In this document: positions 1-64,000 of the stretch, in pieces
How positions within the stretch are numbered: position 1 is the stretch's first letter
Layout: every line of letters starts with the position of its first letter
Virus record (IMG/VR): IMGVR_UViG_3300036944_001243
Reading direction: 5' to 3' (one strand)
Length of the DNA: 64,000 nucleotides
From: a virus
Taxonomy: Duplodnaviria > Heunggongvirae > Uroviricota > Caudoviricetes
Program-made: the position numbers and the translations under genes
The notes under the pieces: model-generated
Told to the model about the DNA's origin: nothing
Databases searched by the model: none
Seen by the model: only the letters and a program-made list of their open reading frames with translations

Positions 1-10
1 TGCTGGATTT

Positions 11-457
11 TTGAAGAAAATGGGTGTGGTTTATTTCGACCCATACAAAAAGCCATTTGTCAATGCTCCAGATGAAGATGAGAACACTCATGAAAGAATG
101 TATCAATTGATGGACAGCGGCGAATTTGACGAAGTTGCTCATCACTTTAAAAAAGTTCGTTCTTTCGATTTGTCAATGGTAGACCGCAGTGATTTTATTA
201 TTTGTTTTTTAAATCCAAAAGTTCCAACATACGGAACTGTCGAAGAACTTTCTTGGGCAGTTCGAATGAAAAGACCAATTTTTGTGGTTGTTGAAGGCGG
301 AAAATCAAAAACGCCCCTATGGGTGATGGGAATGCTACCTCATAAATATATTTACGATTCTTTTGACGAAGTGAAAAAAGTCTTGACAAATATTGATTCT
401 GGTATTAAATCAATTGACTCCGAAAGATGGAGGCTATTCAAACATGAACTTCGATGA
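11..457 (+). CDS. nucleoside 2-deoxyribosyltransferase-like protein (Rossmann-like); probable true start ATG at 20
   Basis: ORF track 148 aa; VYFDPY...FLNPKVPTYGTVEELSWAVRMKRPIFVVVEG resembles deoxyribosyltransferase/DUF4406 fold; paralog at 43895. Confidence 0.45.
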   Translation: MKKMGVVYFDPYKKPFVNAPDEDENTHERMYQLMDSGEFDEVAHHFKKVRSFDLSMVDRSDFIICFLNPKVPTYGTVEELSWAVRMKRPIFVVVEGGKSKTPLWVMGMLPHKYIYDSFDEVKKVLTNIDSGIKSIDSERWRLFKHELR

Positions 458-1020
458 ACATTGTAACTTCAGATTCAAAAACTACACTGCTACTCAATAA
501 CGCTTGGCAACCGATCAATACGGTTACTGCTAGGGCAGCATTCACTCACCTTCTAAAAGGTCACGCGACTGCATTAGATAAAAATGGTGTATTGTTTCAC
601 TCTTTGAGTTCTTGGAACGAATTGGCAGAATTCTACGAAGATCAACCGATGCTTCGAAGTGCAAAGTCTGCATGGCCGATTCCAACAATTATTATTGTTA
701 CTAGCAAATTTTTCCGTAGACCAAAGAAAAGAAAGCTTAGTCTTTACGATCTAGCTAAAATTCATGGTTACATTTGCCAATACTGCCTTAACAAAACCGC
801 TTTGTCTGAATTGACAATCGATCACGTTAAGCCAAAAAGCAAAGGCGGCACAGATGATCACGAAAATCGTGTTCTTGCTTGTCGCTCCTGCAACACCAAG
901 AAGAGTTCGCATTCTCCTTGGTTCGATGTGAATGGAAACATTCCAAAAGCGCCATTGATTCCAGCTTTGATGCTCAATGCTCCAAAGATTCGGCAAGAAT
1001 GGGAAGGTTTTTTGCATTAA
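454..1020 (+). CDS. HNH homing endonuclease
   Basis: HVKPKSKGGTDDHENRVLACRSCNTKK HNH motif; start overlaps upstream stop (ATGA). Confidence 0.8.
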   Translation: MNIVTSDSKTTLLLNNAWQPINTVTARAAFTHLLKGHATALDKNGVLFHSLSSWNELAEFYEDQPMLRSAKSAWPIPTIIIVTSKFFRRPKKRKLSLYDLAKIHGYICQYCLNKTALSELTIDHVKPKSKGGTDDHENRVLACRSCNTKKSSHSPWFDVNGNIPKAPLIPALMLNAPKIRQEWEGFLH

Positions 1021-1177
1021 TTCTAAATAAAAATTGAAAAAAAGCGTTCAATTCTTAGAATAGAGTGTAAGAACTTTAAATGAGATATTTTAATCCATCA
1101 AAAACAATCGCAAACCTCTCAAATACTGAGTGGGATGTCGATTAATCGCGGGTAAAAAAGATTTTTTGTTCTCTTTG

Positions 1178-1206
1178 CCCAGCCCTCAAAAGCTGGGTCT
1201 TTTTTT
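1178..1206 (+). terminator. rho-independent terminator (CCCAGC-loop-GCTGGG + T7)
   Basis: 6-bp GC stem followed by TCTTTTTTT, downstream of HNH gene. Confidence 0.7.
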
Positions 1207-1233
1207 GACCAAAAAAGATTCTCAAAAAAGACG

Positions 1234-1261
1234 TTGACAAATTCAGAACGTCTGGTATAGT
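1234..1261 (+). promoter_or_regulatory. sigma70-like promoter TTGACA-N16-TATAGT upstream of tRNA array
   Basis: TTGACA at 1234-1239, TATAGT at 1256-1261, about 90 nt before first tRNA. Confidence 0.55.
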
Positions 1262-1353
1262 CAAAACATCAACGGCAGCGAGCGCCTGAAGCCGCTAAAG
1301 TCCGAGAGGGAGATTAGGGTGCAATAAACCTACTAAATACAAAAAATCTAAAT

Positions 1354-1425
1354 GCTCTCATCGTCTAATGGTCAGGACATCTGGTTTTCAACCAGCAGAT
1401 CGGAGTTCAATTCTCCGTGAGAGTA
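1354..1425 (+). tRNA. tRNA-Glu(TTC)
   Basis: hand-folded cloverleaf: acceptor GCTCTCA/TGAGAGT, anticodon loop TTTTCAA, T-arm CGGAG-TTCAATT-CTCCG; no encoded CCA. Confidence 0.75.
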
Positions 1426-1513
1426 GGTGCAGTAAATTACAAGACTTCCACGCAGTCTGCACTGGACAACTTTTTTAGTTGACAAACATTGTAATAAGTA
1501 ATAGATTTTAAAT

Positions 1514-1590
1514 CGTGGGTAGGACAAGATGGTTAGTCGAGAGTCTCATAAGCTCTATTCTGGGGGATTCAAGCGCCCCACCCGCAACCA
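1514..1590 (+). tRNA. tRNA-Met(CAT), C1-A72 mismatch (initiator-like), CCA encoded
   Basis: anticodon stem AGAGT/GCTCT loop CTCATAA; acceptor CGTGGGT/ACCCGCA with 1-72 C-A mismatch; CCA then AATTT. Confidence 0.6.
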
Positions 1591-1850
1591 ATTTTCAGTT
1601 ATTCGAAACAGAATCGGATATTAAAAATAAAAAGGCCCAAAGTCTGGAATTCCGAAAGAATTTGCAATGTGGTCGATACGCATTGACTGACAATTTCTAA
1701 CTACCTAAAAACCAGTTGGAAATATGCAAGAGCCTAGCTTGCACCGAAATAACTGACTAACATTTTTGAGTGCTGTTAGATAAGGGATACTTCTTCACTA
1801 TTAATGAAACCAAAAACCCCTTGTCGCCTGTTGCCTCAAATTCTTTTAAC

Positions 1851-1927
1851 TGGACGGCATGCAGTAGTGGTGCTGCGCGAGTCTCATAAGCTCGATTGTA
1901 TCGGTTCGACTCCGATCTGTCCTACCA
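1851..1927 (+). tRNA. tRNA-Met/Ile2(CAT)-like, irregular acceptor/D junction
   Basis: anticodon stem CGAGT/GCTCG loop CTCATAA, perfect T-arm ATCGG-TTCGACT-CCGAT, CCA encoded; acceptor pairs only with 1-72 mismatch and 3-nt 8-9 linker. Confidence 0.4.
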
Positions 1928-1936
1928 ATTTTGATT

Positions 1937-2225
1937 AGCAAAAAGGGTGTTTCAACAGCCATAATGCGCTAATCCTTCAGAATTTCGGTGATCTGAAGAG
2001 AAAGAAAACACCGTCCAATTTCAAAAATCATAGGGGAAACGCAGGTTCGAAGTCTGCTGGTAGGGAGATAATACCTTACTGTCGTTTAATACGGAAAGAC
2101 GCCCCTTATTTTAGCAAGCTTAACAGCGTATATCATCTACATCAGAATTTAAAAATGCGTTATAACGCCTCTTTTTAAAAGAGTCTTCTTTAATGAGAAA
2201 GGAATCTGATTTGCTAATATTTTAT
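1937..2225 (+). ncRNA. ORF-free structured region with T-arm-like hairpin (GCAGG-TTCGAAG-TCTGC) and long-range complementary segments; candidate ncRNA/decayed tRNA
   Basis: GATTAGC...GCTAATC and GGTGTTTC...GAAAACACC complementarity, CCAATTT motif without tRNA body. Confidence 0.25.
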
Positions 2226-2311
2226 GTGCGACTAAAGACAGCGGCTTCTGTCAGCAAGACTGTAAATCTTGTCCTTAACTGGGAGTGGATCGACACCACA
2301 GGCGCACACCA
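2226..2311 (+). tRNA. tRNA-Tyr(GTA)-like with long variable arm; irregular (A54 T-loop ATCGACA, 4-nt 8-9 linker)
   Basis: anticodon stem CAAGA/TCTTG loop CTGTAAA; acceptor GTGCGAC/GGCGCAC; CCA encoded. Confidence 0.45.
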
Positions 2312-2319
2312 ATTTCAAA

Positions 2320-2411
2320 GGAAGTATGGCAGAGCGGTCTATTGCACTATCTTGGAAAGATAGAGGTCGCCGAGTGGTGGCCCATAGGTTCAAATCCTAT
2401 TACTTCCGCCA
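2320..2411 (+). tRNA. tRNA-Ser(GGA), type II
   Basis: acceptor GGAAGTA/TACTTCC, anticodon stem CTATC/GATAG loop TTGGAAA, long variable arm, T-arm ATAGG-TTCAAAT-CCTAT, CCA. Confidence 0.75.
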
Positions 2412-2419
2412 GTTTTAAT

Positions 2420-2494
2420 GGGTCGTTCGTCCAACGGACAGGACTTCTGCCTTCTAAGCAGACTATAGAGGTTCGATTCCTCTACGACCTACCA
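2420..2494 (+). tRNA. tRNA-Arg(TCT)
   Basis: acceptor GGGTCGT/ACGACCT, anticodon loop CTTCTAA, T-arm AGAGG-TTCGATT-CCTCT, CCA+ATTT. Confidence 0.8.
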
Positions 2495-2511
2495 ATTTTT
2501 AATGTTTTTAT

Positions 2512-2602
2512 GGGTGTGTGGCAGAGTGGTTTATTGCAGCAATCTTGAAAATTGCAGAGCGTGATGAGCGTTCCGTGGGTTCAAATCCTACCGCACCCGC
2601 CA
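2512..2602 (+). tRNA. tRNA-Ser(TGA), type II
   Basis: acceptor GGGTGTG/CGCACCC, anticodon stem GCAAT/ATTGC loop CTTGAAA, long variable arm, T-arm GTGGG-TTCAAAT-CCTAC, CCA. Confidence 0.75.
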
Positions 2603-2610
2603 AATTTAAT

Positions 2611-2687
2611 CCCTGTCTGGTGTAAGTGGTCTGCACGATTCGCTGAAGACGAGTAGGATGCCTGATCGAAACGGGCGACAGGGGCCA
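2611..2687 (+). tRNA. tRNA-Phe(GAA); T-loop begins with A (ATCGAAA)
   Basis: acceptor CCCTGTC/GACAGGG, D-stem GTGT/GCAC, anticodon stem ATTCG/CGAGT loop CTGAAGA, CCA+ATTT. Confidence 0.7.
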
Positions 2688-2970
2688 ATTTTCAATCTAA
2701 TCTATGAACGATATGGGGCAAGACTATTCTCTTGTCTGTGAGCGATGGAGCAACGGACGCGCTTATTAGATTGATATTTTTTCTTTACATTCATCTGAAA
2801 AGAGCCTATAGTGAACGCAATAGTAAGTCACACGCTTCGGTAGACTATGATAGCGGGCAAATCACAGTTGATGAATGTCAAATCCTTGGATCGGCATATA
2901 TAGTAATGCTGCCACCGTGGAGGTGGAGGAAACTGATGCAAGCGCAGTGAAAAGGACCAATTTCTATAAC

Positions 2971-3054
2971 GGGTGTATAGGTAAGCGGACGAAACCACCT
3001 AGCTTTTAACTAGGTATCTCAACAACGTGGGTTCGAATCCCACTGCACCCACCA
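2971..3054 (+). tRNA. tRNA-Lys(TTT), extended variable region
   Basis: acceptor GGGTGTA/TGCACCC, anticodon stem CCTAG/CTAGG loop CTTTTAA, T-arm GTGGG-TTCGAAT-CCCAC, CCA. Confidence 0.65.
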
Positions 3055-3428
3055 TATTTTTCTACAAAATCATTGATAAAGTGTTTTTTGTGCATTGTTT
3101 TTTCAAATTCCACTTTTCGGTGGCAGCAAGCGCAAAGTAGTTGACACTTATCGAGTTCTGCTCTCATTTTTTCCCAACTCCTTGTGTGTGGATGAGAGAT
3201 TTGAAATTCCTTTGTTGAGGGATCTAAGTGATGAAAATCAAATTCCGCTGGTAATCCAGTATGGCCGCAGATTTCGCATTTTGCACCTTTATATTGGTGA
3301 GCTTTAAAATTCATTTCAATTCTCCTCCTATCTACAAAGTATTTGTTTTTGCACTTTAAGGAGCAGAAATCCTTTGGTCTTCCTTCTTTTGGAACTTCTT
3401 TTTCGCAACAATGATATTTACATTTCAT
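3006..3428 (-). CDS. HNH homing endonuclease (Cys-rich zinc-finger + HNH)
   Basis: DFHHLDPSTKEFQIS...CQLLCACCHRKVE; paralog of 7477..7896; 3' end overlaps tRNA-Lys on opposite strand. Confidence 0.75.
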   Translation of the reverse strand: MKCKYHCCEKEVPKEGRPKDFCSLKCKNKYFVDRRRIEMNFKAHQYKGAKCEICGHTGLPAEFDFHHLDPSTKEFQISHPHTRSWEKMRAELDKCQLLCACCHRKVEFEKTMHKKHFINDFVEKYGGCSGIRTHVVEIPS

Positions 3429-3483
3429 AGAATATATTACACAAAAAGTATAACAATAACTTGTTAATCTTTTAAATTTTTAT

Positions 3484-3560
3484 GCAACAAAAGCCACAGC
3501 GGACGGGCATCTGACTCTTACTCAGCTATCGTGTGGGTTCAACTCCCACTTGTTGCACCA
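3484..3560 (+). tRNA. tRNA-Lys(CTT)
   Basis: acceptor GCAACAA/TTGTTGC, anticodon loop CTCTTAC, T-arm GTGGG-TTCAACT-CCCAC, CCA+ATTT. Confidence 0.7.
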
Positions 3561-3578
3561 ATTTCAAACAATTTTAAT

Positions 3579-3654
3579 TCCCAAGTAGCACAGCGGTAGT
3601 TGCGACTGGCTGTTAACCAGTATGTCGGTGGTTCGATCCCACCCTTGGGAGCCA
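3579..3654 (+). tRNA. tRNA-Asn(GTT)
   Basis: acceptor TCCCAAG/CTTGGGA, anticodon stem ACTGG/CCAGT loop CTGTTAA, T-arm GGTGG-TTCGATC-CCACC, CCA+ATTT. Confidence 0.8.
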
Positions 3655-3661
3655 ATTTTAC

Positions 3662-3735
3662 GGTCCATAAGCATTGTGGCGATGCACCCTCCTTGTAAGT
3701 GGGAGATGACAGTTCGATTCTGTCATGGACCTCCA
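3662..3735 (+). tRNA. tRNA-Thr(TGT) (one U-U mismatch in anticodon stem)
   Basis: acceptor GGTCCAT/ATGGACC, D-stem GCAT/ATGC, anticodon loop CTTGTAA, T-arm GACAG-TTCGATT-CTGTC, CCA. Confidence 0.55.
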
Positions 3736-3740
3736 TGTTT

Positions 3741-3870
3741 TATAGTGGTGATATGCATTGGTTACTTCTATTTGGCAGACGAGACGCAGGTTCGAATCCT
3801 GTCTCCGCGTATTGCGGTGTAGCTTAGTGGATAAAGCGCGAAAATACCAAAGCAGCCTGTTCCCTGTAAT
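3741..3870 (+). pseudogene. tRNA pseudogene fragments: orphan T-arm+3' acceptor (3781-3810, no CCA) followed by orphan tRNA 5' half (GCGGTGTAGCTTAGTGGATAAAGCGCG, 3814-3840)
   Basis: GCAGG-TTCGAAT-CCTGT T-arm with no complementary 5' acceptor within 100 nt; downstream 5'-half-like sequence with no T-arm. Confidence 0.35.
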
Positions 3871-3873
3871 AAT

Positions 3874-3948
3874 TGGACTGTAGCTCAGAGGCAGAGCGCA
3901 CGCCCGATAAGCGTGAAGTCGAGATTTCGAAATTCTCCAGTCCAACCA
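3874..3948 (+). tRNA. tRNA-Ile(GAT) (C at position 33)
   Basis: acceptor TGGACTG/CAGTCCA, anticodon stem CACGC/GCGTG loop CCGATAA, CCA+ATTT. Confidence 0.65.
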
Positions 3949-4210
3949 ATTTTCTATTGACTTTGTTGTTTAAATGAGCATACTAAACGTATGGAACTAG
4001 CATCTGAAGAACAGATTCAAAAATATATCGATAAAGCTGATGAATTCCTTAATCAGCCTTGGCAAATAATGGTAAAATACGCCACTTCCAAACTCGCTAT
4101 CATAGAGTTTCTTGCATGGCAAGATGGTTTGACCATCTATGAATACCATAAGGAAAAATTTGACAGTCACCAAAACGCCTCTTAATATGCGAACCAGTTT
4201 GGTGCTTAAT

Positions 4211-4285
4211 AGGCGCGTAGCTGAGTGGTTGTAGCACCTCTTTGATAAAGTGGAGACGCAGGTTCAATTCCTGCCGTGCCTACCA
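4211..4285 (+). tRNA. tRNA-Ile(GAT)-like (second copy, U-U mismatch in anticodon stem)
   Basis: acceptor AGGCGCG/CGTGCCT, D-stem GCTG/TAGC, anticodon loop TTGATAA, T-arm GCAGG-TTCAATT-CCTGC, CCA+ATTT. Confidence 0.55.
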
Positions 4286-4342
4286 ATTTCATTGACATCC
4301 CACGCCTCTGACGCAAGCGTAATTTGGGATGTGTTTTTCAAA

Positions 4343-4417
4343 GCGTGTATCGTATAATGGTTATTACACAACGTTGCCAACGTTGATACGTCAGTTCGAT
4401 TCTGACTACATGCACCA
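4343..4417 (+). tRNA. tRNA-Gly(GCC)
   Basis: acceptor GCGTGTA/TACATGC, anticodon stem CAACG/CGTTG loop TTGCCAA, T-arm GTCAG-TTCGATT-CTGAC, CCA+ATTT. Confidence 0.8.
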
Positions 4418-4453
4418 ATTTCTCAAATCTTTTAATCAAGTGTATTACCTTAT

Positions 4454-5059
4454 ATGAGGAAATTTTATGATTGGGTTGAAATTCAACGCATGTATGATGA
4501 TGGATTATCTATGCGTGATATTAAATCAAAAATTGGTGTTAATATGGCATCTATGGTTAAAGCGGTTAGAAGAGGCGACCTCGTAACAAGGAGTTTATCT
4601 GATTCAATGAAATTGGTTGTCGCTCAAGGAAAAAATGATCCTGCCGCTATAATTCGTCAACCTAAACATCGTGAGGCGGCTCGTCAAAGGATGTTGGCTA
4701 GAATTAGCGAAAACCCTAATAACCATCCGAACAGAAAGCTCGCTGGTAATCGAAAAAACATGTCATTTCCAGAGAGATTAGTATTTGATTTATTTATTGA
4801 CAAAAAGATTAACTTTGAGCATAATAAGTATATTAAGCCTTTTTGGCCTGATTTTGTAATAGAGAACAAACTCATTATTGAAATTGATGGAGAAAGATGG
4901 CATGATAAAGAAAAAGATTTTCAAAAAGATATATTCTTTCGCTCTCTTGGTTATAGAGTCGTAAGAATTCCAGCTAAAGAGGTATTAAAAAATCCTTTAA
5001 TAGTATTAAATTTCATCGGGGATGAGGAAGACAGCGAATCCGCTACGTTTGGGACGTAG
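4454..5059 (+). CDS. HTH + DUF559/Vsr-like endonuclease domain protein (putative homing endonuclease)
   Basis: C-terminal ...LIIEIDGERWHDKEKDFQKDIFFRSLGYRVVRIPAKEV matches DUF559 restriction-endonuclease-like fold. Confidence 0.55.
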   Translation: MRKFYDWVEIQRMYDDGLSMRDIKSKIGVNMASMVKAVRRGDLVTRSLSDSMKLVVAQGKNDPAAIIRQPKHREAARQRMLARISENPNNHPNRKLAGNRKNMSFPERLVFDLFIDKKINFEHNKYIKPFWPDFVIENKLIIEIDGERWHDKEKDFQKDIFFRSLGYRVVRIPAKEVLKNPLIVLNFIGDEEDSESATFGT

Positions 5060-5070
5060 AGACACTCGGG

Positions 5071-5097
5071 GCAGCACCGAGATCCCTGACCATTTTT
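5071..5097 (+). terminator. hairpin CTCGG-GGCAGCA-CCGAG followed by T-run, possible terminator after 4454..5059
   Basis: 5-bp stem then ATCCCTGACCATTTTT. Confidence 0.35.
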
Positions 5098-5101
5098 ATA
5101 T

Positions 5102-5199
5102 CGTGCAGTTGCCTAGCTTGGTAAGGAGCCTGACTTGGAATCAGGTAGCGGGGACAAGAGCGTTTACCGTCGTGGGTTCGAATCCCACCTGTGCGACCA
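5102..5199 (+). tRNA. tRNA-Pro(TGG)-like, 98 nt with about 26-nt insertion between anticodon and T arms
   Basis: acceptor CGTGCAG/CTGTGCG (2 GU), anticodon stem CCTGA/TCAGG loop CTTGGAA, T-arm GTGGG-TTCGAAT-CCCAC, CCA+ATTT. Confidence 0.5.
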
Positions 5200-5329
5200 A
5201 TTTCAAAAAAATCAAAAAACAGGTTGACAAAAGATCCAATATCTGCATAATCAATCACATCGCCGCGACGAATCAAGAGTTCTCAAAAGCGATCTTAGAA
5301 AATCAAAGGTTTTCTTCGTAAAAAGTTCT

Positions 5330-6224
5330 TTTAAATAAATAAAAATTTGCCCGCTTGGGGGCATCATGGGATAATCTAGAAGTGATTCTAGGAAAGGGAT
5401 AAGGCTCCTACGCCGCCCGCTGTATAAAAGCAGTCCACCAAGCAAGCCGAGAGACGCGAACATACAAACATTTTAAAATATTTGTGTGGTTGAAGCCTAC
5501 GGATCGAGGAGAAACAAAACAGCGAGGTCAACGATGTAGCTGGCCCTGAAAGGGGAGTTTCAATAAGGTCTGAAAGCCTGAGTTTCAAAGGGTAGTCATA
5601 AGTCAGAGTAGAGATACAAAGGCGGAAAGACATGCTGAGAGGTTGTTTTCAGTTTTATATTGAGGATGGTCTTGAATGTGATGAAGAAGTAGCGATACTG
5701 ATTCTAGTTGGTGTGTTGTATTTCTGGTTCTGAGAGGAATTGGAAGCAGCGTGGTTGCGCACACTGACGTAGGTTTCCATTTATTTGCTGGTTCGAATCC
5801 AGCCTCCCCCGCCATCAGAGCATCTAGCTTATGCTTTGACGGGGGGAGTAGCCAAATGGTAAAGGCAGTTGTGTATAAAACAATATTATAAATACTAAAA
5901 GCAAAAGTCGTAACCCCGAAAGCTCAAAAGATGACTAATACCATAGCAGCAATGTAATATGGTGCGGACCCTGACCCAGCAAGGCACAGGGCGTTTAATC
6001 CAAGAAGAAGATTTTGCGGTAGGCATACCCCGAAACTTTGGAAAGGGTTGAGTAGAGTAAGCGGTAAATCGCGAATGCCAGCGATAAATAAAATGGCGTC
6101 ATTGACTGGATACTGTCGAGAGGCAGTGGATAAGTAAGCAAGTAGTGGCTTGGAATGTCGCTTAATAATCTTGCTAAAGGCTGGTCGCTAAAGTTTGTAA
6201 TCTCAGGACTTATTAATCTTCAAC
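5330..6224 (+). ncRNA. ORF-free structured region with circularly permuted tRNA-like module: candidate two-piece (permuted) tmRNA or other tRNA-like ncRNA
   Basis: T-arm GCTGG-TTCGAAT-CCAGC + 3' acceptor CTCCCCC + G + CCA at 5787-5814. A 26-nt spacer hairpin follows. The perfectly complementary 5' acceptor GGGGGAG sits at 5841-5847, followed by a D-like arm. AAATGG (5853-5858) is complementary to CCATTT (5777-5782) just 5' of the T-arm (P2-like). No canonical ...AA-stop tag frame found. Confidence 0.3.
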
Positions 6225-6296
6225 GCTTCGTTAGCTCAGTGGTAGAGCGGATTCTTTATAAGGGTCGGGTCGCTGGATCGTTCCCAGCACGAAGTA
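6225..6296 (+). tRNA. tRNA, anticodon TAT? (Ile-UAU-like), irregular T-loop ATCGTTC, no CCA
   Basis: acceptor GCTTCGT/ACGAAGT, D-arm GCTC-AGTGGTA-GAGC, anticodon stem GATTC/GGGTC loop TTTATAA. Confidence 0.45.
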
Positions 6297-6303
6297 TTTA
6301 AAT

Positions 6304-6378
6304 GGCTTGATCATATAATGGTTATTATGCACCCCTGGTATGGGTGATACTGGAGTTCGATTCTCCATCGAGCCTCCA
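6304..6378 (+). tRNA. tRNA-Thr(GGT)
   Basis: acceptor GGCTTGA/TCGAGCC, anticodon stem CACCC/GGGTG loop CTGGTAT, T-arm TGGAG-TTCGATT-CTCCA, CCA+ATTT. Confidence 0.8.
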
Positions 6379-6391
6379 ACAATTTTCAAAC

Positions 6392-6466
6392 GGGCAATTA
6401 GTAGAACGGACATAACGTTGCGCTACGGACGCGAAGAAAGAGGTTCAATTCCTCTATTGCCTACCA
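6392..6466 (+). tRNA. tRNA-Arg(ACG)
   Basis: acceptor GGGCAAT/ATTGCCT, anticodon stem TTGCG/CGCGA loop CTACGGA, T-arm AGAGG-TTCAATT-CCTCT, CCA. Confidence 0.7.
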
Positions 6467-6474
6467 GTTTTTAT

Positions 6475-6553
6475 GGAGCCATGGACAAATTGGTAAAGTC
6501 GCTACCCTGTCAAGGTAGATATGTTGCGGGTTCGATGCCCGTTGGTTCCGCCA
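6475..6553 (+). tRNA. tRNA-Asp(GTC)
   Basis: acceptor GGAGCCA/TGGTTCC, anticodon stem CTACC/GGTAG loop CTGTCAA, T-arm GCGGG-TTCGATG-CCCGT, CCA+ATTT. Confidence 0.75.
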
Positions 6554-6563
6554 ATTTTCTTAT

Positions 6564-6639
6564 GGATTAGTCATCTAATAGGCTAAGATCCTCCCGAGTG
6601 TGGAGGCAACGTGGGTTCAAGACCCCACCTAATCCACCA
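6564..6639 (+). tRNA. tRNA-like, anticodon undetermined (loop CGAGTGT, G33; possible AGT), 8-nt T-loop
   Basis: perfect acceptor GGATTAG/CTAATCC, CCA+ATTT; anticodon stem CCTCC/GGAGG; non-canonical loop. Confidence 0.45.
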
Positions 6640-6650
6640 ATTTATTTTAT

Positions 6651-6726
6651 GGGGCTATAGCATAATTGATAATGCATCTGCTTTGCAAGCAGCCGACTGT
6701 CGGTTTGAGTCCGACTAGCTCCACCA
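6651..6726 (+). tRNA. tRNA-Ala(TGC)
   Basis: acceptor GGGGCTA/TAGCTCC (G3-U70), D-stem GCAT/ATGC, anticodon loop TTTGCAA, T-arm GTCGG-TTTGAGT-CCGAC, CCA. Confidence 0.8.
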
Positions 6727-6924
6727 GTTTTGATGAAGATGCAGCTTGGTGCTGTTGGTGTGCTTACCTGCCACTCGAAAAGGTAAGAGTTAGCGTTCAA
6801 CGCTTCTTATCAAGCCCGCGCTTAACGATAGAGAAATGAACAAATACATACCATCCTCATGTTTGAAGGAAGGGTTTCAAGTTCAAAAGGAAAACGACTG
6901 CCTATCATAAAAGGGTCTAGGTGG

Positions 6925-6953
6925 TTCGAATCCACTCTTCATCATCATTCAAT
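6925..6953 (+). pseudogene. orphan tRNA 3' fragment (T-arm GGTGG-TTCGAAT-CCACT + acceptor CTTCATC, no CCA); complementary 5' acceptor GATGAAG lies 200 nt upstream at 6732
   Basis: possible intron-containing/split tRNA or decayed gene. Confidence 0.3.
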
Positions 6954-7029
6954 GGGGCGCACATACTACAGTGCTAACGTTGTAACTCAACGGCAGGCAA
7001 GCCGAAGTAGGTTTCGGGCCGCTCCACCA
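6954..7029 (+). tRNA. tRNA-like (76 nt, CCA encoded), irregular arms; anticodon uncertain (possible AAC)
   Basis: acceptor GGGGCGC/CCGCTCC (6/7), hairpin CGTT-GTAACTC-AACG, T-like hairpin CCGAA-GTAGGT-TTCGG, CCA+ATTT. Confidence 0.4.
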
Positions 7030-7119
7030 ATTTTCTGTAAAACAAAAGAGGTCAATAACCGCGCCTGATTATTGATTACGATGCGAGAGATCGGGCTTTA
7101 GGGGTTCTCACAGAATAAT

Positions 7120-7193
7120 GTTCCGTTCGTCTAATGGTAAGACTACTCCCTCCAAAAGAGAAAACGTGGGTTCGATTCCTACACGGTTCGCCA
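7120..7193 (+). tRNA. tRNA-Trp(CCA) with two U-U mismatches in acceptor
   Basis: D-arm GTC-TAATGGTAA-GAC, anticodon loop CTCCAAA, T-arm GTGGG-TTCGATT-CCTAC, CCA+ATTT. Confidence 0.5.
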
Positions 7194-7362
7194 ATTTTCC
7201 CTGCCTTTGAAAACAAAGACTTTTCAAAGTATTCTTTGGATATAAAGCTGGATCACAACCAGATGAGGCCAAGGACAGTCCGACACAAATTAAAGTATGG
7301 ATGGATTCGTGACCATCAGAAAATAGTCACTGTGGTTTTTCGGTAGTGGGGACAATTTTTAT

Positions 7363-7438
7363 CGCGTCGTGGGGAGAATGGCTATCTCACTGCCTGCAAA
7401 GCAGATTCATGCTGGTTCAAGTCCAGTCGGCGCGTCCA
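7363..7438 (+). tRNA. tRNA-Cys(GCA)
   Basis: acceptor CGCGTCG/CGGCGCG, D-stem GGGA/TCTC, anticodon loop CTGCAAA, T-arm GCTGG-TTCAAGT-CCAGT, CCA+ATTT. Confidence 0.75.
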
Positions 7439-7476
7439 ATTTCTATTACTCATGAAATTCGTGTAATAATGAGTAT

Positions 7477-7896
7477 ATGTCAAAAAAAGACTTAAAAGAA
7501 AAAAAATGTAAGAATTGTGGAGAGGTGAAATCTACTAAAGACTTTTATCCTCAAAAAGCTTATAATAATGGTGCAGTTTATGATACTTGGGATTGCTATT
7601 GCAAATCTTGCAGATTAGAAGCTTCAGCCGAGCGAAGAAGGATTTTAAAAAGAAAAGCTATAGAATATCTTGGTGGAAAATGCGCTGATTGTGGAGAATC
7701 AAGAGATATTCCATCTATTTATGATTTTCACCATTTAGATCCTAGCAAAAAAGATTTTTCAATTGGCAAACAAGCCAAAAAACTTGATTCTGTGAAGAAA
7801 GAACTCGACAAGTGTGTTCTTCTTTGTGCAAACTGTCACAGGATAAGACATTCTCAAAATCAAAAGGAGGTTGGCTTAGAAGCAGCCACGGATTGA
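7477..7896 (+). CDS. HNH homing endonuclease (zinc-finger + HNH)
   Basis: CKNCGEVKS...IYDFHHLDPSKKDFSIG...LDKCVLLCANCHRIRH. Confidence 0.8.
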   Translation: MSKKDLKEKKCKNCGEVKSTKDFYPQKAYNNGAVYDTWDCYCKSCRLEASAERRRILKRKAIEYLGGKCADCGESRDIPSIYDFHHLDPSKKDFSIGKQAKKLDSVKKELDKCVLLCANCHRIRHSQNQKEVGLEAATD

Positions 7897-8096
7897 GAAT
7901 CCTCACGATTTATCGTGACCTTTAAAGAGTAGGACGAAGCACCCAATCCGTGCGAAATGCCAAATAATGTCGGGCTGTAAGGTGGCATATATTGGTGATG
8001 TGCTGTGGGAAAAATGCGGATAGTGATAAGGCACCCCCGAAACGGTAAGGCATATTCTCCTTTTGGCGTAGTAGCACACTTTTGATTTATTTTAAC

Positions 8097-8169
8097 GGGG
8101 GATTGATGTAATGGTAGCATTTCTGATTTACATTCAGAACGCGGGGGTTCGAAGCCCTCATCCCCTACC
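8097..8169 (+). tRNA. tRNA-Val(TAC)
   Basis: acceptor GGGGGAT/ATCCCCT, anticodon stem TCTGA/TCAGA loop TTTACAT, T-arm GGGGG-TTCGAAG-CCCTC, CCA+ATTT. Confidence 0.7.
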
Positions 8170-8349
8170 AATTTTTAATTATGGCTAAGATCATTAATAG
8201 TTTTAAACAACAAAAAAAACGTCAGAAAAAAAATGGACATATAGAACCGTTTTTTAAAAGAAAAAAGTTTGAAAAGTATATCTCTAAGACAGTTTTTGAG
8301 GAACCATCATTAAAAGAATTTTTAAAAAAACCAAATTAACAATTTTCAT

Positions 8350-8426
8350 GCGAATGTAGCGCAACTGGCAGAGGCAATAGTTCGAGGGACTATATAGTGC
8401 GGGTTCGAATCCCGCCATTCGCACCA
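8350..8426 (+). tRNA. tRNA with anticodon GAG (Leu-type anticodon) but class-I body, C33
   Basis: perfect acceptor GCGAATG/CATTCGC, anticodon stem ATAGT/ACTAT loop TCGAGGG, T-arm GCGGG-TTCGAAT-CCCGC, CCA. Confidence 0.5.
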
Positions 8427-8429
8427 AAT

Positions 8430-8510
8430 GGCTCAGTTGACAAAACAGGTAAAGTCGCTTCGCTTAGAACGAAGAATATCTTGTGGGTTCGACTCCCACC
8501 TGAGCCACCA
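8430..8510 (+). tRNA. tRNA with Leu anticodon TAG, short (8 nt) variable region
   Basis: acceptor GGCTCAG/CTGAGCC, anticodon stem CTTCG/CGAAG loop CTTAGAA, T-arm GTGGG-TTCGACT-CCCAC, CCA+ATTT. Confidence 0.6.
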
Positions 8511-8525
8511 ATTTACAAAACAAAA

Positions 8526-8768
8526 ATGATAAACAAAGACACTCTAGTAACTGCTGTATGGTGCGGTCCATGTAAAACAATCAAATTTTTTCTTGCTTCA
8601 AAGCCAAAAGACATCGATTTTGTCGATGCCGATGAGGATCAAGATTTCTGCAAACAATGGGGAATCAGAGCAGTTCCTACTTTAATTACCGTTAAAAACG
8701 AAAAAATAGTCGGTAATGAAAAAATCATGGAACATCTTTTGAAACTTCCTGATTTTAAAAGCGAATAA
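8526..8768 (+). CDS. thioredoxin/glutaredoxin-like protein
   Basis: WCGPCK active-site motif, ...VPTLI; ORF track N-terminal extension (8397-8525) overlaps tRNA and is rejected. Confidence 0.65.
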   Translation: MINKDTLVTAVWCGPCKTIKFFLASKPKDIDFVDADEDQDFCKQWGIRAVPTLITVKNEKIVGNEKIMEHLLKLPDFKSE

Positions 8769-8786
8769 ACAATTTCTAGAATAAGG

Positions 8787-8870
8787 GTCAGCTTAGTGGC
8801 GTAATTGACCACAGGTGTTTAGATAGACAATGGAGGCGGTGAGGTTCGATTCCCAACAGGCTCTGGTGAG
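8787..8870 (+). pseudogene. degenerate tRNA-like sequence (GGGTCAG...TTCGATT T-loop, no acceptor closure, no CCA)
   Basis: D-arm-like CTTAGTGGCGTAA and T-loop GGTTCGATTCC present but stems do not close. Confidence 0.3.
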
Positions 8871-8926
8871 TATACAGCTTCTCGGAACGAACGTGAAATC
8901 CTAGACAGACCTAATTTTAATGCAAT

Positions 8927-9003
8927 GGCTCGCTGCGCTAATTGGCAATGCGGCAATACTCAAGATATTGTGTCTCTCAGTTCGAATCTGAGGCGAGCTA
9001 CCA
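8927..9003 (+). tRNA. tRNA with Leu anticodon CAA, class-I body (very short variable region)
   Basis: acceptor GGCTCGC/GCGAGCT, D-loop TAATTGGCAA, anticodon stem CAATA/TATTG loop CTCAAGA, T-arm CTCAG-TTCGAAT-CTGAG, CCA. Confidence 0.5.
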
Positions 9004-10332
9004 TTATCTACTGACTTCTTCCCAGTCCATAGAGCCATGGACAAGTTCATTGTTTGTGCTTGCCGCAACTGCGAGAGTTAATTCGTAAGCTTCGCCAGTC
9101 AAACCGTTTCTTTCTAGTTGGAATTTAAACAGAGCTTCTTTGAGAATATCTATGGTTGTAGATGATTGAGTATTAGAGGCGAAGTAACCAGATGCTAATA
9201 CTCTGCCTCCAGATACTCCAGTTCCATTTAACTTGTATTCTATGGACGAGTTAACTCCTGCATCAGTCCAAGTGCCGCCTGTTGTGGTTCCAGATGCAAT
9301 TATTTTCCAATTATAAACACCACTGCCGATTCCCATTAAGGATAAAGCTGTTAAAATAACAATAGCGTCGAGCCTAGTTGATTTTAATTTTATAGAAACC
9401 ACAGGATAAAATGTTCCAGCAGTTCCTAAAGCTTTTGGCGCAGTTATTGCGGTTCCTGCTGCCTGTTGAAGACCTCTGAGTTCATAGCCTCCCTCTGATA
9501 TTACTGTGCTGCATATTTGTTTTAGTTTGCTAGAACCAGAAGTTGCGGCGGTATTTGCTATTTCATATCTAAGTGGTAAAGATGCTGTGGTGATATAAGT
9601 TGAATCAATGATGTTGGCGTGATGGAACGTATGACATAAAATAAATCTGCCATTGATAACAAACCCCATTCTTACTGATCCAAGACCTAACCATTCTATG
9701 TCCATCCATAAAATCTGTGCTTTGGTTATATCTAAAGTAAATCCAGACGCACCAGTTCCATCTAATTTATCGCCGTTCCAAGCTGATTGAGGAACTCTTG
9801 TTTCTGTAACTGGAGTGCCATCAACTAATGAGCGCTCAACCAAATTCAATGTTGAATCTACAAGCTCCAAATACATTCCATTATCAGCACCAAAATAGCC
9901 GACTCTTTGAGTAAGGCCAGTTTTCTCTGGAGACATTACAAAAGTATTTAAGTTAAGTAAGCTTTTCCCTGGTTGATAAGCAAAAACTTTTGTTGTTTCT
10001 CTAGTAATGAATGAACCAGAAGCGTTGGTTACATTTAGTTCCATGAGCCCCTCATTTTGATTAAATGAGACACTGCCACTGACTCCACTCGCTGTTGACC
10101 AAAGATTGTTGTCAGCGTATCTATGACTAGAATCAAACAATGTTAGCGGGCTTGAAGTTCTCATTCTGCCAAAAGCGTCAAAAGATGTTGATCCTTCTGA
10201 ATTGGCAAAACTTAAATCGCTTTTTTCTATTGGTCTGTATGTGTCTTCAGTGCGGTCATATAAAAATGGAATTTGCCCAGCGGTGTGAGCTAATTGATTT
10301 AAATTCTGGAAATTATATTGTTGCGCTGACAT
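9004..10332 (-). CDS. Gly/Ser/Thr-rich large protein, putative virion structural/receptor-binding-like protein
   Basis: 442 aa, repeated NxSG/TGxxG motifs, compositional similarity to 16313..17836 and 61086..61907; function not recognisable from sequence. Confidence 0.3.
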   Translation of the reverse strand: MSAQQYNFQNLNQLAHTAGQIPFLYDRTEDTYRPIEKSDLSFANSEGSTSFDAFGRMRTSSPLTLFDSSHRYADNNLWSTASGVSGSVSFNQNEGLMELNVTNASGSFITRETTKVFAYQPGKSLLNLNTFVMSPEKTGLTQRVGYFGADNGMYLELVDSTLNLVERSLVDGTPVTETRVPQSAWNGDKLDGTGASGFTLDITKAQILWMDIEWLGLGSVRMGFVINGRFILCHTFHHANIIDSTYITTASLPLRYEIANTAATSGSSKLKQICSTVISEGGYELRGLQQAAGTAITAPKALGTAGTFYPVVSIKLKSTRLDAIVILTALSLMGIGSGVYNWKIIASGTTTGGTWTDAGVNSSIEYKLNGTGVSGGRVLASGYFASNTQSSTTIDILKEALFKFQLERNGLTGEAYELTLAVAASTNNELVHGSMDWEEVSR

Positions 10333-10477
10333 GGTGGAAATTAATCATTTTTAATAAAGACCCAGACTTTTCACAGAACTGCGATTTTTTATTATAAAAT
10401 ATGTTACACTTTTTTTTTGCGAAAATCAATATTTAGTCTTGACTCGCGACTAATTCCTGATAGAATAGGTTCACAAA

Positions 10478-10564
10478 GGCTCAATGGTGGAATTGCCAGA
10501 CACTGGAGACTTAAAATCTTTTGCTCGGAAGAGCGTGCGGGTTGGAGTCCCGCTTGAGCTACCA
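10478..10564 (+). tRNA. tRNA-Leu(TAA), type II
   Basis: acceptor GGCTCAA/TTGAGCT, anticodon stem GGAGA/TCTTT loop CTTAAAA, long variable arm TGCTCGGAAGAGCG, T-arm GCGGG-TTGGAGT-CCCGC, CCA+AATTT. Confidence 0.7.
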
Positions 10565-10567
10565 AAT

Positions 10568-11068
10568 TTAATGGCCCGTTACGCTAATTGGCAGTGCGGC
10601 TTCGCTTAAAACGAAGTGGTTCTCAGTTCGAATCTGAGGCGGGCTACTTTTTCTTCTTCTCCAAGTTGGAGTTTGTGCATGACAATTACAACATAAAAGT
10701 TTTAAATTAGATATTTCATTATTAGTCCTATCTCCATCTATATGTTCTATTTCCAATGGAATTAATTCTCCCATCCATTTTTGATTTTTACAATTTTCGC
10801 AACAATGACCTTTAAATTGTATTAAATGTTTTTTTAAATTTACAGCCCTAGAATAATTTTTCCAATCTTTAAGCTGTTGATCTTTATTCCATGCAGATCC
10901 AGTCCAATGAGAAGTGTCGATATTTAATCTCTGTAAATTTCTTTTAATATTTGCAAAATTTCCTCCTACGGATTTGAGGTTTAATTTCTTCAAAAGTTGA
11001 GAAATATTGTTGACATTTTTCGAATAATTAATAATATCTTCGTCTGTGTAGTTCCTGTATTTTTTCAT
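10568..11068 (-). CDS. HNH homing endonuclease
   Basis: EIEHIDGDRTNNEISNLKLLCCNCHAQT. Confidence 0.8.
   Translation of the reverse strand: MKKYRNYTDEDIINYSKNVNNISQLLKKLNLKSVGGNFANIKRNLQRLNIDTSHWTGSAWNKDQQLKDWKNYSRAVNLKKHLIQFKGHCCENCKNQKWMGELIPLEIEHIDGDRTNNEISNLKLLCCNCHAQTPTWRRRKSSPPQIRTENHFVLSEAALPISVTGH
10573..10646 (+). tRNA. tRNA with Leu anticodon TAA, class-I body, no CCA
   Basis: acceptor GGCCCGT/GCGGGCT (2 GU), anticodon stem CTTCG/CGAAG loop CTTAAAA, T-arm CTCAG-TTCGAAT-CTGAG; close paralog of 8927 tRNA. Confidence 0.45.
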
Positions 11069-11132
11069 ATATTAATTTACACAATTAGGAAGTCGCAGAG
11101 AAATTTTACTGCGCGATTACCAAACTTTCAAC

Positions 11133-11204
11133 TGGGGTGAAGCTTAACGGTCAAGCGAGCAACTCATAATTGTTAGAAAGCGGGTTCAACTCCCGTCGCC
11201 CCTA
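11133..11204 (+). tRNA. tRNA-Met(CAT) (elongator Met or Ile-lysidine type), no CCA
   Basis: D-stem GCTT/AAGC, anticodon stem AGCAA/TTGTT loop CTCATAA, T-arm GCGGG-TTCAACT-CCCGT. Confidence 0.55.
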
Positions 11205-11487
11205 TTTTTTTATGGAAATAAATATTACCCAATATACCAAAGCTTGCATTTCCACTGAGGAGCAAAAACGAATCACTTTAGATTATTTGTATCGTAACTT
11301 TGGATGGAGCAAAAACCATTTTATTGAAGATGAAAAAGTAATGGAAAACGTAGAATACGCGACTTCTCATCGCTGGACTGAAAAAGAATTTGTGCGTGAA
11401 GCACAAGAAGATGATTATTTTGTCGCGGGCTTGATCAAACTGATCAATAAATTGTCTTGATTTATCTCAAATGAGGGTTACTATTAT

Positions 11488-12138
11488 TTGATGAACTTTC
11501 CTTTTTTGAAAAAATGCGATAGTAACTTTCAAAAGTTTTTTGAATGGACTCTGGACTACCTCTACCATCATAAAAAAACAATAACAGTCGTCAATGCACG
11601 AAATGTCGATTTCGGTGATTCTAAATGTTCTGGTTGGTGCGACGGGCAAAACATTACCATAGCCAGCAAAAATCCTTTGTTTGCTCAGGTTTATTGCCAC
11701 GAATTTGCACACATGACTCAATATGTTGAGCAGAGCGATTTATGGAAAGACGAATATGATTTTTGGAAGCATCTTGAAGAAAATAAATTATGCCCCAAAA
11801 ACTGGTCGGATGTAATGCAGGTGATCGCTCTTGAGCGAGATTGCGAAAAGAGAGCTTTGGCCTTTTCCAAAAAATGGAATTTATTTGATTCCGAAAAATA
11901 CGCCCAGCAAGCTAATCTTTACTTGCATTATTATCAATACATTTTTCTGACGCAGAAATGGGTTGACACGACCTCCATTTACCATCCAATGCTTTTAGAA
12001 AAAATGCCCAAAACAATCAAGCCTCTTTCGTATTTTAATTCAATTGATATGGAATTGATGGCTTTGTTTGATGAGTGTCTGAACAAAAAGGGAAAATTTT
12101 ACAAAAAAGGCTTTACTTGGAACAAAATCCAATCATAA
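11488..12138 (+). CDS. hypothetical protein
   Basis: 216-aa ORF, no recognisable motif. Confidence 0.4.
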   Translation: MMNFPFLKKCDSNFQKFFEWTLDYLYHHKKTITVVNARNVDFGDSKCSGWCDGQNITIASKNPLFAQVYCHEFAHMTQYVEQSDLWKDEYDFWKHLEENKLCPKNWSDVMQVIALERDCEKRALAFSKKWNLFDSEKYAQQANLYLHYYQYIFLTQKWVDTTSIYHPMLLEKMPKTIKPLSYFNSIDMELMALFDECLNKKGKFYKKGFTWNKIQS

Positions 12139-12145
12139 TCAAAAC

Positions 12146-12658
12146 ATGAGCGTTTACGTTATGGCAGATCCCCACCTTGGGCATCGAAATATTTTTAAGT
12201 ATCGAAAGTTCATTTCTTCTACAGAAGACAATACTCGCCTGATCCAAGAAGACTGGAACAAACACATCAATAAAAATGATGTCGTGTATGTTCTTGGGGA
12301 TGCAGCTTTCGATTATCATTCTCTGGCGCTTTTTGGAAACCTGAAAGGCCGCAAGATTCTTGTGAAAGGCAACCATGATGATTTGGTTAGCAGTCACGAT
12401 CAAATGAATGTCTTTGAAGAAATTCATGGCATCATCAAATACAAAGGCATGTGGTTTAGTCACTGTCCGATTCATCCTGATGAATTGCGCAAGTGCAAAC
12501 TGAATGTTCACGGTCATGTCCACATGCACACAATCATGAAAGGCTGGGGACCATGGCGCAAAGAAGATCCTCGATATGTCAACGCTTGTGTTGATGTGGT
12601 TTATCCAAAATTCGGGACTTGTTTTTTAACACTTGATTACTTGAGGGGTTTGGTGTAA
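12146..12658 (+). CDS. calcineurin-like metallophosphoesterase
   Basis: MADPHLGH...VLGDAAFD...GNHD...HGHVHMH phosphoesterase motifs. Confidence 0.6.
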   Translation: MSVYVMADPHLGHRNIFKYRKFISSTEDNTRLIQEDWNKHINKNDVVYVLGDAAFDYHSLALFGNLKGRKILVKGNHDDLVSSHDQMNVFEEIHGIIKYKGMWFSHCPIHPDELRKCKLNVHGHVHMHTIMKGWGPWRKEDPRYVNACVDVVYPKFGTCFLTLDYLRGLV

Positions 12659-13258
12659 TATCTAATATGCCAATTCCATCTCCAAGAAATAAAGAAAAAA
12701 AGACTGATTTTGTGAGCCGTTGCGTTTCGCAGATCAGTAAAGAATACAAAGACAATAAGCAAGCCGTAGCAATTTGCTACAATCAATTTCAAGAAGCAAA
12801 AGCATCTGCTGAAGGTGTTGTTGATTTGGAAAATGATGAAATGCTTATTTTAAAAGATTTATAATGGGATCGCGTAGTTTCGATTTTACGAAGGATTCAT
12901 TGATTAGCATCGCAAGAGATGATGGTTGGCTCTTTAAAAAATCCATCAAAAAAAAACAAACGGCAAAAATAACATTGTCACCTTCCGTAAGTCTGCAAAA
13001 GTTGTCCGCAAGGCCACTCTCGCTACTGCGTAAGTATCACGCTCAGAAGAACGCTCGCTCTTTTTTGAGTATCAAATCGAGCAACAAAACAGTTTGTTGA
13101 TTCTGCAAAAATCAACTGGTGGAGGACAAAGTAGGAACTACCAAGAACCGAATGTCCCTCAGATGACTAACTGTAAATAGTCAAAAATATAAGCATGTTT
13201 GAAGATCAATGAGAATAAGTAGAAGACACGGGGGGCGGCTCCCCGTCGATTCCACCAA

Positions 13259-13375
13259 TTTTGGGCATGACAAGGTGTAGATGAGAGTTCGAATCTCTCA
13301 CGGTCCACTCGACGGGCCGAATGGTAGTGGCGCGACGGCGCTCTTTGGGTTCGAATCCCAACATGTCCACTAATT
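13259..13375 (+). ncRNA. candidate Y-RNA-like ncRNA with tRNA-like modules, upstream of Ro60-like gene
   Basis: GGGCCGAATGGTAGTGG (13314-13330) closely matches conserved Y RNA 5' Ro-binding strand GGUCCGA(A/U)GGUAGUG; two T-arm-like hairpins GAGAG-TTCGAAT-CTCTC and TTGGG-TTCGAAT-CCCAA; CCACTA downstream complementary to TGGTAGTGG. Confidence 0.35.
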
Positions 13376-13389
13376 TTCCAAAAAACCGA

Positions 13390-13418
13390 TTGACTTTCGC
13401 CAGAAGATCGGCATAATA
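13390..13418 (+). promoter_or_regulatory. sigma70-like promoter TTGACT-N17-ATAATA
   Basis: consensus spacing; shares AAAACC(G)ATTGACTTTCG context with promoter at 19440. Confidence 0.55.
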
Positions 13419-13419
13419 G

Positions 13420-13870
13420 ATACAGATTTGAGTGCTGAATGAAACTGTTACTTCACTGCAATTCGAAAAAACACAGTTTCAAATTATTGCCTCAAAACTT
13501 TTTGTATCATTCCAGCTTTTGCAATGAGGACATGAGTAGATGACGTTTCAAGGACGCATCCTAGCCCCCTTCGAAAATGAGTGACCTGATCAAAGGTTGG
13601 AATGATATAAAAATACTTTTCAGTGGCGATTTAAAACGGCTACTTCTTTATATTGAACATAAAAGGTCTTGGTTCGAATCCAAGTGCGGCTTTGCAAGTC
13701 GTATGGTGTAATGGCAGCATTCAAACTATCCGTTTTAGCTTATTCCCTGAAATCTCTTCCTCTTAGGTGGCGAAGGTTACAGTTACTTCATAATCCCACG
13801 GGCTGATCGGTTCGATTCCGACTTGTTGTGTAATGGTAGCACTCCTGTTCAAAAAGCCTGTAATCGATTA
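13420..13870 (+). ncRNA. cluster of tRNA-like fragments (T-arm-like hairpins at 13667-13684, 13806-13822; D-arm-like GGTGTAATGGCAGC, GTAATGGTAGC) without complete cloverleafs
   Basis: no ORF; fragments in 3'-half then 5'-half order; between promoter 13390 and Ro60-like gene. Confidence 0.3.
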
Positions 13871-13893
13871 TTCCCCTATTTTTTTTATTTAAA

Positions 13894-15348
13894 ATGAAAC
13901 CTTACGGCTTAAAAGCTCGAAAACGTTTTCTTTGGGAAGACGTTGAAATCTCTAAAGGTAGAGAACGCTCTTCTGCTAATTCAAAAATCAGAAAAGAAGT
14001 TCTTGACTTTGACGAAAACGTAGATATAATCAGCGACATGAAAACAAATGTAAAAAATACTCCGAAGCCTGTTCGAACCCACGAAGGCGCGGTAGCGAAG
14101 CGCATCACTCCAATCCAAGAACTTCGACGTTCTGTTATGGCTTGCATGCTTTGGGAAAACTCCTTCTATGAATCTGGCAAGACAATTGCTGATCGTATCA
14201 AAGAACTTGTTTCCAAGGTTTCTGGAAAGGATGCGATGCACATCGCGATTGAGGCTCGCGAAAGCATGAAGTTGCGACACACCCCTCTTTATATTGCCCG
14301 CCTCATGGCCAAGAATCCAAAGCAGCGTGAATACGTTGCAGATACTTTGGTGCGAATCATCCAGCGAGCAGATGAACTTTCTGAGTTCTTATCTATCTAC
14401 TGGAAGGGCGGTAAGACTCCTATTGCAAACCAAGTGAAGAAAGGTCTTGCTACCGCATTCACAAAGTTTAATGAATATGATCTTTCAAAGTATAATCGTG
14501 ATGGTGCAGTCACACTGAAGGATGTTCTTTTTATGGTTCACGCTCGTCCTACTAGCGAAAACCAAGAAAAGCTCTGGAAGCGACTGATCAATGACGAACT
14601 CAAGACTCCTGATACTTGGGAAGTTGAACTCTCAGCTTCTAAGGACAAGAAGGCTTCTTGGACTCGCCTTTTGGAAGAAAATAAGCTTGGCGCACTCGCG
14701 CTTCTTCGAAACATTCGAAACATGGAAGAAGCAAAGGTTCCTGAAAAGTTGATTCGATCTGCTCTTCTTAACATGAAGACCGAACGAGTTCTTCCTTTCC
14801 GCTTCATTTCTGCTGCGCGTCATGCTCCTAAGTATGAAAACGAACTGGAATCCTCCATGCTCAAGTGCATGGAAAATAGCGAAAAGCTTTCTGGTAAGAC
14901 TATTATTCTTGTTGATATTTCTGTTTCAATGCACAGCAAAGTTTCTGGCAAGAGTGATATTTCTCGCTTGGATGCTGCTTGCGGTGTCGCAATGCTTCTG
15001 CGAGAAATCTGTGATACTGTTGAAGTCCACAGCTTTTCTTACAAGACCAAGCTCGTTCCTTCTCGTCGCGGCTTCGCCTTGGCAGAAGCAATCAGCAAGT
15101 CTCAGATGCATCAGGGAACTTACCTTGGAGAATCCGTCAAGGAAATGAACCTGAAGTCTGCTGATCGTTTGATTGTCATCACTGATGAACAGTCTGCGGA
15201 TCGGGTTCCTAATCCAGCTTTTGACAAAGCTTACATGATCAATATCGCGTCTTACAGGAACGGTGTTGGTTATGACAAGTGGACTCATATCGATGGTTGG
15301 AGTGAATCGGTAGTTAATTACATTATTTCTCTTGAAAAAGAGTTCTAA
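13894..15348 (+). CDS. TROVE + von Willebrand A domain protein, Ro60/Rsr-like RNA-binding protein
   Basis: 484 aa; central ...MLWENSFYESGKT... TROVE-like; C-terminal vWA with MIDAS DxSxS (TIILVDISVSMHS) as in Ro60 (DVSGSM). Confidence 0.55.
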   Translation: MKPYGLKARKRFLWEDVEISKGRERSSANSKIRKEVLDFDENVDIISDMKTNVKNTPKPVRTHEGAVAKRITPIQELRRSVMACMLWENSFYESGKTIADRIKELVSKVSGKDAMHIAIEARESMKLRHTPLYIARLMAKNPKQREYVADTLVRIIQRADELSEFLSIYWKGGKTPIANQVKKGLATAFTKFNEYDLSKYNRDGAVTLKDVLFMVHARPTSENQEKLWKRLINDELKTPDTWEVELSASKDKKASWTRLLEENKLGALALLRNIRNMEEAKVPEKLIRSALLNMKTERVLPFRFISAARHAPKYENELESSMLKCMENSEKLSGKTIILVDISVSMHSKVSGKSDISRLDAACGVAMLLREICDTVEVHSFSYKTKLVPSRRGFALAEAISKSQMHQGTYLGESVKEMNLKSADRLIVITDEQSADRVPNPAFDKAYMINIASYRNGVGYDKWTHIDGWSESVVNYIISLEKEF

Positions 15349-15391
15349 ATAGTGTATAATAAAAGCAGAGAGGTGAAAGCCCTCTCAAATT

Positions 15392-15466
15392 GCGGGTATC
15401 GTATAGTGGTTATTATGGGACTCTTCCAAAGTTCAGAGGTCAGTTCGATCCTGACTATCCGCACCA
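15392..15466 (+). tRNA. tRNA-Gly(TCC)
   Basis: acceptor GCGGGTA/TATCCGC, anticodon stem GGACT/AGTTC loop CTTCCAA, T-arm GTCAG-TTCGATC-CTGAC, CCA. Confidence 0.75.
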
Positions 15467-15963
15467 TTTTTTTTCATATTTGAATTTCTCCCAGCAAATG
15501 TGGAAGTCTGTGAATGACAATTCGGGCATAAAAAACATAGATTTTCAAATCTATTATCATTGTTGATTCCATTTTTATGCTCTAGTTGAAGAGTAAGAGG
15601 CTTTTTATTCCAAATCGGGAGTTGTCCACATTCGTAGCATTTATTCTCCCATCCCATTTCTATCAAATATTTTTTTAATTGTTTGTTGCTTGAGTAAGTC
15701 GAATCTTTGCAAAATAACAAATTATTATTAAATTTATTGATTGATTTGAGATTTTTCATACGCAAATCATAGCCTCTTTTTTTAACAGGATTTAAATCTA
15801 TTTGATCTCTTTCACATCTTTTCTTTAAAGTTCTATGATTTCCATTGTATGCATTAAGATTTAATTTTTGTAAAATTTCAACAATTGAATTAGATGAGTT
15901 GATTATTTCTAATAATTGTGTATAATCTATTGTCCATATAATACTTGTTTTTGTTCTTGGCAT
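15433..15963 (-). CDS. HNH homing endonuclease
   Basis: LEHKNGINNDNRFENLCFLCPNCH; 3' end overlaps tRNA-Gly on opposite strand. Confidence 0.75.
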   Translation of the reverse strand: MPRTKTSIIWTIDYTQLLEIINSSNSIVEILQKLNLNAYNGNHRTLKKRCERDQIDLNPVKKRGYDLRMKNLKSINKFNNNLLFCKDSTYSSNKQLKKYLIEMGWENKCYECGQLPIWNKKPLTLQLEHKNGINNDNRFENLCFLCPNCHSQTSTFAGRNSNMKKNGADSQDRTDL

Positions 15964-16013
15964 ATTAGTTATTACACCTTATATGACAAAATGAGAATAT
16001 AGTATAAATAAAT

Positions 16014-16087
16014 TGGTCCATGTTGTAGTGGGAGCAAAAATGACTTTGAATCATCGAGTGGGGGTTCGATTCCCTCTGGACCTGCCA
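16014..16087 (+). tRNA. tRNA-Gln(TTG)
   Basis: anticodon stem ATGA/TCAT loop CTTTGAA, T-arm GGGGG-TTCGATT-CCCTC, CCA+ATTT. Confidence 0.7.
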
Positions 16088-16095
16088 ATTTTTAT

Positions 16096-16169
16096 GGGAC
16101 GGTGTTGTAGTGGGAGCATCCGAAATTGTGAATTTCGCGGGAACGGATCATAACCGTTACGTCCCTCCA
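16096..16169 (+). tRNA. tRNA-His(GTG), A54 T-loop ATCATAA
   Basis: acceptor GGGACGG/ACGTCCC, anticodon stem CGAAA/TTTCG loop TTGTGAA, CCA+TTTTT. Confidence 0.65.
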
Positions 16170-16176
16170 TTTTTAA

Positions 16177-16271
16177 GGAAGGTTGTCAGAGCGGTCTAAC
16201 GTATCTCTTTGCTAAAGAGAAGATGTCGTGAATAACGGGGTCCAAGGGTTCGAATCCCTTACCTTCCTCCA
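16177..16271 (+). tRNA. tRNA-Ser(GCT), type II
   Basis: acceptor GGAAGGT/ACCTTCC, anticodon stem TCTCT/AGAGA loop TTGCTAA, long variable arm, T-arm AAGGG-TTCGAAT-CCCTT, CCA. Confidence 0.8.
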
Positions 16272-16312
16272 TATTTTTTGTATTTAAAATAGGTTTTTGT
16301 GTAATATGAAGT

Positions 16313-17836
16313 ATGGGTCCAAGACAGCTTCAATCACAAATACACTCTGATTACTCTTCTGTGTCAGATACGTGGATAGCATACCGAACAGGGGTTTCGG
16401 GTTTGTATGCCGCCGCTTCAAAAAAAGACGATTACTCTGACCATTTGATTAGAGAGTTTAATCGCAAAATTAAGAATTTAAATCAACCAACTGGATTATT
16501 CATTGCTCCTTTTGATGCAGGATACAGATTCATTGGCACCCAGATTTTCCCGCCTGTTGGTATTGATACCATCAGCGGTTTTGCGTTTCCAAATGAAACA
16601 CTTTCTTCTCCTTCTGGAGTTTCTTATTCTTGGACAGTCGATTCCGTATCAAGAGGAACAGGATCGACATTCATTCCTACAGTCTATGATATTGGCAAGA
16701 CAGTCACTTGCGTAGTAGATAATGTTTCTTATTCTGCCTCCGTTTGGCACCCAAATCAAATCTCTGCGGTTAAAGCATTTTGGTGGGCTGGAGCGACTAG
16801 CGGAGTTTACAAATCAGGGACTTCTAATGCTGCTGTAGATGGAGAAATTGTAGGTTTATTTAGTGGATTAATAAATTCTGAAACTGCCACTGCAATTGGC
16901 GCTGCTTCTTTATATAAAACAGGCTTATTAAGCAGCCCTTGTATTCAAATGCCAGATTCTGCGTTTTTCAACGTTGATCCTCCACCAGAAGATATTGCTT
17001 TAAATCAAAAATACTTTAATGTGTTTATGGGGGCTAGAGCAACTGGTGCTGTGGGCGGAAGTCATTATTTGTTTTCCACAAGCGATACCTCAGAAAATAT
17101 TTTATCATTTGGTCCTTTATTAAGCAGCACTGGTAATTATTTCATTACAGCATCAACTGCAACTGGCGCTGATTATACATATACAGGCAGAGCATCTAAT
17201 ACTGGCTATTCTGTTTATAATGCAGCAGCAGCTTATAACGACGGATTAGTTAGTTTAAGAGTAAATGGCTCTGGCATTGCGACAGGTTCTCTTGGCGGCA
17301 CTGGCATATCTTCTAGCACCAACAATGTAATGTATCTAAACAGAAGCATTGGAACCCCAACATCCGCTGTTTCTAATCCATGTGATTTGACCGCAGTTAT
17401 TTTGACTGCTGGTAATGCTCAAATATCTTCTCAAGATTCAAACAGAATTGAAAGATTTATTGGTTTGCTGGGAGGAATCAATATTCCTCTTAGCACAGGA
17501 GGAAAGTCAGTTAATTTGAGATTTTACATGGGAACTTCAGGATCAGTTTCTGTTACAGTAGGAGGCATCACAAAAAATATGTCTGGTAACACTGGCACCA
17601 TGACTTTCACCGCAGCAGAGATTGCAAGCCTGAATTTATCTGGAAACTTAAATGTAAGCGGTTCTATTACTGCAAGTCCAGATATTGACACGATTGAGAT
17701 CCTTGCAGAAGATACTTCTAAAGTTAATAATCTGTCGTATACTGCTGGATCTTCAACAAATTTCAGCTTTACAATTGTCTATGATGAAGTTGTTGATAAT
17801 GACACTTTAGATTTTCAAGTTTCCCTCAATACTTAG
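16313..17836 (+). CDS. Gly/Ser/Thr-rich large protein, putative tail fiber/structural protein
   Basis: 507 aa, low-complexity G/S/T/N-rich beta-rich composition typical of fibers. Confidence 0.3.
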   Translation: MGPRQLQSQIHSDYSSVSDTWIAYRTGVSGLYAAASKKDDYSDHLIREFNRKIKNLNQPTGLFIAPFDAGYRFIGTQIFPPVGIDTISGFAFPNETLSSPSGVSYSWTVDSVSRGTGSTFIPTVYDIGKTVTCVVDNVSYSASVWHPNQISAVKAFWWAGATSGVYKSGTSNAAVDGEIVGLFSGLINSETATAIGAASLYKTGLLSSPCIQMPDSAFFNVDPPPEDIALNQKYFNVFMGARATGAVGGSHYLFSTSDTSENILSFGPLLSSTGNYFITASTATGADYTYTGRASNTGYSVYNAAAAYNDGLVSLRVNGSGIATGSLGGTGISSSTNNVMYLNRSIGTPTSAVSNPCDLTAVILTAGNAQISSQDSNRIERFIGLLGGINIPLSTGGKSVNLRFYMGTSGSVSVTVGGITKNMSGNTGTMTFTAAEIASLNLSGNLNVSGSITASPDIDTIEILAEDTSKVNNLSYTAGSSTNFSFTIVYDEVVDNDTLDFQVSLNT

Positions 17837-17885
17837 TATTTAAAATAGTAATTATGTTTTAGGCTCAAAAAGTGTAAAGATAATC

Positions 17886-18368
17886 ATGAAGTTGTCTGAG
17901 AAGCTTGTAAGTTTAGCCAAAAAAGAAATTGGTGTCGAAGAGGTAAATGGTTCTAATTGTGGGCCAAGAGTTGATGAGTATAAAGCTGCAACATGGTTGA
18001 ATCCAAAAAAGGGTTGGCCTTGGTGCGCGGCTTTTATTTGCTGGTTGTTTAGAGAAGGAATGAAAGGCAGCAAGTATTCTTTTAAAAGACCAAAAACAGC
18101 AGGAGCTTGGGACTTTGAAAACTGGTGTTTGGAGCAGGATAACTCCGTCATTCTAAAGAAGCCTCACAACGGAGACATCAAAGCTGGAGATATTATAATC
18201 TTTACTTTTTCGCATATTGGCATAGCCACTGGACCTGTTGATTCTTCTGGATTAGTTCCAACTATTGAAGGAAATACCGATGGCCAAGGCAGTCGCGAAG
18301 GTGGCGCTGTTTTAGCAAAAAAAAGAAAAGTTTCTCAAATAAGAAGTGTCATAAGAGTGACTGTATAG
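17886..18368 (+). CDS. CHAP-domain peptidoglycan peptidase (lysis enzyme)
   Basis: catalytic Cys context GWPWCAAFICW and His context FSHIGIATG. Confidence 0.6.
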   Translation: MKLSEKLVSLAKKEIGVEEVNGSNCGPRVDEYKAATWLNPKKGWPWCAAFICWLFREGMKGSKYSFKRPKTAGAWDFENWCLEQDNSVILKKPHNGDIKAGDIIIFTFSHIGIATGPVDSSGLVPTIEGNTDGQGSREGGAVLAKKRKVSQIRSVIRVTV

Positions 18369-18381
18369 TGTAAACAAAAAC

Positions 18382-18699
18382 ATGGAAACAGAAAAGTCTC
18401 TTTTCAAAGAATTTATTGAAGGCGGATGGGTAATTCCTTTGATTGGAGCAGCCGCAATGTCGGCTAGATTGTTATCTTCGGAAGCGAAGATGACTGTCAA
18501 AGAACAACTGAAGAAAATACTCAGTGCTGCTATTTTAGCGGGAATTGCGTGGTTTGTATTAGAACAGATAGAAATACCTAGTTTGTATAAAGCAATTACT
18601 TATGGGGTAATTGGTGTAATCAGTCCAGAGATAATCAATGGTATTGTTAAGCTTGGTAAAAAATTTCAATCCTCACCAGAAAAATTTTTAAAAAAATGA
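18382..18699 (+). CDS. small membrane protein, holin-like
   Basis: two predicted TM helices (VIPLIGAAAMSARLL; AILAGIAWFVLEQI) directly after CHAP gene. Confidence 0.4.
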   Translation: METEKSLFKEFIEGGWVIPLIGAAAMSARLLSSEAKMTVKEQLKKILSAAILAGIAWFVLEQIEIPSLYKAITYGVIGVISPEIINGIVKLGKKFQSSPEKFLKK

Positions 18700-18956
18700 A
18701 GCGCCAAACATTAATAATCTTTTTAGCGGTAATTATAATGGCTTTTTTATTTAGAGGAGCTTTCTTAATCAGCCAAATAGAAGGTATTGATGCCGCTTTA
18801 AAATCTAACAGAAACTTTTCAAAAGAAAATGCCGAACTATTTTGTCAGCAAATCGAGCATTTCAAATACTTTTTATACTCTTTTTCTGCTTTGATTATTT
18901 CAATTATCGCGCAGCTTCATCCGTTCAAAAAAAATAAAAATGTAAAAACCGTTTGA
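18696..18956 (+). CDS. small membrane protein (holin/spanin-like)
   Basis: TM segments LIIFLAVIIMAFLF and ALIISIIAQL; translationally coupled (ATGA). Confidence 0.35.
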   Translation: MKRQTLIIFLAVIIMAFLFRGAFLISQIEGIDAALKSNRNFSKENAELFCQQIEHFKYFLYSFSALIISIIAQLHPFKKNKNVKTV

Positions 18957-18957
18957 T

Positions 18958-19158
18958 TTGAGTGTAAATATAGGTATGAACGCTATTTTTCAACTTCTAC
19001 AAGCAACTCCTTGGTTTTCTGTTGTAACTGCTACCGTTACTCTTGCTTCTGCTATCGCAGCGGTAACTCCAACTCCAAAAGCTGGCAGCGCCTTGGCAAA
19101 GGTATACAAGGTTGTTGATTTTCTTGCTATTAATGTCGGCAACGCCAAGCAAAAATAA
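18958..19158 (+). CDS. small membrane protein
   Basis: hydrophobic FSVVTATVTLASAIAAVTPT. Confidence 0.3.
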   Translation: MSVNIGMNAIFQLLQATPWFSVVTATVTLASAIAAVTPTPKAGSALAKVYKVVDFLAINVGNAKQK

Positions 19159-19439
19159 ACCTTGACACATAAACAAAACTAATTATACTGGGTCGCGATG
19201 AATAAAACCATTTCGACCCAGTTTTTTTTGCAGCAAGAATTCGGATCAGGAGAAAAAATGATCATTGCAACCAGCAAAGTGAAAAAGAATATTCTTGATC
19301 TTTATGCGATCAAGTGCGAGCAGCAGCCCAATTCAAAATACTTCGTCTTGCGCGAAGAAACTTTGACCGAGGTGATCGCTGAATCTGAAGACGTTCGCCA
19401 GTCTCTTCTGCCTCTTGAGTGAATTTCGAGAAAAAACCA

Positions 19440-19467
19440 TTGACTTTCGAGCAAAGCTGGCTACATT
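19440..19467 (+). promoter_or_regulatory. sigma70-like promoter TTGACT-N16-TACATT
   Basis: AAAACCATTGACTTTCG context shared with 13390 promoter; 8 nt upstream of ORF 19476. Confidence 0.5.
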
Positions 19468-19475
19468 GAAGGCAT

Positions 19476-21407
19476 ATGAAGACCGCAGTAGTTTCCTCTC
19501 CTCTTATCGCTTCCGAAAATCTTGAAGGTTCCGTCATGGGCATGGACTCTTCTGGAATGAATCAAGCGACTTATTTCTTGCGCGACAAGATTTATTCCAA
19601 CAAGGTTCTTGCTGTTGTGCGAGAATACATCTGTAACGCTGTTGACGAACACAATAAGCATGGCATCAAAAAGCCTGTGCAAGTTGGATTTCGCCGCGAA
19701 GGTGGTGAAAATCTTTTCTTTGTTCGCGATTTTGCTCATGGTCTTAATGAGCATGACGTTCGCAACGTTTTTGGTATGTATTTCCGCAGCACCAAGTCTC
19801 AAAGCAATGCGCTGATTGGTGGCTTTGGAATCGGCTCGAAAGCGGGTCACTGTTACAACGATACATTTTTCGTCAGTTCGTTTTTCCAAAATGCCAAGAC
19901 CACATATACCTGTATGCTTGGTGGAGATTCTGGTGTGCCTGTTGGTCATATTTATGAAATTGGCAAGTCAGATACTCAAGAATCTGGATTGGAAATCTCC
20001 ATTCCAATCAAGGGCGGCGATGTGTCACTTTTCAGAAATGAAATTCAATTTTTTGTAGCATTTTCCCCAGCAGATATTGAGTTCCATGATTTTGATGCTC
20101 TAACCTTCGTCAAAGACAAGGACATCATTTCTAAAAATGTCGATGGATTTAATGTTCGACTTATTCCATGGGCAAATGTATGTGCTGGTTCTGCTAAACT
20201 TGATACTTATAATAGACGTAATAGTGTCATTGTGCAGATGGGTGGCGTTTCTTATGGTTCAATGAGCATCTCAGATCGTTCATTCTCCATTAAAAGTCAT
20301 CACATTCTTGTCGTGGATGTTCCTGTCGGCAGCATGTCGATCCCAATCAGCCGCGAATCTTTCGAAGATACGCCAAGCAACAATAAAATCTATGCTAAAA
20401 TCAATAGCATTATTAATGATCTGGCCGAAAAAGATTTGGCGCAATTCAAGACCAAAACCCCTCAAGAACTGCTGGATGATTGCTTGAATTTCCCACTTAG
20501 CAAAAGCGTTGAGTATTGCGGCGATATTTTCACAGCCTCCAAGTCAAAACTTTATGCTGATTTTTGGCCATTCATTAGCAAGGTTGAGCAATCAAACTTT
20601 GGCGTAGCCGCAGAAAAGAAAAACGGCAAGTATGTCATCATCACGATTCCTAACAATTTTGCCGAAAAATACTGGCGTAGCAAGCTGATTGATTTCAGCA
20701 AGAGCGTTGGTCGCAATTATTACTTCGTGTCTGAGTATTTGACATCTACAGCGTCCAAGGTTAATTGGTCTGATCATTTTGAATTTGTTTTTGCAAAGAA
20801 ACTCGATTATCCCAAAACGAAGCGTGATACCAAGAGGTATTCTATTTATTCCAATTATGGAAACATCGGAAGTTTCAATCCTCTTGAATTGCACAATCGA
20901 GCCCGCAATGGACTCACTGGCGCACAAGATGAAAAAGAAGCCAAAAAGCAAGTTCTGGAATCTCTAAAGAAGGCTGATAGCCTCAATGCCTTGGCAACTT
21001 ACACGATTGCGAACCGAAATAATACGAATAAAAATGCCAATTCAATCGGCTACTACACATCTTCTGACAAGTTTCTAGAAATGATGGTGAAGGACATCGG
21101 TTGGCTTGAATATAATTCTCAGGAATACCGTGATTATCATTCTGCGATTCTCAAAAAGCAGAAAGAAAAGCAGGAAACACAAAATGCAATCGTCAATTCT
21201 CGACGCAAGTGGTTGGAGTTTCATCCTCGCACATCGCGACTGCTTGAAGCTGATCCTAAAAATGCGCTACGCATCGTAAGATTCTGGCAAAAAATCAGAA
21301 ACGAATCGTCGTTCAGATCCAAGATGGTGAAGACTTTTGAGAGTGCTGGATATAGTTGCCCAGTGTATACTCGATCTGAATTTCGCTCGATCTTGAAGAT
21401 GAAATAA
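19476..21407 (+). CDS. large GHKL-type (histidine kinase/Hsp90/MORC-like) ATPase domain protein
   Basis: N-box EYICNAVDEH, G1 RDFAHGLN, G2 GGFGIGSKAG in N-terminal 130 aa; 643 aa. Confidence 0.45.
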   Translation: MKTAVVSSPLIASENLEGSVMGMDSSGMNQATYFLRDKIYSNKVLAVVREYICNAVDEHNKHGIKKPVQVGFRREGGENLFFVRDFAHGLNEHDVRNVFGMYFRSTKSQSNALIGGFGIGSKAGHCYNDTFFVSSFFQNAKTTYTCMLGGDSGVPVGHIYEIGKSDTQESGLEISIPIKGGDVSLFRNEIQFFVAFSPADIEFHDFDALTFVKDKDIISKNVDGFNVRLIPWANVCAGSAKLDTYNRRNSVIVQMGGVSYGSMSISDRSFSIKSHHILVVDVPVGSMSIPISRESFEDTPSNNKIYAKINSIINDLAEKDLAQFKTKTPQELLDDCLNFPLSKSVEYCGDIFTASKSKLYADFWPFISKVEQSNFGVAAEKKNGKYVIITIPNNFAEKYWRSKLIDFSKSVGRNYYFVSEYLTSTASKVNWSDHFEFVFAKKLDYPKTKRDTKRYSIYSNYGNIGSFNPLELHNRARNGLTGAQDEKEAKKQVLESLKKADSLNALATYTIANRNNTNKNANSIGYYTSSDKFLEMMVKDIGWLEYNSQEYRDYHSAILKKQKEKQETQNAIVNSRRKWLEFHPRTSRLLEADPKNALRIVRFWQKIRNESSFRSKMVKTFESAGYSCPVYTRSEFRSILKMK

Positions 21408-21446
21408 TCCTTGACAAATCAACAAAAAAACGTAAAATAAGTAGCA

Positions 21447-22433
21447 ATGAAATACATTATCAACAACAACGGAATCGTGTTCTTTCACCAAAACAAGCCT
21501 GTGAAGGTTGAAAAGAACTCCCCTCAATATTCACGAATCATTCGTGCATTTGATCTTGATCCTGATGATCAGGAATCTGCCATCAATGACATTCTTAATG
21601 AAAAGAGTGGACTCTTTGAACGCGATGGTTTTGTCGTGACTGAAACCGAAGTCATTTATAACGGAGAGCCTATTCCAGATGTTCTGGCCAATAAGATTCG
21701 CTCGATTGTGGCTGAATGTCTTCCTGTTTCTCTTTTCGGAAAGTTCTGGGAAAATCTTCAACAGAATCCTTCTGCATCTTCTGTCAGGGAGCTTTATGAG
21801 TTCCTTGCCTACAAGGAGCTTCCAATCACAGAGGATGGCTGTTTCCTCGCTTATAAGGGCCTTCAGAGCGATTACTGGTCGATCTCTGGCAACACCAAGA
21901 CCAAGGTGGTCAAAGGCACCTCAGATAGCGCTGGACGCATTCTGAATAGCGTTGGCGAGGAAATCGAAGTTCGCCGCTTTGATGTTGACGACAACCGTAA
22001 TCAGCACTGCTCATTCGGTCTGCACGTCGGTTCTCTCGACTACGCTCGCGATTTCTCTCAAGGAAAGCTTGTCGTTGTTAAGGTTAATCCAAAGGATGTC
22101 GTTAGTGTTCCTACTGACTACTCCTGTCAGAAGTGCCGTGTCTCTGCCTACAAGGTTGTGGATGATTTCGAAAAGGAAATCACTGCATCTGTGACTGATG
22201 AAAATGCGGTCGAAATCCAGTCAGAAGACACAAAAGAATATGATCGATTCCTTAACCGTATCGTGTCTTACCTTGACTCCAAGATTGCCAAAGGATTTGA
22301 AGCGGTTTCTGTTCGCTCTATTCAGAATGCATTCTCTCCAGATTATCCATCCCGAGTTCGCGTGCTTGCTGCACTGAATGACCTTGATTATGTCTGGGTC
22401 GAAACTGACGAAGGATTTTCTGTTCTTCTTTGA
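21447..22433 (+). CDS. hypothetical protein
   Basis: 328-aa ORF; followed by strong terminator. Confidence 0.4.
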   Translation: MKYIINNNGIVFFHQNKPVKVEKNSPQYSRIIRAFDLDPDDQESAINDILNEKSGLFERDGFVVTETEVIYNGEPIPDVLANKIRSIVAECLPVSLFGKFWENLQQNPSASSVRELYEFLAYKELPITEDGCFLAYKGLQSDYWSISGNTKTKVVKGTSDSAGRILNSVGEEIEVRRFDVDDNRNQHCSFGLHVGSLDYARDFSQGKLVVVKVNPKDVVSVPTDYSCQKCRVSAYKVVDDFEKEITASVTDENAVEIQSEDTKEYDRFLNRIVSYLDSKIAKGFEAVSVRSIQNAFSPDYPSRVRVLAALNDLDYVWVETDEGFSVLL

Positions 22434-22448
22434 TTGTTGTTGATTGTG

Positions 22449-22480
22449 GGGGAGGAGGAAACTCCTCCCCCTTTTTCATT
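22449..22480 (+). terminator. rho-independent terminator GGGGGAGGAG-GAAA-CTCCTCCCCC + T5
   Basis: 10-bp GC stem, tetraloop, TTTTTCATTTT. Confidence 0.8.
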
Positions 22481-22938
22481 TTAAAAACAAAAAAATATGG
22501 CATCAAGAAACTCAATCACTGGAGACGAAATCAAGTCAAAAATCTTATCATCTCAAGGTCGCCAAAATCATGATCGTATTTTCGCCAAGAAGTCAGCGCA
22601 CGAATGGCTGAAAGACGAAGCTGTGACAATGATGGACCCTGATGGTTGGCGCTATAATGACGGCGTAACACTGGATACCCCCATCTCTTATAAAGAATTT
22701 CAAAAACGATTGGTTCATTGCACCGTTTCAGGACTGATCAAATCATGACCAATAGACAAAAATACATTCTTGATTGTGACGATGATGGTCACTGGTATTA
22801 TTTCCCCGTGGAAAATAAAGAAGACTTTGAGAAATGGATTGACATTCAGTATGGTCAAGAGTATGATGAGCCTATTCCTGATTGGCTTAATCAAATTGAT
22901 GGTCCCAGCACACTAACCTTCGAAAATCCCCAAGAAAC

Positions 22939-23427
22939 ATGAGTAAATTTTGTTGTATTAACTGCTTTGATTTTGTCGAGCAGTGTGGGCATACCGAGCT
23001 TGAAAACGTATATCCTATTCCAGAGGTAAAGATTGAAGATGCTCGCCCGCCGAAGATTTATTACACTTATGCTTCAAAAGAGCAACTGCTTGAAGTCGGG
23101 GCAAAAGAAGAAACCATTTTCGAAGATATTTCTGAACTGTCTCGACTCTGCGATTACAAAGACGTTGAAAAGCTGAATCAGGTGGAACTGACACCTGATC
23201 AATGCCACAAATTAATTCCACAAGGTAGCTACTGTTACACCCGAGTCGATGGCAGAATAAAAGCATGCCCTTTCTGGAATAAGATTGTGGATTTCCCACA
23301 ACAGGACAATGGCTACTGCCACTACATGAAAAAAGGAGACTGGCAGGGTAAAGGCATTGGTTTACTATGGGATCAATGCAAAAAGTGCGGTGTGAATGAA
23401 TATCAACAAGATTACGAAGAATTTTAA
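22939..23427 (+). CDS. Cys-rich hypothetical protein (metal-binding?)
   Basis: multiple CxxC / CH pairs. Confidence 0.35.
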   Translation: MSKFCCINCFDFVEQCGHTELENVYPIPEVKIEDARPPKIYYTYASKEQLLEVGAKEETIFEDISELSRLCDYKDVEKLNQVELTPDQCHKLIPQGSYCYTRVDGRIKACPFWNKIVDFPQQDNGYCHYMKKGDWQGKGIGLLWDQCKKCGVNEYQQDYEEF

Positions 23428-23429
23428 AT

Positions 23430-24080
23430 ATGAAAAAAACAACATACGGTATTATCATTGATACAGAACAATACGCTGGAAATTTTGAACGTGAACTTTG
23501 CGCATTTCTTACGGGAAGAGTCGGAGATTGTGGCGTCGGAGACGAATATGAAGATGAAAATCCTTTGTTTGAAAATGTAATCGACGTTCCTGATGAGGAT
23601 GGTTGCAGACGACCATGTTCAATTTACCCCACAAAAGGATGGTTTAATCATGGCTGGGGTGGGAATTTTAAAGAAGGTCAAGAACAGGAGGCACTTGAGG
23701 ATTATAGAAAACAGGTTTCAGAATATTACAATCATGGAATCGAGGATTTAAAGACAATCGAAAAAGACCTTAAAGCAGGTAAAACCGTTGGAAACTGGAC
23801 GCTTGAAGATGTTGCGAGAGATCGAAAACATAAAGAATCGGAAATTGAAAAAGCCGAAAAGCTCGAAACTGTTAATAAATATCGAGCATCTTTAAGCGTG
23901 GTAATATACATGGATTCACCACCAACACAAGAGCAAATTGATTATATCAAAAACAAAATTGGCGGATTTCGAGAAGCTTTCTTAAAAGAACATACTTACA
24001 GAGATAATTTCGAGTTTACCGTTACTGGTATACGAACGATGAAATCTTCAACAAACGAGGAAACTTTTGACGTAGCATGA
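23430..24080 (+). CDS. hypothetical protein
   Basis: 216-aa ORF. Confidence 0.35.
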   Translation: MKKTTYGIIIDTEQYAGNFERELCAFLTGRVGDCGVGDEYEDENPLFENVIDVPDEDGCRRPCSIYPTKGWFNHGWGGNFKEGQEQEALEDYRKQVSEYYNHGIEDLKTIEKDLKAGKTVGNWTLEDVARDRKHKESEIEKAEKLETVNKYRASLSVVIYMDSPPTQEQIDYIKNKIGGFREAFLKEHTYRDNFEFTVTGIRTMKSSTNEETFDVA

Positions 24081-24502
24081 GAGAACGCAAATTCAAATTC
24101 TGGTGCAAAGGCACATCTGAGAACGCTAATTTCAATAAAAAAGGCTGGTGGTCTTACCCTAATTTTTTGCTTAATAAATATTATGCACACTTGGATATTT
24201 TCGAATCACCTGATTTTATAGCTTGTCAATATACTGGCTTGAAAGACAAAGACGGAAAAGAAATCTATGAAGGTGATATTGTAGAATGGGGGATGTCACT
24301 CGATCAGAATAAAGCATTTCCTAGATTAAGATATGTCGAATTCTGTGAACGGCAATTGATTTATAAAGTCGTTGAAGTTGGTGATTTACCCTCAAGCTTA
24401 GATTACTTATATGAAGCAGCCCCAATGTCTACAAGATGGTGTAGAGTCGTTGGCAGCATTCATGAAACCCCTGAACTAATTGAACAATGGGTAGAGAATT
24501 AA
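24077..24502 (+). CDS. YopX-family protein (paralog 1)
   Basis: QYTGLKDKDGKEIYEGDIV motif characteristic of YopX; overlapping start/stop with neighbours. Confidence 0.6.
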   Translation: MRERKFKFWCKGTSENANFNKKGWWSYPNFLLNKYYAHLDIFESPDFIACQYTGLKDKDGKEIYEGDIVEWGMSLDQNKAFPRLRYVEFCERQLIYKVVEVGDLPSSLDYLYEAAPMSTRWCRVVGSIHETPELIEQWVEN

Positions 24503-24954
24503 AATTTCGCGTTTGGGACAATTTGAAAAAAGAATGGGTCTCAAACAAACACATCTGGAGAATGCGAACAGATGTGCATGGCATCGGAGAAATTCTTCCA
24601 AATACATTTTACTGGAAGCAACATCCAGATGGATTGACTTACCAGCAATATACTGGTCTAAAAGATAAAGACGGCAAAGAAATCTATGAAGGTGATATTG
24701 TTCGATTCAACGAACCTGTGAAATTGTCAGATGGACTTTTTCTTTCGACTTTGTATGTTTTTGAATTTTACAATGGCTCTTTCTTAAGACCATACATTTA
24801 CCAATCTCTCAACGGTAGCAAGTTCATAAACCTCGGGGAAAACAAACTGAAGCCAACAGGAAGAGCGAAATTGGAGGATAATCCACATTTCGACTTGACT
24901 AAAGCAGAGATTGTTGGTAATATCTTCGAAACACCTTTTGAAATAGACTTATGA
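24487..24954 (+). CDS. YopX-family protein (paralog 2)
   Basis: QYTGLKDKDGKEIYEGDIV. Confidence 0.6.
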   Translation: MGRELKFRVWDNLKKEWVSNKHIWRMRTDVHGIGEILPNTFYWKQHPDGLTYQQYTGLKDKDGKEIYEGDIVRFNEPVKLSDGLFLSTLYVFEFYNGSFLRPYIYQSLNGSKFINLGENKLKPTGRAKLEDNPHFDLTKAEIVGNIFETPFEIDL

Positions 24955-25358
24955 GAGAAATTAAATTTAGAATTTGGGATAATGAATTAAAATGGTGGTG
25001 GTGTGAGGATTCACAATATCTTCAAATGGATGGTAAGAAAATTCATCCAGCGCCATGGTCTACATTGTCAGCAGATTTGCCTAATGATAGTATTGTAGTT
25101 CAACAATACACTGGCTTGAAGGACGTAAACGGCGTGGAAATTTATGAAGGTGATATTATCGTGTTTCCATTGTTCGAAAATGATAATACTGTGTCATATA
25201 ATTATTTTCAAGTGATATGGGATAATTTTTATTCTGCTTGGTCTTTTGCAAAAAAAGACGGGAAGCCACTTACACATACAGGTTGGAGAATTTATTATAG
25301 CGATACAACTGAAGTCATCGGAAACCTGTTTGAAAACCCTGAACTACTAGAACAATGA
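24951..25358 (+). CDS. YopX-family protein (paralog 3)
   Basis: QYTGLKDVNGVEIYEGDII. Confidence 0.6.
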   Translation: MREIKFRIWDNELKWWWCEDSQYLQMDGKKIHPAPWSTLSADLPNDSIVVQQYTGLKDVNGVEIYEGDIIVFPLFENDNTVSYNYFQVIWDNFYSAWSFAKKDGKPLTHTGWRIYYSDTTEVIGNLFENPELLEQ

Positions 25359-25524
25359 GAACCATCATAAACTATCTGATTCTTGTTGCATGGTTTGTCG
25401 CGACATTCGTTGAAATTTCCGCATCATTAATCATCAACAAATTCACAAAATCCTAAATAACTAAAGCAATGAGTTATAACCTATTCCTCGATGATTAATT
25501 TGCGTTTTACGTGTAAATATATGC

Positions 25525-26295
25525 ATGCAAAAAGGTTTAAATATCAGTGGAATTTATCAAATTAAAAATAAAACGAACGGTAAATCATATATTGGAAGTT
25601 CGATAAATATTAGACTTAGATGGAAAGATCATAGAAGGAAGCTTCGCAAGGGGATTCATCATAGCAAACATTTGCAATCATCATTTGATAAATATGGTTT
25701 GGATTCATTTGAGTTTTTAATAATAGAAAAAGTTGATGATTTAAATAATTTATTAAAATCCGAACAAAAATGGATTGATTTTTATCAATCATATGATAGA
25801 TTATACGGATATAATTCTCGTAAATTCGCCAGCAGCAATTGGATGCTTTCTGTTTCTGATGAAACAAGAGAAAAATTAAAAAAATCTCATTTAGGGAAAA
25901 AAAGATCAAAAGAATGTCACAAAAAAATATTAGCCAGCATATCAAAAAAAGTTTATCAATTAGATAAAGAAACTTTAGAAAAAATTAATGAATTTTCGTC
26001 GTGTAAAGAAGGTGAAGAAAAAACAGGAATCGCGAGGCAGTTAATATCAATGGCATGTAGAGGAATTACAAAATCCGCAAAAGGTTATTGTTGGACATAT
26101 GATATTGATAATTTTAAAAAACCAGAAAAATATAATATCCTTCCAAAAGTTACCAGATTTATAATAGATCAAGATACTGGAAATGAATGGAAAACTATAA
26201 AAGAAGCAGCTGAATACTTAAATTTAACCAAAAATCAAATATACAGCTTAATTAAATGGAAAAAATTGATATATGAATATAGAAAAAACTACTAA
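25525..26295 (+). CDS. GIY-YIG homing endonuclease
   Basis: GIYQIKNKTNGKSYIGSSINIRLRWKDHRRKL GIY-YIG motif; AT-rich gene. Confidence 0.8.
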   Translation: MQKGLNISGIYQIKNKTNGKSYIGSSINIRLRWKDHRRKLRKGIHHSKHLQSSFDKYGLDSFEFLIIEKVDDLNNLLKSEQKWIDFYQSYDRLYGYNSRKFASSNWMLSVSDETREKLKKSHLGKKRSKECHKKILASISKKVYQLDKETLEKINEFSSCKEGEEKTGIARQLISMACRGITKSAKGYCWTYDIDNFKKPEKYNILPKVTRFIIDQDTGNEWKTIKEAAEYLNLTKNQIYSLIKWKKLIYEYRKNY

Positions 26296-26764
26296 AAATT
26301 TTAAATGTTGTTTCTTAGATGACATTCGATTTCCAAAAGACGCTTGGATTTATCCAAGAAGAGATGACAAAAAACAAATCATCTCGGGCCAATCACTTGA
26401 AAAAATCTCAGGCATTCCCAACGGTAATTGGGATATTGTTCGAACTTATGATCAATTTGTTGATTATATTGAGAAGAATGGCATTCCTGATGCGATCAGT
26501 TTTGATCACGATTTATCTGATGAAATGATTCGATATTACCATGTAGTAACAAGCAAAAGTGGTATAATTGATTACGATGATATGAATACCAAAAGTGGCA
26601 AACATTGCGCTAAATATTTGATTGACAAGTGGAACGAGTCTGGTAGGATCAAAACTCCAACCTGCTACGTCCACAGCGCAAACCAATGGGGAGCGAAAAA
26701 CATCAAAGAAGTCTTAAAGCAACTTTGGTTTGACGGAGAAGAAACACAATAAAACTACATTACT

Positions 26765-27304
26765 ATGATAAACAAAATCTTTTGGGACATTGACGAAACG
26801 CTGATCCATACACTTCTGCGCGATCCAAAACAGGATCATGTGCAGTTTTCTCTTGGTGATGGCTTCACATACCACACCATCATTCGCGCATGCAGTCATG
26901 CGCTGATTCGTTTCAGTCGTGAACTGGTTGGCAAGGAAAACGTGCATATTCTCACTACAGCGACCAGAGACTACGCTGAAAATGTCAATGCTCTAGCAGG
27001 TTGGGATTTTGATCCAAAGGACATCTTTGCGCGTGAAGATCAAGAGGCAGCGAGAGTTTGGGTGTCTACAGCGTATGGCGGCAGATACGGCATAACTACT
27101 CCACATGAATACGCCGATCCAAATAATGTTTTGATTGATAATCTTCCCCCGCGCCAAAATCAAGGAAAGGTGCAATTCATTGGTATTGATGATAACTACG
27201 AGACAAATTATCTCAAAATTCAAGATTACTATGGCGTCAATTTTCCCGAAGACACGTTTGAGGAGGATGTCAGAGAATTCCTGATCAAAAGACATAAAAG
27301 CTAA
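26765..27304 (+). CDS. HAD-superfamily (FCP1/NIF-like) phosphatase-like protein
   Basis: DxDxT motif FWDIDETLIH. Confidence 0.4.
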   Translation: MINKIFWDIDETLIHTLLRDPKQDHVQFSLGDGFTYHTIIRACSHALIRFSRELVGKENVHILTTATRDYAENVNALAGWDFDPKDIFAREDQEAARVWVSTAYGGRYGITTPHEYADPNNVLIDNLPPRQNQGKVQFIGIDDNYETNYLKIQDYYGVNFPEDTFEEDVREFLIKRHKS

Positions 27305-27518
27305 TAATTAATCAATTATGAAATTTTCTATTGAATCATACGCTGGTCGGCACAAAAGAATAAATGAATGGCACAAATTCTTTTGCTTATGGCCTCGGAT
27401 TGTAGAGACTGAAGATCCTCTGCGCGATTCTTTTGTATGGCTAACTACAATTGAAAGAAAATTCGATATTACAAATTATAACTGGACTTATCGTCTGATT
27501 AAAAAAGGTTAACATAAT

Positions 27519-27971
27519 ATGAAAAAACTAATGATGTTATTGATGATGATGATGATGATGGCTAATGCCTCAGAGATTGGCGTGGCGTCTCATTATTCAA
27601 CCAAAACAGGCACAAGGACAGCAAGCGGCGAACGTCTTGTTGATTCCAAACTCACAGCCGCACATAAAACTTTAAAGTTTGGAACTTTGGTCAAAGTCAC
27701 CAATTTAAAAAACAATAAAACAACTGTGGTCAAAATCACAGATCGCGGACCTTATATCAAAGGAAGAGTTTTGGATGTTTCTCAAGCTGCGGCAAAACAA
27801 TTAGGCTTTCATTCTCAGGGGGTAACAAAAGTTAAGATCGAAACTATTCGCCCCGAACCTGCAAAAAAGACATGCGCGAAGCAGCAATCTGCTGTTAATT
27901 GGCTAGTTGAATGTCCGCACAAGATCGCAGAGTATGTATCCTCAAAATTTAAACAAACATGGACACCCTAG
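27519..27971 (+). CDS. RlpA-like double-psi beta-barrel protein (lytic transglycosylase-like), secreted
   Basis: signal peptide + GVASHYSTKTGTRTASGERL...VVKITDRGPY. Confidence 0.6.
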   Translation: MKKLMMLLMMMMMMANASEIGVASHYSTKTGTRTASGERLVDSKLTAAHKTLKFGTLVKVTNLKNNKTTVVKITDRGPYIKGRVLDVSQAAAKQLGFHSQGVTKVKIETIRPEPAKKTCAKQQSAVNWLVECPHKIAEYVSSKFKQTWTP

Positions 27972-28951
27972 CAAAGCAACATCAGACTTTATTGGCAGAA
28001 AATCAAGCGCTAAAAGACGAAAACATTCTTCTCAAGCAAAAAATCGAAGCTTTGGAAAAACAAAAAGCTTTACAAAATCTTGAAGATGCGCTAAAAGAAC
28101 AGCAGGATAAGAAAAAGGGTCAAGTTTGGCCCTACAGCGATCCTCAAAAATGTGGCGGTTATCATCTATGTCCAAATTGCGGCTCATGGGTCATGAATGG
28201 AATGCGTTGCAGATGTTTTTATTTTTATAAAGATCAAGTCGCAAGACCCACGTATCCTCAAATCTACTGTTCTAACAAGTCCCAATGAAAAAAAAGAAAC
28301 AATACACTGGAGAAGTTCCTTTCGATTATTTCGGAGAGCTAGTTGATCGTGAATATAATTTTCATAGGTCTATTCAATTGACGCCTGATAATTTTGTCAA
28401 TGGACTGCTGCGCTTGAATCATTACGATCATACGCAATGTCGTTGGGTATTGAAAGATGTCACGAATCCTCCTGCGGATTTTGAAATCACTTATCTAGAT
28501 CCTTCCGATCCTCTCTATAAAACAAAAGGCGTAGTTGCTACAATTCCAACGACTCTAAGAATCCCCAATTATGAATTTGATGATAAGTTAGAATACCAGA
28601 CTTGCAATCGCGGCAGTTATTCTGTTGGGTTCTCATTCAAAAGCGTCAATACAAACAAAATTTATCCGATGTTTATGAAAGACTTTGATGAGATCGTTTC
28701 AAAAATGAACTGCGGCATTTTAGAGGGCAGGTTTACGTTTTGTAAACGGGGTCCGTCTTATGCTATTGTAATGATTTAAAATTGAAAAACATAAAAAGAA
28801 TTTGGAGAATTTGGGCAAAGGCGATGGGTCCAAAAGTAACTGATCATGATGGAGAAGCAGACATTGCGGCAATCATACGAACTGTGTTCTGGTTGATCAA
28901 CCTCATTACCTGCTTCTTCATTATCGCTAACACAATAAGACACTGGTAAAC

Positions 28952-29362
28952 ATGAATACGAAACAAGTAATTGCCATCCGTAAGGATCTTAAAATGAGGA
29001 CGGGTAAAGCTTGCGCACAAGCTAGTCACGCCAGCATGGCATTCCTCACAAAAGGAATGTATTGGGCATCTGTGAATGATGGGTTTGAATTTTCCACGGA
29101 GACAATTTACGATTGGCGAGAAGTAGAAGAAATAAATCACTGGCTTAACCATTCATTTCGTAAAATTTGTGTCTATGTGAACAGCGAAGAAGAACTTCGT
29201 GAATTACATCAGAAGGCACTTGACAATGGTTTGATCTCTCATATGATTGAGGACAACGGAGCAACCGAATTCAATGGGGTTAAGACCCTAACCGCTCTCG
29301 CAATTGGACCTCATATTGAGAGTAAGTTTGAAGGGATTACTGACCATCTTCCATTACTATGA
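28952..29362 (+). CDS. peptidyl-tRNA hydrolase PTH2-family-like protein
   Basis: KQVIAIRKDLKMRTGKACAQASHASMAF resembles Pth2 active-site region. Confidence 0.45.
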   Translation: MNTKQVIAIRKDLKMRTGKACAQASHASMAFLTKGMYWASVNDGFEFSTETIYDWREVEEINHWLNHSFRKICVYVNSEEELRELHQKALDNGLISHMIEDNGATEFNGVKTLTALAIGPHIESKFEGITDHLPLL

Positions 29363-30759
29363 AATATTCATTAGAACAAAAAATGGCGGGACAAGACCTA
29401 CACGGGCTATCATGCCGAGTTCCTAAACCTACAACTGAGCAAGAACGATGTTCACATTCTAAAATGGAAGAATTTGATCATGGATTTGAAAACTGGATGA
29501 CAGGTGAATGGGTGAGCGACATTCAAAGAGTTGAGGTTGACACCTATGAAGATATTAAAGGAACAAATAATTTTCGCTGCACTCAATGCGGCTATACTAG
29601 AAGATACTAATTCCCGTGAAGGGATCACTGATAAACTACCATTACTATGAACGAGGAAGAACAAAGCAAAGAAATTATCAAAGCTATCGATGATGCTCTT
29701 CTTGGTAAAAAGTCCGAAAGAATTCGCATCGAGATTCCTAAAAAGTTCAAAGTCACTTTTAGTGTTGCTCATCGTGACACTTGGGCGAATGAAGATATTG
29801 TAGAAGTTCTTTCAGAATTGATCCAACTACTGAAAGCTCCAGTTGAAGAAGACCCTGAAATTTTTTAAGCATGAAAACCCCACGTAAAATAACTGCTCCA
29901 CCAAAAGACGCTCGAAAAGAACTCTATTTCGAGATCGAGAATGATTGTGTTCGTGACTGGCATGATGGTGAAAAATATGGCTCTTGGGAAAGAAAATATG
30001 ATTCTTCTCTAAAAAAGATCTCACGTAATAAAGATTTACTTAGCAAGTGGAATTTCGAAGCTCATCGGGTTAATGATGAAGTTTACGATGCGCAGAACCT
30101 CTATGCTGTTGTTGTTACTTACAATAGCGGAAATACATTTGGAACTTCTGTAGGCAATCTGGCACTTGCTTTTGTCACCGAAAATGCAGATGAAGCGATT
30201 GAAGCAAAAGATGCAATTCTTGAGCAAGAACAGTATGAATATGAAAGCAAGTATTCTTTCAGAGAAAAGACTGGAAAGAAACCTAAGTGGGACGAATCTT
30301 TTAGAGATCATCCAAAAAGCACAGGACGTTCACCTTGGAATGGTTATTTCGAACGAGTAACATCTGTGGATATTGCATTCTTACCAGTAATGTGATAATT
30401 TATGATACGATTAATTAAATTTTTATTCACAGGCTCTTGGCATGAACACAAGTGGGAGACTATTAAAGTGCGAACTGTCGAAAGCGATTGTGGTGCTAGA
30501 TGGTTCGTCTATGAATGTAAATGCGAAACCTGCGGCAAAATAAAAGGATTCAAACCATGATCGACTTCCTCACACACTCATACACAATAACAATGCCACT
30601 ATGGGGCTGGGCGCTGTCAGCATTGGCGGTTTCAGCGGCATTGATTGTCGGGACTTTTTTGTTTGTTTTGGTAAAATTTATTTCGGGATTCAGGTTTTAA
30701 TGATTTAAAATTTTTCTCTGATTTTTTTTCTTGCACTGCCGAAAATCTTGTGGTAGAAT

Positions 30760-31248
30760 GTGTCCACGATGAAAGTCAAACGCAACTCACTTCACGCTAG
30801 GTTCTACAAGTTCATGTATTGCACCAATACATTGCCTCCGAATCTTTGCCCTTATTTCTGGAAACTGGTGCTGGCGATTGTTACGCTTCCGATTACTGTT
30901 TTTTCTTTTCCTTTTACAAATAATCGTAGCTTTGGGGACCGATTTGGTAATTTCTTTGCTATTGTTTTTTGTGAACTTTTCACCGCTGCTGTTGGTTTAT
31001 TGGTATCATCGTTGTTTGGATGGGTTGATCCAAACGGACCAGTCAATCTCAAAAATCTCGGCATTGCTAATGTAGTTGGTCTTTCTGTTTTTGCGATTGT
31101 TGCGGTAGTGGGTTATATCGGACATCTGATTTCTTCCAAGAAAGAAAATAGCAAATCTATTGTAAAGGAAAAGAAACCAAGTATCATCATCGAATACATC
31201 AAGGCTAAAAAGAACAAGCATTGCCCGATGATTGAATGGGAAGACTGA
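30760..31248 (+). CDS. membrane protein
   Basis: multiple hydrophobic helices. Confidence 0.35.
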   Translation: MSTMKVKRNSLHARFYKFMYCTNTLPPNLCPYFWKLVLAIVTLPITVFSFPFTNNRSFGDRFGNFFAIVFCELFTAAVGLLVSSLFGWVDPNGPVNLKNLGIANVVGLSVFAIVAVVGYIGHLISSKKENSKSIVKEKKPSIIIEYIKAKKNKHCPMIEWED

Positions 31249-31391
31249 AGCGCTACTCTAAAATACGAACATCATGAACATTATTCAAGTCGTATTTGCC
31301 ATCCTATTGCTAGCTATAGTGATATACAATATTCGCGACTCCATTATTTGATAATTCTTACAAAAACATCTCACAATAAAAAGACAAAAAA

Positions 31392-32624
31392 ATGAAAAAC
31401 ACGCTGAAACTAATCGTAATCGCGCTCATTTGGTTCCTTGGATCGATGCTATTTGGCATCTACGGTGGAACTGGAGCTTCAACAGTCGTCAATAACCAAT
31501 TGGCCGTTGACACTGTAAATGGTGGAAATGCAGAATTTATTCTACAGCATTCCTCGGGATTTTTTGCTCGTAACTTGCAAACTATCTGGACTCTAATCGC
31601 ATCTTTGGCAATCTTCTATGTTCTGCGCGGAATGTTCTCTCGCAAGAATGTGTTACCACTTGTTGCATTGGCAGTTTTTCCATTCCTTAACTCATGTAAG
31701 CCTTATCAAAAGCCTGTTTATAAGGAAATCAGCAACAATGAAACAGCGTTTGTGATTCCTCTTGAGGGTGACGTTGGAGGTCAAGCTAAGTTTGGCTCAA
31801 AAGAACAGTTGGAAAAGCATAAGGTCGCAACTAAACGTATTGAAATTCCTACTCGTTGGAACCAAACTGGTCGTCATGCAGAAAACGGCGAATACATTCC
31901 AACTGTTACGGTCATTGTCGTAGATCGCAGTCCAATTACTCGAAATTGGGAAGCAGCCAACAAGGGCAAAGACAACGCCATTTGGGTAGAATCTTCTGAC
32001 AGTGTTGGATTTTCAATGGGTTTTAATTGCACCGCATTCATCAAAGAGGAAGATACCGCAACATTCTTGTATTGGTATAGCTCTGGCGGTCTTTCGGGTG
32101 TAATGGACACTGAAATTCGTGGTCGTATTCAGCAAGTTGCGGCAGAAGAAAGCGCTAAATTCCCATTGGATGAACTGCGCGACAAGAAAAATGAAATTGC
32201 TTCATCTGTTCGTGGCGATATTATCCCATTCTTCGCTGAACGAGGTATTACCATCACAACTGTTGGAATGTTCGGTGGTATGACTTACGAAAATCCTGAG
32301 ATTCAGAAGTCAATCGACGGTGTTTTTGTCGCACAGCAGCAAAAGAATGTTGCTCTTGCAAAATACGAAGCGCAGAAGAAAGAAAACGAACGTGTGGTTC
32401 TTGAAGCTGAAGGTGTCGCCAAGCAGCGCCAAATTCAAGCCGAAGCAGAAGCCAAGGCAATCACTTCTCTGACTCAGGCTGTGGCTCAAGGCGGCGAAAA
32501 TTACCTGCAACTCAAGTCTCTTGAAGTTCAAGGAAAGCAAATCGAAAAGTGGGACGGTAAACTTCCAACTGTCACAAGTGGCGCAATGCCTCTCCTTGAC
32601 ACTACAAAGTTCATCGGCAAGTAA
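31392..32624 (+). CDS. SPFH/band-7 (prohibitin/flotillin-like) membrane protein
   Basis: N-terminal TM, C-terminal coiled coil ...AEGVAKQRQIQAEAEAKAI... Confidence 0.6.
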   Translation: MKNTLKLIVIALIWFLGSMLFGIYGGTGASTVVNNQLAVDTVNGGNAEFILQHSSGFFARNLQTIWTLIASLAIFYVLRGMFSRKNVLPLVALAVFPFLNSCKPYQKPVYKEISNNETAFVIPLEGDVGGQAKFGSKEQLEKHKVATKRIEIPTRWNQTGRHAENGEYIPTVTVIVVDRSPITRNWEAANKGKDNAIWVESSDSVGFSMGFNCTAFIKEEDTATFLYWYSSGGLSGVMDTEIRGRIQQVAAEESAKFPLDELRDKKNEIASSVRGDIIPFFAERGITITTVGMFGGMTYENPEIQKSIDGVFVAQQQKNVALAKYEAQKKENERVVLEAEGVAKQRQIQAEAEAKAITSLTQAVAQGGENYLQLKSLEVQGKQIEKWDGKLPTVTSGAMPLLDTTKFIGK

Positions 32625-33011
32625 GAATCGGATTGACAAAACATGGATCGGGTGGTATAATTCTGCCCGATCCAAATTTTTTATAAACATGCAACGCTAT
32701 CGACTCACAAAAACAAATTCAGTTCCTGAACCACGGGTAGCAACCGCTGAAACCGTCGAAGAGTATCGCGAAAAGATCTTTTCAAAATACTCTCTTTCCC
32801 CACCTGTTGATTATTACGTAGAAGGTTCCCCCATCACTGCGCCAAAAGTTGGCGAATCTTTTGTGATGGCCCGAGATAATCGCAATGGAGTTCGTGTTGG
32901 AGGCATCATGACCACTACGACAGTCACTTCAATCGAGGATTTTGAGGACTTTTTGGTCTTCACTACGCGCAATAGCGTTTACAAACTTGAATTGACACAC
33001 TAATTTTTAAA

Positions 33012-33722
33012 ATGAGAAAAAATACAAATAACTCAATTTACCCAGCAATAATTAAAGACGCTATTTTAATCATTGGAGATATTCATGGAGCATTTAATCG
33101 TTTAAAAGATCTTGTCTGGAAACAGCAAATTGAAAACTGTTGTTTAATTTGCGTCGGAGACTTGGGCATTGGCTTTAAACATCCAAATACAGAGCAGCAA
33201 AATTTTAAAGATTTAAATGATTTTTTCGCCAAAAGATCTATTGTATTTTTGAGTATTGCTGGCAATCACGATGATCCTTCATATTTTAATGGTTCAGTTA
33301 ATTTGAATAATTTCAAATTATTGCCAGATTATACTCGTATTCTTATCAACGGCGAAGAGTTCCTGTTTGTTGGTGGCGCGGTGTCTATCGACCGTCAGTA
33401 TCGAGTTGTTGGTCACTCTTATTGGGAAGATGAACTCTTTGTTCTAAAGCCCGAACTCGCAGGAAAATGCGATGTTCTTGTAACTCACTCTGCGCCTTAT
33501 TGGGTTGGGCCATTCGACAAAGAAGGTCTTGCTGCTTGGTGCGAAAAAGATCCTACTCTTTGGGACCAATGCTACAAAGAAAGAATGAATCACGACGAAT
33601 TGATCAAACTTTGCCAGCCTCGAAAGTCATACCATGGTCATTTTCATAGCAGTCATTGGGTTGATTTCAGAGATTGCAGTGCTACAATTTTGAGTATCGA
33701 AGAAATTAAAGAACACCGATAA
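33012..33722 (+). CDS. calcineurin-like metallophosphoesterase
   Basis: IIGDIHG...GDLG...GNHD motifs. Confidence 0.6.
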   Translation: MRKNTNNSIYPAIIKDAILIIGDIHGAFNRLKDLVWKQQIENCCLICVGDLGIGFKHPNTEQQNFKDLNDFFAKRSIVFLSIAGNHDDPSYFNGSVNLNNFKLLPDYTRILINGEEFLFVGGAVSIDRQYRVVGHSYWEDELFVLKPELAGKCDVLVTHSAPYWVGPFDKEGLAAWCEKDPTLWDQCYKERMNHDELIKLCQPRKSYHGHFHSSHWVDFRDCSATILSIEEIKEHR

Positions 33723-34532
33723 ATGATCAAACAAGTTCCATTTGATGTTTATCTAGCAGCAACAAAAGCTGATGAGAATGGCGAGCCTCTCGATGCGCAA
33801 TTTGTCGAAACAATCATGATTTATGTTTACGATAATGGACAGCATCAGTTTCTTACCACAGAAGCTCACATAGAAATTGATGCTTGTAAAATCAAAGCTC
33901 TTTATAAAAGAGGAACTAAAGAAGATCTTGACACAATCAAAAATCTAATCGAATATAAACTCCAAAGAATATGAATGCATCAATGCGCATCTACGATAAA
34001 GAAAACGACCGTCTTTACAAAAAAGTTGGCAAGAAATACGTGCCTTGCAATGATCCTTATGCTTTAGATGGTCTGCGAGAAGGATGGTGGCTTGTCAAGG
34101 TTGGCGAAGGCTTTAAGAGCATGCGTGCGTGCGTATATCCTGCCAAGGCAGAGCTTCAAGCAGCCATCAAAGACAAGGAAGACAAGATCGTTGACATCAT
34201 TCGCGAATGCACCAATGCACGCCCAAAAGAAGGCGTTCCACTGAGCGATCAAGCCATCAAAGATTGGCAGTGGTTCATTGATAAACATGGAAAAGAATTC
34301 AATACTCTTTATTATCCATCGTTTGCAGAAGCCGCCGAAAAGATTGTAAAAGCTCTAACTGAAAAATGAAAAGTGAATACGAGAAACTAATCTCTCATTT
34401 GGACGAAATACTTCGCTTGTTTTCTCAAGAATTGAAACAAGCTTCTTTTAAAAACAAAAATAAATGGATGGTCAAAATCGACAGCGCTCTTGATGACCGT
34501 CTGCGTTTAATGAAAATCAAAGATTCTTTTTA

Positions 34533-35198
34533 ATGAAAAACACTGTAGAATTACTAGGTTATTATGGAAGCGATAAAATTATCGCTTGTTCAGCTTGGAC
34601 CAGCACCTCGCGCAATCTAAGCGAAGAAAAAAAAGAGCGTATTCCCAAATTGATTAATATGCTCTGGAGCGAAGGACACCACACTCCGTTCGAAAAAGGA
34701 ATGGTGCATTTCATTGTCGATACTGAAATCGCTAGTCATATTCACCTCCTAAAACATAGACTCTCAAGCATGAACGCTGAGAGCGCCCGATACAAGGAAC
34801 TCAAGGAAGATAAGTTTTTTATCCCTGAAGACTGGAAGGGCATTCAGGCCAATACAAAAGCATTGGTTATTGAAGATGGGGAAGAACATGATTGGTATGA
34901 TATATTGGAACAATACACTAAGATTGGAAATGCTCTTTATCATGATGCTTTGAAAGATCTTACAGAAGCACTTGGCCGTAAACGTGCCAAAGAAAGCGCC
35001 CGATTCTTCAAGACTTATAATTCCCAAATTCAGGGTGATGTAATGTTTAACATGCGTTCGTTTGCCAATTTCTTGAAGCTCAGAAATAGCGAACACGCTC
35101 AAAAAGAAATCCGAGAAATCGCGGCTGAAATGCTTGACTTGGTAAAGAATATCGAAGGTAATCCTTTCGAACATACAATCAAAGCTTGGGGTTATTGA
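34533..35198 (+). CDS. thyX: FAD-dependent thymidylate synthase ThyX
   Basis: ThyX signature RHR...S present as KHRLSSMNAES. Confidence 0.7.
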   Translation: MKNTVELLGYYGSDKIIACSAWTSTSRNLSEEKKERIPKLINMLWSEGHHTPFEKGMVHFIVDTEIASHIHLLKHRLSSMNAESARYKELKEDKFFIPEDWKGIQANTKALVIEDGEEHDWYDILEQYTKIGNALYHDALKDLTEALGRKRAKESARFFKTYNSQIQGDVMFNMRSFANFLKLRNSEHAQKEIREIAAEMLDLVKNIEGNPFEHTIKAWGY

Positions 35199-35424
35199 AT
35201 CATGAATAAGTTAGAAGCAATTCGTTTGCTGCAATTAAATGGTATTGAAGTTTCTCATGAGTCTGAGATTCTCTATCCTAAACGAGATCAATTCGATGAT
35301 GAAGTCCATGAGGCGATTGAGTTTCTGATGGAAGAATGGGATTTTGGTTTTAAATACATTTAAAAATGATGCGGCGATGGATTTTCCTGTTGACAAGCGC
35401 TAAAATTGCCACTATGGTTGACGC

Positions 35425-36333
35425 ATGAACATCGGCCTCGTCTGCATCAGCGAAATCCTCAAAGAGCAAAACAAGCAAAACGCTTTTCAAACGATGACTC
35501 GCTCTCGTTTCAATGCGCTGCCGCGCACTGACGCGATTGCTCAGTTGTCGAGTCGAATTCGTCACAACGCTTCTCTTTGCGTCAAGATCATCCAGCACTG
35601 TGCTTCGATTGGCATCAAGCATTACCGCATTTCCAGCAGCTTGTTTCCACTCATTACAGACGAAACATTAGGCTTGTGTTATTCTGATTTGCCTGATTGG
35701 CAAAGTATTCAACAGATTCTTCTTCAGGCTGGCGATACTGCTCGACGCCTTGGCATCACGTTGTCTTCTCACCCTGATCAGTTCAATGTTCTGCCATCGC
35801 TCAATCAAGATACTGTTCGCCGCACGATTAGAGAACTAAATCATCAGGCATTTGTTCTTGATTTGTTTGGTTGCCCGCAAGATTATTCTGCGCCAATGTG
35901 TTTGCATCTTAATCTATCGTTTGATAGCAACAAAGAAAGTATCCTACAATACATGTCTCGTTTCAGCAGAGCTTTTAATAGTTGCGATTCTGGTGTTCGT
36001 CAACGTTTGGTTCTAGAAAACGAAGACAAAGGTTTCTGGAATTGCGAGAACCTCTACAAATACTTCAAACCTTTTCCACTTGTTTTCGACAATCTCCACG
36101 ATCAGTGCAATCGTTCGTCGGTCTGTCATTTTAATCTTTTTAAAAGCACATGGGGCAATTTCACGCCAGTAATGCACTGGAGCGAAGGCACTGCCGACAA
36201 GCCTCGCAGCCATGCAGATTTCGCATCTCACTTGCCGCTAATCGTGCAAAACAATTTGGACTGTGTGTGGGAATTCGAACTCAAGGGTAAAGACCATGCA
36301 ATCGTCAAAGTTCTGAAAAATCAATACGTTTGA
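35425..36333 (+). CDS. uvdE: UV damage endonuclease UvdE-like
   Basis: HYRISSSLFPL matches UvdE YRFSSSIVPLATH region. Confidence 0.6.
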   Translation: MNIGLVCISEILKEQNKQNAFQTMTRSRFNALPRTDAIAQLSSRIRHNASLCVKIIQHCASIGIKHYRISSSLFPLITDETLGLCYSDLPDWQSIQQILLQAGDTARRLGITLSSHPDQFNVLPSLNQDTVRRTIRELNHQAFVLDLFGCPQDYSAPMCLHLNLSFDSNKESILQYMSRFSRAFNSCDSGVRQRLVLENEDKGFWNCENLYKYFKPFPLVFDNLHDQCNRSSVCHFNLFKSTWGNFTPVMHWSEGTADKPRSHADFASHLPLIVQNNLDCVWEFELKGKDHAIVKVLKNQYV

Positions 36334-37596
36334 TCTTGACAAAATCCTCAATTCAAAATAAGCTACGAACATGAATATCAATTCAACTCCTATTAATGCT
36401 GAAGAGCAAGAAAAAGCTGCCAAAAAACCAATTGAATTCTTTACTTACGTAGATACTTATAGCGGATTGGGTCTTGACATCGGTAAAAAACCCTCCCTTC
36501 AAGCAAAACATTTTAAAAATGCGCGTCTTATAGCAAAAGGACTTCACGATGAATACGATGTGATTGCAGTATGGGACGAGGAAGTTGTTTTTATCTATCT
36601 CGGATATTGGAATGATGGAATTATCGAATAAATATGACATTGCCAACCGTTCGCCTTGTGTGTCTTAGTAAAAATCCAAATTGGGTTTTTGATAAAGACC
36701 TTCCTTATGAAGATAGAATGCGTGATTATCATGTCAGGCATGAAACCGAAGCAGAAATTTTGACACTACATCTTCAAAAAAATAAAATGCGAATTCGTTA
36801 TCGCGATGCTTGCGGCAAAGTGCAAACTCAGGATATTGATGCATCCAGTTTTTTCCAAAAATACGAAATTGCCCAAAAATATTAACGGGTCCAAAGTTCA
36901 AATTTAAACTAATAAAAAAATGGAAGATATTTTCGGCAGAAAACTAGCTATTGGAGACGTTGTTGCTTGTCGCAGATCAGGCAGCAGAAGCATGATCATC
37001 GGAGAAATCACTTCATTCGGTAAAAAGCAAGTAACGGTCAGCTGCAAACACAGGAATACTGTGGATAAAGTCTACCACTATCCAAGCGACGTTTGCAAAG
37101 CAGAAGGCTCAGTGGCAAAAGAGAAGATTAAAACCCTAATTGAAAAATATCAGGGCAAAATCGAAGAATTTAAAACCAGTAAATATTGGACAGACGGCGA
37201 ATACATCCGCGCCGAAGCACGCCGCGACCTGCTGCAAGACGAAATCATTCCTGATCTTGGATGGATCTAAAAAATTCTTGACTAAAACAACAACATAGTA
37301 GAAACTACGAACATGACCAACATCCTCAAAAACTACATTCGTGACCAGCGCAACAATCCAGTCGGAGTCGTCGTGGTTGTCAAAGAAAACGGAAATTATC
37401 GTTTCGGTTATTCTCTTTGTGCGCCACAGGATCGCTTCGATAAGGAAACTGGCACCAAGATCGCAATCTATCGCGCTCAGGCCAAGGAACTTGGCATCGA
37501 CCAAGCTCTCGCGCCACTGGTTCCAGATCGCCGCGAAGTCGTGCTGAATGGCTATCTGAACCTCGAAAAGCGTGCCTCTAAGTATTTTAAGAACTG

Positions 37597-38109
37597 ATGA
37601 AACAAATCGACGGAGACATCTTCTTGGGAGAATGGAATGGCATGGTTCACTGTGCCAATCTGTATCATACCATGGGCGGCGGTATCGCACGAATCATTCA
37701 TCGCGATTATCCAGAAGCATACGAGGCAGACCGAAAAACTCAGCGTTCTGACATTTCTAAATTAGGACATTTCTCTTACGCAAAAATTGTTCGGAGTGCT
37801 GTTTCATTAACTTCTAAATGCCGTATTTTTGAGATTTTTAATCTGTATGGTCAGTTGGGAATGGGTAGCGATGGTAATTCAATGAATCGAAATGCTCGAT
37901 ACGATGCGATTCATGATGGTGTATGGAGAATTTGTGAGTTTCTGCTTGCATTGTATCCAAATGAGAAATACACTCTGGCATTCCCTTACAAGATGGCGAG
38001 TGATTTGGCTGGCGGCGATTTTAAAATTGTATCCGCAATTCTAGAAAGCGTAGAATCTCATTTTCCAAGTATTGAGTTCCATATCTATAAATTAAATAAT
38101 TCGAAATGA
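37597..38109 (+). CDS. macro-domain (ADP-ribose binding/processing) protein
   Basis: GDIFLGEWNGMVHCANLYHTMGGGIARII macro-domain core. Confidence 0.55.
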   Translation: MKQIDGDIFLGEWNGMVHCANLYHTMGGGIARIIHRDYPEAYEADRKTQRSDISKLGHFSYAKIVRSAVSLTSKCRIFEIFNLYGQLGMGSDGNSMNRNARYDAIHDGVWRICEFLLALYPNEKYTLAFPYKMASDLAGGDFKIVSAILESVESHFPSIEFHIYKLNNSK

Positions 38110-38910
38110 ATAACCTTTATAGACACTTCCTTTTTGAAGTGCTAATCCAGCATTCGAAGCATAAAGACCATTTTCTCTGCAAAATTTAGCTAAATTTTTA
38201 ATTATGACTATCTCTCCCGATGGAAAAGTAACTTCATAATTTTTAGCTCTTCTTTCATTTGCTTTTTGATTTTGAGAAAAAGTTTCGCTCATTTTTCGAC
38301 CTTTAAGTTTTTTGCTTATTTTAATTTTAGATTCTTCTGAATGTTTATGACCAAAAAACGGATTTCCTTGTCCTTGAAATTTTTCAGAACACACTTCCGC
38401 TGCTCGTTTTAATACATGCTGTGGTAATGATTTACCATACCAAAAATTATTCTGGCCTGTTCTTTTAGAAGCTGCATTAGAGATTTTCTGTTTTGTTTCT
38501 GGCGAATGAGTTTTCCCTAATGTATTACCAGCCGTATGACAGCAATTGTATTTATATTTTAATTTATCCATCCAAAATTGCTCTCTTGTAATTAAAGTTT
38601 CTAATGAGGTTTTTTCTAACAAAGAAAACTTAAATGCTTTTTCACCGTATTTATTCCAAGCTCTTTGTAAAAAGACGCAATGATGAATATTTTTTCGCAA
38701 AGATAATTTATGTTGTCTAAATCTGTTAAAAATATTAACAGATGATCCCACATAAACACATTTCGAAATACGATTAAAAATTAAATAAATTCCAGTCACA
38801 CCATATCTTACACTAAACAGGTGGATTATGGAAAATAGTATTTGACTTTGATCTGAATTTCTGCCATTCTCCAAAGTGTCGAAAGTCACTTTCCCAACAT
38901 TGAATTCCAC
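38092..38910 (-). CDS. GIY-YIG homing endonuclease
   Basis: GIYLIFNRISKCVYVGSSVNIFNRFRQHK. Confidence 0.75.
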   Translation of the reverse strand: MEFNVGKVTFDTLENGRNSDQSQILFSIIHLFSVRYGVTGIYLIFNRISKCVYVGSSVNIFNRFRQHKLSLRKNIHHCVFLQRAWNKYGEKAFKFSLLEKTSLETLITREQFWMDKLKYKYNCCHTAGNTLGKTHSPETKQKISNAASKRTGQNNFWYGKSLPQHVLKRAAEVCSEKFQGQGNPFFGHKHSEESKIKISKKLKGRKMSETFSQNQKANERRAKNYEVTFPSGEIVIIKNLAKFCRENGLYASNAGLALQKGSVYKGYSFRII

Positions 38911-40003
38911 ATTTACAAACTAAAGTAAGCTTATGAAGCTCATTAGCAAGCATCGCGATTATTACGATCACATGGTTTCTAAATACGGCTTTGATGAAAG
39001 TCGTGTGTATGATCGCCGTGGAAAAATCGTGCATGATCCCTTTGCTTACTGGAATCAGTATTTGATTTCTATTTGTGGTATTTACTACCCAATCGTTGCT
39101 CATCATAAAACACAAAAACTATTTTTTGAACCCGACGAGCAGCTTAAATATTGGGAGAATGATTTCATTCGTCGTTATCGCGGCAAGAAGTCGCCGCTGA
39201 ATGAGAAATTTCGACAGCCCGTTTTGATGGACGCATCTGATATTGATGGTAAGGTTTCTTATTCGATTCCTCTATTGGCCAATTTCAAGTTTGCTTCTAT
39301 CATCGAGCCTGATGAAATGTATCAGAATATCTACAATTTTTTGGGCTGGCTAAAGGATAATCCCGAGCCGCCAAACACACAAACAAACAAAGACAAAATC
39401 GTTACTCACGGTTTTGACACGAAACGTTCTTTCAGACCACAAATTAAAGATTAAAAAACAATGGACCTATACGAATCAAATTGTTTGGTTGTTGATTGGG
39501 ATATTCTTCGTAAAGTCTTTGGCGAAAAATATTGGAACGACCATGAAAACATCATCTGTGTTCCGACAAACAGAATTACAGAAGAAGAGTTTGACAAACT
39601 TTTAGATTTTGATCTTGAAAAGATCGCCATCAAAGAAGAACAATTTCTAATCGCAGAATTATGAAAATCAATCTGCCGAATCCAGTGATCTTGGAATGTA
39701 TGGAGCTTTCTCCTAAGTTTCGAGAGTATGCACTTGGTTTAATATCGTCTCAAGACGGCAAACAGCAAATCGAAAATGTTTTTCTCCCTCTGCTGCGTTC
39801 TGGCCAAAAAATCGAAGCGATCAAAGCCCTGCGCACATATTCAAGGAATGATGAAAATCGTTTATTTACAATTAAAAATGCTTTTCCCGTCGAATTTGCT
39901 GTTTACGAAACAAATTGTGGCAGTATAATGACCCTTGCTTCTGCCCAAAAAATTGTTGAACTTTACGCTTGATCAAATTCAGAAGATCCGCTAGCCTCTA
40001 ACT

Positions 40004-40951
40004 ATGAAACAACACCTGCATGTCCGCTGGATGCCCAAGACTGACAAGACTTTTGTTCTGAACTTAGATAATGAATTCAGCCCATTCAAGAACAGCGAAA
40101 ATCTTTTCTTTCTCAAGCTGAAGCGTCTTACCTTCTACGGTGGCGAACCGCATCTTCAAATTGATGTCGATGCCATTGGCGAAGAAAATGTCTCTGGTGA
40201 TTTGATCATCACTCAGCGATACAATACAATTCAGGACTTCATGGATATTATCTTGGCTGTGGACGCTGCCCGCCGAATTGGCTTCAAGAGTATTCAACTG
40301 ATTCTTCCTTACTTTCCTGCGGCTCGACAAGACCGTGTTTGCAACAAGGGAGAACCACTGACAGTCAAGGTTTTTGCTGACATGATTAATTCTTGTGGCT
40401 TTGATCGTGTGTTTATTCTAGCTCCGCATAGCGAAGTGACTCCTGCACTACTCAATAACGTGGTTGTTTTGGATGAACTGGAATTTGTTGAAGCTGCAAT
40501 GCCAATCGCATGCCCTAGCCATTCCGATTCTACGATCAACGTGGTTTGTCCTGATGCTGGTGCTGGAAAGCGCGTTGGTAAAATCGCACAGTATCTCGCT
40601 ACCAAATACCCACAGAATACAATCAATCTGATTCGTTGTGAAAAGGTCCGTGATGTTCGTGATGGTAGCTTGAAAGAGTTCCATGTCCAAGCGGATGATC
40701 TTGGAGGCTATCCAACAATTATTTTCGATGATATTGTTTCTCTTGGTGGAACATTCATTGGTTTGGGCGAAGTTTTAAAGCAAAAAAATTGCGGCAAGCT
40801 GATGCTGTTCACTTCTCACGCAGACTGCATCGAAGGTCTGGAAAAGATGAAAAACTATTTCGACCATGTGTTTGTCACCAATTCGCGAAAAAATTGGAGC
40901 AACTATGGATCGATGCTCGACAAAATCACTACATTCGAAATCAAACTGTAA
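40004..40951 (+). CDS. ribose-phosphate pyrophosphokinase (Prs)-family protein; possibly ADP-ribose pyrophosphokinase (Adps) of an NAD-reconstitution pathway
   Basis: PRPP-synthetase motif PYFPAARQDR; adjacent to NAMPT-like gene. Confidence 0.6.
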   Translation: MKQHLHVRWMPKTDKTFVLNLDNEFSPFKNSENLFFLKLKRLTFYGGEPHLQIDVDAIGEENVSGDLIITQRYNTIQDFMDIILAVDAARRIGFKSIQLILPYFPAARQDRVCNKGEPLTVKVFADMINSCGFDRVFILAPHSEVTPALLNNVVVLDELEFVEAAMPIACPSHSDSTINVVCPDAGAGKRVGKIAQYLATKYPQNTINLIRCEKVRDVRDGSLKEFHVQADDLGGYPTIIFDDIVSLGGTFIGLGEVLKQKNCGKLMLFTSHADCIEGLEKMKNYFDHVFVTNSRKNWSNYGSMLDKITTFEIKL

Positions 40952-41593
40952 AACAAAATGGAATACTACTACGTTGCATGCGAAGCTTGTGATGAACAAA
41001 AGGTCAATCCCGAGTTCAAACATTACTTCCGCCTTTACAAGACTGTCGGAACTACTGCGGTTCTTGTTGAGCAGGGCCTAGCCATCAAAATCAATGATTG
41101 GGAACAAAGGTTTGGCGCGGTTTTTAAAAACGAGAATCCGTATCCTGAGCTTGACTGATTTTTCCTAAAAAAGTCTTGCATTACAAGCTGATCTGGGCAT
41201 AATGGTTCCAGATCAGCTTTCTGCTAACCTTAAAACACAAAAAATGAAATCTAAAACCCCAAAATGGAAACAAAACGTCATCCGCAAAATCAGGCGACAA
41301 CTGAGAGACAGTGGTTGGTATGGATGGTGCTGTTATTTTTCTGATCAACAAGCTAAATGGGTCTTTCACTTTGGTTTTAAATATTAAAAAATATGCACAA
41401 GTTCGTAGAATTTCTTATTGATACTTGGGTTTTGTTTTTGATCAGCCTTGCGATCTTTGGCATTGGTATTTTGTCTTCGACCGTGGGTTACATTGCCGTT
41501 TCCGTCTGGAGCGAAATTTTTCACTGAAAACCCTTGACTCAAAAACCAATCCAGCTATACTGTTCTCAGGCAGAGAAAGCCTACTAAAATATC

Positions 41594-43234
41594 ATGAACA
41601 CACTTGCTCCACTACTTATCGACGGTTACAAAGTTGACCATCGCCGCCAGTATCCCGCTAATAGCGAACTGGTCTTCTCTAATCTTACTGCTCGCGGCAC
41701 TCGCGTTAAGCGTGTCAATAAGGTGATCAGTTTCGGTCTTCAATACTTCATGAAGAAGTATCTGCTCGACGCATGGGAACGCACTTTCTTTTCTCGTCCT
41801 CTGGATGAAGTTACCAAGAAGTATGGTCGCCGCCTTCTGAATTATCTTGGCGTCAATAACATTGGCGATCAGCATATTCGTGACCTGCACGCTCTTGGCT
41901 ATCTGCCTCTTGAAATTTGGGCGCTTCCTGAAGGTAGCAATGTGAACCTGCGTGTTCCAATGTTTGTGGTCTTCAATACTGATGCTCGTTTCTTCTGGCT
42001 GACTAACGCTATTGAGACTATTCTGTCTTGTTCCACTTGGGGCTGTAGCACTAGCGCAACCACCGCTCTTATCTATCGTAAGATTTTCAATGAGTGGGCT
42101 GAAAAGACTAATCCTGAAATGATTGGATTTGTTCCATTCCAAGGACATGATTTCTCGTTCCGTGGTATGATGGGTCTTGAAGCTGCTACCATGAGTGGTG
42201 CTGCTCACCTTCTTAGCTTCGTCGGCACCGATACTCTTCCTGCGATTGATTTCCTTGAGGAGTATTACAATGCAGATAGCGACAAGGAAATGGTTGGCGT
42301 TTCAGTCGCGGCTACGGAACACAGCGTTATGTCTTTGGGTGGTATGAAGGATGAAGTTGAAACCTTCCGTCGTCTCATTGAAGACATTTACCCTGATAAC
42401 ATTGTTTCGATTGTCTCTGATACTTGGGACTTCTGGAATGTTGTCAATCCTGATGGTGGTATCTGCGCTCGTCTCAAGAGCAAGATCATGGCTCGCAATG
42501 GTAAGGTTGTGATTCGTCCTGACTCTGGTGATCCAGTTAAGATTGTGACTGGCTATACATTTAAAGAAGTTGAGAATATTTCTTGGCCACCAACATTTAC
42601 TGATGAATGCGAACGACTTATTTGTAAAGGTGAGGTGTATGAGTATGATGTAAAGCAATCCAATGAACGCCAAGGTCCAGTTTGGGTGCCATCCAAGACT
42701 ACGATTCTTGAAGTCAAAGGTATGATTCAGTGTCTTTGGGAAATCTTCGGTGGCACCATTACCAGCACAGGTTACAAGCAACTTGATAGTCATATCGGTG
42801 CAATCTACGGTGATTCTATCACTATCGGTCGTGCTGAAGAAATTTGCGAACGTCTCGCTGCTAAGGGATTTGCTTCGACCAACCTTGTGTATGGTATCGG
42901 AAGCTTCACCTATCAGGGTGCTATCACTATGGATGCCATCGTTACCCGTGACACTCACGGTTTCGCTGTCAAGAGCACCTATGGAGAAGTTACCGTTGAT
43001 GGCAAGACAAAGGGTGTTGAAATCTTCAAAGACCCTAAGACTGATGACGGACTCAAGAAGAGCGCCAAGGGTCTGATTGCTGTCTACGAAAAGGATGGTG
43101 AGTTTGTCATGAAGGATCAAGCTACTTGGGAAGAAGTTAAGAATTGCGCCTTTGAACAGGTGTTCAAGGATGGCGTGATTACCAAGGAACAGACCCTGAG
43201 TGGTATTCGCGAACTGGTCGCCAAGAACTTCTAA
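41594..43234 (+). CDS. nicotinamide phosphoribosyltransferase (NAMPT/NadV)-family protein; possibly Namat
   Basis: 546 aa, N-terminal LLIDGYKVDHRRQYP and overall length typical of NAMPT family. Confidence 0.65.
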   Translation: MNTLAPLLIDGYKVDHRRQYPANSELVFSNLTARGTRVKRVNKVISFGLQYFMKKYLLDAWERTFFSRPLDEVTKKYGRRLLNYLGVNNIGDQHIRDLHALGYLPLEIWALPEGSNVNLRVPMFVVFNTDARFFWLTNAIETILSCSTWGCSTSATTALIYRKIFNEWAEKTNPEMIGFVPFQGHDFSFRGMMGLEAATMSGAAHLLSFVGTDTLPAIDFLEEYYNADSDKEMVGVSVAATEHSVMSLGGMKDEVETFRRLIEDIYPDNIVSIVSDTWDFWNVVNPDGGICARLKSKIMARNGKVVIRPDSGDPVKIVTGYTFKEVENISWPPTFTDECERLICKGEVYEYDVKQSNERQGPVWVPSKTTILEVKGMIQCLWEIFGGTITSTGYKQLDSHIGAIYGDSITIGRAEEICERLAAKGFASTNLVYGIGSFTYQGAITMDAIVTRDTHGFAVKSTYGEVTVDGKTKGVEIFKDPKTDDGLKKSAKGLIAVYEKDGEFVMKDQATWEEVKNCAFEQVFKDGVITKEQTLSGIRELVAKNF

Positions 43235-43894
43235 TATGCAAAAATTCACAGTCATATGGGAATATGTGCATCCCGCAGTAAATACGTGCATTCAAACTCA
43301 AAAAACATTTGTTCTTGCAAAAACATTAGAATCTGCTAAAACTGTAGCAACTCCTCCAAGCGTAGTTCGCTTTGTTTATGAAGGACATTTGAAGCCTGTG
43401 TTTGATTGTTACAATGACGATACTGTAATCACAATCCCATAAGCTATTCAAGGTCGTCCTCTCGGACCTATACGAGAGATTACATTTCAGCCTCTGCAAT
43501 GAGGGCATCATAGCTCGCAACGAGTGCGATGAGCGACCTGATCAGGGGTTGAAATGTAGTAACTCTTAACACAATGCTTATGGAAGAAACAATTACAATC
43601 ACACGAAAAGAATATAACCAACTTCTGGAGGATTCTAATAAGCTCCGTTGTTTGGAGAATAACGGAGTAGATAATTGGACATGGTATGGTGAAGCTATGA
43701 AAGAGTTTTACGCAGAACAAGAAGAATAATCAATCAATGAACTGGACAATCAAAAACATCGGCTATCGCTGCCGCTACTATTGGAAAGCAGCATGGAATT
43801 TCTTAGGTTTTTGCCCCAAATGCTGGACCTCTGTAAACTACACAGCTTCAGGCCGAGCAATTTGTCCAAAATGCGGTAAATAAAACCAATTAAA

Positions 43895-44401
43895 ATGAAA
43901 CCAATCGAAATCAAAGCACCAAATCCATTGAGCTACGATGGACCCCTAAAAACAAAAGTATTTCTTGCTGGCAGCATCGAAATGGGCGCGGCTAAAAAGT
44001 GGCAAGAGGACATTGTGGACAAGTTGGGCCTACATGTGCTGGCTTACAATGAGGTTTCGGAATCTCTTGAGCCTGACGTTGTTTTCCTGAATCCTCGCCG
44101 CGAAGACTGGGACAGCACTTGGGACCAAGAATCAGATCAGTTCAACGAACAAGTCTTGTGGGAGTTGAATATGCTCTATCGGGCCGATGTTATTGTCGTG
44201 TATTTTGATCCCAACACTAAATCGCCCATCTCACTGCTAGAACTGGGTCTATTTGCAAGCAGCAAAAAACTAATTGTTTGTTGCCCCGATGGATTCTGGC
44301 GCAAAGGAAACGTGCGAATTGTTTGTGAGCTTTATAATATCCCACTTTTCAACGATTACGATCAGTGGGTGGCAACAATCCAAGAAAAACTCGAAAAATG
44401 A
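43895..44401 (+). CDS. nucleoside 2-deoxyribosyltransferase-like protein (paralog of first ORF)
   Basis: KVFLAGSIEMG...VYFDPNTKSPISLLELGLFASSKKLIVCCPDGFWRKGN. Confidence 0.45.
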   Translation: MKPIEIKAPNPLSYDGPLKTKVFLAGSIEMGAAKKWQEDIVDKLGLHVLAYNEVSESLEPDVVFLNPRREDWDSTWDQESDQFNEQVLWELNMLYRADVIVVYFDPNTKSPISLLELGLFASSKKLIVCCPDGFWRKGNVRIVCELYNIPLFNDYDQWVATIQEKLEK

Positions 44402-47114
44402 TCGTCAAAAGCATTTCAATCGAAGAACTGAAAAAAGACTACTCCACACGCAATGGCTTTGTTTTCTTTGCCGTTGCTGATTGTGACAGCAAAACGTGCG
44501 AAGAAGCCGCAATTGGCATTAAAAAAAGGGATTTTACCACCGAAATGCCAGAATTTGTCGGCCAGATAAACGCAAGAGCATTTGCTTTCGTTTATGCTGA
44601 AGGGGTTTCATTTGATTGCCCGAATTTCCTTGACTTTTGCAGTCATTGGAGTATGATGACTGGAGCTTTCCGAGTGGACGCTCTCGCCGCTTGGCTAAAA
44701 GAACAATCATAAACAATATTACAAATGAAAAATAAAAGCCTGATTGACCTCAAACTCGCTAAGAAACTATACGATGAATTTGCCAAGGTTTGGAATCCTG
44801 ATGAGCAATTGAGCCTCACAGTAAATGTCCTTGGACATGATGTTGAATACATTTTTGATCTGTATCATCCTTTTAATGCTGATGGTGATTGGTCTTGTGG
44901 TAATTTTATTTATTTGGAATTCTCCGAATACAAAGCTTCAAAAGAAGCTAATAAATTTTTCGATAGTTTGTTCGACTATTCATTTGATATTGCAGGTGGC
45001 GGAGCGGTTCATACCGCTCAACTGAAACTCGAAAAGAATTTAAAGGGCTTGTATAAAGCCGAAGAAAAAATCAATAAGCACCTCCAAGACATTAAAATTT
45101 CTCAAAAGGCATTTTGTGCGTGTTTCAAAACCCTTTCGAAAAACACTCTACTTCCTTGGGTTACTGTTAGTGCTGCTCTTAGTAATTTGAGTGCTGCTCC
45201 GAAGCCAATCGAAGTGAAGCTTAATGGTTCATACACTGCTGAGATTGTTCCTAATAACACGACCATTCAAGTCGGATGCCTGAGTATTCCTATTGCCAAA
45301 ATTCGTGAAGTTCTCGCAACTTACGATAAAATCTCAAACAATTAATGAACGCGCTAATTAATATCCTCGCTTGGGTTTCGTTTCTCGTCACGGGTTTTTA
45401 TTTTTCAATCGTGCTTTTTACGATTGGTCTTTGCATGGCTAGTAAAGTAAAGGTGACGATCCGAATCAGACCGATTTTTCTTTTTACTTTGGCTCTTTTT
45501 GTATGGCCAATCGTGTATTTTTTCTCAATTTAAAATCAAAAATTCCTGAAAAAAAAGTTTGACAAAACCCCAAACATTATCTAAAGTAACAACATGAAAA
45601 CGACTGCATCAAAAAAGAACGACCTGCTGAATCCAACTCCAGCACAAATCAAGTATCGCAACCGTAAGTGGGCCGAGGCTCTTCTTGCGAATAAGAAGAA
45701 AAAGCGCAACAAAATGTATGGCAATGGCGGACGTTGTTGTTTGGCTGTGGCACAAGATGTTGCTTGTGAACTTGGAATTGGTAATTACAGGGGCCATGAT
45801 GAGCATCAGCCTCATTGTAATGTTGGCTTGTTCTTCGGATGGGATCGTGAAACTAATCCTTCTCTTGATGTCGCTACGAAAGACAAGCAATGGCGAAAGC
45901 TTGACGCTGTTAGTTTGAACGACGGTATTAGTCTTAGCGATAACAAGAAGCATCAGTTCCACGGACTTAGCCATGCACAAATCGCAGAGTGTGTTTTGAA
46001 CACTTACGTTCATCCTAAGAACAAGAAGCAAACGTTTAAGTTCTAAATTATAACAAAAAAAAAATAACAAAAATATGAATATCGGAGATAAGGTAGTATG
46101 TAATAAGGCGGCAGGTTCAACTTTCCTTCGCACTTGGAAGAAATATGAATTGGTTAGCGAGAATCAACATGGTAATTGGCAAGTTAAGGAAGTTGATACT
46201 GGTTTGCTTTCTACGCATTGGTATAAGGCTGATCGTTTTGAAGTGATCGAAACCGCCAAGAAGCCTGCTGTTGCCAAGCATATCGGAACTATGAACAGCA
46301 CACCAACCAAATTGAATTTGGAAGCTCGATACAAGACTCGATCAGGTCTTTTGGTTAAGCTTTACACCAATGAAGGTGCGGACCCAAAGAGTCCTGTTGT
46401 CGGATCTTATCGTAGGGAAACTGGAGATTGGGTTAATTGCGCATGGCAGGCAGACGGAAAGTATCCATTTGGCAATACATTTGATCTTGTCGAACTGCCC
46501 TACAGCATTGAAATTCCAATCGAAGACAAAGGAAAAGCAATTGTCTATAATGATGGTTCTGTTTATTTGGAACAGTGCGGGAGTCAAGTCACTCTCAACG
46601 AACAAAACCTTCGTGACATTTACGCCGCTCTTTTGCGTATAGTTTGATATTGAATCTGCAATCCTGAGCATGACGTTAAAGGGCTCGCTTTTTTAACATT
46701 TTAAAATCAAAAACATGAAATTTATCACAGCAATTCTCGCCGCCTCCTGCCTCCTTCTTTCTAGCTGCACTGATGCAGAACGCGCCAAGATAGGCGGGTT
46801 TGGCGACAGGTTCAAGGTTGAAATGTATTCTGGTGGAGTTAAGGTGCGCGAGTGGACTTCCTCTGGCAAGGTGCATTCAGAAGCTCAGTCTGATGGTTAC
46901 TACTTCAATGATCAGCAAACTGGTTCATTGGTAGAGGTCAGCGGAGATGTTGTTATCACTCCTCTTGACTGAGGTAATCAGCATGTTGCTAAAGCTTACA
47001 ATCACTGTTGTCATCATTGCGCTCGTTGCGCTCTTCATTTGGGCTAGTGATGACTTCGATGACCAAGACATACCGTAAAAACTAGGTAGAGCCCCGAAGA
47101 AAAGAAAAAAAATC

Positions 47115-47663
47115 ATGCAAGAAGAATGGCGCGATATTGTGGGATATGAGGGATTGTATCAGGTTTCTAATTTGGGGCAAATAAGGAATAGTAAAAAAGG
47201 GAAATTTTTAACTCTTTACGTAAGCGAGGGAAACGCAAATCACAAAGCTTACCGAACGACATTAAGTAATAAAAAAGCTCGAAAGTTTTTTGTTCACCGA
47301 TTAGTGGCGCAAGCATTTATTCTGAATCCTGATAATAAACCAGAGGTCGATCATATTGATCGAGACTCTTTGAATAATCATGTTTCTAATTTGCGGTGGG
47401 TCACTCCAAACGAGAACCAAATCAATACAGAAAAATTCAAAACAAAAGATTTTTCATCTACGTATAAGGGCGTTTCAAGGAGTAGAAATAAGTGGAGAGC
47501 CGTATTAGCATCAGCCACTTTTAAACACCTCGGGACTTATAATTGTCATCATGCCGCAGCCCGAAAATACAATCATCGTGTTTTAGAAGTCTTTGGCGAA
47601 TATGCCTACCTAAATAATGTAGCAAACTGTGATTGTGAGGAATGTAATGCCCTAAAAGCATGA
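47115..47663 (+). CDS. HNH homing endonuclease (NUMOD4 + HNH_3 type)
   Basis: WRDIVGYEGLYQVSNLGQIR (NUMOD4) and VDHIDRDSLNNHVSNLRWVTPNEN. Confidence 0.75.
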   Translation: MQEEWRDIVGYEGLYQVSNLGQIRNSKKGKFLTLYVSEGNANHKAYRTTLSNKKARKFFVHRLVAQAFILNPDNKPEVDHIDRDSLNNHVSNLRWVTPNENQINTEKFKTKDFSSTYKGVSRSRNKWRAVLASATFKHLGTYNCHHAAARKYNHRVLEVFGEYAYLNNVANCDCEECNALKA

Positions 47664-49046
47664 TTACAAACGATGTTCAAAGTGTTTGGGGCCTTGATTG
47701 TTTATTTATGATTTATAAATCACGTTTGGGATAAACAAACAAACGATTTGTGCGACATTCTGACGCAGTTGTTTGCGAACCTGCGACAACTTGACACAGT
47801 GGAATAAAAGAGGCTTTTCTAGAGGGAAAAAAGAGGATGAAAAAAGAGCTTTTTTAGAGGGTTTTAATTGCGAAATTGATCGTTTCAAATACGCAGAAAT
47901 CCTTGATTTATCAAGGTTTCTACGACCCCCTACACACCCCCCACATCATAAGTAATATACATAGAAACAAACAAAGGAAAACATGTTGGTGAGGATGTTG
48001 ATGAAGAGAGTGGTGGATGGGGAGTGATTTACCGAGCTTCAATCTCCCAAAACAAATTCTTCTGTTAGAAACCCACATTTTCCGCTTGCAAAAAAACCCT
48101 ACATCCCTTATACTGCAAGGAAATGAAGAGATTCACACTCAACACACTGGCGTTTTTTTTCGGGATCGTGATGGCTCCTGTCGTCGCCACAATCTGCGCA
48201 ATCATTACATTTTTTAAGGTGTTTGCGGTGTTCTGGGGCGACTGTTTCGCAGCCGTAGAAGACGTAATGGCAAACAAAACCGAACCAAATACACAACAAA
48301 CAGTTTGGGATCGTCATATTGAGCGCCAATCACAAAAAAATAAAAACACAAATAGCGGTGATTAAATCGACCGCTTCAACAGATTCAAACTTGATTATCT
48401 AATCGTTTATTGTTGGTTTTTCTGATCTCAATCTTATAGTCGTCGGCTTTGCCTATTCCCAAGGATGATGATGTGCGGGTTTTCCCTTGATCAAATTACG
48501 AACGATAACGTGCTAAATAACATGTTATATATGGCGTAGATTATTGTGGCGCAACCCACTCACACTATATATTACACAATCGCGAATGATTTTCCAGTAA
48601 ATAAATAAAAATATGAACCAAATTACAAAAGAAAACGAGCCAAATAACTACGAGCCGAAGCCAACGCTCTCCAATCTACAGCAGCGCAACCTACAAAAAC
48701 AATATGCGCGGCTAATGAACCTCATTCCTACAGGCAAGCACAAGAATCAGCGCGGCCAGAAGGGTGCCTTCGGCAAGAGCAAATTCCTTAATCGCAAATA
48801 AACAAAAGGCAAATAAGCCGCCGCCAAATATGAATCAAAGAGAGCGAAATAAACAGGCAGACCTTGAACTACTGCGTCAATTTGTCGCACTCATACCAAA
48901 GGTTCTTTTTATTGGTTTTGTGGTGGTTTTGGTTGTTTTGGAGATCATTAGTATTTTTAAATCGTTTTAAGGGTTTTTTAGTCTGCTGATTTTTTAGTCA
49001 AAAAAAAGTTGACGCGCATCGGAAGAGCAGGTAACGTGTTCCCAAC

Positions 49047-49307
49047 ATGAGCAACGAACCAACCGCCAAGCGCCGAGGCCGACCAGCAGGTAGCAACAGT
49101 TTTGTGAAAGTCAAGATCACTGATCTGATCAGTCTGATTGGAAACAATGGTGTTGTGCCTGTCAGCAAGGTGTGGCTGCGTGAAATGGGTGTGGCTGTGG
49201 CAGAAGTCGCGCCGATCCAGATTGCCGCTGCCGTCGAGCCTGTAGCCGAAGAAGAAAAAATCTCCTTTAGCTTCACGACATTCGATGATGAAAATGATGA
49301 AGAATGA
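49047..49307 (+). CDS. small AT-hook-like DNA-binding protein
   Basis: KRRGRPAGS AT-hook motif, acidic C-terminus. Confidence 0.3.
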   Translation: MSNEPTAKRRGRPAGSNSFVKVKITDLISLIGNNGVVPVSKVWLREMGVAVAEVAPIQIAAAVEPVAEEEKISFSFTTFDDENDEE

Positions 49308-49366
49308 TGTTGACACCCTGCATTCTCTGATTCATTCTCTCTCCAGCAACCAAACCAACTGACCTT

Positions 49367-50266
49367 ATGTTCACAGACCTCATCGGACAACCTCAGATCA
49401 AAAGTTCTCTTGCCTTCTACGTGGAAGGTGCAAAGCGTGGTGGCGCAGTGCCGCCGCTTCTTTTCACTGGTGCGCGTGGACTGGGCAAGACCGAGTTCGC
49501 CCGCAAGATGGCCAAGGCACTCAAGAAACCTTTGCTTGAACTCAACTGCTCGACCATCAAGAACAACACGCAATTCTTTGAACAGATTTTCGTGCCTGTT
49601 GTGATGAACAACGAAGTGACGATTCTTTTCGATGAGTGCCACGCGCTGCCCAAGGAACTGCAAAATGCATTTCTTACGGTCTTCAACGTGGAGAAAGCCA
49701 GCCGCAAGAGTTTCGAGTGGCAGGGTTCTTCGATGGAGTTCGACTTTACCAAGCAAACTTATTTGTTTGCTACGACTGAGCCTGACAAGATTTTCACCCC
49801 ACTCAAAGATCGTTTCGAAGAAATTGATTTTCGTCCTTACAAGGATACTGAGCTTGGTGAGATTCTGAACAAGCGTATTGATTGGGTGGAGTTTACAGAC
49901 GATATTCTTCCTGTCATTACCGAAACGCTGCGCGGCAATGCTCGCTCTGCTGTCAAGCGGTCCAAACAAATTGAATTGTTCTGTGAGACGAAGAACAGCA
50001 TCAGGTTCGGCGCAAGCGAATGGAAGGAAATGTGTGATACGCTCGGCATCAAGCCAAATGGTCTGACCAATTCAGAAGTGCAGGTTTTGCACATCCTCAA
50101 GGAACGTGGTGCATGCACGCTGGCTATGCTCAGTGCCGCAACTGGATTGTCAAGGACCGCTCTGCAACGTGATGTCGAAATGCATCTTCTGCGCAAAGGT
50201 TACATGCGAATCAATGGACTGCGCGAAATTACTGGTGCAGGTCACAACGCTCTCTCCAAGGTCTGA
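49367..50266 (+). CDS. AAA+ ATPase, RuvB-like (Holliday-junction helicase-like) with C-terminal winged helix
   Basis: Walker A GARGLGKTEFARKMA; sensor region ETLRGNARSAVKRS; 299 aa. Confidence 0.5.
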   Translation: MFTDLIGQPQIKSSLAFYVEGAKRGGAVPPLLFTGARGLGKTEFARKMAKALKKPLLELNCSTIKNNTQFFEQIFVPVVMNNEVTILFDECHALPKELQNAFLTVFNVEKASRKSFEWQGSSMEFDFTKQTYLFATTEPDKIFTPLKDRFEEIDFRPYKDTELGEILNKRIDWVEFTDDILPVITETLRGNARSAVKRSKQIELFCETKNSIRFGASEWKEMCDTLGIKPNGLTNSEVQVLHILKERGACTLAMLSAATGLSRTALQRDVEMHLLRKGYMRINGLREITGAGHNALSKV

Positions 50267-50273
50267 GAAAAAA

Positions 50274-50304
50274 CGGGTGGGGGGAGCGATTCCCCCCACC
50301 TTTT
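50274..50304 (+). terminator. rho-independent terminator GGTGGGGGG-loop-CCCCCCACC + T-run
   Basis: 9-bp G/C stem then TTTTC. Confidence 0.75.
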
Positions 50305-51614
50305 CTATTGACACTCACCATCCAACAGATTAATCTCGCCCCGACATGAAACCTCTCAACTACATCATCAGCAACTACGGTCTTGGCATTGCAATCGGCA
50401 TCACTGGCGACAAGCAACTTGCCGAGCAGGACGCAATCCTTGCAGAAAACATCTATGGATCAAACCACTCAGACGATCTGTTTGCTAGTCTTGTTTACAT
50501 GGCTAGCGTGCGACAATTCCAAAAGTTCCTCACGCTGAAAGAATACTTCTTGATTTGGGACGAACACTGGGGTAAGAACAAAGTCGCTGGTCGCCGCGAT
50601 CCCGCGCTGATTCTCCAGTTCACTCGCCGCGCCATCAAGCGTGCGCGTCTTATCATGGAAAGCAATGTTTCTTTTGAAAATTTCATGAGCGGGATCTCTG
50701 CTCGTAACAACACATACGAAATTGGTGGTTATCAAGACGAAGCCGCCGAAGCCTAATAAAACAAAATGATTACTCTCATCAAGTGGAGCAACGGCAGCAT
50801 CAATAAATTCCACAAGGGCGATCCAAATATCAAGGACTTTGTGCAGTGGAAGAAACAAAAGAATCCTGAATTGCGCATTGTGCTTCGTTATAATGCAAAA
50901 CCCGAAAACCTTTAATACTAAATAACATGAAAATCGGAGATAAAGTAAAAAGAATCAAAGAACACCAAGGTAGTTGGTGGTCAGGCTACTGCGCTAAAAA
51001 GGGATATTCTCCTGATCAAATCTTTACAATCAAAAATACTAAGACTAATAACTTATCATTTTTCCTTGAAGAAATGGAATATTCTTTGGGTTTTGATGCT
51101 GATAGGTTTGAACTTGCTCAACTTACTCCTGAACAAGAGTATGAAGAAGCCAAGAAACTAATTGGTAAGACTATTCTGGTTAAGGGAACTACTATCAAGT
51201 ATAAAGTAAGCAACGTTATCATTCGTAGAGATAACGACGAAGCTGGAATTTCTGGTTCGTGTATTTCTTTCCTCGAAAAGCATGGTTATGTTGTAGCGAT
51301 TAAGGGTGATGGTCTTAGTCGTCCATTTCCTGACGTTGTTGAATGTGGCAAAGAGATTAACGTCAAGCTCAACGATAAGCACGATGCTATCGTCACTAAG
51401 GACGGTATCAAGGTTGGATGCCAAACATTCTCCCATGATATTGTATACAAACTCAAGAACGCAATCGAAGAAATCAACAAGTAAATAACAAAAAAGGCAG
51501 GTTCTATCCCTGCCAAATAACAAAACGCCAAATAATAAAAGGACAAATAGCAAACGCCTAAATAGTTAATAATAGGGTATAGGGATAGGAGGGGGAGGGG
51601 GCCTATCTCATCTG

Positions 51615-51695
51615 TTGTAAGTCTTTGATTTTCAAGGAGTTATGGAGGCGGGGCCGCCCTGCGTTTGTAACTCTTTGATTTTCAAGCACTTACAG
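51615..51695. repeat. triple-hairpin cassette copy 1 (IR GTAAGTC..GAGTTAT / GC hairpin / IR GTAACTC..CACTTAC), degenerate
   Basis: member of 9-copy family. Confidence 0.6.
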
Positions 51696-51935
51696 AAGAT
51701 CCCAATTTTCCCAATCCTCATCGTCCATCAGAACGTCCTCTGGATCACCCGCCCCGATCATTCGGTCGATGTAGTCACCGATTTGTTCTTTTTTGTTTGA
51801 CTTGGCACGCGCACGCGCATCGAAATGCGTTCGATTGCGTCGGCAGTAATCACACGATCCATGGTTGCGACAAGTCCAGTCGAAGCGTCGGCTGTCAAAC
51901 TTTTTCGGGTAATCTTTTTTCTTTGAGCGGCTCAT
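51690..51935 (-). CDS. small basic Cys-rich (zinc-finger-like) protein
   Basis: CRNHGSCDYCRRNR; start taken at internal ATG after upstream gene stop. Confidence 0.35.
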   Translation of the reverse strand: MSRSKKKDYPKKFDSRRFDWTCRNHGSCDYCRRNRTHFDARARAKSNKKEQIGDYIDRMIGAGDPEDVLMDDEDWENWDLL

Positions 51936-51937
51936 GA

Positions 51938-52276
51938 TCAAAAGGGGCAATCGTTTTCGTCTGTTTCGTAATGTTGCGCGATAGCTCCAGCCCAAGTTTT
52001 TGTTTTTGGCGATTTGAGGCGGGCCTGATTCTCCAGCCACTCTTCATGGGTGCTGTCGTCCTCTGGGTGCTGCTGCTCTGGCCCGTTGTAGTATGGGTTG
52101 CGCTCCCAAGTGTCCCAACTGGAAAGAATCCATTGGCTGTTTAGGTTTTCCATGCCGAAGATCTGGCGTTGCTCTTCGATTGCTTCGCGGATGATGTGTT
52201 GGCGGGCGTCCATTTTATTGAGGGTTGATTGCGTAGACCATGCGGCCTTTGATAAACACTCTGTCGGCGGTGTCAA
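51938..52276 (-). CDS. hypothetical protein
   Basis: 112-aa ORF in minus-strand cluster. Confidence 0.35.
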   Translation of the reverse strand: MTPPTECLSKAAWSTQSTLNKMDARQHIIREAIEEQRQIFGMENLNSQWILSSWDTWERNPYYNGPEQQHPEDDSTHEEWLENQARLKSPKTKTWAGAIAQHYETDENDCPF

Positions 52277-52627
52277 CGTATTTTTCGCCGTTGTAGAATT
52301 TTTCCAGCTTGTAGGGATTGTAGGTGATCAGATCGAACCACTGGCCTTGTGTTGTTTGGTCCTCTGACACCGTGCCGCAGATGTAGGCATGCACGTTTTT
52401 TCTTTTGTTTTTAATTACACGCTGGCGTCCACGTTCGGACACTTTGAAAGTGACATCGATCAAAGAAATCTCTTGACAGTGGCGCACAACTTTCCACACG
52501 CCGTTGACCTTGGCTTGAACGGAAAGGAGTTTCTTTTGAAGGTTGAAGTAGACACGGACTTTCATGGCAGGGAAAAGCTACTTTGTTTCGATGGTTCTGT
52601 CAATGTTTTTTTGTGTATTTTTTTTTC

Positions 52628-52710
52628 TTTGTAAGTCGCTGGTTTTCAAGGACTTACGACGGCGCAGCGGCCCCGCCTTCGTAACTCGTTGATAGTCAAC
52701 AAGTTACAGG
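52628..52710. repeat. triple-hairpin cassette copy 2
   Basis: GTAAGTC-N13-GACTTAC, GC-rich hairpin, GTAACTC-N13-AAGTTAC. Confidence 0.6.
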
Positions 52711-52966
52711 GGCGATTTATTCTGCTAAAACCTGCTCAATTTGCTTGACAACCTCGCCCAGTTCGCTAGCCCCGAAGGGCAGAGCCTCCCCCACAACTCC
52801 ATGAGATATGGGAAAGGCCCGCAATGACATAACTTTAGAGTTGTCGTGTTCGGCAAGGACGAGGAAGTCGCCTTCCTCGGTCGCCAGTAGTGTTCGGAAA
52901 AGATTCATCTGCGACAAGCTAACATAAGCAGCATAAAAAGCAAGCACAAAGTAATTTTAGGGTCCA

Positions 52967-53689
52967 TCAGATTGCACCCCCATTCTCGGGCTCAAGCACG
53001 AAGCCTGTCAAATCTTTTTTGGCGCGGCCCTTTTCCACAAGGCCGACAACTTTTCCCTTGCCATCGAGAAAGCGGGCATCGGTTTCGTCACCGTTCACAA
53101 CATCAGCACCAAAGGCGCGGGCGGGGAGACTCTTTCTGAAAACCACTGCGACATTTCCACCAGAGCGCAAGACACTTTCCACAAGCTCGTTTGGCGTGTT
53201 CTCTTTACGGGAGAAAGTCAAATGGTAATTTGCGGGTAGTTCGCCAGCGAGGAAAGCCGACATGCGCCCGATGGTCGCGGTGTAGTCGTAAAACTGGACA
53301 CTTGGAAACATCTCGAAAATGTTCTTGCCATCATGGCGGATTTTCTCCCATGGGAGATCACTTGTGAGATTCAAGCGGAAAGCCGCTTGCATGCCATTTT
53401 TTTGTGCTTTTTTAACGGCTGCAACAATCTCCTTGACAAGCTGGGCCATAAAGGCCGACTTGTCGGAAAAGAACAAGCGAGTCTTTGCGATTCGCGCATT
53501 TTGAACCGTCGAGTAAACGCCCATTCCTGCGGTGTTGAGACATGCCGCCGCGCATCCTGCGGACGCATCCTTGCAAGTGTTAAAGCCCGACAAGGTGGAC
53601 GGAGCGAGATGGATTCCGAAAGTGGAAAAGCCAAGTTTTTCGCCCTTGCGGATTTTGGTGTTGGAAGTGGTGAGAAGTTTCACGGCCAC
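52967..53689 (-). CDS. hypothetical protein, possibly Gp37/Gp68-family (DUF5131)-like
   Basis: 240 aa; N-terminal ...GFSTFGIHLAPS...CKDASAGCAAAC; weak recollection only. Confidence 0.3.
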   Translation of the reverse strand: MAVKLLTTSNTKIRKGEKLGFSTFGIHLAPSTLSGFNTCKDASAGCAAACLNTAGMGVYSTVQNARIAKTRLFFSDKSAFMAQLVKEIVAAVKKAQKNGMQAAFRLNLTSDLPWEKIRHDGKNIFEMFPSVQFYDYTATIGRMSAFLAGELPANYHLTFSRKENTPNELVESVLRSGGNVAVVFRKSLPARAFGADVVNGDETDARFLDGKGKVVGLVEKGRAKKDLTGFVLEPENGGAI

Positions 53690-53796
53690 AAGATAGCAAG
53701 CGAGCCAGCCCTTGCAAGTCTTTTCTTGCGCATTTTCCGAAAAAAAGTTTCTCGAAAAAAACTTGACAAGAAAAAAAAAGAAAAAAAACTTGACAG

Positions 53797-53876
53797 CGTA
53801 ACTCGTTGATTTTCAAGGACTTACAACGGCGCGGGGGCCGCGCCCGCATAACTCTTTGATTTTCAGTGAGTTACAC
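53797..53876. repeat. triple-hairpin cassette copy 3
   Basis: GTAACTC-N12-GACTTAC, GGCGCGGGGGCCGCGCC, ATAACTC-N12-GAGTTAC; preceded by tandem AAAACTTGACA repeats. Confidence 0.7.
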
Positions 53877-53942
53877 AGCGAATTTTTTTGCTTGACAACG
53901 CCAGAATCCCGCCCCGCTTTCGCGGGGCAGGATCGTAGGTGT

Positions 53943-54737
53943 TCAGCCGACCACGACCACAGGGTCCAGATCGTCAGTGCCAGCATCGGCAGGGTCGATG
54001 TCAACAACAATCTGCGGACGATGGCCCGCCATGCGGTCGAACACGCTCTGCGCTGTCATCGTGCGGAATGGCAGCTTGGACAAGTCGCCGCCCTTGAGGT
54101 TTTCCGTGATCGAGTTGTAGAGTGTCCAGAGCGTGCCGCCCTTGAACTCGTCGTGTCGAGGGTTGCGGAACTCCTGCACGGCGGAATAGATGTCGCGGGC
54201 AGGGAATGCCTTGGCGTCCACAAGATCAATCAGCAAATCCGCCGCACGGTCACGGCTGATTTCGGTTTCCTTGTAAAGCTCGATCCGCTTGCCCATGTCG
54301 TTCCAATGAGAAACAACGCGGGCCACAGCATCCGACAGCACGCGGGGAAGATCCGACATGATGTTGGTAGTATGGCGGCGAGCCAACTTAATGTCAGAAG
54401 AGAAGCAAAGATTCTCGCAAACCAACATTCGGTTGCCCACGCAGATCGAAGCAGCGAAACTCTTGTCGTGCGCGTTGCGCAGGCCAAGGACGATTTCGCG
54501 ATCCGCGCCCGTAATGTCAAGGCCCTTGAGGGCGAAGCCGCCGAAGTAACGCTGGCCACCACGGGCGAGGGAATGCTCTTCAAGACCGACCTCAAGACCA
54601 GCGCGGCCAATGGCTTCGCGAGTCATTTCGACAAGGCCGAAGTGAGGGATCGGGGTGAAGGAATCGGTGCGTTCTGGAGTCTGAACACCCATGAGTTGTT
54701 CAGCGTTCACTTTGTTCTTTGCAATGATGAGGGCCAT
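53943..54737 (-). CDS. hypothetical protein (264 aa)
   Basis: globular composition; flanked by repeat cassettes; overlapping plus ORF 53856..54923 judged shadow. Confidence 0.4.
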   Translation of the reverse strand: MALIIAKNKVNAEQLMGVQTPERTDSFTPIPHFGLVEMTREAIGRAGLEVGLEEHSLARGGQRYFGGFALKGLDITGADREIVLGLRNAHDKSFAASICVGNRMLVCENLCFSSDIKLARRHTTNIMSDLPRVLSDAVARVVSHWNDMGKRIELYKETEISRDRAADLLIDLVDAKAFPARDIYSAVQEFRNPRHDEFKGGTLWTLYNSITENLKGGDLSKLPFRTMTAQSVFDRMAGHRPQIVVDIDPADAGTDDLDPVVVVG

Positions 54738-54882
54738 GATGTTGTGGGATTGGGAGTTGGAGTTGGAGCGCCGTCAGTGGCGACGGGGAAAAGATACCAA
54801 AGATTCGGGGCGAGTCAACACGTTTTTGATTGTTTCCGTGCTTTTATGTCAGAAAAAAGATTGCGCATATTTTGCTTTCCTC

Positions 54883-54901
54883 TTGACAACAACCTGTCAA
54901 G
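54883..54901. promoter_or_regulatory. palindromic CTTGACA-N5-TGTCAAG element (TTGACA on both strands)
   Basis: perfect 7-bp inverted repeat 15 nt upstream of cassette 4. Confidence 0.45.
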
Positions 54902-54917
54902 AACTTTTTTTCACCAT

Positions 54918-54997
54918 ACGTAACTCGTTCATTATCAACGAGTTACAACGGCGCGGGGGCCGCGCCTGCGTAAGTCCTTGATAGTCAGTCACTTACG
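54918..54997. repeat. triple-hairpin cassette copy 4
   Basis: canonical GGCGCGGGGGCCGCGCC core with flanking inverted repeats. Confidence 0.7.
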
Positions 54998-55069
54998 AGG
55001 CTGGTTTTTATTGATTTTTTTTCTTGACAAACGAAGAGCCCCGCCCCCTTTCGGGGGCGAGGCCGAGGA

Positions 55070-55498
55070 TCAGTGGGCAACCTCCTTGACGAGCTTACCG
55101 CAGCGGAAGGTCACGACCGCATCCTTGTGAGCAGATGCCCAAGTTTCGGTATTGCGGTTGACGAAGGGGACGTATCCAGAGGCGCGGACGGTATCAACGC
55201 CGCCCTTCAGGAGCCGCTGATATTTGTCCTTGCCATTGATGACGCGGGTGGTTCCGTCCTTCTTGACAAAGGTGATGGAAAAGAACTTTCCCTTGGTTTC
55301 TGCGATCAGGTTGTCGAGTTCGGTTTGCATGGTCGGGGTCATTGGTTTGGTTTCTGCTTGTTTGTTTTTGTCTAGTTTGGAAAGGCGGTATTCGGTGATG
55401 AGCGTGTGGATTGCCAAGCCGATCACGCCGAGAGTGATGGCGATGATCGAGCCGAAGAAGAAGAAGGCGAAGATGTTGGCGACTGTGGATTCTTGCAT
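55070..55498 (-). CDS. membrane-anchored hypothetical protein
   Basis: N-terminal TM helix IFAFFFFGSIIAITLGVIGLAI. Confidence 0.4.
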   Translation of the reverse strand: MQESTVANIFAFFFFGSIIAITLGVIGLAIHTLITEYRLSKLDKNKQAETKPMTPTMQTELDNLIAETKGKFFSITFVKKDGTTRVINGKDKYQRLLKGGVDTVRASGYVPFVNRNTETWASAHKDAVVTFRCGKLVKEVAH

Positions 55499-55841
55499 TT
55501 GGTTTGGTTGGTTGGTGTTGCGGTTACGGGTGAGAGCTTAGGCGGCTTTGCGATTGTTGGCAAGGACTTTTTTCATCTTTTTCAGAATGTCCGACGCTTC
55601 CTTGCGGTCCAGAAGTGCCGAAGCGGTTTCGGTGCCGATGTAAAACGAAAAAATGCTTTTGCATGCTTTACGGTTCGGTCCTTTGATGTTCAACAGCGAA
55701 GTTTTCGCGATGTAGTAGGCGTTGCCGTTCTTGGTGCGGGAGATCTCGTTCACGGGGAAAGATTACCAACGGCGGGCGGGCATTGCAAGAACTCTTTTGC
55801 ATTTTCTGCGAAAAAAAAGACTGCGCATTTTTTGCTTTGTG

Positions 55842-55861
55842 CTTGACAGGCTCATGTCAAG
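55842..55861. promoter_or_regulatory. palindromic CTTGACA-N6-TGTCAAG element
   Basis: same architecture upstream of cassette 5; preceded by conserved GCGCATTTTTTGCTTTGTG. Confidence 0.45.
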
Positions 55862-55876
55862 AACTTTTTTCATGCT

Positions 55877-55958
55877 GTGTAAGTCGTTGATTATTAACGA
55901 GTTACGACGACGCGGGGGCCGCGCCCGTGTAAGTCCTTGGTTTTCAATGGGTTAGGCA
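55877..55958. repeat. triple-hairpin cassette copy 5
   Basis: as above. Confidence 0.7.
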
Positions 55959-55999
55959 AGGGGGCCACCACAACCCCCTTGCCATTTTCACCCACCATG

Positions 56000-56500
56000 T
56001 CAACCAGAAACTTTTAGAAAATCAATGAAATCTTCCGCCAGATAGCAGATGATTTGCTCAAGGAAAAAATACTCGCCTTCTGTCGCGAAACAGCTTGAGT
56101 TTTGGATTGCCTCCCAAGGGAAGACTTTCTTTCGATTGGCAAGGTTTTCTTCGTCGTTTTCCTCTTCGGCAAGTAGTGCGAGGCAAAGAGTTTCGGCGTC
56201 CCATTCTTGAGGCCAGTTAGACAAGAAATGACTGGCGGCTTTTAGATACGCTTTCGCATGGATAGGATTACGCAGATCAAGACCATTACTAAAATCTTCA
56301 TTCACTTTGATGATTGCGGGAGGTTCGGGCAGTTGCTTTTTTGTTTCAACATATGCATCGGCGGCTTTGGCCATGCGTGTCAATTCGATGAGAGCTTCTC
56401 CCCTTACAGAAGCATTTTTATTTTGACAAGCCGAAAGAAGCAAGTCGAGAACGTCTTCCCATTTGGGGGTCATGTCAATGATGTTTTGTGCGGCAGGCAT
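56000..56500 (-). CDS. hypothetical protein (166 aa)
   Basis: ORF track. Confidence 0.4.
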   Translation of the reverse strand: MPAAQNIIDMTPKWEDVLDLLLSACQNKNASVRGEALIELTRMAKAADAYVETKKQLPEPPAIIKVNEDFSNGLDLRNPIHAKAYLKAASHFLSNWPQEWDAETLCLALLAEEENDEENLANRKKVFPWEAIQNSSCFATEGEYFFLEQIICYLAEDFIDFLKVSG

Positions 56501-56822
56501 TTTTTTTGGTTTGTTTCTTTTTGTCGGTGTGACGGATGGCGGGGGGAGCGAAGCGAAGTCTAGGCTTTGCGGCGGGGATTGTCAAGGTGATTTTCATGTT
56601 AATGTTCTTTTTGGGACCATTCCTTTGGAATCCAAGCTTGGCGCAATTCTTTTCTGATTGCTCTTTTCAAAGCATCCATGTCGTAAGCATTTGTTCTATG
56701 ACCGATGCCGCTAGTCATGATGATTTCCTCCAGCGAATTATTCACACGCTTTTCGAAATTCATTTTGTTTTTTAGTTCCATGGCAGCGAGAGTATGGGTG
56801 ATGGATAGATGGCTGTCAACAA

Positions 56823-57230
56823 TTAAACAGGAATTCTCAGGCGTGCGGGGATTTGGAGGATTGCGCACCACTTGCGCCAGTTCTTGCCGTGAAGGCTTCG
56901 ACGGCTGGCGACAACATACGTGCCGCGCTCTTGGAAGTCAAGCAAATGCGCCAACTCATGCAAGAAAACCTCGCGAAACAATCCGAAAGATCCAAGAACC
57001 TTTTCCGACAGTTCGATCATGGAATCTTCGGCGTATGCCAAGCCAAGAAAACGATTTGGTTTCATCCATTGCACGCGCACGGATGACATGCCCCACTGCT
57101 TGAGTGTGAGGCGGATGTATTGTTCGACTTCTTGCGTGGTCAACGACATGCCCGAATTTAATTTATTTGCGGCCAGTGTCAAATTATTTGTCGCCAATTT
57201 CGAGAAAAACTTTTCCGTAGTATGGCGCAT
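56823..57230 (-). CDS. SprT-like/zinc metallopeptidase-like protein
   Basis: HExxH motif VFLHELAHLLD. Confidence 0.45.
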   Translation of the reverse strand: MRHTTEKFFSKLATNNLTLAANKLNSGMSLTTQEVEQYIRLTLKQWGMSSVRVQWMKPNRFLGLAYAEDSMIELSEKVLGSFGLFREVFLHELAHLLDFQERGTYVVASRRSLHGKNWRKWCAILQIPARLRIPV

Positions 57231-57458
57231 CAGGCTTTACAAATTCATTGCCGCGAAGATCAACGACATTCAGATCGTCAAGCGTCAAATCTTTCCATTC
57301 TGTTCCATAGTCACGATCATGAGAAAGGCACTGGACAACCGCTTCTTGCGGCACTTTTTGCAGGGCTTCGATGAGTTGGGCAACGGTGACTGTCATGCGC
57401 AAAGAATAGCAGAAGAGGGCGGCGGCACAAGAGTTTTTTTGATTATTTTGTGCTTGAC

Positions 57459-57540
57459 ACGTAAGTCGCTGATTATCAAGGACTTACGCGGGCGCGGGGG
57501 CCGCGCCGTTGTAACTCGTTGGTTTTCAGAGAGTTATGGA
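57459..57540. repeat. triple-hairpin cassette copy 6
   Basis: as above. Confidence 0.7.
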
Positions 57541-58189
57541 GGGAGGCTTTCGCCTCCCTCCTTTCACCCACCATGTCAACCCAAAACTTCAATTTTGAGC
57601 CAGAAAAATTCTTTGACACCCATCTCATCCAAGAAACGTTGCTCTTGAATGCAGAGCGAAAAGCTACTGTTCTTGAAAAAGACATAACGGCCATCCAGCT
57701 TGATTTTTTTCCAGTTTTTTTCCTTTGGATTTTTCGAGGCGAAGGAAATTTTTACTTCGGAAAGCGAGTTTTCTAGGGGAATGTCAAGAACCTTTGAAAC
57801 AAACTTATTACAGACAGCAAGATCAGACTCGCTTTGATTGGAGCAGAAGAAGCTAGAGATGCGCTTGAGATTCAGGGTGAGGCGTGTTTTGGTTGGTTTC
57901 ATGGCGGCGAGAGTTTGGAGTTTTGCGGCGGATTAGTCAAGAAAAAATTGGCGCTTATATTGTGCCTCATCGACTTGCTTGGCAAGCCAAGTGCGCTGCT
58001 GGAAAATGCGTGGGCCGAAAACAGGCTGGCGGCGGCGGATGAAGAGGGAGACGACGAAGTTCAGGAATTTCATGGGCGCAGTATGGGCTTTTTAGAGGGT
58101 TTGTCAACAGAAAAAAACAGCAAACAGCAAATGGCAAAATAGTAAATAGCAAATCAACAAATGATATATAATGACATATCATTGGCAAG

Positions 58190-58300
58190 AGACTGATTTT
58201 CAATGGGTTGCACCGATCCTCTGTAAGTCATTGGTTTTCAACGAGTTACGCGGGCGCGGCCCCCCTCCCTCTGTAACTCCTTGATTTTCAACGAGTTACG
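58190..58300. repeat. triple-hairpin cassette copy 7 (GC core half-deleted, extra partial arm upstream)
   Basis: GTAAGTC..GAGTTAC, CGGGCGCGGCCCC, GTAACTC..GAGTTAC. Confidence 0.6.
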
Positions 58301-58868
58301 CCGACATCTTGCCCAGCCCCTGCCATAACTTAACTTCATAACCTCTACGGATAACTAACCCGCGCAGTGTCTTACCATTAGCTTTACAATAGAGCGGCAA
58401 CAACTTAACCACACTATCATAGTTTCCACTGTTAAGTCTATTGGGGCCGCTAATCAAAGACTTGAGACAACCCTCGTTTGTGTTATGGGTAAAGCTAACA
58501 AGGGCGGCAAGTTGGTATTCTGTCAGCTTAACCTTAACATGCCGCAAAACCAATTTTTTTGTTTCAGTCAGTTCTTGCATAAGAACTGTTTCTGCTTTAG
58601 ATAGCGACATGCTTTGCGATGCATACTTACCAGTATGACCATAACCGACAGTTAAGACACCAGCAGGACAGCGATAAGGTTGCGCCTTATATGACTCAAA
58701 AGACTTAATTTTCTCTGTCATACCAACAAACCATTCCACATTATGCTTAGGCTTAACCAGCATAGGATAGTTTTTAAGATTTTTGACTACGGAGAATGTT
58801 GGCACTGTCTGGATAGACAGCGCGGCAACAATACCTGCGATAGTGGCGGCGAGCATGAGACTTTTCAT
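58296..58868 (-). CDS. SAR endolysin, GH24 T4-lysozyme-like
   Basis: N-terminal Gly/Ala-rich signal-anchor MKSLMLAATIAGIVAALSI; catalytic region FESYKAQPYRCPAGVLTVGYGHT. Confidence 0.7.
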   Translation of the reverse strand: MKSLMLAATIAGIVAALSIQTVPTFSVVKNLKNYPMLVKPKHNVEWFVGMTEKIKSFESYKAQPYRCPAGVLTVGYGHTGKYASQSMSLSKAETVLMQELTETKKLVLRHVKVKLTEYQLAALVSFTHNTNEGCLKSLISGPNRLNSGNYDSVVKLLPLYCKANGKTLRGLVIRRGYEVKLWQGLGKMSA

Positions 58869-59642
58869 TTATCGGTTTTTTGCGATGAAGAACAGGACAG
58901 CGATAAGGATAATGAACATTGTTTTATTTAAGTTTTTTTTCAATGAAAAGACCTGTGTAGACAGCCTGATCTTTGTTTTTGTTTTTGTATGGATAATTTT
59001 CCATAAAATTTTCAAAGGCTTCGATTGCGGCCTCATCAGTGGCTTCGGCCAGACGAGCCCTGAAAAAAGTGTGCATCAACAGCACGCCGTCATTCGTGGG
59101 AATGTCGTAATTTACTTGAACAAGGAACATGGGATTGGGTGGTGGTGGTTAACGGGGAAAGAATGACACGGGGATCGAACCCGCGCAAGGTTTTTTTATG
59201 GGAGGAAGTCCAGTTCCTCGATTTCGACGATTGCCTCGCCGCCGTCATCGAAGGAAATCTGCGCTTCGTTTCCTTCGAAACCTTCGACGACGACGACTTG
59301 ATTCTTGTAAACTGCGAATGCGATCATGGATTGGGTGGTGGGTGAAGTGTCGGTTGACGGGGAAAGAGTAACTCGGGCGAACGGATTAGGCAACTTCTTT
59401 TTCGTCTTTTTTGCAGAATTCTTCGGTCCATTCGGCAACTTCATTGGCGAGGGCTTCAAAGCGGCCAGTTGCTGCGATTAGTTCGGTGATCCAAGCTGGG
59501 GTTTCGGTGACGTTCTCCATGCGCAAAGAATACAGCGGCGACCGATTAAACGCAAGATCTTTTCACTATTTTCCGCAGAAAAAAAAGCTGCGCATTTTTT
59601 GCTTTGTGCTTGACAAGCCGCAATTCAATCATGACATATCAT

Positions 59643-59722
59643 TTGTAACTCACTGATTTTCAACGACTTGCGCGGGCGTGGGAGCGGCTTCGCCGTAACT
59701 CATTGAGAATCAACGACTTATG
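59643..59722. repeat. triple-hairpin cassette copy 8 (degenerate GC core)
   Basis: as above. Confidence 0.6.
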
Positions 59723-60427
59723 GTTTTTGCTTTTTGCAAAGATTTTTCTTGACATGGTTGGCTGGCCCCCACCACAAGGGCCAGCCTTTCCCACCATGCC
59801 ATCACACCGCAAGGTCAATGCCTGCGATGTGGAGATTGCGAAACTTGGACTCGCCGCCGTCGTCAATGTCAAGAGCTTTGACGGTGACAAAACGCTTGCC
59901 GTCCTTGGAGAAGCCGACATGATCGACCGCTTCAATCTTCAAGACGCGCACGCCATCCTTTTTGATGCTGGATTTTTCAGCGAGGTAGCGGACGGTTTTT
60001 CCAACGAGGGCGGAAGCGATTTCGACAGCGGATGCGGAGTAGTTGAGGAACATTGGATTCGTTTGGTTGACGGGGAAAGAGTAGCACGGGGATTGAACCC
60101 GCGCAAGAGGTTTTTCGATTATTTGTTCAGCTTGACTTCGGTGATGAAGTAATCTTGACCTTCAACGAAGTATGGCCAAGCGCCTTTCATTTCCTTTGCT
60201 GCTGCTTCGATGGCCCAGCGGATGCCGCGAGCGGCAACCTCCAGAGAAAACCCCTTTTCGTTCTCAGCCTTGAACTCGATGCGGACGGTGAAGTTGGACA
60301 TGCGCAAAGAATACGGCAGGGACCGACGAAACACAAGATCTTTTTTGCTGTTTTCTGGAAAAGATTTTCTGCACTTTTTTTCTTTTTTTATTTGACATAT
60401 CTCTATGACATATCATTTGTAAGTCGT

Positions 60428-60508
60428 TCATTTTCAATGACTTACGCGGGCGCGGGGGCCGCGCCTTCATAACTCGTTGATGTTCAACGACTTACAGAGG
60501 AGGTTTAG
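60428..60508. repeat. triple-hairpin cassette copy 9
   Basis: canonical core. Confidence 0.7.
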
Positions 60509-61085
60509 CATATCTTCGGAGTTATGCCAAAGACATGCCATGACATATCAGACAGCCGCACCATTGGGCAGTGTGTCGAGGTAATGGGAAACGCGCTCAT
60601 TGTATGCCTTCACCTTCTCTTGCCAAGCCTCTTCGCTGATTGGCTCGATGCTGGCGATACGCTCGGGCGTTGGCACGAACTTAACCCAGCCTTGCAAGGC
60701 TTCGAACTTGACGCGCTCGCCTTCGTATCCAAGGAAGGTTCCGATGTTGGTGCGAGTGCCGATTGCGAGGGTGGAGAGGTTGTCCATGGGGAAAGAGTAA
60801 TGCAGGGGTAGAAGAAAAGCAAGATCTTTTTGCCTGTTTTCGATGAAAAAGTGACCCCTCCCCCCATTTCTCAAAAAAAATCTTGACATTGGTGCGTGAG
60901 AAAGCGAGGGGGGACACTTTCCTCAGTCTCCAACTCCCATTATAACACTTCCAACACCCGCTGGGGGCCAAGCCCCCTCCCCCCCATTATCCGAGACGTT
61001 TGCGGTCCTCTAAGAAATCACTCAAAAACCATCCCAAAAAAAATCCCAACCCACTTTTCTACAAAACCTTGTGTAAATAAAAAAA

Positions 61086-61907
61086 ATGCCAGTCATCTCA
61101 TACAACAATACCCCAATCATCGCTTCTTCTCCTTTTGGAACATTCTACTATGCGGCAGCAACCAATGTGAGCATCAGCGTTCAAAACAGATTGGAAGCTT
61201 CTCGCGTCCTAGCGCCCAACCAAAACAACAATTTTCGTATTGGCGGCGAATTGAGCAGCAAGATCAGTGTAACGTTCGCGGCAAGTAATAAATCAAAAGG
61301 GTCAGACTCTTGGAACTTTGCATCTGGAGTATTGCGCGATCTTACAGGGCAATCAGGCACAAACATAATCATTGGCGGCAACACTTTTAGCGGTTGTTAC
61401 TTGGACGGTGCATCACTTGACATTGCGCCATTTGCACCAGTGATGGTGTCCGCAGATTTTACTTGTTTAAATCCCCCAACAGGATCTTTATTCAGCGGAT
61501 CAGGATTGGGCTTTAGCGACGACTTGACTGATAGCATTGCTTATGGTTTTTATACTGTAGTCACAAACGGCACAGAGTTTTCAGATTCAAACCGCGAAAG
61601 CATTTCATACAAAATCAATTGCGACCGCAGTTACACAACCAGTATTGGCCGCACTTCTCCCAACAACACATTTTTAAATGGTGTGGAAAAAGAATTAACA
61701 ATCAGATGCCACAATATTGCCAGATACATCAACTACAGTGGATACGGCGGCATTATTAATATCGACCCCAAAAATGTTAGCGGTCAATCCATCATGAGCG
61801 GCGGCTTTGGTATGTCTGCGAATTGTAAATTAGTGTCGCAAAACATTTCTGCTCAAGAGGGCGACGTTTTAATGGCGGATATTTCATTGCGTGAAGTCGT
61901 TCTATAA
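61086..61907 (+). CDS. Gly/Ser/Thr-rich hypothetical (structural-like) protein
   Basis: 273 aa, composition like 9004..10332 and 16313..17836. Confidence 0.3.
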   Translation: MPVISYNNTPIIASSPFGTFYYAAATNVSISVQNRLEASRVLAPNQNNNFRIGGELSSKISVTFAASNKSKGSDSWNFASGVLRDLTGQSGTNIIIGGNTFSGCYLDGASLDIAPFAPVMVSADFTCLNPPTGSLFSGSGLGFSDDLTDSIAYGFYTVVTNGTEFSDSNRESISYKINCDRSYTTSIGRTSPNNTFLNGVEKELTIRCHNIARYINYSGYGGIINIDPKNVSGQSIMSGGFGMSANCKLVSQNISAQEGDVLMADISLREVVL

Positions 61908-61930
61908 TTTTTCGGTGTAAATAATTATGA

Positions 61931-62659
61931 ATGGCTAAAAAAAAGCTCGACAAGTCGGGTTCTTTTGAGTTACATCCTCAACTAGAACATAAAATCAGAA
62001 CTAAAGCAAAAAAGTTCAGATTCTCAACGAAACAAGTTCATTTCTTGGACATGCTTCTCGACCCCAACAATTCTATAATTTTTGTTTCTGGTCCAGCAGG
62101 CACATCCAAAACATACATGTCTCTTTATGCGGCGATCCAGTTGATGGCGGCAGATCAAGACAAAGATCTATTGTATGTCCGAAGTATTATCGAAAGTGCC
62201 GAAAAAGGATTGGGCAGTTTACCAGGTGATATTGCCGAAAAATTCGATCCATTCTTGATGCCTCTCTACGATAAGCTGGAAGAAATTGTTCAGCCCCAAG
62301 ATGTTGTGTGGTTAAAGGCCGAAGGCAAAGTTGGAGCGTTGCCAGTTAACTTTTTGCGTGGTGCAAACTGGGTAAATAAGATTGTGGTGGCAGATGAGTG
62401 CCAAAATTTTACATTTAAAGAAATAACCACACTAATTACCCGCGTGGGCGAGGGCTCAAAACTTATTATCTGCGGCGACTTTATGCAGAGCGACATTGGC
62501 AACAAAAGCGGCTTCAAGCCAATCTTTAATTTGTTTAATGATCAAGAAAGTAAAGACAACGGCGTGCAAACATTCTCGTTTACTCATGACGATATTGTGC
62601 GCAGCGGTATTCTGAAGTTTTTGATTACTAAATTAGAAAATTATCAAGCCAACGTGTAA
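61931..62659 (+). CDS. phoH: PhoH-like ATPase
   Basis: Walker A VSGPAGTSKTYMSL and PhoH-type IICGDFMQSD. Confidence 0.75.
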   Translation: MAKKKLDKSGSFELHPQLEHKIRTKAKKFRFSTKQVHFLDMLLDPNNSIIFVSGPAGTSKTYMSLYAAIQLMAADQDKDLLYVRSIIESAEKGLGSLPGDIAEKFDPFLMPLYDKLEEIVQPQDVVWLKAEGKVGALPVNFLRGANWVNKIVVADECQNFTFKEITTLITRVGEGSKLIICGDFMQSDIGNKSGFKPIFNLFNDQESKDNGVQTFSFTHDDIVRSGILKFLITKLENYQANV

Positions 62660-62781
62660 ATACATATAGACAAGGCTTCACAACGCACGCAGCGAAATGC
62701 AAATTTCTCATCGGTGATAGCCTTGTCTCTTCGTGTTTAAAAATAACTTGAAAAAAACAATAAAAATAGCATCATAATTAT

Positions 62782-63144
62782 ATGAATGCTACTTTCTGCT
62801 CTAATTGTGGAGCTAAACATACTTATACTTATGCGAAGCCTAAGTTTTGTTCAAGTTGTGGATTTAATTTGGGGCCTGAGTTAAAACAAGCGGTCGCGAA
62901 ATCCCAACCTAATATCGAAGATGAATATGAGGACGAAGATGATGAAGACGGTGAGTTTTCTAATTCTTCCCATGTCCCAACAATCCGTAAGCTAGAAGTT
63001 GAGGTTGAAAAATACGCCGAATCCACTTCTTTCACATTGGGTTCTATATTTGGACAAGCCGATCAGCTTCCAGCGCAACCAAGACGCCGCACATCACAGT
63101 CTTTGGGTGATTTTGTAAATGATAAACCTCGCCGTGGAGAATAA
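62782..63144 (+). CDS. zinc-ribbon protein with acidic tail
   Basis: CSNCGAKH...CSSCGF; DEYEDEDDEDGE. Confidence 0.35.
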   Translation: MNATFCSNCGAKHTYTYAKPKFCSSCGFNLGPELKQAVAKSQPNIEDEYEDEDDEDGEFSNSSHVPTIRKLEVEVEKYAESTSFTLGSIFGQADQLPAQPRRRTSQSLGDFVNDKPRRGE

Positions 63145-63820
63145 GCCTAAAACATACGAAGAATGCTATGAAACAATTGATTCAGTAATTAGGAAGTTCC
63201 AGAAAAAATGGCAACTCAAAGCAATTAACTGGTTTGATTTTGAAGATGTGTCGCAACACGTTAAGCTGCACATATTTAATAAGTGGCAATTGTGGGATCA
63301 AACTAGACCTCTTGAGCCTTGGGTTGCGCGTGTAACATCTCATCAGATAAGAAACATTATACGCAACAATTATACTAATTACGTTAAGCCATGTATGCAG
63401 TGTAAGTTTAATATGGGCGATAACATCTGCGCCTTTACAAGAAGCGGCACACAAAACACCACATGCGATCAATATGCTAAGTGGAGCAAACAAAAGAAGT
63501 CGGGTTATGGTATCAAATTGCCACTCCCTATGGAAAACCACTCTAAAGAAATAGATTCATACGAAGACTCATCAATCAATTTCAGTGATTCAATTAAAAG
63601 ACTCAACCAACTATTAAAAGAATCCTTATCTGATGCACACTATACGGTTTATACCATGTTGTTTTTTGAAGAGCGAACAGAAGAGGAAGTCGCGAAATTC
63701 ATGGGCTATAAAACAAACGAAAAAAATCGAGCCGCAGGATACAAGCAAATAAAAAATCTTAAAAAAATGCTTAAACTGAAGGCCCAAAAAATAATCAGCG
63801 AAAACGATATTTTATTATGA
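63119..63820 (+). CDS. putative sigma-factor-like (sigma-70 regions 2 and 4-like) transcription regulator
   Basis: C-terminal HTH ...YTVYTMLFFEERTEEEVAKFMGYKTNEKNRAAGYKQIKNLKKMLK; N-terminal region-2-like; weak. Confidence 0.35.
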   Translation: MINLAVENKPKTYEECYETIDSVIRKFQKKWQLKAINWFDFEDVSQHVKLHIFNKWQLWDQTRPLEPWVARVTSHQIRNIIRNNYTNYVKPCMQCKFNMGDNICAFTRSGTQNTTCDQYAKWSKQKKSGYGIKLPLPMENHSKEIDSYEDSSINFSDSIKRLNQLLKESLSDAHYTVYTMLFFEERTEEEVAKFMGYKTNEKNRAAGYKQIKNLKKMLKLKAQKIISENDILL

Positions 63821-64000
63821 ATTTGAATGACGAACAAAAAGAGGCTGTCGCAAAAGCATATGCCAAAACAACGGATTTAAATGAAATAACCCGCGAGGTT
63901 TTCAATAATCCTCAAATTGATGGTCGCAGTAAAGAAGGTCGCCTTGTGCGATCTTATCTTATTGAAAAAGGTTTTAAATTCAAGACCGCTCGCCGCACCA
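63819..64000 (+). CDS. hypothetical protein (3' partial at window edge)
   Basis: ATG overlapping upstream stop; ORF runs off window. Confidence 0.3.

What the first reader, a model, noticed from the sequence alone, without database searches (positions are those of the whole stretch)
5330..6224. Circularly permuted tRNA-like module inside a 900-bp ORF-free region: candidate two-piece tmRNA
- At 5787-5814 there is a canonical T-arm (GCTGG-TTCGAAT-CCAGC) followed by the 3' acceptor strand CTCCCCC, a discriminator G and CCA.
- There is no complementary 5' acceptor upstream. The perfectly complementary GGGGGAG lies 26 nt downstream (5841-5847), followed by a D-arm-like GCC-AAATGGTAAA-GGC.
- The AAATGG of that arm is complementary to CCATTT located just 5' of the T-arm, which gives a P2-like helix.
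- This 3'-piece, spacer hairpin, 5'-piece order is the gene organisation of permuted (two-piece) tmRNAs in alpha-proteobacteria and marine cyanobacteria.
- About 450 nt upstream and about 380 nt downstream are non-coding and structured.
- I could not find a canonical tag reading frame ending in Ala-Ala-stop, so it could instead be a novel tRNA-like ncRNA or a split tRNA.
Basis: partly seen in the sequence, partly recalled or inferred. Interest (0 to 1): 0.75.

Follow-up and report, generated by a model that had tools for sequence, protein, structure and literature searches.

The report
GOLLD RNA carrying a permuted tRNA
The 900-base gene-free stretch is a GOLLD RNA, a giant phage RNA known to form cages, not a two-piece tmRNA; unusually, its internal linker holds a complete tRNA-shaped domain written in rearranged order with an intact CCA end, a design that recurs in other phages and gives a testable clue to what these RNAs do.

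Summary
Re-joined in silico it is called a tRNA.

The tmRNA reading fails: G3-C70, G73, no conserved tag frame, no ARAGORN call, and only local hits to permuted-tmRNA models (20.8-24.5 bits). A one-piece tmRNA lies at 12866-13257.

The region is a full-length GOLLD RNA (RF02032, 136.6 bits, E 1e-37, whole model). It is a ~955-bp cassette (5257-6211) behind a promoter in a cyanomyovirus tRNA array, and close relatives lack it. The module fills the GOLLD linker.

In about 100 of 122 IMG/VR loci matching this subtype's motif, that linker holds a normal-order tRNA-like unit without CCA. The permuted form recurs in L385 (core 96% identical, GOLLD domains 77%) and in L310 (distant, 7 both-sided compensatory changes). 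All three keep a perfect 7-bp acceptor plus NCCA; the anticodons differ.

Best reading, inferred: a tRNA mimic that presents an acceptor-CCA end and is probably nicked by RNase P, as M. smegmatis YrlA is. It is a new variant of a known kind.

The parts
5224..5251 (+). sigma-70-like promoter TTGACA-N16-CATAAT that would drive the GOLLD RNA and the downstream tRNAs
   Evidence: 11 of 12 consensus matches. The same promoter sits directly in front of tRNA-Ile(UAU) in relative L122, which lacks GOLLD, and in front of GOLLD in L385. Function is inferred.
5257..6211 (+). GOLLD RNA cassette: a clean ~955-bp presence/absence difference relative to close relatives
   Evidence: L122 is 89-99% identical on both sides, but window 5256 joins directly to about 6212. 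L201 and L202 also lack it. In L385 the homologous cassette lies at a different place in the same tRNA array.
5330..5705 (+). GOLLD 5' domain
   Evidence: 78.6% identical to L385, with visible compensatory changes. It shares motifs such as AAGCAAGCC and AAAGGGTAG...GTC.GAG with the 5' regions of Rfam-confirmed GOLLDs L206, L207, L244 and L251. No ORF longer than 81 aa.
5706..5768 (+). Hairpin that opens the Rfam GOLLD model (model positions 1-65)
   Evidence: Rfam alignment. The motif GTGTGTTGTATT is conserved in more than 120 IMG/VR loci.
5769..5775 (+). Conserved GTAGGTT motif at the start of the GOLLD linker (J13/15)
   Evidence: Present in window, L227, L251, L310, L385 and the 120 loci. 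In normal-order units its GTT forms the first bases of the acceptor stem.
5779..5784 (+). 5' strand of the closing helix (AUUUAU), at the position of a class II variable arm
   Evidence: The minimum-energy fold pairs it with 5888-5893. L310 has a different 4-bp helix, AAGU/ACUU, at the same place. ARAGORN accepts it as a variable arm when capped with a loop.
5787..5803 (+). T-arm (GCTGG-TTCGAAT-CCAGC)
   Evidence: Sequence, fold, 94% identical in L385, two pairs changed but still paired in L310 (one both-sided T-A to A-T, one C-G to G.U wobble).
5804..5814 (+). 3' acceptor strand CTCCCCC, discriminator G, CCA
   Evidence: 7 of 7 Watson-Crick pairs with 5842-5848. 100% identical in L385. L310 has ACTCCCC-A-CCA with three compensated pairs.
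5815..5841 (+). Spacer that caps the acceptor stem: 9-bp hairpin 5815-5823 / 5831-5839 with a 7-nt loop. Predicted to be removed if RNase P cuts between 5841 and 5842.
   Evidence: Fold. 26 of 27 bases identical in L385. Replaced by a 9-nt loop in L310. Removal is inferred.
5842..5848 (+). 5' acceptor strand GGGGGAG
   Evidence: Perfect complement of 5804-5810.
5849..5867 (+). U8 A9, D-arm (GCC-AAATGGTAAA-GGC), A26
   Evidence: Sequence, fold. The third D-stem pair C-G becomes G-C in L310.
5868..5884 (+). Anticodon-like arm GTTGT-GTATAAA-ACAAT; the triplet at positions 34-36 is ATA
   Evidence: Fold. Only 76% identical in L385. The triplet is ATT in L385 and GAT in L310, so it is not conserved.
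5888..5893 (+). 3' strand of the closing helix (AUAAAU)
5897..6209 (+). GOLLD 3' domain (Rfam model positions about 109-416), with the conserved motifs AAAGCAAAAGUC, UGACUAAU, GAGUAG, GUGGAUAAG and UGUAAUCUCAG
   Evidence: Rfam RF02032 alignment. 74.5% identical to L385.
6225..6296 (+). tRNA-Ile(UAU) 16 nt after the GOLLD model end. Its RNase P site would set the 3' end of GOLLD.
   Evidence: ARAGORN and Rfam. Co-transcription and processing are inferred.

Best explanation
Window 5257-6211 encodes a full-length GOLLD RNA. GOLLD is the giant phage RNA that assembles into 12- to 14-mer cages. Here it is transcribed from the promoter at 5224-5251 together with the downstream tRNAs of a T4-like cyanophage tRNA array.

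Its variable linker (J13/15), which points into the cage interior in the solved structures, holds a self-contained 115-nt domain (5779-5893). This domain is a complete tRNA cloverleaf in circularly permuted order. It is joined to the GOLLD body through a short helix at the position of a class II variable arm. Its acceptor stem points away from the body and is closed by a removable spacer.

Shown:
- the GOLLD identity;
- the permuted fold;
- its conservation and covariation in two GOLLD lineages;
- retention of a perfect 7-bp acceptor stem plus NCCA while the anticodon drifts.

Inferred: the domain is a tRNA mimic whose working part is the acceptor/T-arm/elbow, not the anticodon. It presents a genuine acceptor-CCA end to enzymes that recognise tRNA. 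The most likely first event is RNase P cleavage between 5841 and 5842, followed by trimming of the spacer back to CCA 5814. That would turn GOLLD into two pieces held together by the tRNA-like fold, in the way two-piece tmRNA and M. smegmatis YrlA mature.

My estimates: GOLLD identity 0.97; functional permuted tRNA-like fold 0.9; RNase P nicking in vivo about 0.5; aminoacylation about 0.1.
For: GOLLD identity
- RF02032 covers 5706-6209 over the whole model at 136.6 bits, E 9.7e-38, with the module as an insertion in the linker.
- L310, which carries the same kind of module, scores 188.5 bits, above the threshold of 150.
- The 5' part is homologous to other GOLLD 5' domains.
- The setting is a 31-tRNA array in a cyanomyovirus relative.
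- The cassette is a clean indel relative to L122, L201 and L202.

Fold
- Minimum-energy and centroid structures match the permuted cloverleaf.
- The re-joined sequences of all three homologues are called tRNAs by ARAGORN.

Selection
- Between window and L385, the T-arm/acceptor/CCA/spacer/D-arm core is 79/82 identical, against 599/776 in the GOLLD domains (Fisher p 6e-6). The anticodon arm is 13/17.
- Between window and L310, all 24 stem pairs are kept; 7 pairs changed on both sides and one changed to a G.U wobble, and the closing helix is entirely different in sequence.

CCA contrast
- 3 of 3 permuted modules have NCCA and 7 Watson-Crick acceptor pairs.
- 65 of 66 normal-order embedded units lack CCA, and none has 7 Watson-Crick pairs.
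- Free-standing tRNAs on sampled GOLLD-bearing contigs, including all three with permuted modules, encode CCA in most cases (67-96%, about 88% pooled).

Precedent
- M. smegmatis YrlA has the same T-arm-first topology and a closed 7-bp acceptor stem. It is cut by RNase P in vitro, and is cleaved and CCA-tailed in vivo (PMC4201824).
- tRNAs in the GOLLD linker, facing the cage interior, are described in PMC12286853 and PMC12990946.
- From my own knowledge: marine Synechococcus hosts mature a permuted two-piece tmRNA, so the processing machinery exists in the likely host.
Against: - There are no expression or end-mapping data, so cleavage is pure inference.
- The base at -1 is G, whereas bacterial RNase P prefers U. 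The 27-nt trailer is a stable hairpin that exonucleases may not remove.
- The linker lies inside the assembled cage, which may exclude RNase P. PMC12990946 proposes 'inhibited storage'.
- Only three permuted examples were found, in two lineages. Window and L385 are close relatives, so conservation of CCA and the spacer could partly reflect limited divergence time.
- The Rfam score of the window copy is below the curated threshold (136.6 against 150).
- S. Typhimurium YrlA and D. radiodurans Yrn1 are not cleaved, so closed tRNA mimics can work uncut.
Confidence: 0.55

Rival explanations
1. Same GOLLD RNA and same conserved permuted tRNA-like domain, but it is never cut. It works as a closed-acceptor tRNA mimic, a docking platform inside the cage for a tRNA-binding protein (modification enzyme, Ro60 partner, host nuclease or toxin), like S. 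Typhimurium YrlA.
For: - S. Typhimurium YrlA and D. radiodurans Yrn1 are not cleaved yet are recognised by TruB and DusA (PMC4201824).
- The spacer hairpin is 26/27 conserved in L385, which would be odd for a discarded segment.
- G at -1 is a poor RNase P context.
- The window encodes a TROVE/Ro60 protein and three other T-arm-first modules.
- The linker lies inside the cage (PMC12286853).
Against: - A perfect 7-bp G/C-rich acceptor stem plus NCCA is kept in both lineages, although the spacer changes from 27 to 9 nt.
- Normal-order embedded units, which cannot expose an end, have lost CCA and carry weak acceptor stems.
- A 7-bp acceptor stem is what made M. smegmatis YrlA an RNase P substrate (PMC4201824).
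Confidence: 0.3
2. A neutral rearrangement scar. An embedded tRNA was duplicated in tandem and the outer halves were lost, leaving the 3' half of copy 1, the intergenic spacer and the 5' half of copy 2, with no function of its own.
For: - Tandem duplication followed by partial deletion is the standard route to a permuted gene (general knowledge).
- The normal-order embedded tRNA is the rule in this GOLLD subtype.
- Encoded CCA followed by a spacer and then G+1 looks like a tRNA-tRNA junction, and these phages encode CCA on their tRNAs.
Against: - The retained parts make exactly one complete cloverleaf, with nothing missing or doubled.
- The core is far more conserved than the functional GOLLD domains around it (96% against 77%, p 6e-6).
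- The distant L310 copy keeps every stem through compensatory changes.
- The design occurs on two different GOLLD backbones.
Confidence: 0.07
3. One reading: a circularly permuted, two-piece tmRNA that rescues stalled ribosomes.
For: - The local order T-arm, 3' acceptor strand, CCA, loop, 5' acceptor strand is that of permuted tmRNA genes and gives weak local hits: beta_tmRNA 24.5 bits, tmRNA_permuted 20.8 bits.
- From my own knowledge: the likely hosts (marine cyanobacteria) use two-piece tmRNA.
Against: - The scores are far below the thresholds (84 and 47) and cover 64 nt only.
- ARAGORN finds no tmRNA.
- G3-C70 and G73 stand in place of G3.U70 and A73.
- Full D and anticodon arms are present.
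- No tag frame is conserved among window, L385 and L310.
- Everything downstream is conserved GOLLD 3' domain.
- A one-piece tmRNA is at 12866-13257, and its L385 homologue has a canonical tag ending LAAA.
Confidence: 0.02
4. A genuine permuted tRNA gene whose halves are joined after transcription, as in Cyanidioschyzon merolae, to give a decoding tRNA.
For: The cloverleaf is complete, with all tertiary-contact nucleotides and CCA. ARAGORN calls no tRNA-Tyr or tRNA-Trp in the window.
Against: - The anticodon is not conserved (ATA, ATT, GAT) and has A at position 34 in two of three copies. The anticodon arm evolves at the background rate and has a broken pair in L385.
- From established knowledge: bacteria lack the bulge-helix-bulge splicing endonuclease used for circularisation.
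- The ends to be joined lie about 500 and 300 nt away in conserved GOLLD domains.
Confidence: 0.03

Closest known systems
GOLLD RNA (Rfam RF02032) with a tRNA in the linker J13/15 (Weinberg et al. 2009, recalled from memory, not read here; Morgado et al. 2020 as cited in PMC12990946; Kretsch et al. 2025, PMC12286853)
   Same: - The whole Rfam model is matched.
- About 950 nt long, in a phage tRNA array.
- 5' and 3' domains separated by a variable linker.
- A tRNA-shaped unit sits in that linker, at the same site as in L227, L251 and about 100 other loci.
   Different: The embedded unit here is circularly permuted (T-arm first, break in the variable arm). It carries a perfect acceptor stem and encoded CCA capped by a spacer. 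The normal-order units use a weak acceptor stem as the junction with GOLLD and lack CCA. The papers I could search do not mention a permuted form.
YrlA-type bacterial and phage Y RNAs (Chen et al. 2014, PMC4201824; Rfam RF02553)
   Same: - T-arm-first order, with the acceptor stem closed by a loop and D-arm/T-arm elbow mimicry.
- Found in phage tRNA arrays next to Ro60/TROVE genes. The window has a TROVE ORF and three such modules.
- M. smegmatis YrlA, with a 7-bp acceptor stem, is cut by RNase P and CCA-tailed.
   Different: - No RF02553 hit on the module, even at E up to 10 or in L310 and L385.
- The module has a full anticodon arm and encoded CCA, which YrlA lacks.
- It has no Ro60-binding stem formed by the RNA ends.
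- It is embedded in a 950-nt GOLLD rather than being a ~100-nt free RNA.
Two-piece (permuted) tmRNA of alpha-proteobacteria, some beta-proteobacteria and marine cyanobacteria (Rfam RF04321, RF01850; details from my own knowledge)
   Same: Gene order is T-arm, 3' acceptor strand, CCA, intervening segment, 5' acceptor strand. Maturation is expected to be by RNase P plus 3' trimming, giving two base-paired pieces.
   Different: No alanine identity (G3-C70, G73), no tag frame, no pseudoknots of the tmRNA type, full D and anticodon arms, and sub-threshold local hits only.
Circularly permuted tRNA genes of Cyanidioschyzon merolae and other algae (Soma 2014, cited in PMC10085705; details from my own knowledge)
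   Same: The 3' half lies upstream of the 5' half. An intervening segment between CCA-side and G+1 is removed by RNase P and a 3' nuclease. The cloverleaf is complete when re-joined.
   Different: - Those are eukaryotic nuclear genes, circularised through a bulge-helix-bulge motif, and they yield decoding tRNAs with conserved anticodons.
- Here the host is bacterial, the break is bridged by ~400-nt GOLLD domains on each side, and the anticodon drifts.

Membership tests
GOLLD RNA (RF02032) | Match to the Rfam covariance model at or above the curated gathering score (150 bits) | tested here: not met
   136.6 bits, E 9.7e-38, full model 1-416. The shortfall sits beside a ~100-nt insertion in the linker. 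L385 scores 138.2. L310, with the same kind of insertion, scores 188.5. Other evident GOLLDs also fall just below the threshold (L066 120.7, L067 147.8).
GOLLD RNA (RF02032) | Full-length, statistically significant alignment including the conserved 3'-domain motifs and helices | tested here: met
   All 416 model positions are aligned. The motifs AAAGCAAAAGUC, UGACUAAU, GAGUAG, CGUCAnUGAC, GUGGAUAAG and UGUAAUCUCAG are present.
GOLLD RNA (RF02032) | A ~400-nt, less conserved 5' domain upstream, giving a total length above 800 nt | tested here: met
   5257/5330-5705 is free of long ORFs, 78.6% identical to L385 with compensatory changes, and shares motifs with the 5' regions of Rfam-confirmed GOLLDs. 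No covariance model of the 5' domain was available.
GOLLD RNA (RF02032) | Phage or prophage location next to or within tRNA arrays | tested here: met
   31 tRNAs in window 1-16300. The neighbouring structural protein is 62-70% identical to those of Synechococcus myoviruses.
GOLLD RNA (RF02032) | Assembly into a 12- to 14-mer cage | not testable with these tools
   Known from cryo-EM of env-38 and S. agalactiae GOLLD (PMC12286853, PMC12990946).
Two-piece (permuted) tmRNA | Match to a tmRNA covariance model at its threshold, or an ARAGORN tmRNA call | tested here: not met
   beta_tmRNA 24.5 bits against 84 and tmRNA_permuted 20.8 against 47, covering 64 nt only. No ARAGORN call.
Two-piece (permuted) tmRNA | Alanine identity: G3.U70 wobble pair and A73 | tested here: not met
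   G3-C70 and G73 in window and L385; G3-C70 and A73 in L310.
Two-piece (permuted) tmRNA | Tag reading frame with a resume codon, ending in hydrophobic residues (usually Ala-Ala) and a stop, conserved among relatives | tested here: not met
   The only candidate (from GCA 5901, ending ...IAAM*) lies in the most conserved GOLLD helices and is not kept in L385 or L310.
Two-piece (permuted) tmRNA | Permuted order of the tRNA-like domain halves with an intervening segment | tested here: met
   This is the only tmRNA feature present.
Canonical tRNA gene | Contiguous 5'-to-3' cloverleaf | tested here: not met
   ARAGORN and the Rfam tRNA model find nothing at 5787-5884 as encoded. A tRNA is called only after in silico re-joining.
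Canonical tRNA gene | Anticodon conserved among orthologues | tested here: not met
   ATA, ATT and GAT in the three homologues.
YrlA Y RNA (RF02553) | Match to the YrlA covariance model | tested here: not met
   No hit at E up to 10 in 5150-6300. None on the modules of L310 or L385 at E up to 0.01, although L310 has YrlA-like hits elsewhere.
YrlA Y RNA (RF02553) | T-arm-first tRNA-like domain with the acceptor stem closed by a loop | tested here: met
YrlA Y RNA (RF02553) | Ro60-binding stem with the GNCGAA(N0-1)G motif formed by the RNA's own ends | tested here: not met
   The module is closed by a 4-6-bp A/U helix and continues into the GOLLD domains. The motif (GGCGAAG) is seen instead in the separate element at 13760-13880, next to the TROVE gene.

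The most novel reading that the evidence does not exclude
The permuted module turns GOLLD into a two-piece RNA with a real, chargeable tRNA end. RNase P and 3' trimming would remove the spacer. The result is in effect a class II tRNA whose variable-arm loop is replaced by the GOLLD body. Its identity would be independent of the anticodon: G73 in window and L385, A73 in L310, reminiscent of Ser- and Leu-type recognition. Each cage would then display 12-14 CCA or aminoacyl ends in its lumen. These could serve as a decoy or sink for synthetases, EF-Tu, CCA-modifying toxins or acceptor-end nucleases, or as a store of activated amino acids during infection.
Probability: 0.1. Interest if true: 0.85.

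Novelty: new variant of a known kind. Interest (0 to 1): 0.62.

Why it matters
GOLLD is among the largest bacterial and phage non-coding RNAs. Its cage structure was solved in 2025, but its function is unknown. Its association with tRNAs is the main functional clue.

Two results sharpen that clue.

1. In one abundant GOLLD subtype, a tRNA-shaped unit in the linker is the rule (about 100 of 122 matched loci), not an occasional passenger. It differs from the same phages' ordinary tRNA genes: it has no CCA and a weak acceptor stem.

2. A permuted version exists in which selection keeps the acceptor stem, CCA, T-arm and D-arm but not the anticodon. This points to the acceptor end and the elbow as the working surface, and rules out decoding as the role.

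The permuted copy also gives a simple experiment, because it predicts a discrete RNase P nick and a CCA 3' end inside a ~950-nt RNA. As far as I could find, it would be the first circularly permuted complete tRNA cloverleaf reported from a phage. It also links three RNA classes that share this topology: GOLLD, YrlA-type Y RNAs and two-piece tmRNA.

Tried and rejected
- BLAST of 5300-6230 against 50,697 phage records found no match. GOLLD is too divergent at the sequence level for this.
- The pattern GCAAAAGTC..TGACTAAT in IMG/VR gave 62 hits, all by chance. An nhmmer search with the window's 3' domain found nothing.
- An exact 25-mer of the T-arm plus acceptor found nothing in IMG/VR.
- I spent the single metagenome scan on GGTTCRANTCC-N85-115-AAAGCAAAAGTC. 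All 43 hits were ordinary tRNAs followed by chance matches. That was a poor use of the scan.
- The genome scan with the GOLLD 3'-end pattern found only one locus.
- 80 IMG/VR loci encoding relatives of the neighbouring 442-aa protein contain no related GOLLD. Closer relatives found through metagenome proteins (P0001, P0007) also lack it. This showed that the cassette is sporadic.
- Exact-protein look-ups retrieved only identical copies of the window, so they gave no variation.
- A protein search with the spurious 70-aa ORF across the module, meant to fish for related loci, found no candidates.
- An HMM built from six GOLLD 3' domains was too narrow. A relaxed search for permuted modules was too noisy.
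- I considered a covariance model of the permuted module but did not build it. Every held GOLLD linker had already been inspected.
- The host of L310 could not be fixed. The best protein matches were weak and mixed: Agrobacterium, Pelagibacter and Methylophilales phages.
- The Weinberg 2009 and Morgado 2020 papers are not in the held library.
Full report
**1. The observation**

One search shows the described elements. In order they are:
- T-arm GCTGG-TTCGAAT-CCAGC (5787-5803);
- 3' acceptor strand CTCCCCC (5804-5810), G (5811) and CCA (5812-5814);
- a 27-nt spacer (5815-5841);
- U8 A9 and the D-arm GCC-AAATGGTAAA-GGC (5851-5866).

The module is therefore a whole cloverleaf, not only a tmRNA-like acceptor/T domain.

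Three tests show it is more than chance:
- The minimum-energy and centroid folds of 5771-5900 give exactly this structure. They also show a 9-bp hairpin in the spacer and a 6-bp closing helix, 5779-5784 / 5888-5893 (-38.8 kcal/mol, z -2.6).
- When 5842-5886 (the 5' acceptor strand through the anticodon arm plus 2 nt) is joined to 5787-5814 by 3-6 linker bases, ARAGORN calls a tRNA in 22 of 22 variants. It also calls a tRNA when the closing helix is kept and capped as a class II variable arm.
- A strict search for the same arrangement in 5.1 Mb of other loci found it with a canonical T-loop only in identical copies of this locus and in Y-RNA-like elements; one further hit was not examined and looks like two neighbouring tRNA genes.

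**2. What the region is**

ARAGORN finds 31 tRNAs in window 1-16300 but nothing in 5200-6224.

An Rfam scan at E-value threshold gives GOLLD (RF02032) on 5706-6209. The whole 416-position model is aligned, at 136.6 bits and E 9.7e-38, and the tRNA-like module sits as an insertion in the model's linker. The score is below the curated 150 bits. However, other evident GOLLDs also fall just under the threshold, and L310, which has the same kind of insertion, scores 188.5.

The upstream 375-450 nt is the GOLLD 5' domain. It is 78.6% identical to a homologue, with compensatory changes, and it shares motifs with the 5' regions of Rfam-confirmed GOLLDs.

The only tmRNA-type hits are local: beta_tmRNA 24.5 bits (threshold 84) and tmRNA_permuted 20.8 bits (threshold 47). 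Both cover 5787-5850 only.

**3. Genomic setting**

The neighbouring 442-aa protein is 62-70% identical to virion proteins of Synechococcus T4-like myoviruses.

Identical copies of the region occur in four metagenome contigs.

The close relative L122 is 89-99% identical on both sides but joins window 5256 directly to about 6212. L201 and L202 also lack the segment. GOLLD is therefore a ~955-bp cassette.

The cassette starts 6 nt after the -10 box of a TTGACA-N16-CATAAT promoter (5224-5251). In L122 that promoter drives tRNA-Ile(UAU) directly. By inference, GOLLD is transcribed with the downstream tRNAs, and RNase P cleavage at 6224/6225 sets its 3' end. In L385 the homologous cassette, with the same promoter, lies at a different position in the same array.

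**4. The linker in other GOLLDs**

[quoted passage not shown] A 'pseudo tRNA' is reported in another (PMC6582537).

I confirmed the normal form in L227 and L251. Rfam GOLLD scores are 218 and 211 bits, with a nested tRNA hit at the same site.

About 100 of the 122 matching loci carry a normal-order tRNA-like unit directly after GTAGGTT.
- Of 95 unique linkers, ARAGORN as tRNAs, with many different anticodons.
- 65 of those 66 lack CCA, and none has seven Watson-Crick acceptor pairs.
- By contrast, free-standing tRNAs on sampled GOLLD-bearing contigs, including all three with permuted modules, encode CCA in most cases (67-96%, about 88% pooled).

In these units the weak acceptor stem is the junction with the GOLLD body.

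Phaeobacter phage MD18 has such a unit annotated as tRNA-Arg inside an unannotated GOLLD.

**5. The permuted form recurs**

*L385* is a relative of the window's phage. Its GOLLD is about 77% identical, but the stretch from T-arm through acceptor, GCCA, spacer and acceptor to D-arm is 79/82 identical (Fisher p 6e-6). The anticodon arm is 13/17 identical, has one broken pair, and carries a different triplet.

*L310* has a different GOLLD backbone, closest to roseophage GOLLDs. It has the order T-arm GGAGG/CCTTC, ACTCCCC-A-CCA, a 9-nt loop, GGGGAGT, D-arm GCG/CGC and anticodon arm CTTGT/ACAAG. All 24 stem pairs are maintained; 7 pairs changed on both sides and one changed to a G.U wobble relative to the window. 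A different 4-bp closing helix sits at the same place. Its fold is the same.

Anticodons are ATA, ATT and GAT. NCCA and a perfect 7-bp acceptor stem are kept in all three.

**6. How it most likely works**

Shown:
- a conserved, covarying, independently folding tRNA-shaped domain;
- attachment through the variable-arm position;
- an acceptor-CCA end that is distal and capped;
- selection on the acceptor, T and D parts but not on the anticodon.

Inferred: it is a tRNA mimic that presents an acceptor end.

The closest precedent is M. smegmatis YrlA. It has the same T-arm-first topology and a closed 7-bp acceptor stem. It is cleaved by RNase P in vitro and is cleaved and CCA-tailed in vivo, whereas YrlAs with shorter stems are not (PMC4201824).

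I therefore favour RNase P cleavage at 5841/5842 and trimming to 5814, giving a two-piece GOLLD (about 0.5). The main alternative is an uncut docking platform (about 0.3).

Against cleavage: the base at -1 is G, the trailer hairpin is stable and conserved, and the linker lies inside the cage.

**7. Comparison and novelty**

The region is a member of GOLLD: it meets all testable features except the curated bit score.

It is not a tmRNA, not a canonical tRNA gene, and not a YrlA by model or by Ro60-binding stem. It does share the YrlA topology and the permuted-tmRNA gene order.

Searches for GOLLD together with 'permuted', 'tRNA' or 'RNase P' found no description of a permuted embedded tRNA. A search for 'permuted tRNA' with 'phage' found only eukaryotic and archaeal cases.

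I rate it a new variant of a known kind, with interest 0.62. The headline hypothesis is wrong. What is there bears directly on the unknown function of GOLLD and makes it testable.

**8. Limits**

- There are three permuted copies in two lineages, and no expression data.
- The IMG/VR scan was truncated and the metagenome scan was wasted, so the prevalence of the permuted form is unknown.
- The host of L310 is unresolved.

Noticed in passing
window 13894-15348 (+), with 13615-13760 and 13760-13880 upstream: A TROVE-domain (Ro60/Rsr-like) ORF (PF05731, E 1.5e-15) is preceded by two Y-RNA-like elements. Each has a long stem formed by its own ends that encloses a T-arm-first tRNA-like module (13668-13725 with a closed 7-bp acceptor stem; 13806-13845). 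The second carries the Ro60-binding-type motif GGCGAAG. The Rfam YrlA model does not hit either.
   Followed up: partly
window 2033-2106 (+); homologue in L123, - strand, around 5054: A further T-arm-first tRNA-like module: GCAGG-TTCGAAG-TCTGC, an acceptor stem closed by GAGAUAAUAC, a D-arm and a GGGG/CCCC closing stem. It lies between tRNA-Met and tRNA-Ser. The L123 copy has compensatory changes in the acceptor stem.
   Followed up: partly
window 12866-13257 (+): One-piece tmRNA by Rfam (61.2 bits) that ARAGORN misses in the window. ARAGORN does call the L385 homologue, with the tag GKNKVVTFRKSAKVARKASLAAA*. So a phage of a host group that itself uses two-piece tmRNA carries a one-piece tmRNA.
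   Followed up: partly
window 13270-13370 (+): Two more small T-arm-containing elements lie just after the tmRNA: GAGAGTTCGAATCTCTC at about 13283, and a mascRNA-like mini tRNA at 13323-13368 (21 bits, E 0.11).
   Followed up: no
L063 1953-2032 (-), L067 9078-9159 (+), L068 967-1047 (+): In another GOLLD subtype, an ~80-nt minimal tRNA-like element with G3.U70 and A73 lies immediately upstream of the GOLLD 5' domain. It resembles a tmRNA acceptor/T domain without the mRNA part (Rfam tmRNA 47-59 bits, spanning model ends only). L064, otherwise almost identical, lacks it.
   Followed up: partly
L253-L371 (IMG/VR loci): In the GOLLD subtype marked by GTGTGTTGTATT...GTAGGTT, about 100 of 122 loci carry a normal-order tRNA-like unit in the linker. 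Anticodons vary (GTT 22, TTT 10, CTT 8 and others), there is no CCA, and the acceptor stems are weak. A few have no unit or a truncated one (L276, L297, L304, L322, L364), or an added hairpin (L266, L321).
   Followed up: yes
window 454-1020 (+) and 4454-5059 (+): HNH and DUF559 endonuclease-like ORFs lie inside the tRNA array. The DUF559 ORF is absent from the close relative L122. This suggests homing-endonuclease insertions next to the mobile GOLLD cassette.
   Followed up: partly
window 5102-5199 (+); L385 12993-13090: tRNA-Pro(UGG) is 98 nt long, about 22 nt more than usual, and the extra length is conserved in L385. I did not examine what the extra segment is.
   Followed up: no
window 7120-7190 (+): An Rfam tRNA hit (42.9 bits) is not called by ARAGORN. 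ARAGORN calls no tRNA-Tyr or tRNA-Trp in the window.
   Followed up: no
window tRNA array, e.g. 1927, 2494, 2687, 3560, 3654: Most tRNAs end in encoded CCA followed directly by ATTT(T/C). This recurring motif could be a processing or spacing signal.
   Followed up: no
L399 1599-1672 (Phaeobacter phage MD18, MT270409.1 22670-22743): The annotated 'tRNA-Arg' of this cultured roseophage, and of DSS3_MAL1, lies inside an unannotated GOLLD RNA.
   Followed up: partly
L070, L077, L083, L094, L095, L106, L109, L111 (metagenome loci): Downstream of a tRNA and a terminator-like hairpin there is a recurring element, GGAATCGAACGGAACTTTTGCGC...AAAGCAAAAGTC. It partly mirrors the 3' end of the tRNA. Its nature is unknown; it could be an attachment-site repeat or another RNA.
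   Followed up: no

What the first reader, a model, noticed from the sequence alone, without database searches (positions are those of the whole stretch)
8350..10646. Four class-I-bodied tRNAs carrying Leu anticodons (GAG, TAG, CAA, TAA) next to a canonical type-II tRNA-Leu(TAA)
- tRNAs at 8350, 8430, 8927 and 10573 have clean 5-bp anticodon stems with loops giving GAG, TAG, CAA and TAA.
- Their variable regions are only 3-8 nt, whereas Leu identity normally comes with a long variable arm. The 10478 gene does have that long arm.
- The 8927 and 10573 tRNAs are close paralogs sharing D-loop and T-arm sequences.
- These may be Leu isoacceptors with atypical architecture, tRNAs charged with another amino acid (recoding), or decoys.
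- Either way a phage supplying four extra Leu-codon readers is unusual.
Basis: seen in the sequence. Interest (0 to 1): 0.55.

Follow-up and report, generated by a model that had tools for sequence, protein, structure and literature searches.

The report
Short-armed leucine tRNAs in a phage
A large phage carries four leucine tRNAs that lack the usual long extra arm; they are real, but this is a common design in phages and some bacteria, so they are almost certainly ordinary leucine tRNAs and not a recoding device.

Summary
ARAGORN, the Rfam tRNA model and my own covariance model all find tRNAs at 8350 (GAG), 8430 (UAG), 8927 (CAA) and 10573 (UAA). Each has a 7-nt anticodon loop. Variable regions are 5, 8, 5 and 5 nt. 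The tRNA at 10478 (UAA) has a 15-nt arm.

They are not an oddity of this phage:
- A D-arm motif from 8350 combined with short spacing pulled at least 120 viral contigs and at least 120 bacterial loci. All 241 tRNAs carrying it have Leu anticodons.
- The family has A73 (165/166), A14, A15:U48 and strong cloverleaf covariation.
- In a control sample of viral tRNA clusters chosen without reference to Leu, 13 of 48 Leu tRNAs are short-armed, against 1 of 34 Ser.
- Cultured phages carry them too: T5-like, FelixO1-like and Synechococcus phage S-CREM1.
- Streptomyces coelicolor has a biochemically leucylated type I tRNALeu.

A close relative (L055) has a type I Leu(UAA) exactly where this window has the type II gene.

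Best reading: these are working Leu isoacceptors charged by the host LeuRS. Together with the type II gene they cover 87% of the phage's Leu codons. Recoding and decoy readings are not supported.

Unexplained residues are C33 in the GAG tRNA and a C19:G56 elbow swap in the type II gene.

The parts
8350..8426 (+). tRNA-Leu(GAG), type I. 5-nt variable loop, A73, encoded CCA, D arm GCGC-AACUGGCAGA-GGC. It has C33 (loop UCGAGGG) and a G12.G23 mismatch.
   Evidence: ARAGORN. Rfam 49.2 bits. Family model R1 79.1 bits, the top hit. Parse.
8430..8510 (+). tRNA-Leu(UAG) with an 8-nt unpaired variable region, A73 and CCA. It starts 3 nt after the previous tRNA. It looks like an arm-truncated derivative of a type II phage Leu lineage.
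   Evidence: 40.4 bits; 59.1 bits; its D arm and T arm nearly match a 90-nt type II Leu(CAG) in L023, differing mainly by a deletion of about 12 nt in the arm.
8927..9003 (+). tRNA-Leu(CAA), type I. 5-nt variable loop, G1:U72, A73, CCA, D arm CGCU-AAUUGGCAAU-GCG, G37.
   Evidence: ARAGORN. R1 60.7 bits. Not reported by Rfam. Identical in L055.
10439..10466 (+). Sigma-70-like promoter (TTGACT, 16 nt, TG-TAGAAT) 12 nt upstream of the type II Leu gene.
   Evidence: Consensus scan, 10 of 12 matches with an extended -10 TG. Conserved in L055. This is a consensus match only. Function is inferred.
10478..10564 (+). tRNA-Leu(UAA), canonical type II with a 15-nt variable arm, A73 and CCA. It has a swapped elbow pair C19:G56 (D loop AAUUGCCAGA, T loop UUGGAGU).
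   Evidence: (44 bits). The swap is conserved in L269. L055 has a type I Leu(UAA) at the orthologous site.
10573..10647 (+). tRNA-Leu(UAA), type I. 5-nt variable loop, G1:U72, A73, no encoded CCA. Paralog of 8927 carrying the anticodon arm of 8430. It lies inside an insertion of about 558 bp that L055 lacks.
   Evidence: 48.4 bits; 68.5 bits. Identical copy in L269.
10568..11068 (-). HNH endonuclease ORF (166 aa). Its 3' end reads antisense through tRNA 10573-10647. It is part of the same insertion.
   Evidence: PHROG HNH endonuclease, E 1e-33. The insertion is absent from L055 and present in L269.

Best explanation
The four genes encode functional leucine tRNAs of the type I (short variable loop) design.

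Proposed pathway:
1. They are transcribed as part of the phage's array of at least 31 tRNA genes.
2. They are trimmed by host RNase P and 3' processing enzymes. 10573 also needs the CCA-adding enzyme.
3. They are charged with leucine by the host LeuRS.
4. They read CUC/CUU (GAG), CUA and probably CUG (UAG), UUG (CAA) and UUA/UUG (UAA).

Charging works because bacterial LeuRS ignores the anticodon and does not need the long arm. It reads A73 and the D-loop/core geometry (U8:A14, A15:U48, G18G19), all of which these tRNAs keep.

Their role is the usual one for phage tRNA arrays: to supply readers for the codons of an A+T-rich phage genome. The short arm arose several times by loss of the arm from type II Leu tRNAs. 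It persists because it costs little.

Shown here: gene structure, family membership, Leu-only anticodons, and interchange with a type II gene.
Inferred: transcription, charging and decoding.
For: Real tRNAs
- establish the four genes and their structure.

Family
- The pattern TGGCAGAGGC-N26-29-TTCGAATCC hit at least 120 IMG/VR contigs. All 121 tRNAs carrying it have Leu anticodons: UAA 45, UAG 28, CAA 27, CAG 9, GAG 8, AAG 4.
- The same pattern hit at least 120 bacterial loci, mostly Actinomycetota, and 120/120 are Leu.
- The second D-arm type (CGCUAAUUGGCANUGCGG, as in 8927 and 10573) gave 14 of 14 Leu in metagenomes, including two long-armed copies.

Identity elements in 166 viral members
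- A73 165, U8 164, 5-nt variable loop 151.
- A14 160, A15:U48 143, plus 10 cases of G15:C48 covariation.
- All four window tRNAs have A73, A14, A15 and U48.

Structure
- In the family alignment, 97% of cloverleaf cells are paired, against 63% in shuffles and 39-46% in slid controls. There are 900 double-change cells against 222.

Membership
- A model built without this phage's relatives ranks the four genes first in 17 kb, at 79.1, 68.5, 60.7 and 59.1 bits. The next tRNA scores 46.6.

Interchange
- With about 96-99% identical flanks and the same acceptor ends, the window has type II Leu(UAA) where L055 has type I Leu(UAA).

Orthologs in L269
- L269 keeps all five Leu genes in the same order.
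- The GAG gene shows compensatory changes: the 4:69 pair is swapped and the anticodon stem is replaced.

Codon use
- CUU 28%, UUG 21%, UUA 17%, CUC 13%, CUG 13%, CUA 8%. GC3 is 0.39. The only Leu tRNA missing is CAG.

Precedent
- S. coelicolor type I tRNALeu(CAA) is leucylated by its LeuRS (PMC6614811).
- A. aeolicus tRNALeu without the arm keeps about 8% of kcat/Km (PMC2377443).

Cultured phages with such genes
- S-CREM1, T5-like DaisyDussoix, FelixO1-like allfine, Enterococcus phage 113 and Gordonia phage Phendrix.
Against: - No expression or charging data exist for these genes, and the host is unknown.
- E. coli LeuRS did not charge the S. coelicolor type I tRNALeu in vitro (PMC6614811). 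Acceptance of the short arm therefore depends on the enzyme.
- 8350 has C33 in place of the near-universal U33 and only two Watson-Crick D-stem pairs. Its naked-RNA fold closes the anticodon loop to 3 nt.
- 10573 lacks CCA, duplicates the UAA specificity of its neighbour, and sits in a homing-endonuclease insertion. It may be a passenger.
- The window and L055 are too similar in the flanks (96-98%) for the tRNA identity (98.6-100%) to show selection.
Confidence: 0.8

Rival explanations
1. Defence-evasion replacements. The tRNAs are leucine tRNAs, but the short arm is selected. The idea is that it makes them poor substrates for host or rival-phage nucleases that recognise long-armed (type II) tRNAs, so they keep Leu decoding going after host tRNALeu is cut. 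This adds to the main explanation. It does not exclude it.
For: - Short arms are enriched in viral Leu (13 of 48) but not in viral Ser (1 of 34) in a control sample.
- Other tRNAs in this array also carry unusual elbows: C19:G56, A19:U56 and A54:U58.
- Phage tRNAs are known to rescue infection from tRNA-cutting defences (PMC11555353).
- Mammalian SLFN11 prefers type II tRNAs, and bacterial Schlafen nucleases that cut tRNA exist (PMC13462974).
Against: - No bacterial nuclease specific for long-armed tRNALeu is known to me or was found in the papers I searched.
- The same design is a normal chromosomal gene in many Actinomycetota: 80 of 120 loci are lone genes.
- This phage keeps a type II Leu(UAA) beside the type I copy.
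- The Ser versus Leu contrast is explained more simply: SerRS needs the arm and LeuRS does not.
Confidence: 0.1
2. Recoding or mischarging. A class I body with a Leu anticodon is charged with another amino acid, so the phage reassigns or blurs Leu codons.
Against: - Of the three bacterial synthetases that ignore the anticodon, AlaRS needs G3:U70, which all four lack (3:70 is G:C or C:G). SerRS needs the long arm. That leaves LeuRS.
- This rests on established identity rules as reviewed in PMC9976931.
- The scaffold carries all six Leu anticodons and no others in 241 of 241 cases.
- These tRNAs read 87% of the phage's Leu codons. Reassigning them would rewrite every protein.
Confidence: 0.02
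3. Dead or decoy genes. Some of the four, most plausibly 8350 or 10573, are decaying duplicates or non-decoding tRNA-like RNAs carried along in a recombining, endonuclease-rich array.
For: - 8350 has C33 and a G12.G23 mismatch.
- 10573 has no CCA, is redundant with 10478, and lies inside an HNH insertion that L055 lacks.
- A tRNA-like remnant lies at 8789-8864.
Against: - All stems are intact: 12/12 acceptor plus T pairs and 5/5 anticodon pairs.
- C33 recurs in unrelated type I Leu(GAG) genes, 7 of 13 bacterial and about 4 of 13 viral, so it is a family trait.
- G12.G23 occurs in 4 of 166 members.
- 10573 is identical in the more distant relative L269.
- The only difference between 8350 and its L055 ortholog is at wobble position 34 (G to A). 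That is a specificity change, not decay.
Confidence: 0.07

Closest known systems
Type I tRNALeu(CAA) of Streptomyces coelicolor (Nucleic Acids Res 2019, PMC6614811)
   Same: - A bacterial-type tRNALeu with a 5-nt variable loop that coexists with type II isoacceptors and is leucylated by a bacterial LeuRS.
- U8:A14 is an identity element there, and it is present here.
- The D-arm motif GCCC-AAYUGGCAGA-GGC that defines the viral family is also common in Actinomycetota chromosomes, including a Streptomyces.
   Different: - Here the genes are phage-borne, four in one array, covering four anticodons.
- Two of them (8927, 10573) use a different D-arm sequence, and one (8430) has an 8-nt variable region.
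- The host enzyme is unknown.
- In S. coelicolor A73 was dispensable, and E. coli LeuRS could not charge that tRNA.
Short-armed tRNA-Leu genes annotated in cultured phages: T5-like Escherichia phage DaisyDussoix, FelixO1-like phage allfine, Synechococcus phage S-CREM1, Enterococcus phage 113, Gordonia phages Phendrix and Sixama
   Same: - Length of 73-78 nt, Leu anticodons, A73, and the same D-loop AAYUGGCAGA or close variants.
- They sit in tRNA arrays, sometimes next to a type II Leu or an HNH gene.
   Different: - Those records annotate them simply as tRNA-Leu.
- I found no paper in the searchable library that discusses the short arm in phages.
- Sequence identity to the window genes is only about 74-82% over partial lengths.
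Animal mitochondrial tRNALeu(UUR/CUN)
   Same: Leu tRNAs without a long variable arm, charged by a bacterial-type LeuRS that relies on A73 and the tRNA core.
   Different: - Mitochondrial tRNAs have reduced, A/U-rich cores.
- S. coelicolor LeuRS did not charge human mitochondrial tRNALeu(UUR) (PMC6614811).
- The phage tRNAs keep full canonical D and T loops (G18G19, UUCGAAU).
Phage T4 tRNA gene region with the SegB homing endonuclease (my own recollection, not checked here)
   Same: A phage tRNA array interspersed with homing-endonuclease genes that promote its inheritance and reshuffling. Here there are HNH ORFs at 454, 7477 and 10568 and a DUF559 ORF at 4454.
   Different: - T4's single tRNALeu is long-armed.
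- The endonucleases here are HNH, not GIY-YIG, and no homing activity was tested.

Membership tests
Type I (short variable loop) tRNA-Leu of bacteria and phages | Complete cloverleaf with a 7-bp acceptor stem, 5-bp anticodon stem, 5-bp T stem and 7-nt anticodon loop | tested here: met
   All four have 12/12 acceptor plus T pairs and 5/5 anticodon-stem pairs. The register agrees with the Rfam model and with R1.
Type I (short variable loop) tRNA-Leu of bacteria and phages | Variable region of 4-5 nt without a helix | tested here: met
   8350, 8927 and 10573 have 5 nt. 8430 has 8 unpaired nt, which is short-armed but outside the family norm. That norm is 5 nt in 151 of 166 members, and 8 nt occurs once.
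Type I (short variable loop) tRNA-Leu of bacteria and phages | Leu anticodon (NAG or YAA) | tested here: met
   The anticodons are GAG, UAG, CAA and UAA. The scaffold motif is tied to Leu anticodons in 121/121 viral and 120/120 bacterial cases.
Type I (short variable loop) tRNA-Leu of bacteria and phages | Discriminator A73 | tested here: met
   A73 is present in all four and in 165 of 166 family members.
Type I (short variable loop) tRNA-Leu of bacteria and phages | tRNALeu-type D arm and core: 3-bp D stem with unpaired 13/22, U8:A14, A15:U48, G18G19 | tested here: met
   All four have U8, A14, A15, G18G19 and U48. 8350 has only two Watson-Crick D-stem pairs because of G12.G23.
Type I (short variable loop) tRNA-Leu of bacteria and phages | Scores as a member with a covariance model built from independent members | tested here: met
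   R1 was built from 137 viral sequences, with L055 left out. The four score 79.1, 68.5, 60.7 and 59.1 bits. The other tRNAs of the window score at most 46.6. Part of that margin comes from the anticodon columns.
Type I (short variable loop) tRNA-Leu of bacteria and phages | Leucylated by LeuRS | not testable with these tools
   Shown only for S. coelicolor tRNALeu(CAA) (PMC6614811). Here it is inferred from identity elements and from the type I / type II exchange at one locus.
Canonical bacterial type II tRNA-Leu | Variable arm of more than 10 nt forming a stem-loop | tested here: not met
   Not met by 8350, 8430, 8927 and 10573 (5-8 nt, no stem). Met by 10478 (15 nt, GCUC-GGAA-GAGC).
Recoding or mischarged tRNA (body identity differs from anticodon) | Identity elements of another anticodon-independent synthetase: G3:U70 for Ala, or a long arm for Ser | tested here: not met
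   The 3:70 pair is G:C, C:G, C:G and C:G, and none has a long arm. The identity rules are taken from PMC9976931 and general knowledge.
tRNA pseudogene or decoy | Broken helices or loss of invariant tertiary nucleotides | tested here: inconclusive
   The helices are intact. 8350 carries C33 and G12.G23, and 10573 lacks CCA. C33 recurs in the family, which argues against decay. Function was not measured.

The most novel reading that the evidence does not exclude
The short arm is adaptive, not neutral. On this reading phages repeatedly strip the variable arm from tRNALeu so that their own Leu tRNAs escape nucleases that recognise long-armed tRNAs. These could be host defence enzymes or phage-made shut-off enzymes. 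This array's swapped elbow pairs and its C33 Leu(GAG) would belong to the same strategy of looking unlike host tRNA.
Probability: 0.1. Interest if true: 0.7.

Novelty: new member of a known kind. Interest (0 to 1): 0.33.

Why it matters
For this window it matters little. The genes are further examples of a design already annotated in many phage genomes and characterised biochemically in one bacterium.

The wider picture may be less well known than it should be. Roughly a quarter of viral Leu tRNAs lack the long arm. They form Leu-only families with conserved identity elements. Type I and type II genes also swap at one locus between near-identical phages.

The textbook rule that bacterial tRNALeu is always long-armed is used in tRNA classification and in identity models. 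T5-like coliphages offer a tractable system to ask how LeuRS handles both designs, and whether the short arm gives the phage any advantage.

Tried and rejected
- Selection test. I compared the tRNAs with their flanks between the window and L055. The flanks are 96-98% identical, so the 98.6-100% identity of the tRNAs says nothing. Compensatory changes came only from the more distant L269.
- BLAST of the individual tRNAs against cultured phages gave only a few partial hits and no cyanophage. A family consensus query worked far better.
- A 6.9-kb query of the tRNA array gave only scattered single-tRNA hits.
- Host and lineage. Only the structural gene 9004-10332 matches Synechococcus myoviruses, at 70-80%. 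24 kb of the window has no megablast match. rIIA is 25-32% identical to any isolate. I therefore dropped the label 'cyanophage' and leave the host open.
- Rfam did not report 8927 in either run. I did not resolve why, and rely on ARAGORN and R1 for it.
- Literature. Seven searches for phage short-armed tRNALeu found nothing beyond the S. coelicolor paper. The library lacks most subscription journals, so older T5 tRNA papers may exist.
- The Schlafen/type II tRNA lead gave no evidence of a bacterial nuclease specific for long-armed tRNAs.
- I did not run tRNAscan-SE isotype models because the program is not available here.
Full report
OBSERVATION

ARAGORN finds 31 tRNA genes between 1353 and 16271, all on the + strand. 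Five of them are Leu:
- 8350-8426 (GAG)
- 8430-8510 (UAG)
- 8927-9003 (CAA)
- 10478-10564 (UAA)
- 10573-10647 (UAA)

The Rfam tRNA model independently hits 8350, 8431, 10478 and 10573, with the same 7-nt anticodon loops. It does not report 8927. ARAGORN and my own model do.

A cloverleaf parse gives every one of the four short genes 7 acceptor pairs, 5 T-stem pairs and 5 anticodon-stem pairs. Their variable regions are 5, 8, 5 and 5 nt. 10478 has a 15-nt arm with a GCUC/GAGC stem. The description is confirmed.

8927 and 10573 are 57/74 identical. Their D arms differ at one base, their T arms are identical, and all five anticodon-stem pairs are exchanged. The anticodon arm of 10573 is that of 8430 except at nucleotide 36.

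WHAT THE BODIES LOOK LIKE

All four have U8, A14, A15, G18G19, U48 and the discriminator A73. All have a 3-bp D stem with 13/22 unpaired and a D loop of the form AAYUGGCAGA.

That is the D arm of ordinary long-armed bacterial and phage tRNALeu. The type II Leu genes found in the viral loci read GCGG/GUGG-AAUUGGYAGA-CGC/CAC. These are therefore Leu bodies that lack the arm. They are not bodies of another isotype carrying a Leu anticodon.

None has G3:U70, the Ala determinant. None has a long arm, which SerRS needs. AlaRS, SerRS and LeuRS are the bacterial synthetases that do not read the anticodon (established identity rules, reviewed in PMC9976931). That leaves LeuRS as the only plausible charging enzyme.

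A LARGE FAMILY

I took the D-arm motif of 8350 and required short spacing to the T loop (TGGCAGAGGC-N26-29-TTCGAATCC).
All 121 tRNAs that hold it carry Leu anticodons: UAA 45, UAG 28, CAA 27, CAG 9, GAG 8, AAG 4. Lengths are 73-79 nt.
- In one genome per bacterial species it again hit at least 120 loci, mostly Actinomycetota. All 120 are Leu, and 80 are lone chromosomal genes.

Among 166 distinct, well-formed viral members:
- A73 is present in 165, U8 in 164, and a 5-nt variable loop in 151.
- A14 is present in 160 and A15:U48 in 143, with 10 cases of G15:C48 covariation.

An alignment of 137 members, with this phage's relative left out, supports the cloverleaf. 97% of cells are paired, against 63% in shuffles and 39-46% when partners are slid. 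There are 900 double-change cells against 222.

A covariance model built from that alignment ranks the four window genes first in the 17-kb array, at 79.1, 68.5, 60.7 and 59.1 bits. The best other tRNA scores 46.6 and the type II Leu 41.2.

The second D-arm type, used by 8927 and 10573 (CGCUAAUUGGCANUGCGG), hit 59 metagenome contigs. 14 of those hits lie in tRNAs that ARAGORN calls. All 14 are Leu: 12 short-armed and 2 of 93 nt. [quoted passage not shown] Short-armed Leu tRNAs have therefore arisen more than once from long-armed ones.

HOW COMMON IS IT

The samples above were chosen for the trait. As a control I pulled 120 viral loci with a D-arm pattern typical of other isotypes (TAGCTCAGTTGGTAGAGC).
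- Among the well-formed, distinct tRNAs there, 13 of 48 Leu have variable regions of 8 nt or less. 11 of these have exactly 5 nt, and 12 of the 13 have A73.
- The corresponding figures are 1 of 34 for Ser and 3 of 15 for Tyr.

A family consensus matched 1000 records of cultured phages, 314 of them over at least 80% of its length. The sampled rows were nearly all annotated tRNA-Leu. They span T5-like and FelixO1-like coliphages and Salmonella phages, as well as Mycobacterium, Streptomyces, Gordonia, Vibrio and Erwinia phages and Synechococcus phage S-CREM1. I checked three of them:
- S-CREM1 has a 73-nt Leu(UAA).
- T5-like DaisyDussoix has a 77-nt Leu(UAA).
- FelixO1-like allfine has a 78-nt Leu(UAA).

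Enterococcus phage 113 and Gordonia phage Phendrix carry them too. Loci with three or four short-armed Leu genes recur. The trait is ordinary for phages.

RELATIVES OF THIS PHAGE

L055 is a 48-kb IMG/VR contig and a close mosaic relative.
- Its ortholog of 8350 differs only at wobble position 34 (AAG instead of GAG).
- Its ortholog of 8430 differs only at position 72.
- Its ortholog of 8927 is identical.
- The flanks are equally similar (96-98%), so this says nothing about selection.

The informative site is 10478. The upstream flank is about 96% identical, the aligned downstream sequence is identical, and the acceptor-stem ends are the same. At that site the window has the type II Leu(UAA), and L055 has a typical type I Leu(UAA). 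Two near-identical phages thus use either design in the same slot.

The window also has an insertion of about 558 bp that L055 lacks. It holds the type I Leu(UAA) 10573 and an antisense HNH endonuclease ORF (10568-11068, PHROG E 1e-33), and it is bounded by ACCAAAYTT repeats.

L269 is a more distant metagenome relative (76-96% identity). It keeps all five Leu genes in the same order, including the insertion. Its GAG gene has a swapped 4:69 pair and a wholly different but still paired anticodon stem. It has U33 and a normal C12:G23.

LIKELY FUNCTION

The window has 41% G+C and GC3 of 0.39. In 67 ORFs, Leu codons are CUU 28%, UUG 21%, UUA 17%, CUC 13%, CUG 13% and CUA 8%.

By standard wobble rules the five Leu tRNAs read every Leu codon except, strictly, CUG. 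That is 87% of Leu codons. The one missing isoacceptor is CAG.

A sigma-70-like promoter lies 12 nt upstream of 10478 and is conserved in L055. The genes are 3 and 8 nt from their neighbours, as in co-transcribed arrays. Three of the four short-armed genes encode CCA.

The host is not established. Only one gene, 9004-10332, resembles Synechococcus myoviruses, and L269 lacks it at that place. rIIA is 25-32% identical to any isolate.

The published biochemistry is compatible:
- S. coelicolor LeuRS charges its type I tRNALeu(CAA) (PMC6614811).
- A. aeolicus tRNALeu without the arm keeps about 8% of kcat/Km. The arm is described there as providing binding energy and not identity (PMC2377443).
- One caveat stands. 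E. coli LeuRS did not charge the S. coelicolor type I tRNA (PMC6614811), even though coliphages carry such genes.

RIVALS

- Recoding. The identity elements and the Leu-only anticodon spectrum argue against it.
- Decay or decoy. This cannot be excluded for 8350 (C33, G12.G23) or for 10573 (no CCA, redundant, in an endonuclease insertion). However, the stems are intact, 10573 is identical in L269, and C33 is a recurring trait.
- Selection of the short arm for escape from nucleases. This is possible but has no direct support. The contrast with Ser has a simpler cause: SerRS needs the arm.

UNEXPLAINED

- C33. The loop of 8350 is UCGAGGG. C33 occurs in 7 of 13 bacterial and about 4 of 13 viral type I Leu(GAG) genes, with unrelated stems. 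The naked-RNA fold pairs C33 with G37.
- The type II gene 10478 has C19:G56 in place of G19:C56, conserved in L269.
- Several other tRNAs of the array have swapped elbow or T-loop pairs.

VERDICT

The interpretation 'atypical Leu isoacceptors' is right. 'Recoding', 'decoy' and 'unusual for a phage' are not supported. These are new members of a known kind and of modest interest.

Noticed in passing
window 12866-13257 (+), 13894-15348 (+), and 13314-13369 and 13625-13692 between them: A tmRNA gene (Rfam RF00023, 61 bits) lies next to a TROVE/Ro60-like ORF (Pfam PF05731, E 1.5e-15). Weak tRNA-like hits lie between them and could be a Y-RNA-like partner. ARAGORN's default run did not list the tmRNA.
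   Followed up: partly
window 5102-5199 and 2971-3054: tRNA-Pro(UGG) has a 26-nt variable region and tRNA-Lys(UUU) has a 12-nt one. These class I isotypes have expanded variable regions, the reverse of the Leu case. The 98-nt Pro is conserved in L055.
   Followed up: no
window 10478-10564, 6651-6726, 6225-6296, 16096-16169, 2611-2687: Non-canonical elbows and T loops. Type II Leu has C19:G56 (also in L269). Ala has A19:U56. Ile(UAU) and His have A54:U58 in place of U54:A58. Phe has A54. In most of these both partners have changed together, which suggests the tertiary pairs are kept while their sequence is altered.
   Followed up: partly
window 8350-8426; L055 11949-12025; several bacterial and viral loci: C33 replaces the near-universal U33 in type I tRNA-Leu(GAG/AAG/CAG). 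This holds in 7 of 13 bacterial and about 4 of 13 viral GAG members. The L269 ortholog has U33.
   Followed up: partly
window 7120-7193, 1514-1590, 6564-6639: tRNAs missed by the default ARAGORN run: Trp(CCA), a further Met(CAU), and an odd tRNA called Thr(AGU) that has G33. They were found by Rfam, by R1, or by ARAGORN at a lowered threshold.
   Followed up: partly
window 8789-8864: A low-scoring tRNA-like remnant with a GGTTCGATTCC T-loop motif lies between the thioredoxin ORF and tRNA-Leu(CAA). A -10-like TAGAAT lies just upstream. The sequence is 98% conserved in L055.
   Followed up: no
window 454-1020, 4454-5059, 7477-7896, 10568-11068, 25525-26295: Three HNH ORFs and a DUF559 ORF lie in the tRNA array, and a GIY-YIG/NUMOD ORF lies about 9 kb beyond it. 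The presence and absence of the 10568 cassette between relatives suggests that endonucleases drive shuffling of the tRNA array.
   Followed up: partly
window 9004-10332 (-): A virion structural protein gene (PHROG 1645, 70-80% nucleotide identity to Synechococcus myoviruses) sits inside the tRNA array in the window and in L055. At that place in L269 the CAA and UAA tRNAs are adjacent. It diverges far more between the window and L055 (83%) than its flanks do (96-98%).
   Followed up: partly
window 40004-40951, 41594-43234, 35425-36333, 61931-62659: Auxiliary genes: a PRPP-synthase-like ORF, nicotinamide phosphoribosyltransferase, UvdE UV endonuclease and PhoH. rIIA and rIIB are at 19476-22433. 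The lineage has no close cultured relative.
   Followed up: no

What the first reader, a model, noticed from the sequence alone, without database searches (positions are those of the whole stretch)
13225..15348. Candidate phage Ro60 (TROVE+vWA) gene preceded by Y-RNA-like, tRNA-like ncRNA modules
- ORF 13894-15348 (484 aa) combines a TROVE-like central region with a C-terminal vWA domain bearing a MIDAS DxSxS motif. That is the domain architecture of Ro60/Rsr.
- The 650 bp ORF-free stretch immediately upstream, after a consensus promoter at 13390, is packed with tRNA-like pieces: four T-arm-like hairpins of the form GGTTCGAATCC, and D-arm-like GTAATGGTAGC segments.
- At 13314-13330 the sequence GGGCCGAATGGTAGTGG is almost identical to the conserved Ro60-binding 5' strand of metazoan and bacterial Y RNAs (GGUCCGA(A/U)GGUAGUGG), and the complementary CCACTA lies 35 nt downstream.
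- Bacterial and mycobacteriophage Y RNAs are known to carry tRNA-like domains and to be encoded next to rsr.
- This looks like an Rsr/Y-RNA module embedded in a phage tRNA array, with an unusual multi-module ncRNA.
Basis: partly seen in the sequence, partly recalled or inferred. Interest (0 to 1): 0.8.

Follow-up and report, generated by a model that had tools for sequence, protein, structure and literature searches.

The report
Phage Ro60 gene with Y RNAs
A large phage carries, inside its tRNA/tmRNA gene island, a Ro60 RNA-binding protein gene preceded by three tRNA-mimicking "Y RNA" partner genes.

Summary
The ORF 13894-15348 is a genuine Ro60/Rsr orthologue. It scores 57.8 bits on Pfam TROVE (cut-off 23), aligns over its full length to Thermus phage phiRo60 (PDB 9KOP, E=1e-22) and has a DISVS MIDAS motif.

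The ORF-free DNA upstream holds three Y RNA modules behind their own promoter (13390-13417):
- M1, 13427-13497, short.
- M3, 13619-13751, with T-arm, acceptor-like hairpin and D-arm.
- M4, 13763-13878, with T and D arms only.

Two further modules lie 10-12 kb away between tRNA genes (1765-1841 and 3741-3868).

A covariance model built from related loci finds such modules beside the TROVE gene in other viral contigs and in five cultured phages. It also gives 198 hits in 80 bacterial loci, all upstream of the gene and on its strand. All 14 helix pairs covary, the long modules fold as circularly permuted tRNAs, and the 15:48 Levitt pair covaries, as published for YrlA.

Verdict: a new member of a known kind. 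E1 remains unexplained.

The parts
12866..13257 (+). Phage tmRNA (context). Its T-arm and ACCA end form the first 33 nt of the finding's interval.
   Evidence: Rfam RF00023 scores 61.2 bits against a cut-off of 47. The orthologue in L001 was called by ARAGORN and scores 113 bits in Rfam. The tag reading frame is GKNNIVTFRKSAKVVRKATLATA*. ARAGORN missed it in the window.
13263..13372 (+). E1, a 110-nt tRNA-like RNA of unknown function. It has a 7-bp acceptor stem GGGCAUG/CAUGUCC with G3:U70 and discriminator A. It also has T-arm 1 (13283-13299), a 6-bp hairpin (13301-06/13314-19), a D-loop-like linker AAUGGUAGU (13320-28), a 5-bp tetraloop hairpin (13329-42) and T-arm 2 (13345-61).
   Evidence: RNAalifold of the three known copies gives 31 pairs, 3 of them compensatory. 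The single-sequence MFE structure is the same. Rfam gives only a weak tmRNA tRNA-like-domain match of 15.7 bits. Model R2 finds it only in the window, L001 and L002. Pattern scans of the viral and metagenome collections found no further copies.
13390..13417 (+). Sigma-70-like promoter (TTGACT-16-CATAAT) of the Y RNA array.
   Evidence: The consensus scan matches 10 of 12 positions. The sequence is nearly identical in L001, and an equivalent TTGACT...TACAAT stands at the same place in L002. Function is inferred.
13427..13497 (+). Y RNA module M1 (short, YrlB-like, no tRNA-like domain). Layout: UUUGAG-U-GC / UGAAUG / AAACUGU / UUACUUCA ... ACAGUUU / CAAAUUAUU / GC-CUCAAA.
   Evidence: Model R1 scores 65.2 bits, E=4e-15. 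The h2 helix covaries in L001 (AAACGGU/ACCGUUU) and L002 (AUUCGG/CCGAAU).
13499..13613 (+). Rod-like hairpin M2 with a 23-bp basal stem. It is not a Y module. I infer it is an RNase III-type processing stem or spacer in the precursor.
   Evidence: MFE is -41.3 kcal/mol, z=-5.1, with 0 of 200 shuffles as stable. L001 keeps the stem with a compensatory U-A to C-G change (z=-6.0). L002 has a Y module at this position instead.
13619..13751 (+). Y RNA module M3 (YrlA-like, complete). Layout: UUCAG-U-GG / CGAUUU / AAAACGG / CUACUUC / V region / T-arm 13668-84 / acceptor-like hairpin 13686-13702 / D-arm 13706-20 / CCGUUUU / AGCUUAUU / CC-CUGAA.
   Evidence: It is placed in MAFFT alignment A6, where RNAalifold recovers h1, h2, T, AS and D, with 27 of 31 pairs compensatory. 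Its Levitt pair is A15:U48. h1b and h2 covary in L002. The R1 hit is only partial (16.2 bits, E=0.057).
13763..13886 (+). Y RNA module M4 (YrlA-like without the acceptor-like hairpin). Layout: UUAGG-U-GG / CGAAGG / UUACAG / UUACUUCA / T-arm 13806-22 / UUGUU / D-arm 13828-42 / CCUGUAA / UCGAUUAUU / CC-CCUA, then a U8 run at 13879-86.
   Evidence: R1 scores 46.5 bits, E=1e-9, or 37.3 bits with filters off. GGCGAAGG matches the published GNCGAAN0-1G motif exactly. The helix next to the motif covaries in L001 (GGUUACAG/CUGUAAUC becomes AAUUGCAG/CUGUAAUU).
13894..15348 (+). Ro60/Rsr orthologue (TROVE + vWA with MIDAS DISVS at 14914-28). The conserved core starts at Met49 (14038).
   Evidence: Pfam TROVE scores 57.8 bits against a cut-off of 23. 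PDB 9KOP/9L5Y (phiRo60) aligns at E=1e-22 over residues 60-481. The clade profile hits phiRo60 at 5.7e-41, human RO60 at 8e-12, Xenopus Ro60 at 1e-9 and Deinococcus Rsr at 1.5e-7. There are 96 phage records with homologues.
14003..14030 (+). Promoter-like site (TTGACT-16-TATAAT) inside the annotated ORF, 7 nt before Met49. It may drive a near-leaderless Ro60 mRNA.
   Evidence: It matches 11 of 12 consensus positions. The hexamers are conserved in L001, while the surrounding 'N-terminal' peptide is not. The L002 orthologue starts at the equivalent MKTNVKN behind its own TTGACA/TATGAT. Homologues align only from residue 47-62 onwards.
1765..1841 (+). Additional short Y RNA module in the tRNA array, 12 kb upstream. 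It ends 10 nt before tRNA-Met.
   Evidence: R1 scores 54.8 bits, E=2.4e-12. Sequence.
3741..3868 (+). Additional complete YrlA-like module (T-arm 3785-3803, acceptor-like hairpin 3805-17, D-arm 3822-37), wedged between tRNA-Thr and tRNA-Ile.
   Evidence: R1 scores 29 bits, E=5e-5. Sequence. It is a member of A6, with all five helices predicted. Its Levitt pair is G15:C48.

Best explanation
The locus is a phage-encoded Ro60 ribonucleoprotein system.

**Shown by computation**
- The ORF is a Ro60/Rsr orthologue.
- The DNA between 13427 and 13878 encodes three modules of the YrlA/YrlB class of bacterial Y RNAs.
- Each module has a terminal helix with a bulged U, then an internal loop carrying the YGAAGR (GNCGAA-type) motif opposite CGYUUGUU. 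A second helix and a conserved YUACUUC follow. After that comes either a plain loop (M1) or a circularly permuted tRNA-like domain: T-arm, closed acceptor-like hairpin and D-arm in M3, and T and D arms only in M4.

**Inferred**
- The array is transcribed from the promoter at 13390 as a precursor of about 470 nt. That precursor is cut into individual Y RNAs, perhaps at the long M2 hairpin. M4's terminal stem plus U-run attenuates read-through into the Ro60 gene, which also has its own promoter at 14003.
- By analogy with Deinococcus, Salmonella and Thermus phage phiLo, the helix and internal loop bind the outer surface of the Ro60 ring. The RNA then gates the ring's cavity and tethers it to host polynucleotide phosphorylase (PNPase), steering degradation or quality control of structured RNAs during infection.
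- The two extra modules at 1765 and 3741 sit flush between tRNA genes. They would be released by the same RNase P / 3'-end processing that matures the tRNAs.

The 110-nt element E1 (13263-13372) is a separate tRNA-like RNA and not one of these modules.
For: **Protein.** Evidence comes: TROVE above threshold, full-length homology to phiRo60, and profile hits to human, Xenopus and Deinococcus Ro60.

**RNA family**
- Reading of 14 related viral loci shows 2-4 modules with the same motifs directly upstream of each TROVE gene.
- Model R1 hits M1, M4 and the 1765 and 3740 modules at E<=5e-5, and M3 partially.
- R1 also hits unannotated DNA beside the TROVE gene in Xanthomonas MET23-P3, CcrColossus, Brevundimonas Domovoi, crAss001 and Streptomyces phage Quantum.
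- It gives 198 hits at E<1e-3 in 80 bacterial loci, every one on the gene's strand and upstream of it.

**Structure**
- On 34 hits, 14 of 14 pairs show compensatory change. 90.8% of cells are paired against 43-52% when the partner is slid, and the covariation score is 0.83 against 0.20 or less.
- RNAalifold on an unfitted MAFFT alignment of 20 long modules recovers h1, h2, T, AS and D, with 27 of 31 pairs compensatory.
- The tertiary 15:48 pair is G:C in 9 modules and A:U in 7, out of 19 informative ones. Only 5 of 10,000 shuffles do as well.

**Match to published descriptions**
- These features match those of YrlA: the GNCGAAN0-1G and YUAY motifs, the V-T-AS-D order, Levitt covariation, location within 4 kb on the same strand as rsr, and presence in phages (PMC4201824).
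- They also match the YrlA crystal-structure layout (10.1101/312249).
- phiRo60 of Thermus phage phiLo binds two upstream Y-like RNAs and host PNPase (PMC12135203).
Against: - No Rfam family hits any module. Assignment therefore rests on my own model and on published descriptions, not on a curated model.
- I could not obtain a published YrlA sequence (for example Salmonella or M. smegmatis) to score with R1 as a positive control. The link to actinobacterial-type YrlA rests on one weak hit (Streptomyces phage Quantum, E=1e-3) and on reading.
- M3 scores poorly with R1 (16 bits). Its motif is CGAUUU rather than CGAAGG.
- M4 lacks the acceptor-like hairpin.
- Alignment A3 was fitted to the model, which inflates pair counts.
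- No expression or binding data exist for this phage.
- Ralstonia phage RsoM2USA, the closest cultured homologue by protein, shows no R1 hit. The RNA partner is therefore not universal.
Confidence: 0.85

Rival explanations
1. One reading: the Ro60-binding Y RNA is the element at 13263-13372 (E1). In this view GGGCCGAAUGGUAGUGG acts as the conserved metazoan-type 5' strand, paired with CCACUA.
For: - The string is nearly identical to the 5' strand of vertebrate Y RNAs. That comparison is from my memory of the hY4 sequence, so it is a lead and not a test.
- It contains a CGAA motif at a helix junction, the criterion used to pick Yrl1 and Yrl2 in phage phiLo.
- E1 is conserved in the three related phages with compensatory changes, and it lies within 600 nt of the Ro60 gene on the same strand.
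Against: - The proposed 3' partner is not conserved (CCACUA, CCACCA, CCACAA), and L001 changes the 5' strand to GUAGUAGU.
- In all three copies GGGCCG pairs instead with an upstream CGGUCC.
- Rfam Y_RNA gives no hit at E<=10.
- R1 does not hit E1 even with filters off.
- E1 lacks the family's YUACUUC and CGYUUGUUCC motifs.
- The core AAUGGUAG is a D-loop sequence. It is shared with M4's D-arm and with the D-arm GCGGAAUGGUAGACGC of a bona fide module in the sister phage.
- E1 is absent from all other TROVE loci searched.
Confidence: 0.12
2. The upstream tRNA-like pieces are decaying tRNA pseudogenes left over in a phage tRNA array, with no function of their own.
For: - The region sits in an array of 31 tRNA genes.
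- T-arm and D-arm sequences are tRNA-like.
- ARAGORN and the Rfam tRNA model do not call them.
Against: - The T-AS-D order is circularly permuted relative to tRNA.
- Non-tRNA motifs (YGAAGR, YUACUUC, CGYUUGUUCC) and the two closing helices are conserved with compensatory changes across phages and bacteria.
- All 198 bacterial hits are upstream of the TROVE gene and on its strand.
- Bacterial loci without tRNA arrays have the same modules.
Confidence: 0.02
3. The structured RNA at 13427-13886 is a cis-acting 5' leader of the Ro60 mRNA, acting as an autoregulatory or attenuator element, and does not give rise to free-standing Y RNAs.
For: - It lies directly upstream on the same strand.
- M4's terminal stem is followed by a U8 run (13879-86), like an attenuator.
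- No strong Shine-Dalgarno precedes the ATG at 13894.
Against: - Modules also occur 10-12 kb away between tRNAs, and downstream of the gene in crAss001.
- The Ro60 core has its own conserved promoter-like site at 14003-14030.
- In M. smegmatis, YrlA and YrlB upstream of rsr are processed from one precursor into stable Rsr-bound RNAs (PMC4201824).
- The two roles are not mutually exclusive.
Confidence: 0.06

Closest known systems
YrlA / YrlB Y RNAs with Rsr (Salmonella Typhimurium, Mycobacterium smegmatis, mycobacteriophages; Chen et al. 2014, PMC4201824; Wang et al. 2018, 10.1101/312249)
   Same: - The modules are encoded next to the Ro60 orthologue on the same strand, several in tandem.
- They share the 5' GNCGAA-type motif and YUAY at the start of the V region.
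- They share the T stem-loop, closed acceptor-like stem-loop and D stem-loop in that order, i.e. a circularly permuted tRNA.
- The Levitt 15:48 pair covaries.
- Short partner RNAs without the full tRNA domain also occur (YrlB-like M1).
   Different: - In this clade both strands of the Ro60-type helix and loop are conserved (bulged U, GG/CC, CGYUUGUUCC). The published YrlA description recognises only the 5' strand.
- M4 lacks the acceptor-like hairpin.
- Two modules are dispersed among tRNA genes more than 10 kb from the Ro60 gene, outside the 4-kb criterion.
- I could run no curated model or published sequence as a control.
phiRo60 with Yrl1/Yrl2 of Thermus phage phiLo (PDB 9KOP, 9L5Y; PMC12135203)
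   Same: - It is the closest solved structure (E=1e-22, full length).
- It is a phage-encoded Ro60 with Y-like RNAs upstream of the gene, identified by a CGAA motif in a stem-bulge-stem.
- It binds host PNPase.
   Different: - Sequence identity is low: the profile-level E-value is 5.7e-41, but the two are different clades.
- The phiLo RNAs were described without a tRNA-like domain or tRNA-array context.
- This locus has five modules plus a tmRNA and E1.
Deinococcus radiodurans Rsr-Yrn1-PNPase (RYPER) complex
   Same: It is the model for the mechanism. The Y RNA binds the Ro60 ring and tethers PNPase for degradation of structured RNA, and Yrn1 also carries a T-arm.
   Different: - Yrn1 has the opposite order of D- and T-like elements and keeps the metazoan-type helix on both strands.
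- The window's protein matches Rsr only at profile level (E=1.5e-7, vWA region).
tmRNA tRNA-like domain and alanine minihelix (comparison for E1 only)
   Same: - A 7-bp acceptor stem with G3:U70 and A73 is stacked on a T-arm.
- There is no D-stem; a GG-containing linker follows the 5' acceptor strand.
- An ACCA end is encoded in L001.
- There is a weak Rfam tmRNA match limited to these parts (15.7 bits).
   Different: - E1 has no mRNA-like region or pseudoknots.
- It has a second T-arm, a 6-bp hairpin and a tetraloop hairpin inside.
- The 3' tail is ACUA or ACAA in two of the three copies.
- It scores far below the tmRNA and tRNA thresholds.

Membership tests
Ro60 / Rsr (TROVE + vWA ring protein) | TROVE (HEAT-repeat) domain | tested here: met
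   Pfam PF05731 scores 57.8 bits against a cut-off of 23. All 6 clade members match.
Ro60 / Rsr (TROVE + vWA ring protein) | C-terminal vWA domain with MIDAS DxSxS | tested here: met
   DISVS (nt 14914-28) aligns with VDVSGSM of phiRo60. Pfam vWA_Ro60 scores only 19 bits (cut-off 27.7) for this protein, but matches 6 of 6 clade members at E<=0.01, best 1.2e-6.
Ro60 / Rsr (TROVE + vWA ring protein) | Full-length homology to structurally characterised Ro60 proteins | tested here: met
   PDB 9KOP/9L5Y aligns at E=1e-22 over residues 60-481. The profile hits 9KOP at 5.7e-41, human RO60 9NEN at 8e-12, Xenopus 1YVP at 1e-9 and Deinococcus 2NVO at 1.5e-7.
Ro60 / Rsr (TROVE + vWA ring protein) | Closed ring fold, and binding of Y RNA on the outer surface with misfolded RNA in the cavity | not tested
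   No structure prediction was run. Binding cannot be tested with these tools.
YrlA/YrlB-type bacterial Y RNA | Encoded within about 4 kb of the Ro60 gene on the same strand | tested here: met
   M1, M3 and M4 lie 16-470 nt upstream on the + strand. The modules at 1765 and 3741 are on the same strand but 10-12 kb away, so they fail this criterion.
YrlA/YrlB-type bacterial Y RNA | GNCGAAN0-1G motif near the 5' end | tested here: met
   M4 has GGCGAAGG, an exact match. M1 has GCUGAAUG and M3 has GGCGAUUU, each with one mismatch. The family consensus is GG-YGAAGR.
YrlA/YrlB-type bacterial Y RNA | Conserved YUAY opening the V region | tested here: met
   UUAC or CUAC, within the conserved YUACUUC, is present in all five window modules. 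It is nearly invariant in A1 and A6.
YrlA/YrlB-type bacterial Y RNA | T stem-loop, acceptor-like stem-loop and D stem-loop in that order (circularly permuted tRNA) | tested here: met
   RNAalifold on MAFFT alignment A6, which includes win3740 and winM3, predicts T (5 bp), AS (6 bp) and D (4 bp), with 27 of 31 pairs compensatory. M4 has T and D but no AS. M1 has none of them (YrlB-like).
YrlA/YrlB-type bacterial Y RNA | Covariation of the Levitt pair (G15:C48 or A15:U48) | tested here: met
   G:C occurs 9 times, A:U 7 times and other combinations 3 times, among 19 informative modules. Only 5 of 10,000 shuffles reach this; the test is not corrected for phylogeny. win3740 has G:C and winM3 has A:U.
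YrlA/YrlB-type bacterial Y RNA | Match to a curated covariance model or to a published YrlA sequence | tested here: inconclusive
   Rfam 15 hits no module in the window or in 12 related loci. The supplementary models of Chen et al. are not held.
YrlA/YrlB-type bacterial Y RNA | Bound by Ro60 in vivo; carries pseudouridine 55 and dihydrouridine modifications | not testable with these tools
   This needs immunoprecipitation and modification mapping.
   There is no Y_RNA hit at E<=10 in 13240-13900 or in 12800-15600.
   The partner CCACUA is not conserved (CCACCA, CCACAA). The 5' strand pairs with an upstream CGGUCC in all three copies.
tRNA / tmRNA (for E1) | Called by ARAGORN or reaching the Rfam tRNA/tmRNA gathering score | tested here: not met
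   ARAGORN makes no call. The Rfam tmRNA model scores 15.7 bits against a cut-off of 47 and covers the acceptor and T parts only.

The most novel reading that the evidence does not exclude
E1 (13263-13372) could be a new class of phage tRNA mimic: a 'double-elbow' RNA.

- A tmRNA-like alanine acceptor/T-arm minihelix (G3:U70, A73; ACCA encoded in one copy) encloses a second, YrlA-like T-arm / hairpin / D-loop unit.
- It is made from the tmRNA transcript by RNase P.
- It could be charged by alanyl-tRNA synthetase, or could act as a decoy or adaptor linking the tmRNA, tRNA-processing or Ro60 pathways.

Its conservation with compensatory changes in three phages argues that it is functional. Nothing like it was found in any other TROVE locus or collection searched.
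Probability: 0.3. Interest if true: 0.6.

Novelty: new member of a known kind. Interest (0 to 1): 0.4.

Why it matters
Phage-encoded Ro60 with Y RNAs has been known since 2014 and was studied structurally in 2025, so the system itself is not new. The analysis still adds four useful things.

- **A usable signature.** It gives a clear sequence and structure signature for the Y RNAs of one large Ro60 clade: a bulged U, GG/CC, YGAAGR opposite CGYUUGUUCC, and YUACUUC. Rfam does not detect these RNAs.
- **Missing annotation.** The modules are unannotated in the cultured phages checked, including crAss001, CcrColossus, Xanthomonas and Brevundimonas phages. The same holds for hundreds of Acidobacteriota loci, and tandem arrays are the norm.
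- **Cassettes among tRNAs.** Y RNA modules can sit as cassettes between tRNA genes, which suggests they are released by tRNA-processing enzymes.
- **A translation and RNA-surveillance island.** The Ro60/Y RNA system sits beside a phage tmRNA and 31 tRNAs, the kind of gene island that large phages bring into the cell. This makes the phage clade a candidate system for asking what Ro60 does during infection.

The unexplained tRNA-like RNA E1 is the one part that might be new.

Tried and rejected
- **Rfam.** I ran cmscan at E<=10 on 12800-15600 and on 13240-13900, and at gathering thresholds on 12 related loci. Only tmRNA and tRNAs were found, with no Y_RNA or YrlA-type hit anywhere. Rfam is therefore uninformative for this family.
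- **ARAGORN.** It calls none of the modules or E1 and missed the window's tmRNA.
- **DNA search in cultured phages.** blastn of the locus, and of tmRNA+E1, against 50,697 phage records gave only a 75-nt coding match or nothing.
- **Pattern scans for more E1 copies.**
  - Two viral scans returned only the two known relatives, plus ordinary tandem tRNAs.
  - The one metagenome scan returned a duplicate of L002 and an unrelated contig, L023.
  - Model R2 found no E1 in 362 kb of TROVE loci.
- **D-stem in E1.** I considered a D-stem GCCG/UGGC. It is also compatible with the three sequences, including one double change. However, it excludes the 6-bp hairpin and part of the tetraloop hairpin, both of which are kept in all copies. 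Three sequences cannot decide between them.
- **E1 as two tandem mini-tRNAs.** The tandem pairing gives only 4+4 bp, against 7+6 bp for the nested fold.
- **Permuted two-piece tmRNA.** I considered one in which T-arm 2 pairs with GGACAUG at about 13527. The partner is absent in L001, so I rejected it.
- **Protein-profile scan.** The search for related loci with the 9-sequence alignment failed because it had no conserved stretch. A 6-sequence alignment worked.
- **Literature.** The supplementary tables of Chen et al. and two Wolin reviews are not held.
- **Weak R1 hit.** The hit at 17698-17752 (19 bits) lies inside an ORF and lacks h2 and YUAC, so I treat it as a false positive.

Full report
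**1. What is in the sequence**

The window is part of a large phage genome. It carries RIIA, a virion structural protein and nicotinamide phosphoribosyltransferase. It also has 31 tRNA genes, all on the + strand, between 1353 and 16271.

The finding's interval holds the following, in order:
- the last 33 nt of a tmRNA (12866-13257; Rfam 61.2 bits against a cut-off of 47; tag frame GKNNIVTFRKSAKVVRKATLATA*; missed by ARAGORN);
- a 110-nt structured element I call E1 (13263-13372);
- a sigma-70-like site, TTGACT-16-CATAAT, at 13390-13417;
- 470 nt without credible ORFs;
- the ORF 13894-15348.

However, two of the four T-arm hairpins lie before the promoter, not after it.

**2. The protein**

The ORF is a Ro60/Rsr orthologue.
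- Pfam TROVE scores 57.8 bits against a cut-off of 23.
- The protein aligns over residues 60-481 with PDB 9KOP/9L5Y at E=1e-22. This includes the MIDAS motif, DISVS here and DVSGS there.
- Those entries are phiRo60 of Thermus phage phiLo. That protein binds two Y-like RNAs encoded upstream of its gene and forms complexes with host PNPase (PMC12135203).
- A profile of the clade also reaches human RO60 (8e-12), Xenopus Ro60 (1e-9) and Deinococcus Rsr (1.5e-7).
- Ninety-six cultured phage genomes encode homologues, including Ralstonia RsoM2USA, Brevundimonas and Caulobacter jumbo phages, Xanthomonas phages, crAss001, Rhizobium phages and actinophages.
- At least 494 bacterial loci, mostly Acidobacteriota, encode relatives at 56-61% identity.

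The first 48 codons are doubtful.
- Homologues align only from residue 47-62 onwards.
- The sister phage L002 starts its gene at the equivalent MKTNVKN.
- The window and L001 share a TTGACT-16-TATAAT/TACAAT site ending 7 nt before Met49 (14038), while the 'peptide' around it is not conserved.

**3. The RNA modules**

Fourteen related viral contigs all show the same pattern directly upstream of the TROVE gene on its strand: two to four copies of one design. Read 5' to 3', the design is:
- a helix of 4-7 bp;
- a bulged U;
- two more pairs, usually GG/CC, but GC/GC, GU/AC, AC/GU or AG/CU in some copies;
- YGAAGR;
- a second helix of 6-8 bp;
- YUACUUC;
- either a short loop, or a V region followed by a T-arm, a closed hairpin and a D-arm;
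- an A-rich stretch;
- the return strand of the second helix;
- CGYUUGUU;
- CC plus the return strand of the first helix.

I built a covariance model (R1) from 15 short copies. In the window it finds:
- 13427-13497 (65.2 bits);
- 13762-13881 (46.5 bits);
- 1765-1841 (54.8 bits);
- 3740-3870 (29 bits);
- a partial match at 13634-13744 (16.2 bits).

On 34 hits, all 14 modelled pairs show compensatory changes. 90.8% of cells are paired, against 43-52% when the partner is slid. The covariation score is 0.83 against 0.20 or less, and no shuffle reaches the observed values. That alignment was fitted to the model, so I also made an unfitted test. I aligned 20 long modules with MAFFT, including the window's 3740 and 13622 copies, and ran RNAalifold. 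It recovered both closing helices plus a 5-bp T-arm, a 6-bp hairpin and a 4-bp D-arm, with 27 of 31 pairs compensatory.

**4. Why these are Y RNAs of the YrlA/YrlB class**

Chen et al. (PMC4201824) define YrlA by these features:
- a location within 4 kb of rsr on the same strand;
- a 5' GNCGAAN0-1G motif;
- a YUAY that opens the V region;
- T, acceptor-like (AS) and D stem-loops in that order;
- compensatory G15:C48 / A15:U48 Levitt pairs.

The crystal-structure paper gives the same layout and calls most YrlAs circularly permuted tRNAs with closed acceptor stems (10.1101/312249).

The window's modules meet these features.
- M4 carries GGCGAAGG exactly. M1 and M3 are one mismatch away.
- All modules carry UUAC or CUAC.
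- M3 and the 3741 module have T, AS and D. M4 has T and D only. M1 has none, like YrlB.
- In the long-module alignment the 15:48 positions are G:C nine times and A:U seven times among 19 informative copies. Only 5 of 10,000 shuffles do as well, and the test is not corrected for phylogeny.

R1 also hits unannotated DNA next to the TROVE gene in Xanthomonas MET23-P3, CcrColossus, Brevundimonas Domovoi, crAss001 (there downstream of the gene) and, weakly, Streptomyces phage Quantum. In 80 bacterial loci it gives 198 hits at E<1e-3, every one upstream of the gene and on its strand.

Tandem arrays are therefore normal for this clade, not unusual. I could not get a published YrlA sequence or model as a positive control.

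**5.

The string GGGCCGAAUGGUAGUGG (13314-13330) lies in E1, upstream of the Y RNA promoter.

E1 is conserved in only three phages: the window, L001 and L002 (L022 is a duplicate of L002). It always lies directly after the tmRNA 3' end. RNAalifold and single-sequence folding agree on the structure:
- a 7-bp outer stem GGGCAUG/CAUGUCC, with G3:U70 and an unpaired A followed by CUA, CCA or CAA;
- a T-arm-like hairpin;
- a 6-bp hairpin in which GGGCCG pairs with an upstream CGGUCC;
- the linker AAUGGUAGU;
- a 5-bp tetraloop hairpin;
- a second T-arm.

Three pairs change on both sides.

L001 has GUAGUAGU and CCACCA, and L002 has CCACAA. E1 lacks YUACUUC and CGYUUGUUCC, and R1 does not hit it. Rfam Y_RNA does not hit it either.

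The core AAUGGUAG is a D-loop sequence. It recurs in tRNA-Val, in M4's D-arm and, as GCGGAAUGGUAGACGC, in the D-arm of a bona fide module of the sister phage. So the resemblance to vertebrate Y RNA is best explained as a tRNA-type D-loop element.

I infer that E1 combines a tmRNA-like alanine acceptor/T-arm minihelix with an inner T-arm/hairpin/D-loop unit of the YrlA type. Its function is unknown, and binding to Ro60 is not excluded. Scans of the viral and metagenome collections and model R2 found no further copies.

**6. How it probably works**

Shown here: the gene, the modules, their structure and their genomic association.

Inferred:
- The promoter at 13390 drives a precursor holding M1, a very stable rod-like hairpin, M3 and M4. 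The hairpin spans 13499-13613 and has z=-5.1. L001 keeps it with a compensatory change, and L002 has a Y module in its place.
- The precursor is cut into individual RNAs, as shown for M. smegmatis YrlA and YrlB.
- M4's terminal stem plus U8 may attenuate read-through.
- The two dispersed modules sit flush between tRNA genes. The 3741-3868 module begins 5 nt after tRNA-Thr and ends 5 nt before tRNA-Ile. They would be released by tRNA end-processing.
- By analogy with Deinococcus, Salmonella and phage phiLo, the bulged helix and internal loop bind Ro60, and the RNA tethers host PNPase. Ro60 then takes part in degradation or surveillance of structured RNAs during infection, alongside the phage's tRNAs and tmRNA.

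**7. Verdict**

The system is a new member of a known kind. The unexplained E1 RNA, the Y RNA cassettes among the tRNAs, and the lack of any database model or annotation for this widespread Y RNA subfamily are the points worth keeping.

Noticed in passing
window 12866-13257 (+): A phage tmRNA was found by Rfam (61.2 bits) but missed by ARAGORN. Its tag frame, GKNNIVTFRKSAKVVRKATLATA*, ends in ATA rather than the usual LAA. The L001 orthologue is called by ARAGORN with tag ...KASLAAA.
   Followed up: partly
window 13263-13372 (+); L001 2284-2393; L002 1627-1733: E1 is a 110-nt tRNA-like RNA with two T-arms and an alanine-type acceptor stem (G3:U70, A73). It always lies directly after the tmRNA and is known from only three phages. 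Its function is unknown.
   Followed up: yes
window 1765-1841 and 3741-3868 (+); L022 2827-2975: Y RNA modules sit as cassettes between tRNA genes, 10-12 kb from the Ro60 gene. A comparable long module follows tRNA-Met in the sister phage.
   Followed up: partly
window 13499-13613 (+); L001 2592-2728: A very stable rod-like hairpin lies between Y modules M1 and M3 (23-bp basal stem, z=-5.1 and -6.0). One compensatory change separates the two phages. The sister phage L002 has a Y module at this position instead. It may be an RNase III-type processing site.
   Followed up: partly
window 14003-14040 (+): A near-consensus promoter-like site (TTGACT-16-TATAAT) lies inside the annotated Ro60 ORF, 7 nt before Met49. 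The L002 orthologue starts at that methionine. The real start may therefore be 14038, perhaps on a leaderless mRNA.
   Followed up: partly
L026 3948-4269 (crAss001); L025 1220-2413 (CcrColossus); L027 1824-2420 (Xanthomonas MET23-P3); L028 1642-2268 (Brevundimonas Domovoi); L029 1210-2400 (Rhizobium RHph_TM30): Cultured phages carry unannotated Y RNA modules beside their TROVE genes. In crAss001 they lie downstream of the gene. The Rhizobium phage has about eight modules by eye, with a GUUGCGA-type motif that R1 barely detects.
   Followed up: partly
L032-L111 (80 bacterial loci, mostly Acidobacteriota/Terriglobia MAGs): There are 198 Y-module hits, all upstream of the TROVE gene and on its strand. 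Arrays of two to five or more modules appear to be the rule in this clade, and Rfam has no model that detects them.
   Followed up: partly
L023 236-380 (metagenome contig Ga0164241_10034402): An unrelated contig carries two tandem permuted tRNA-like units (T-arm, closed hairpin, D-arm, twice). They are followed by an anticodon-arm-like hairpin, CUACA-CUGAUAA-UGUAG. No TROVE gene was seen in the 3.8-kb contig.
   Followed up: no
window about 1506-1592 (+): A possible degenerate tRNA-like sequence has an acceptor-like GUGGGU/ACCCGC + ACCA, an anticodon-loop-like CUCAUAA and an odd T-loop. Neither ARAGORN nor Rfam (E<=1) calls it.
   Followed up: partly
L001 2396-2470: L001 has an extra stretch of about 80 nt between E1 and the Y RNA promoter. 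It is absent from the window and ends in ...GGAACCCACCA, so it may be another small tRNA-like element.
   Followed up: no
window 10568-11068 (-), 15433-15963 (-), 12146-12658 (+): HNH-type homing endonuclease-like ORFs lie on the opposite strand inside the tRNA array. A metallophosphoesterase (PHROG 547) lies just upstream of the tmRNA and could belong to an RNA-repair context.
   Followed up: no
L002 1560-1626 / L022 7300-7825: In the sister phage only the 3' end of a tmRNA (T-arm + UUUCCCCACCA) is recognisable before E1. Neither ARAGORN nor Rfam calls a tmRNA there, and a minus-strand ORF lies just upstream. The tmRNA may be interrupted or lost.
   Followed up: no
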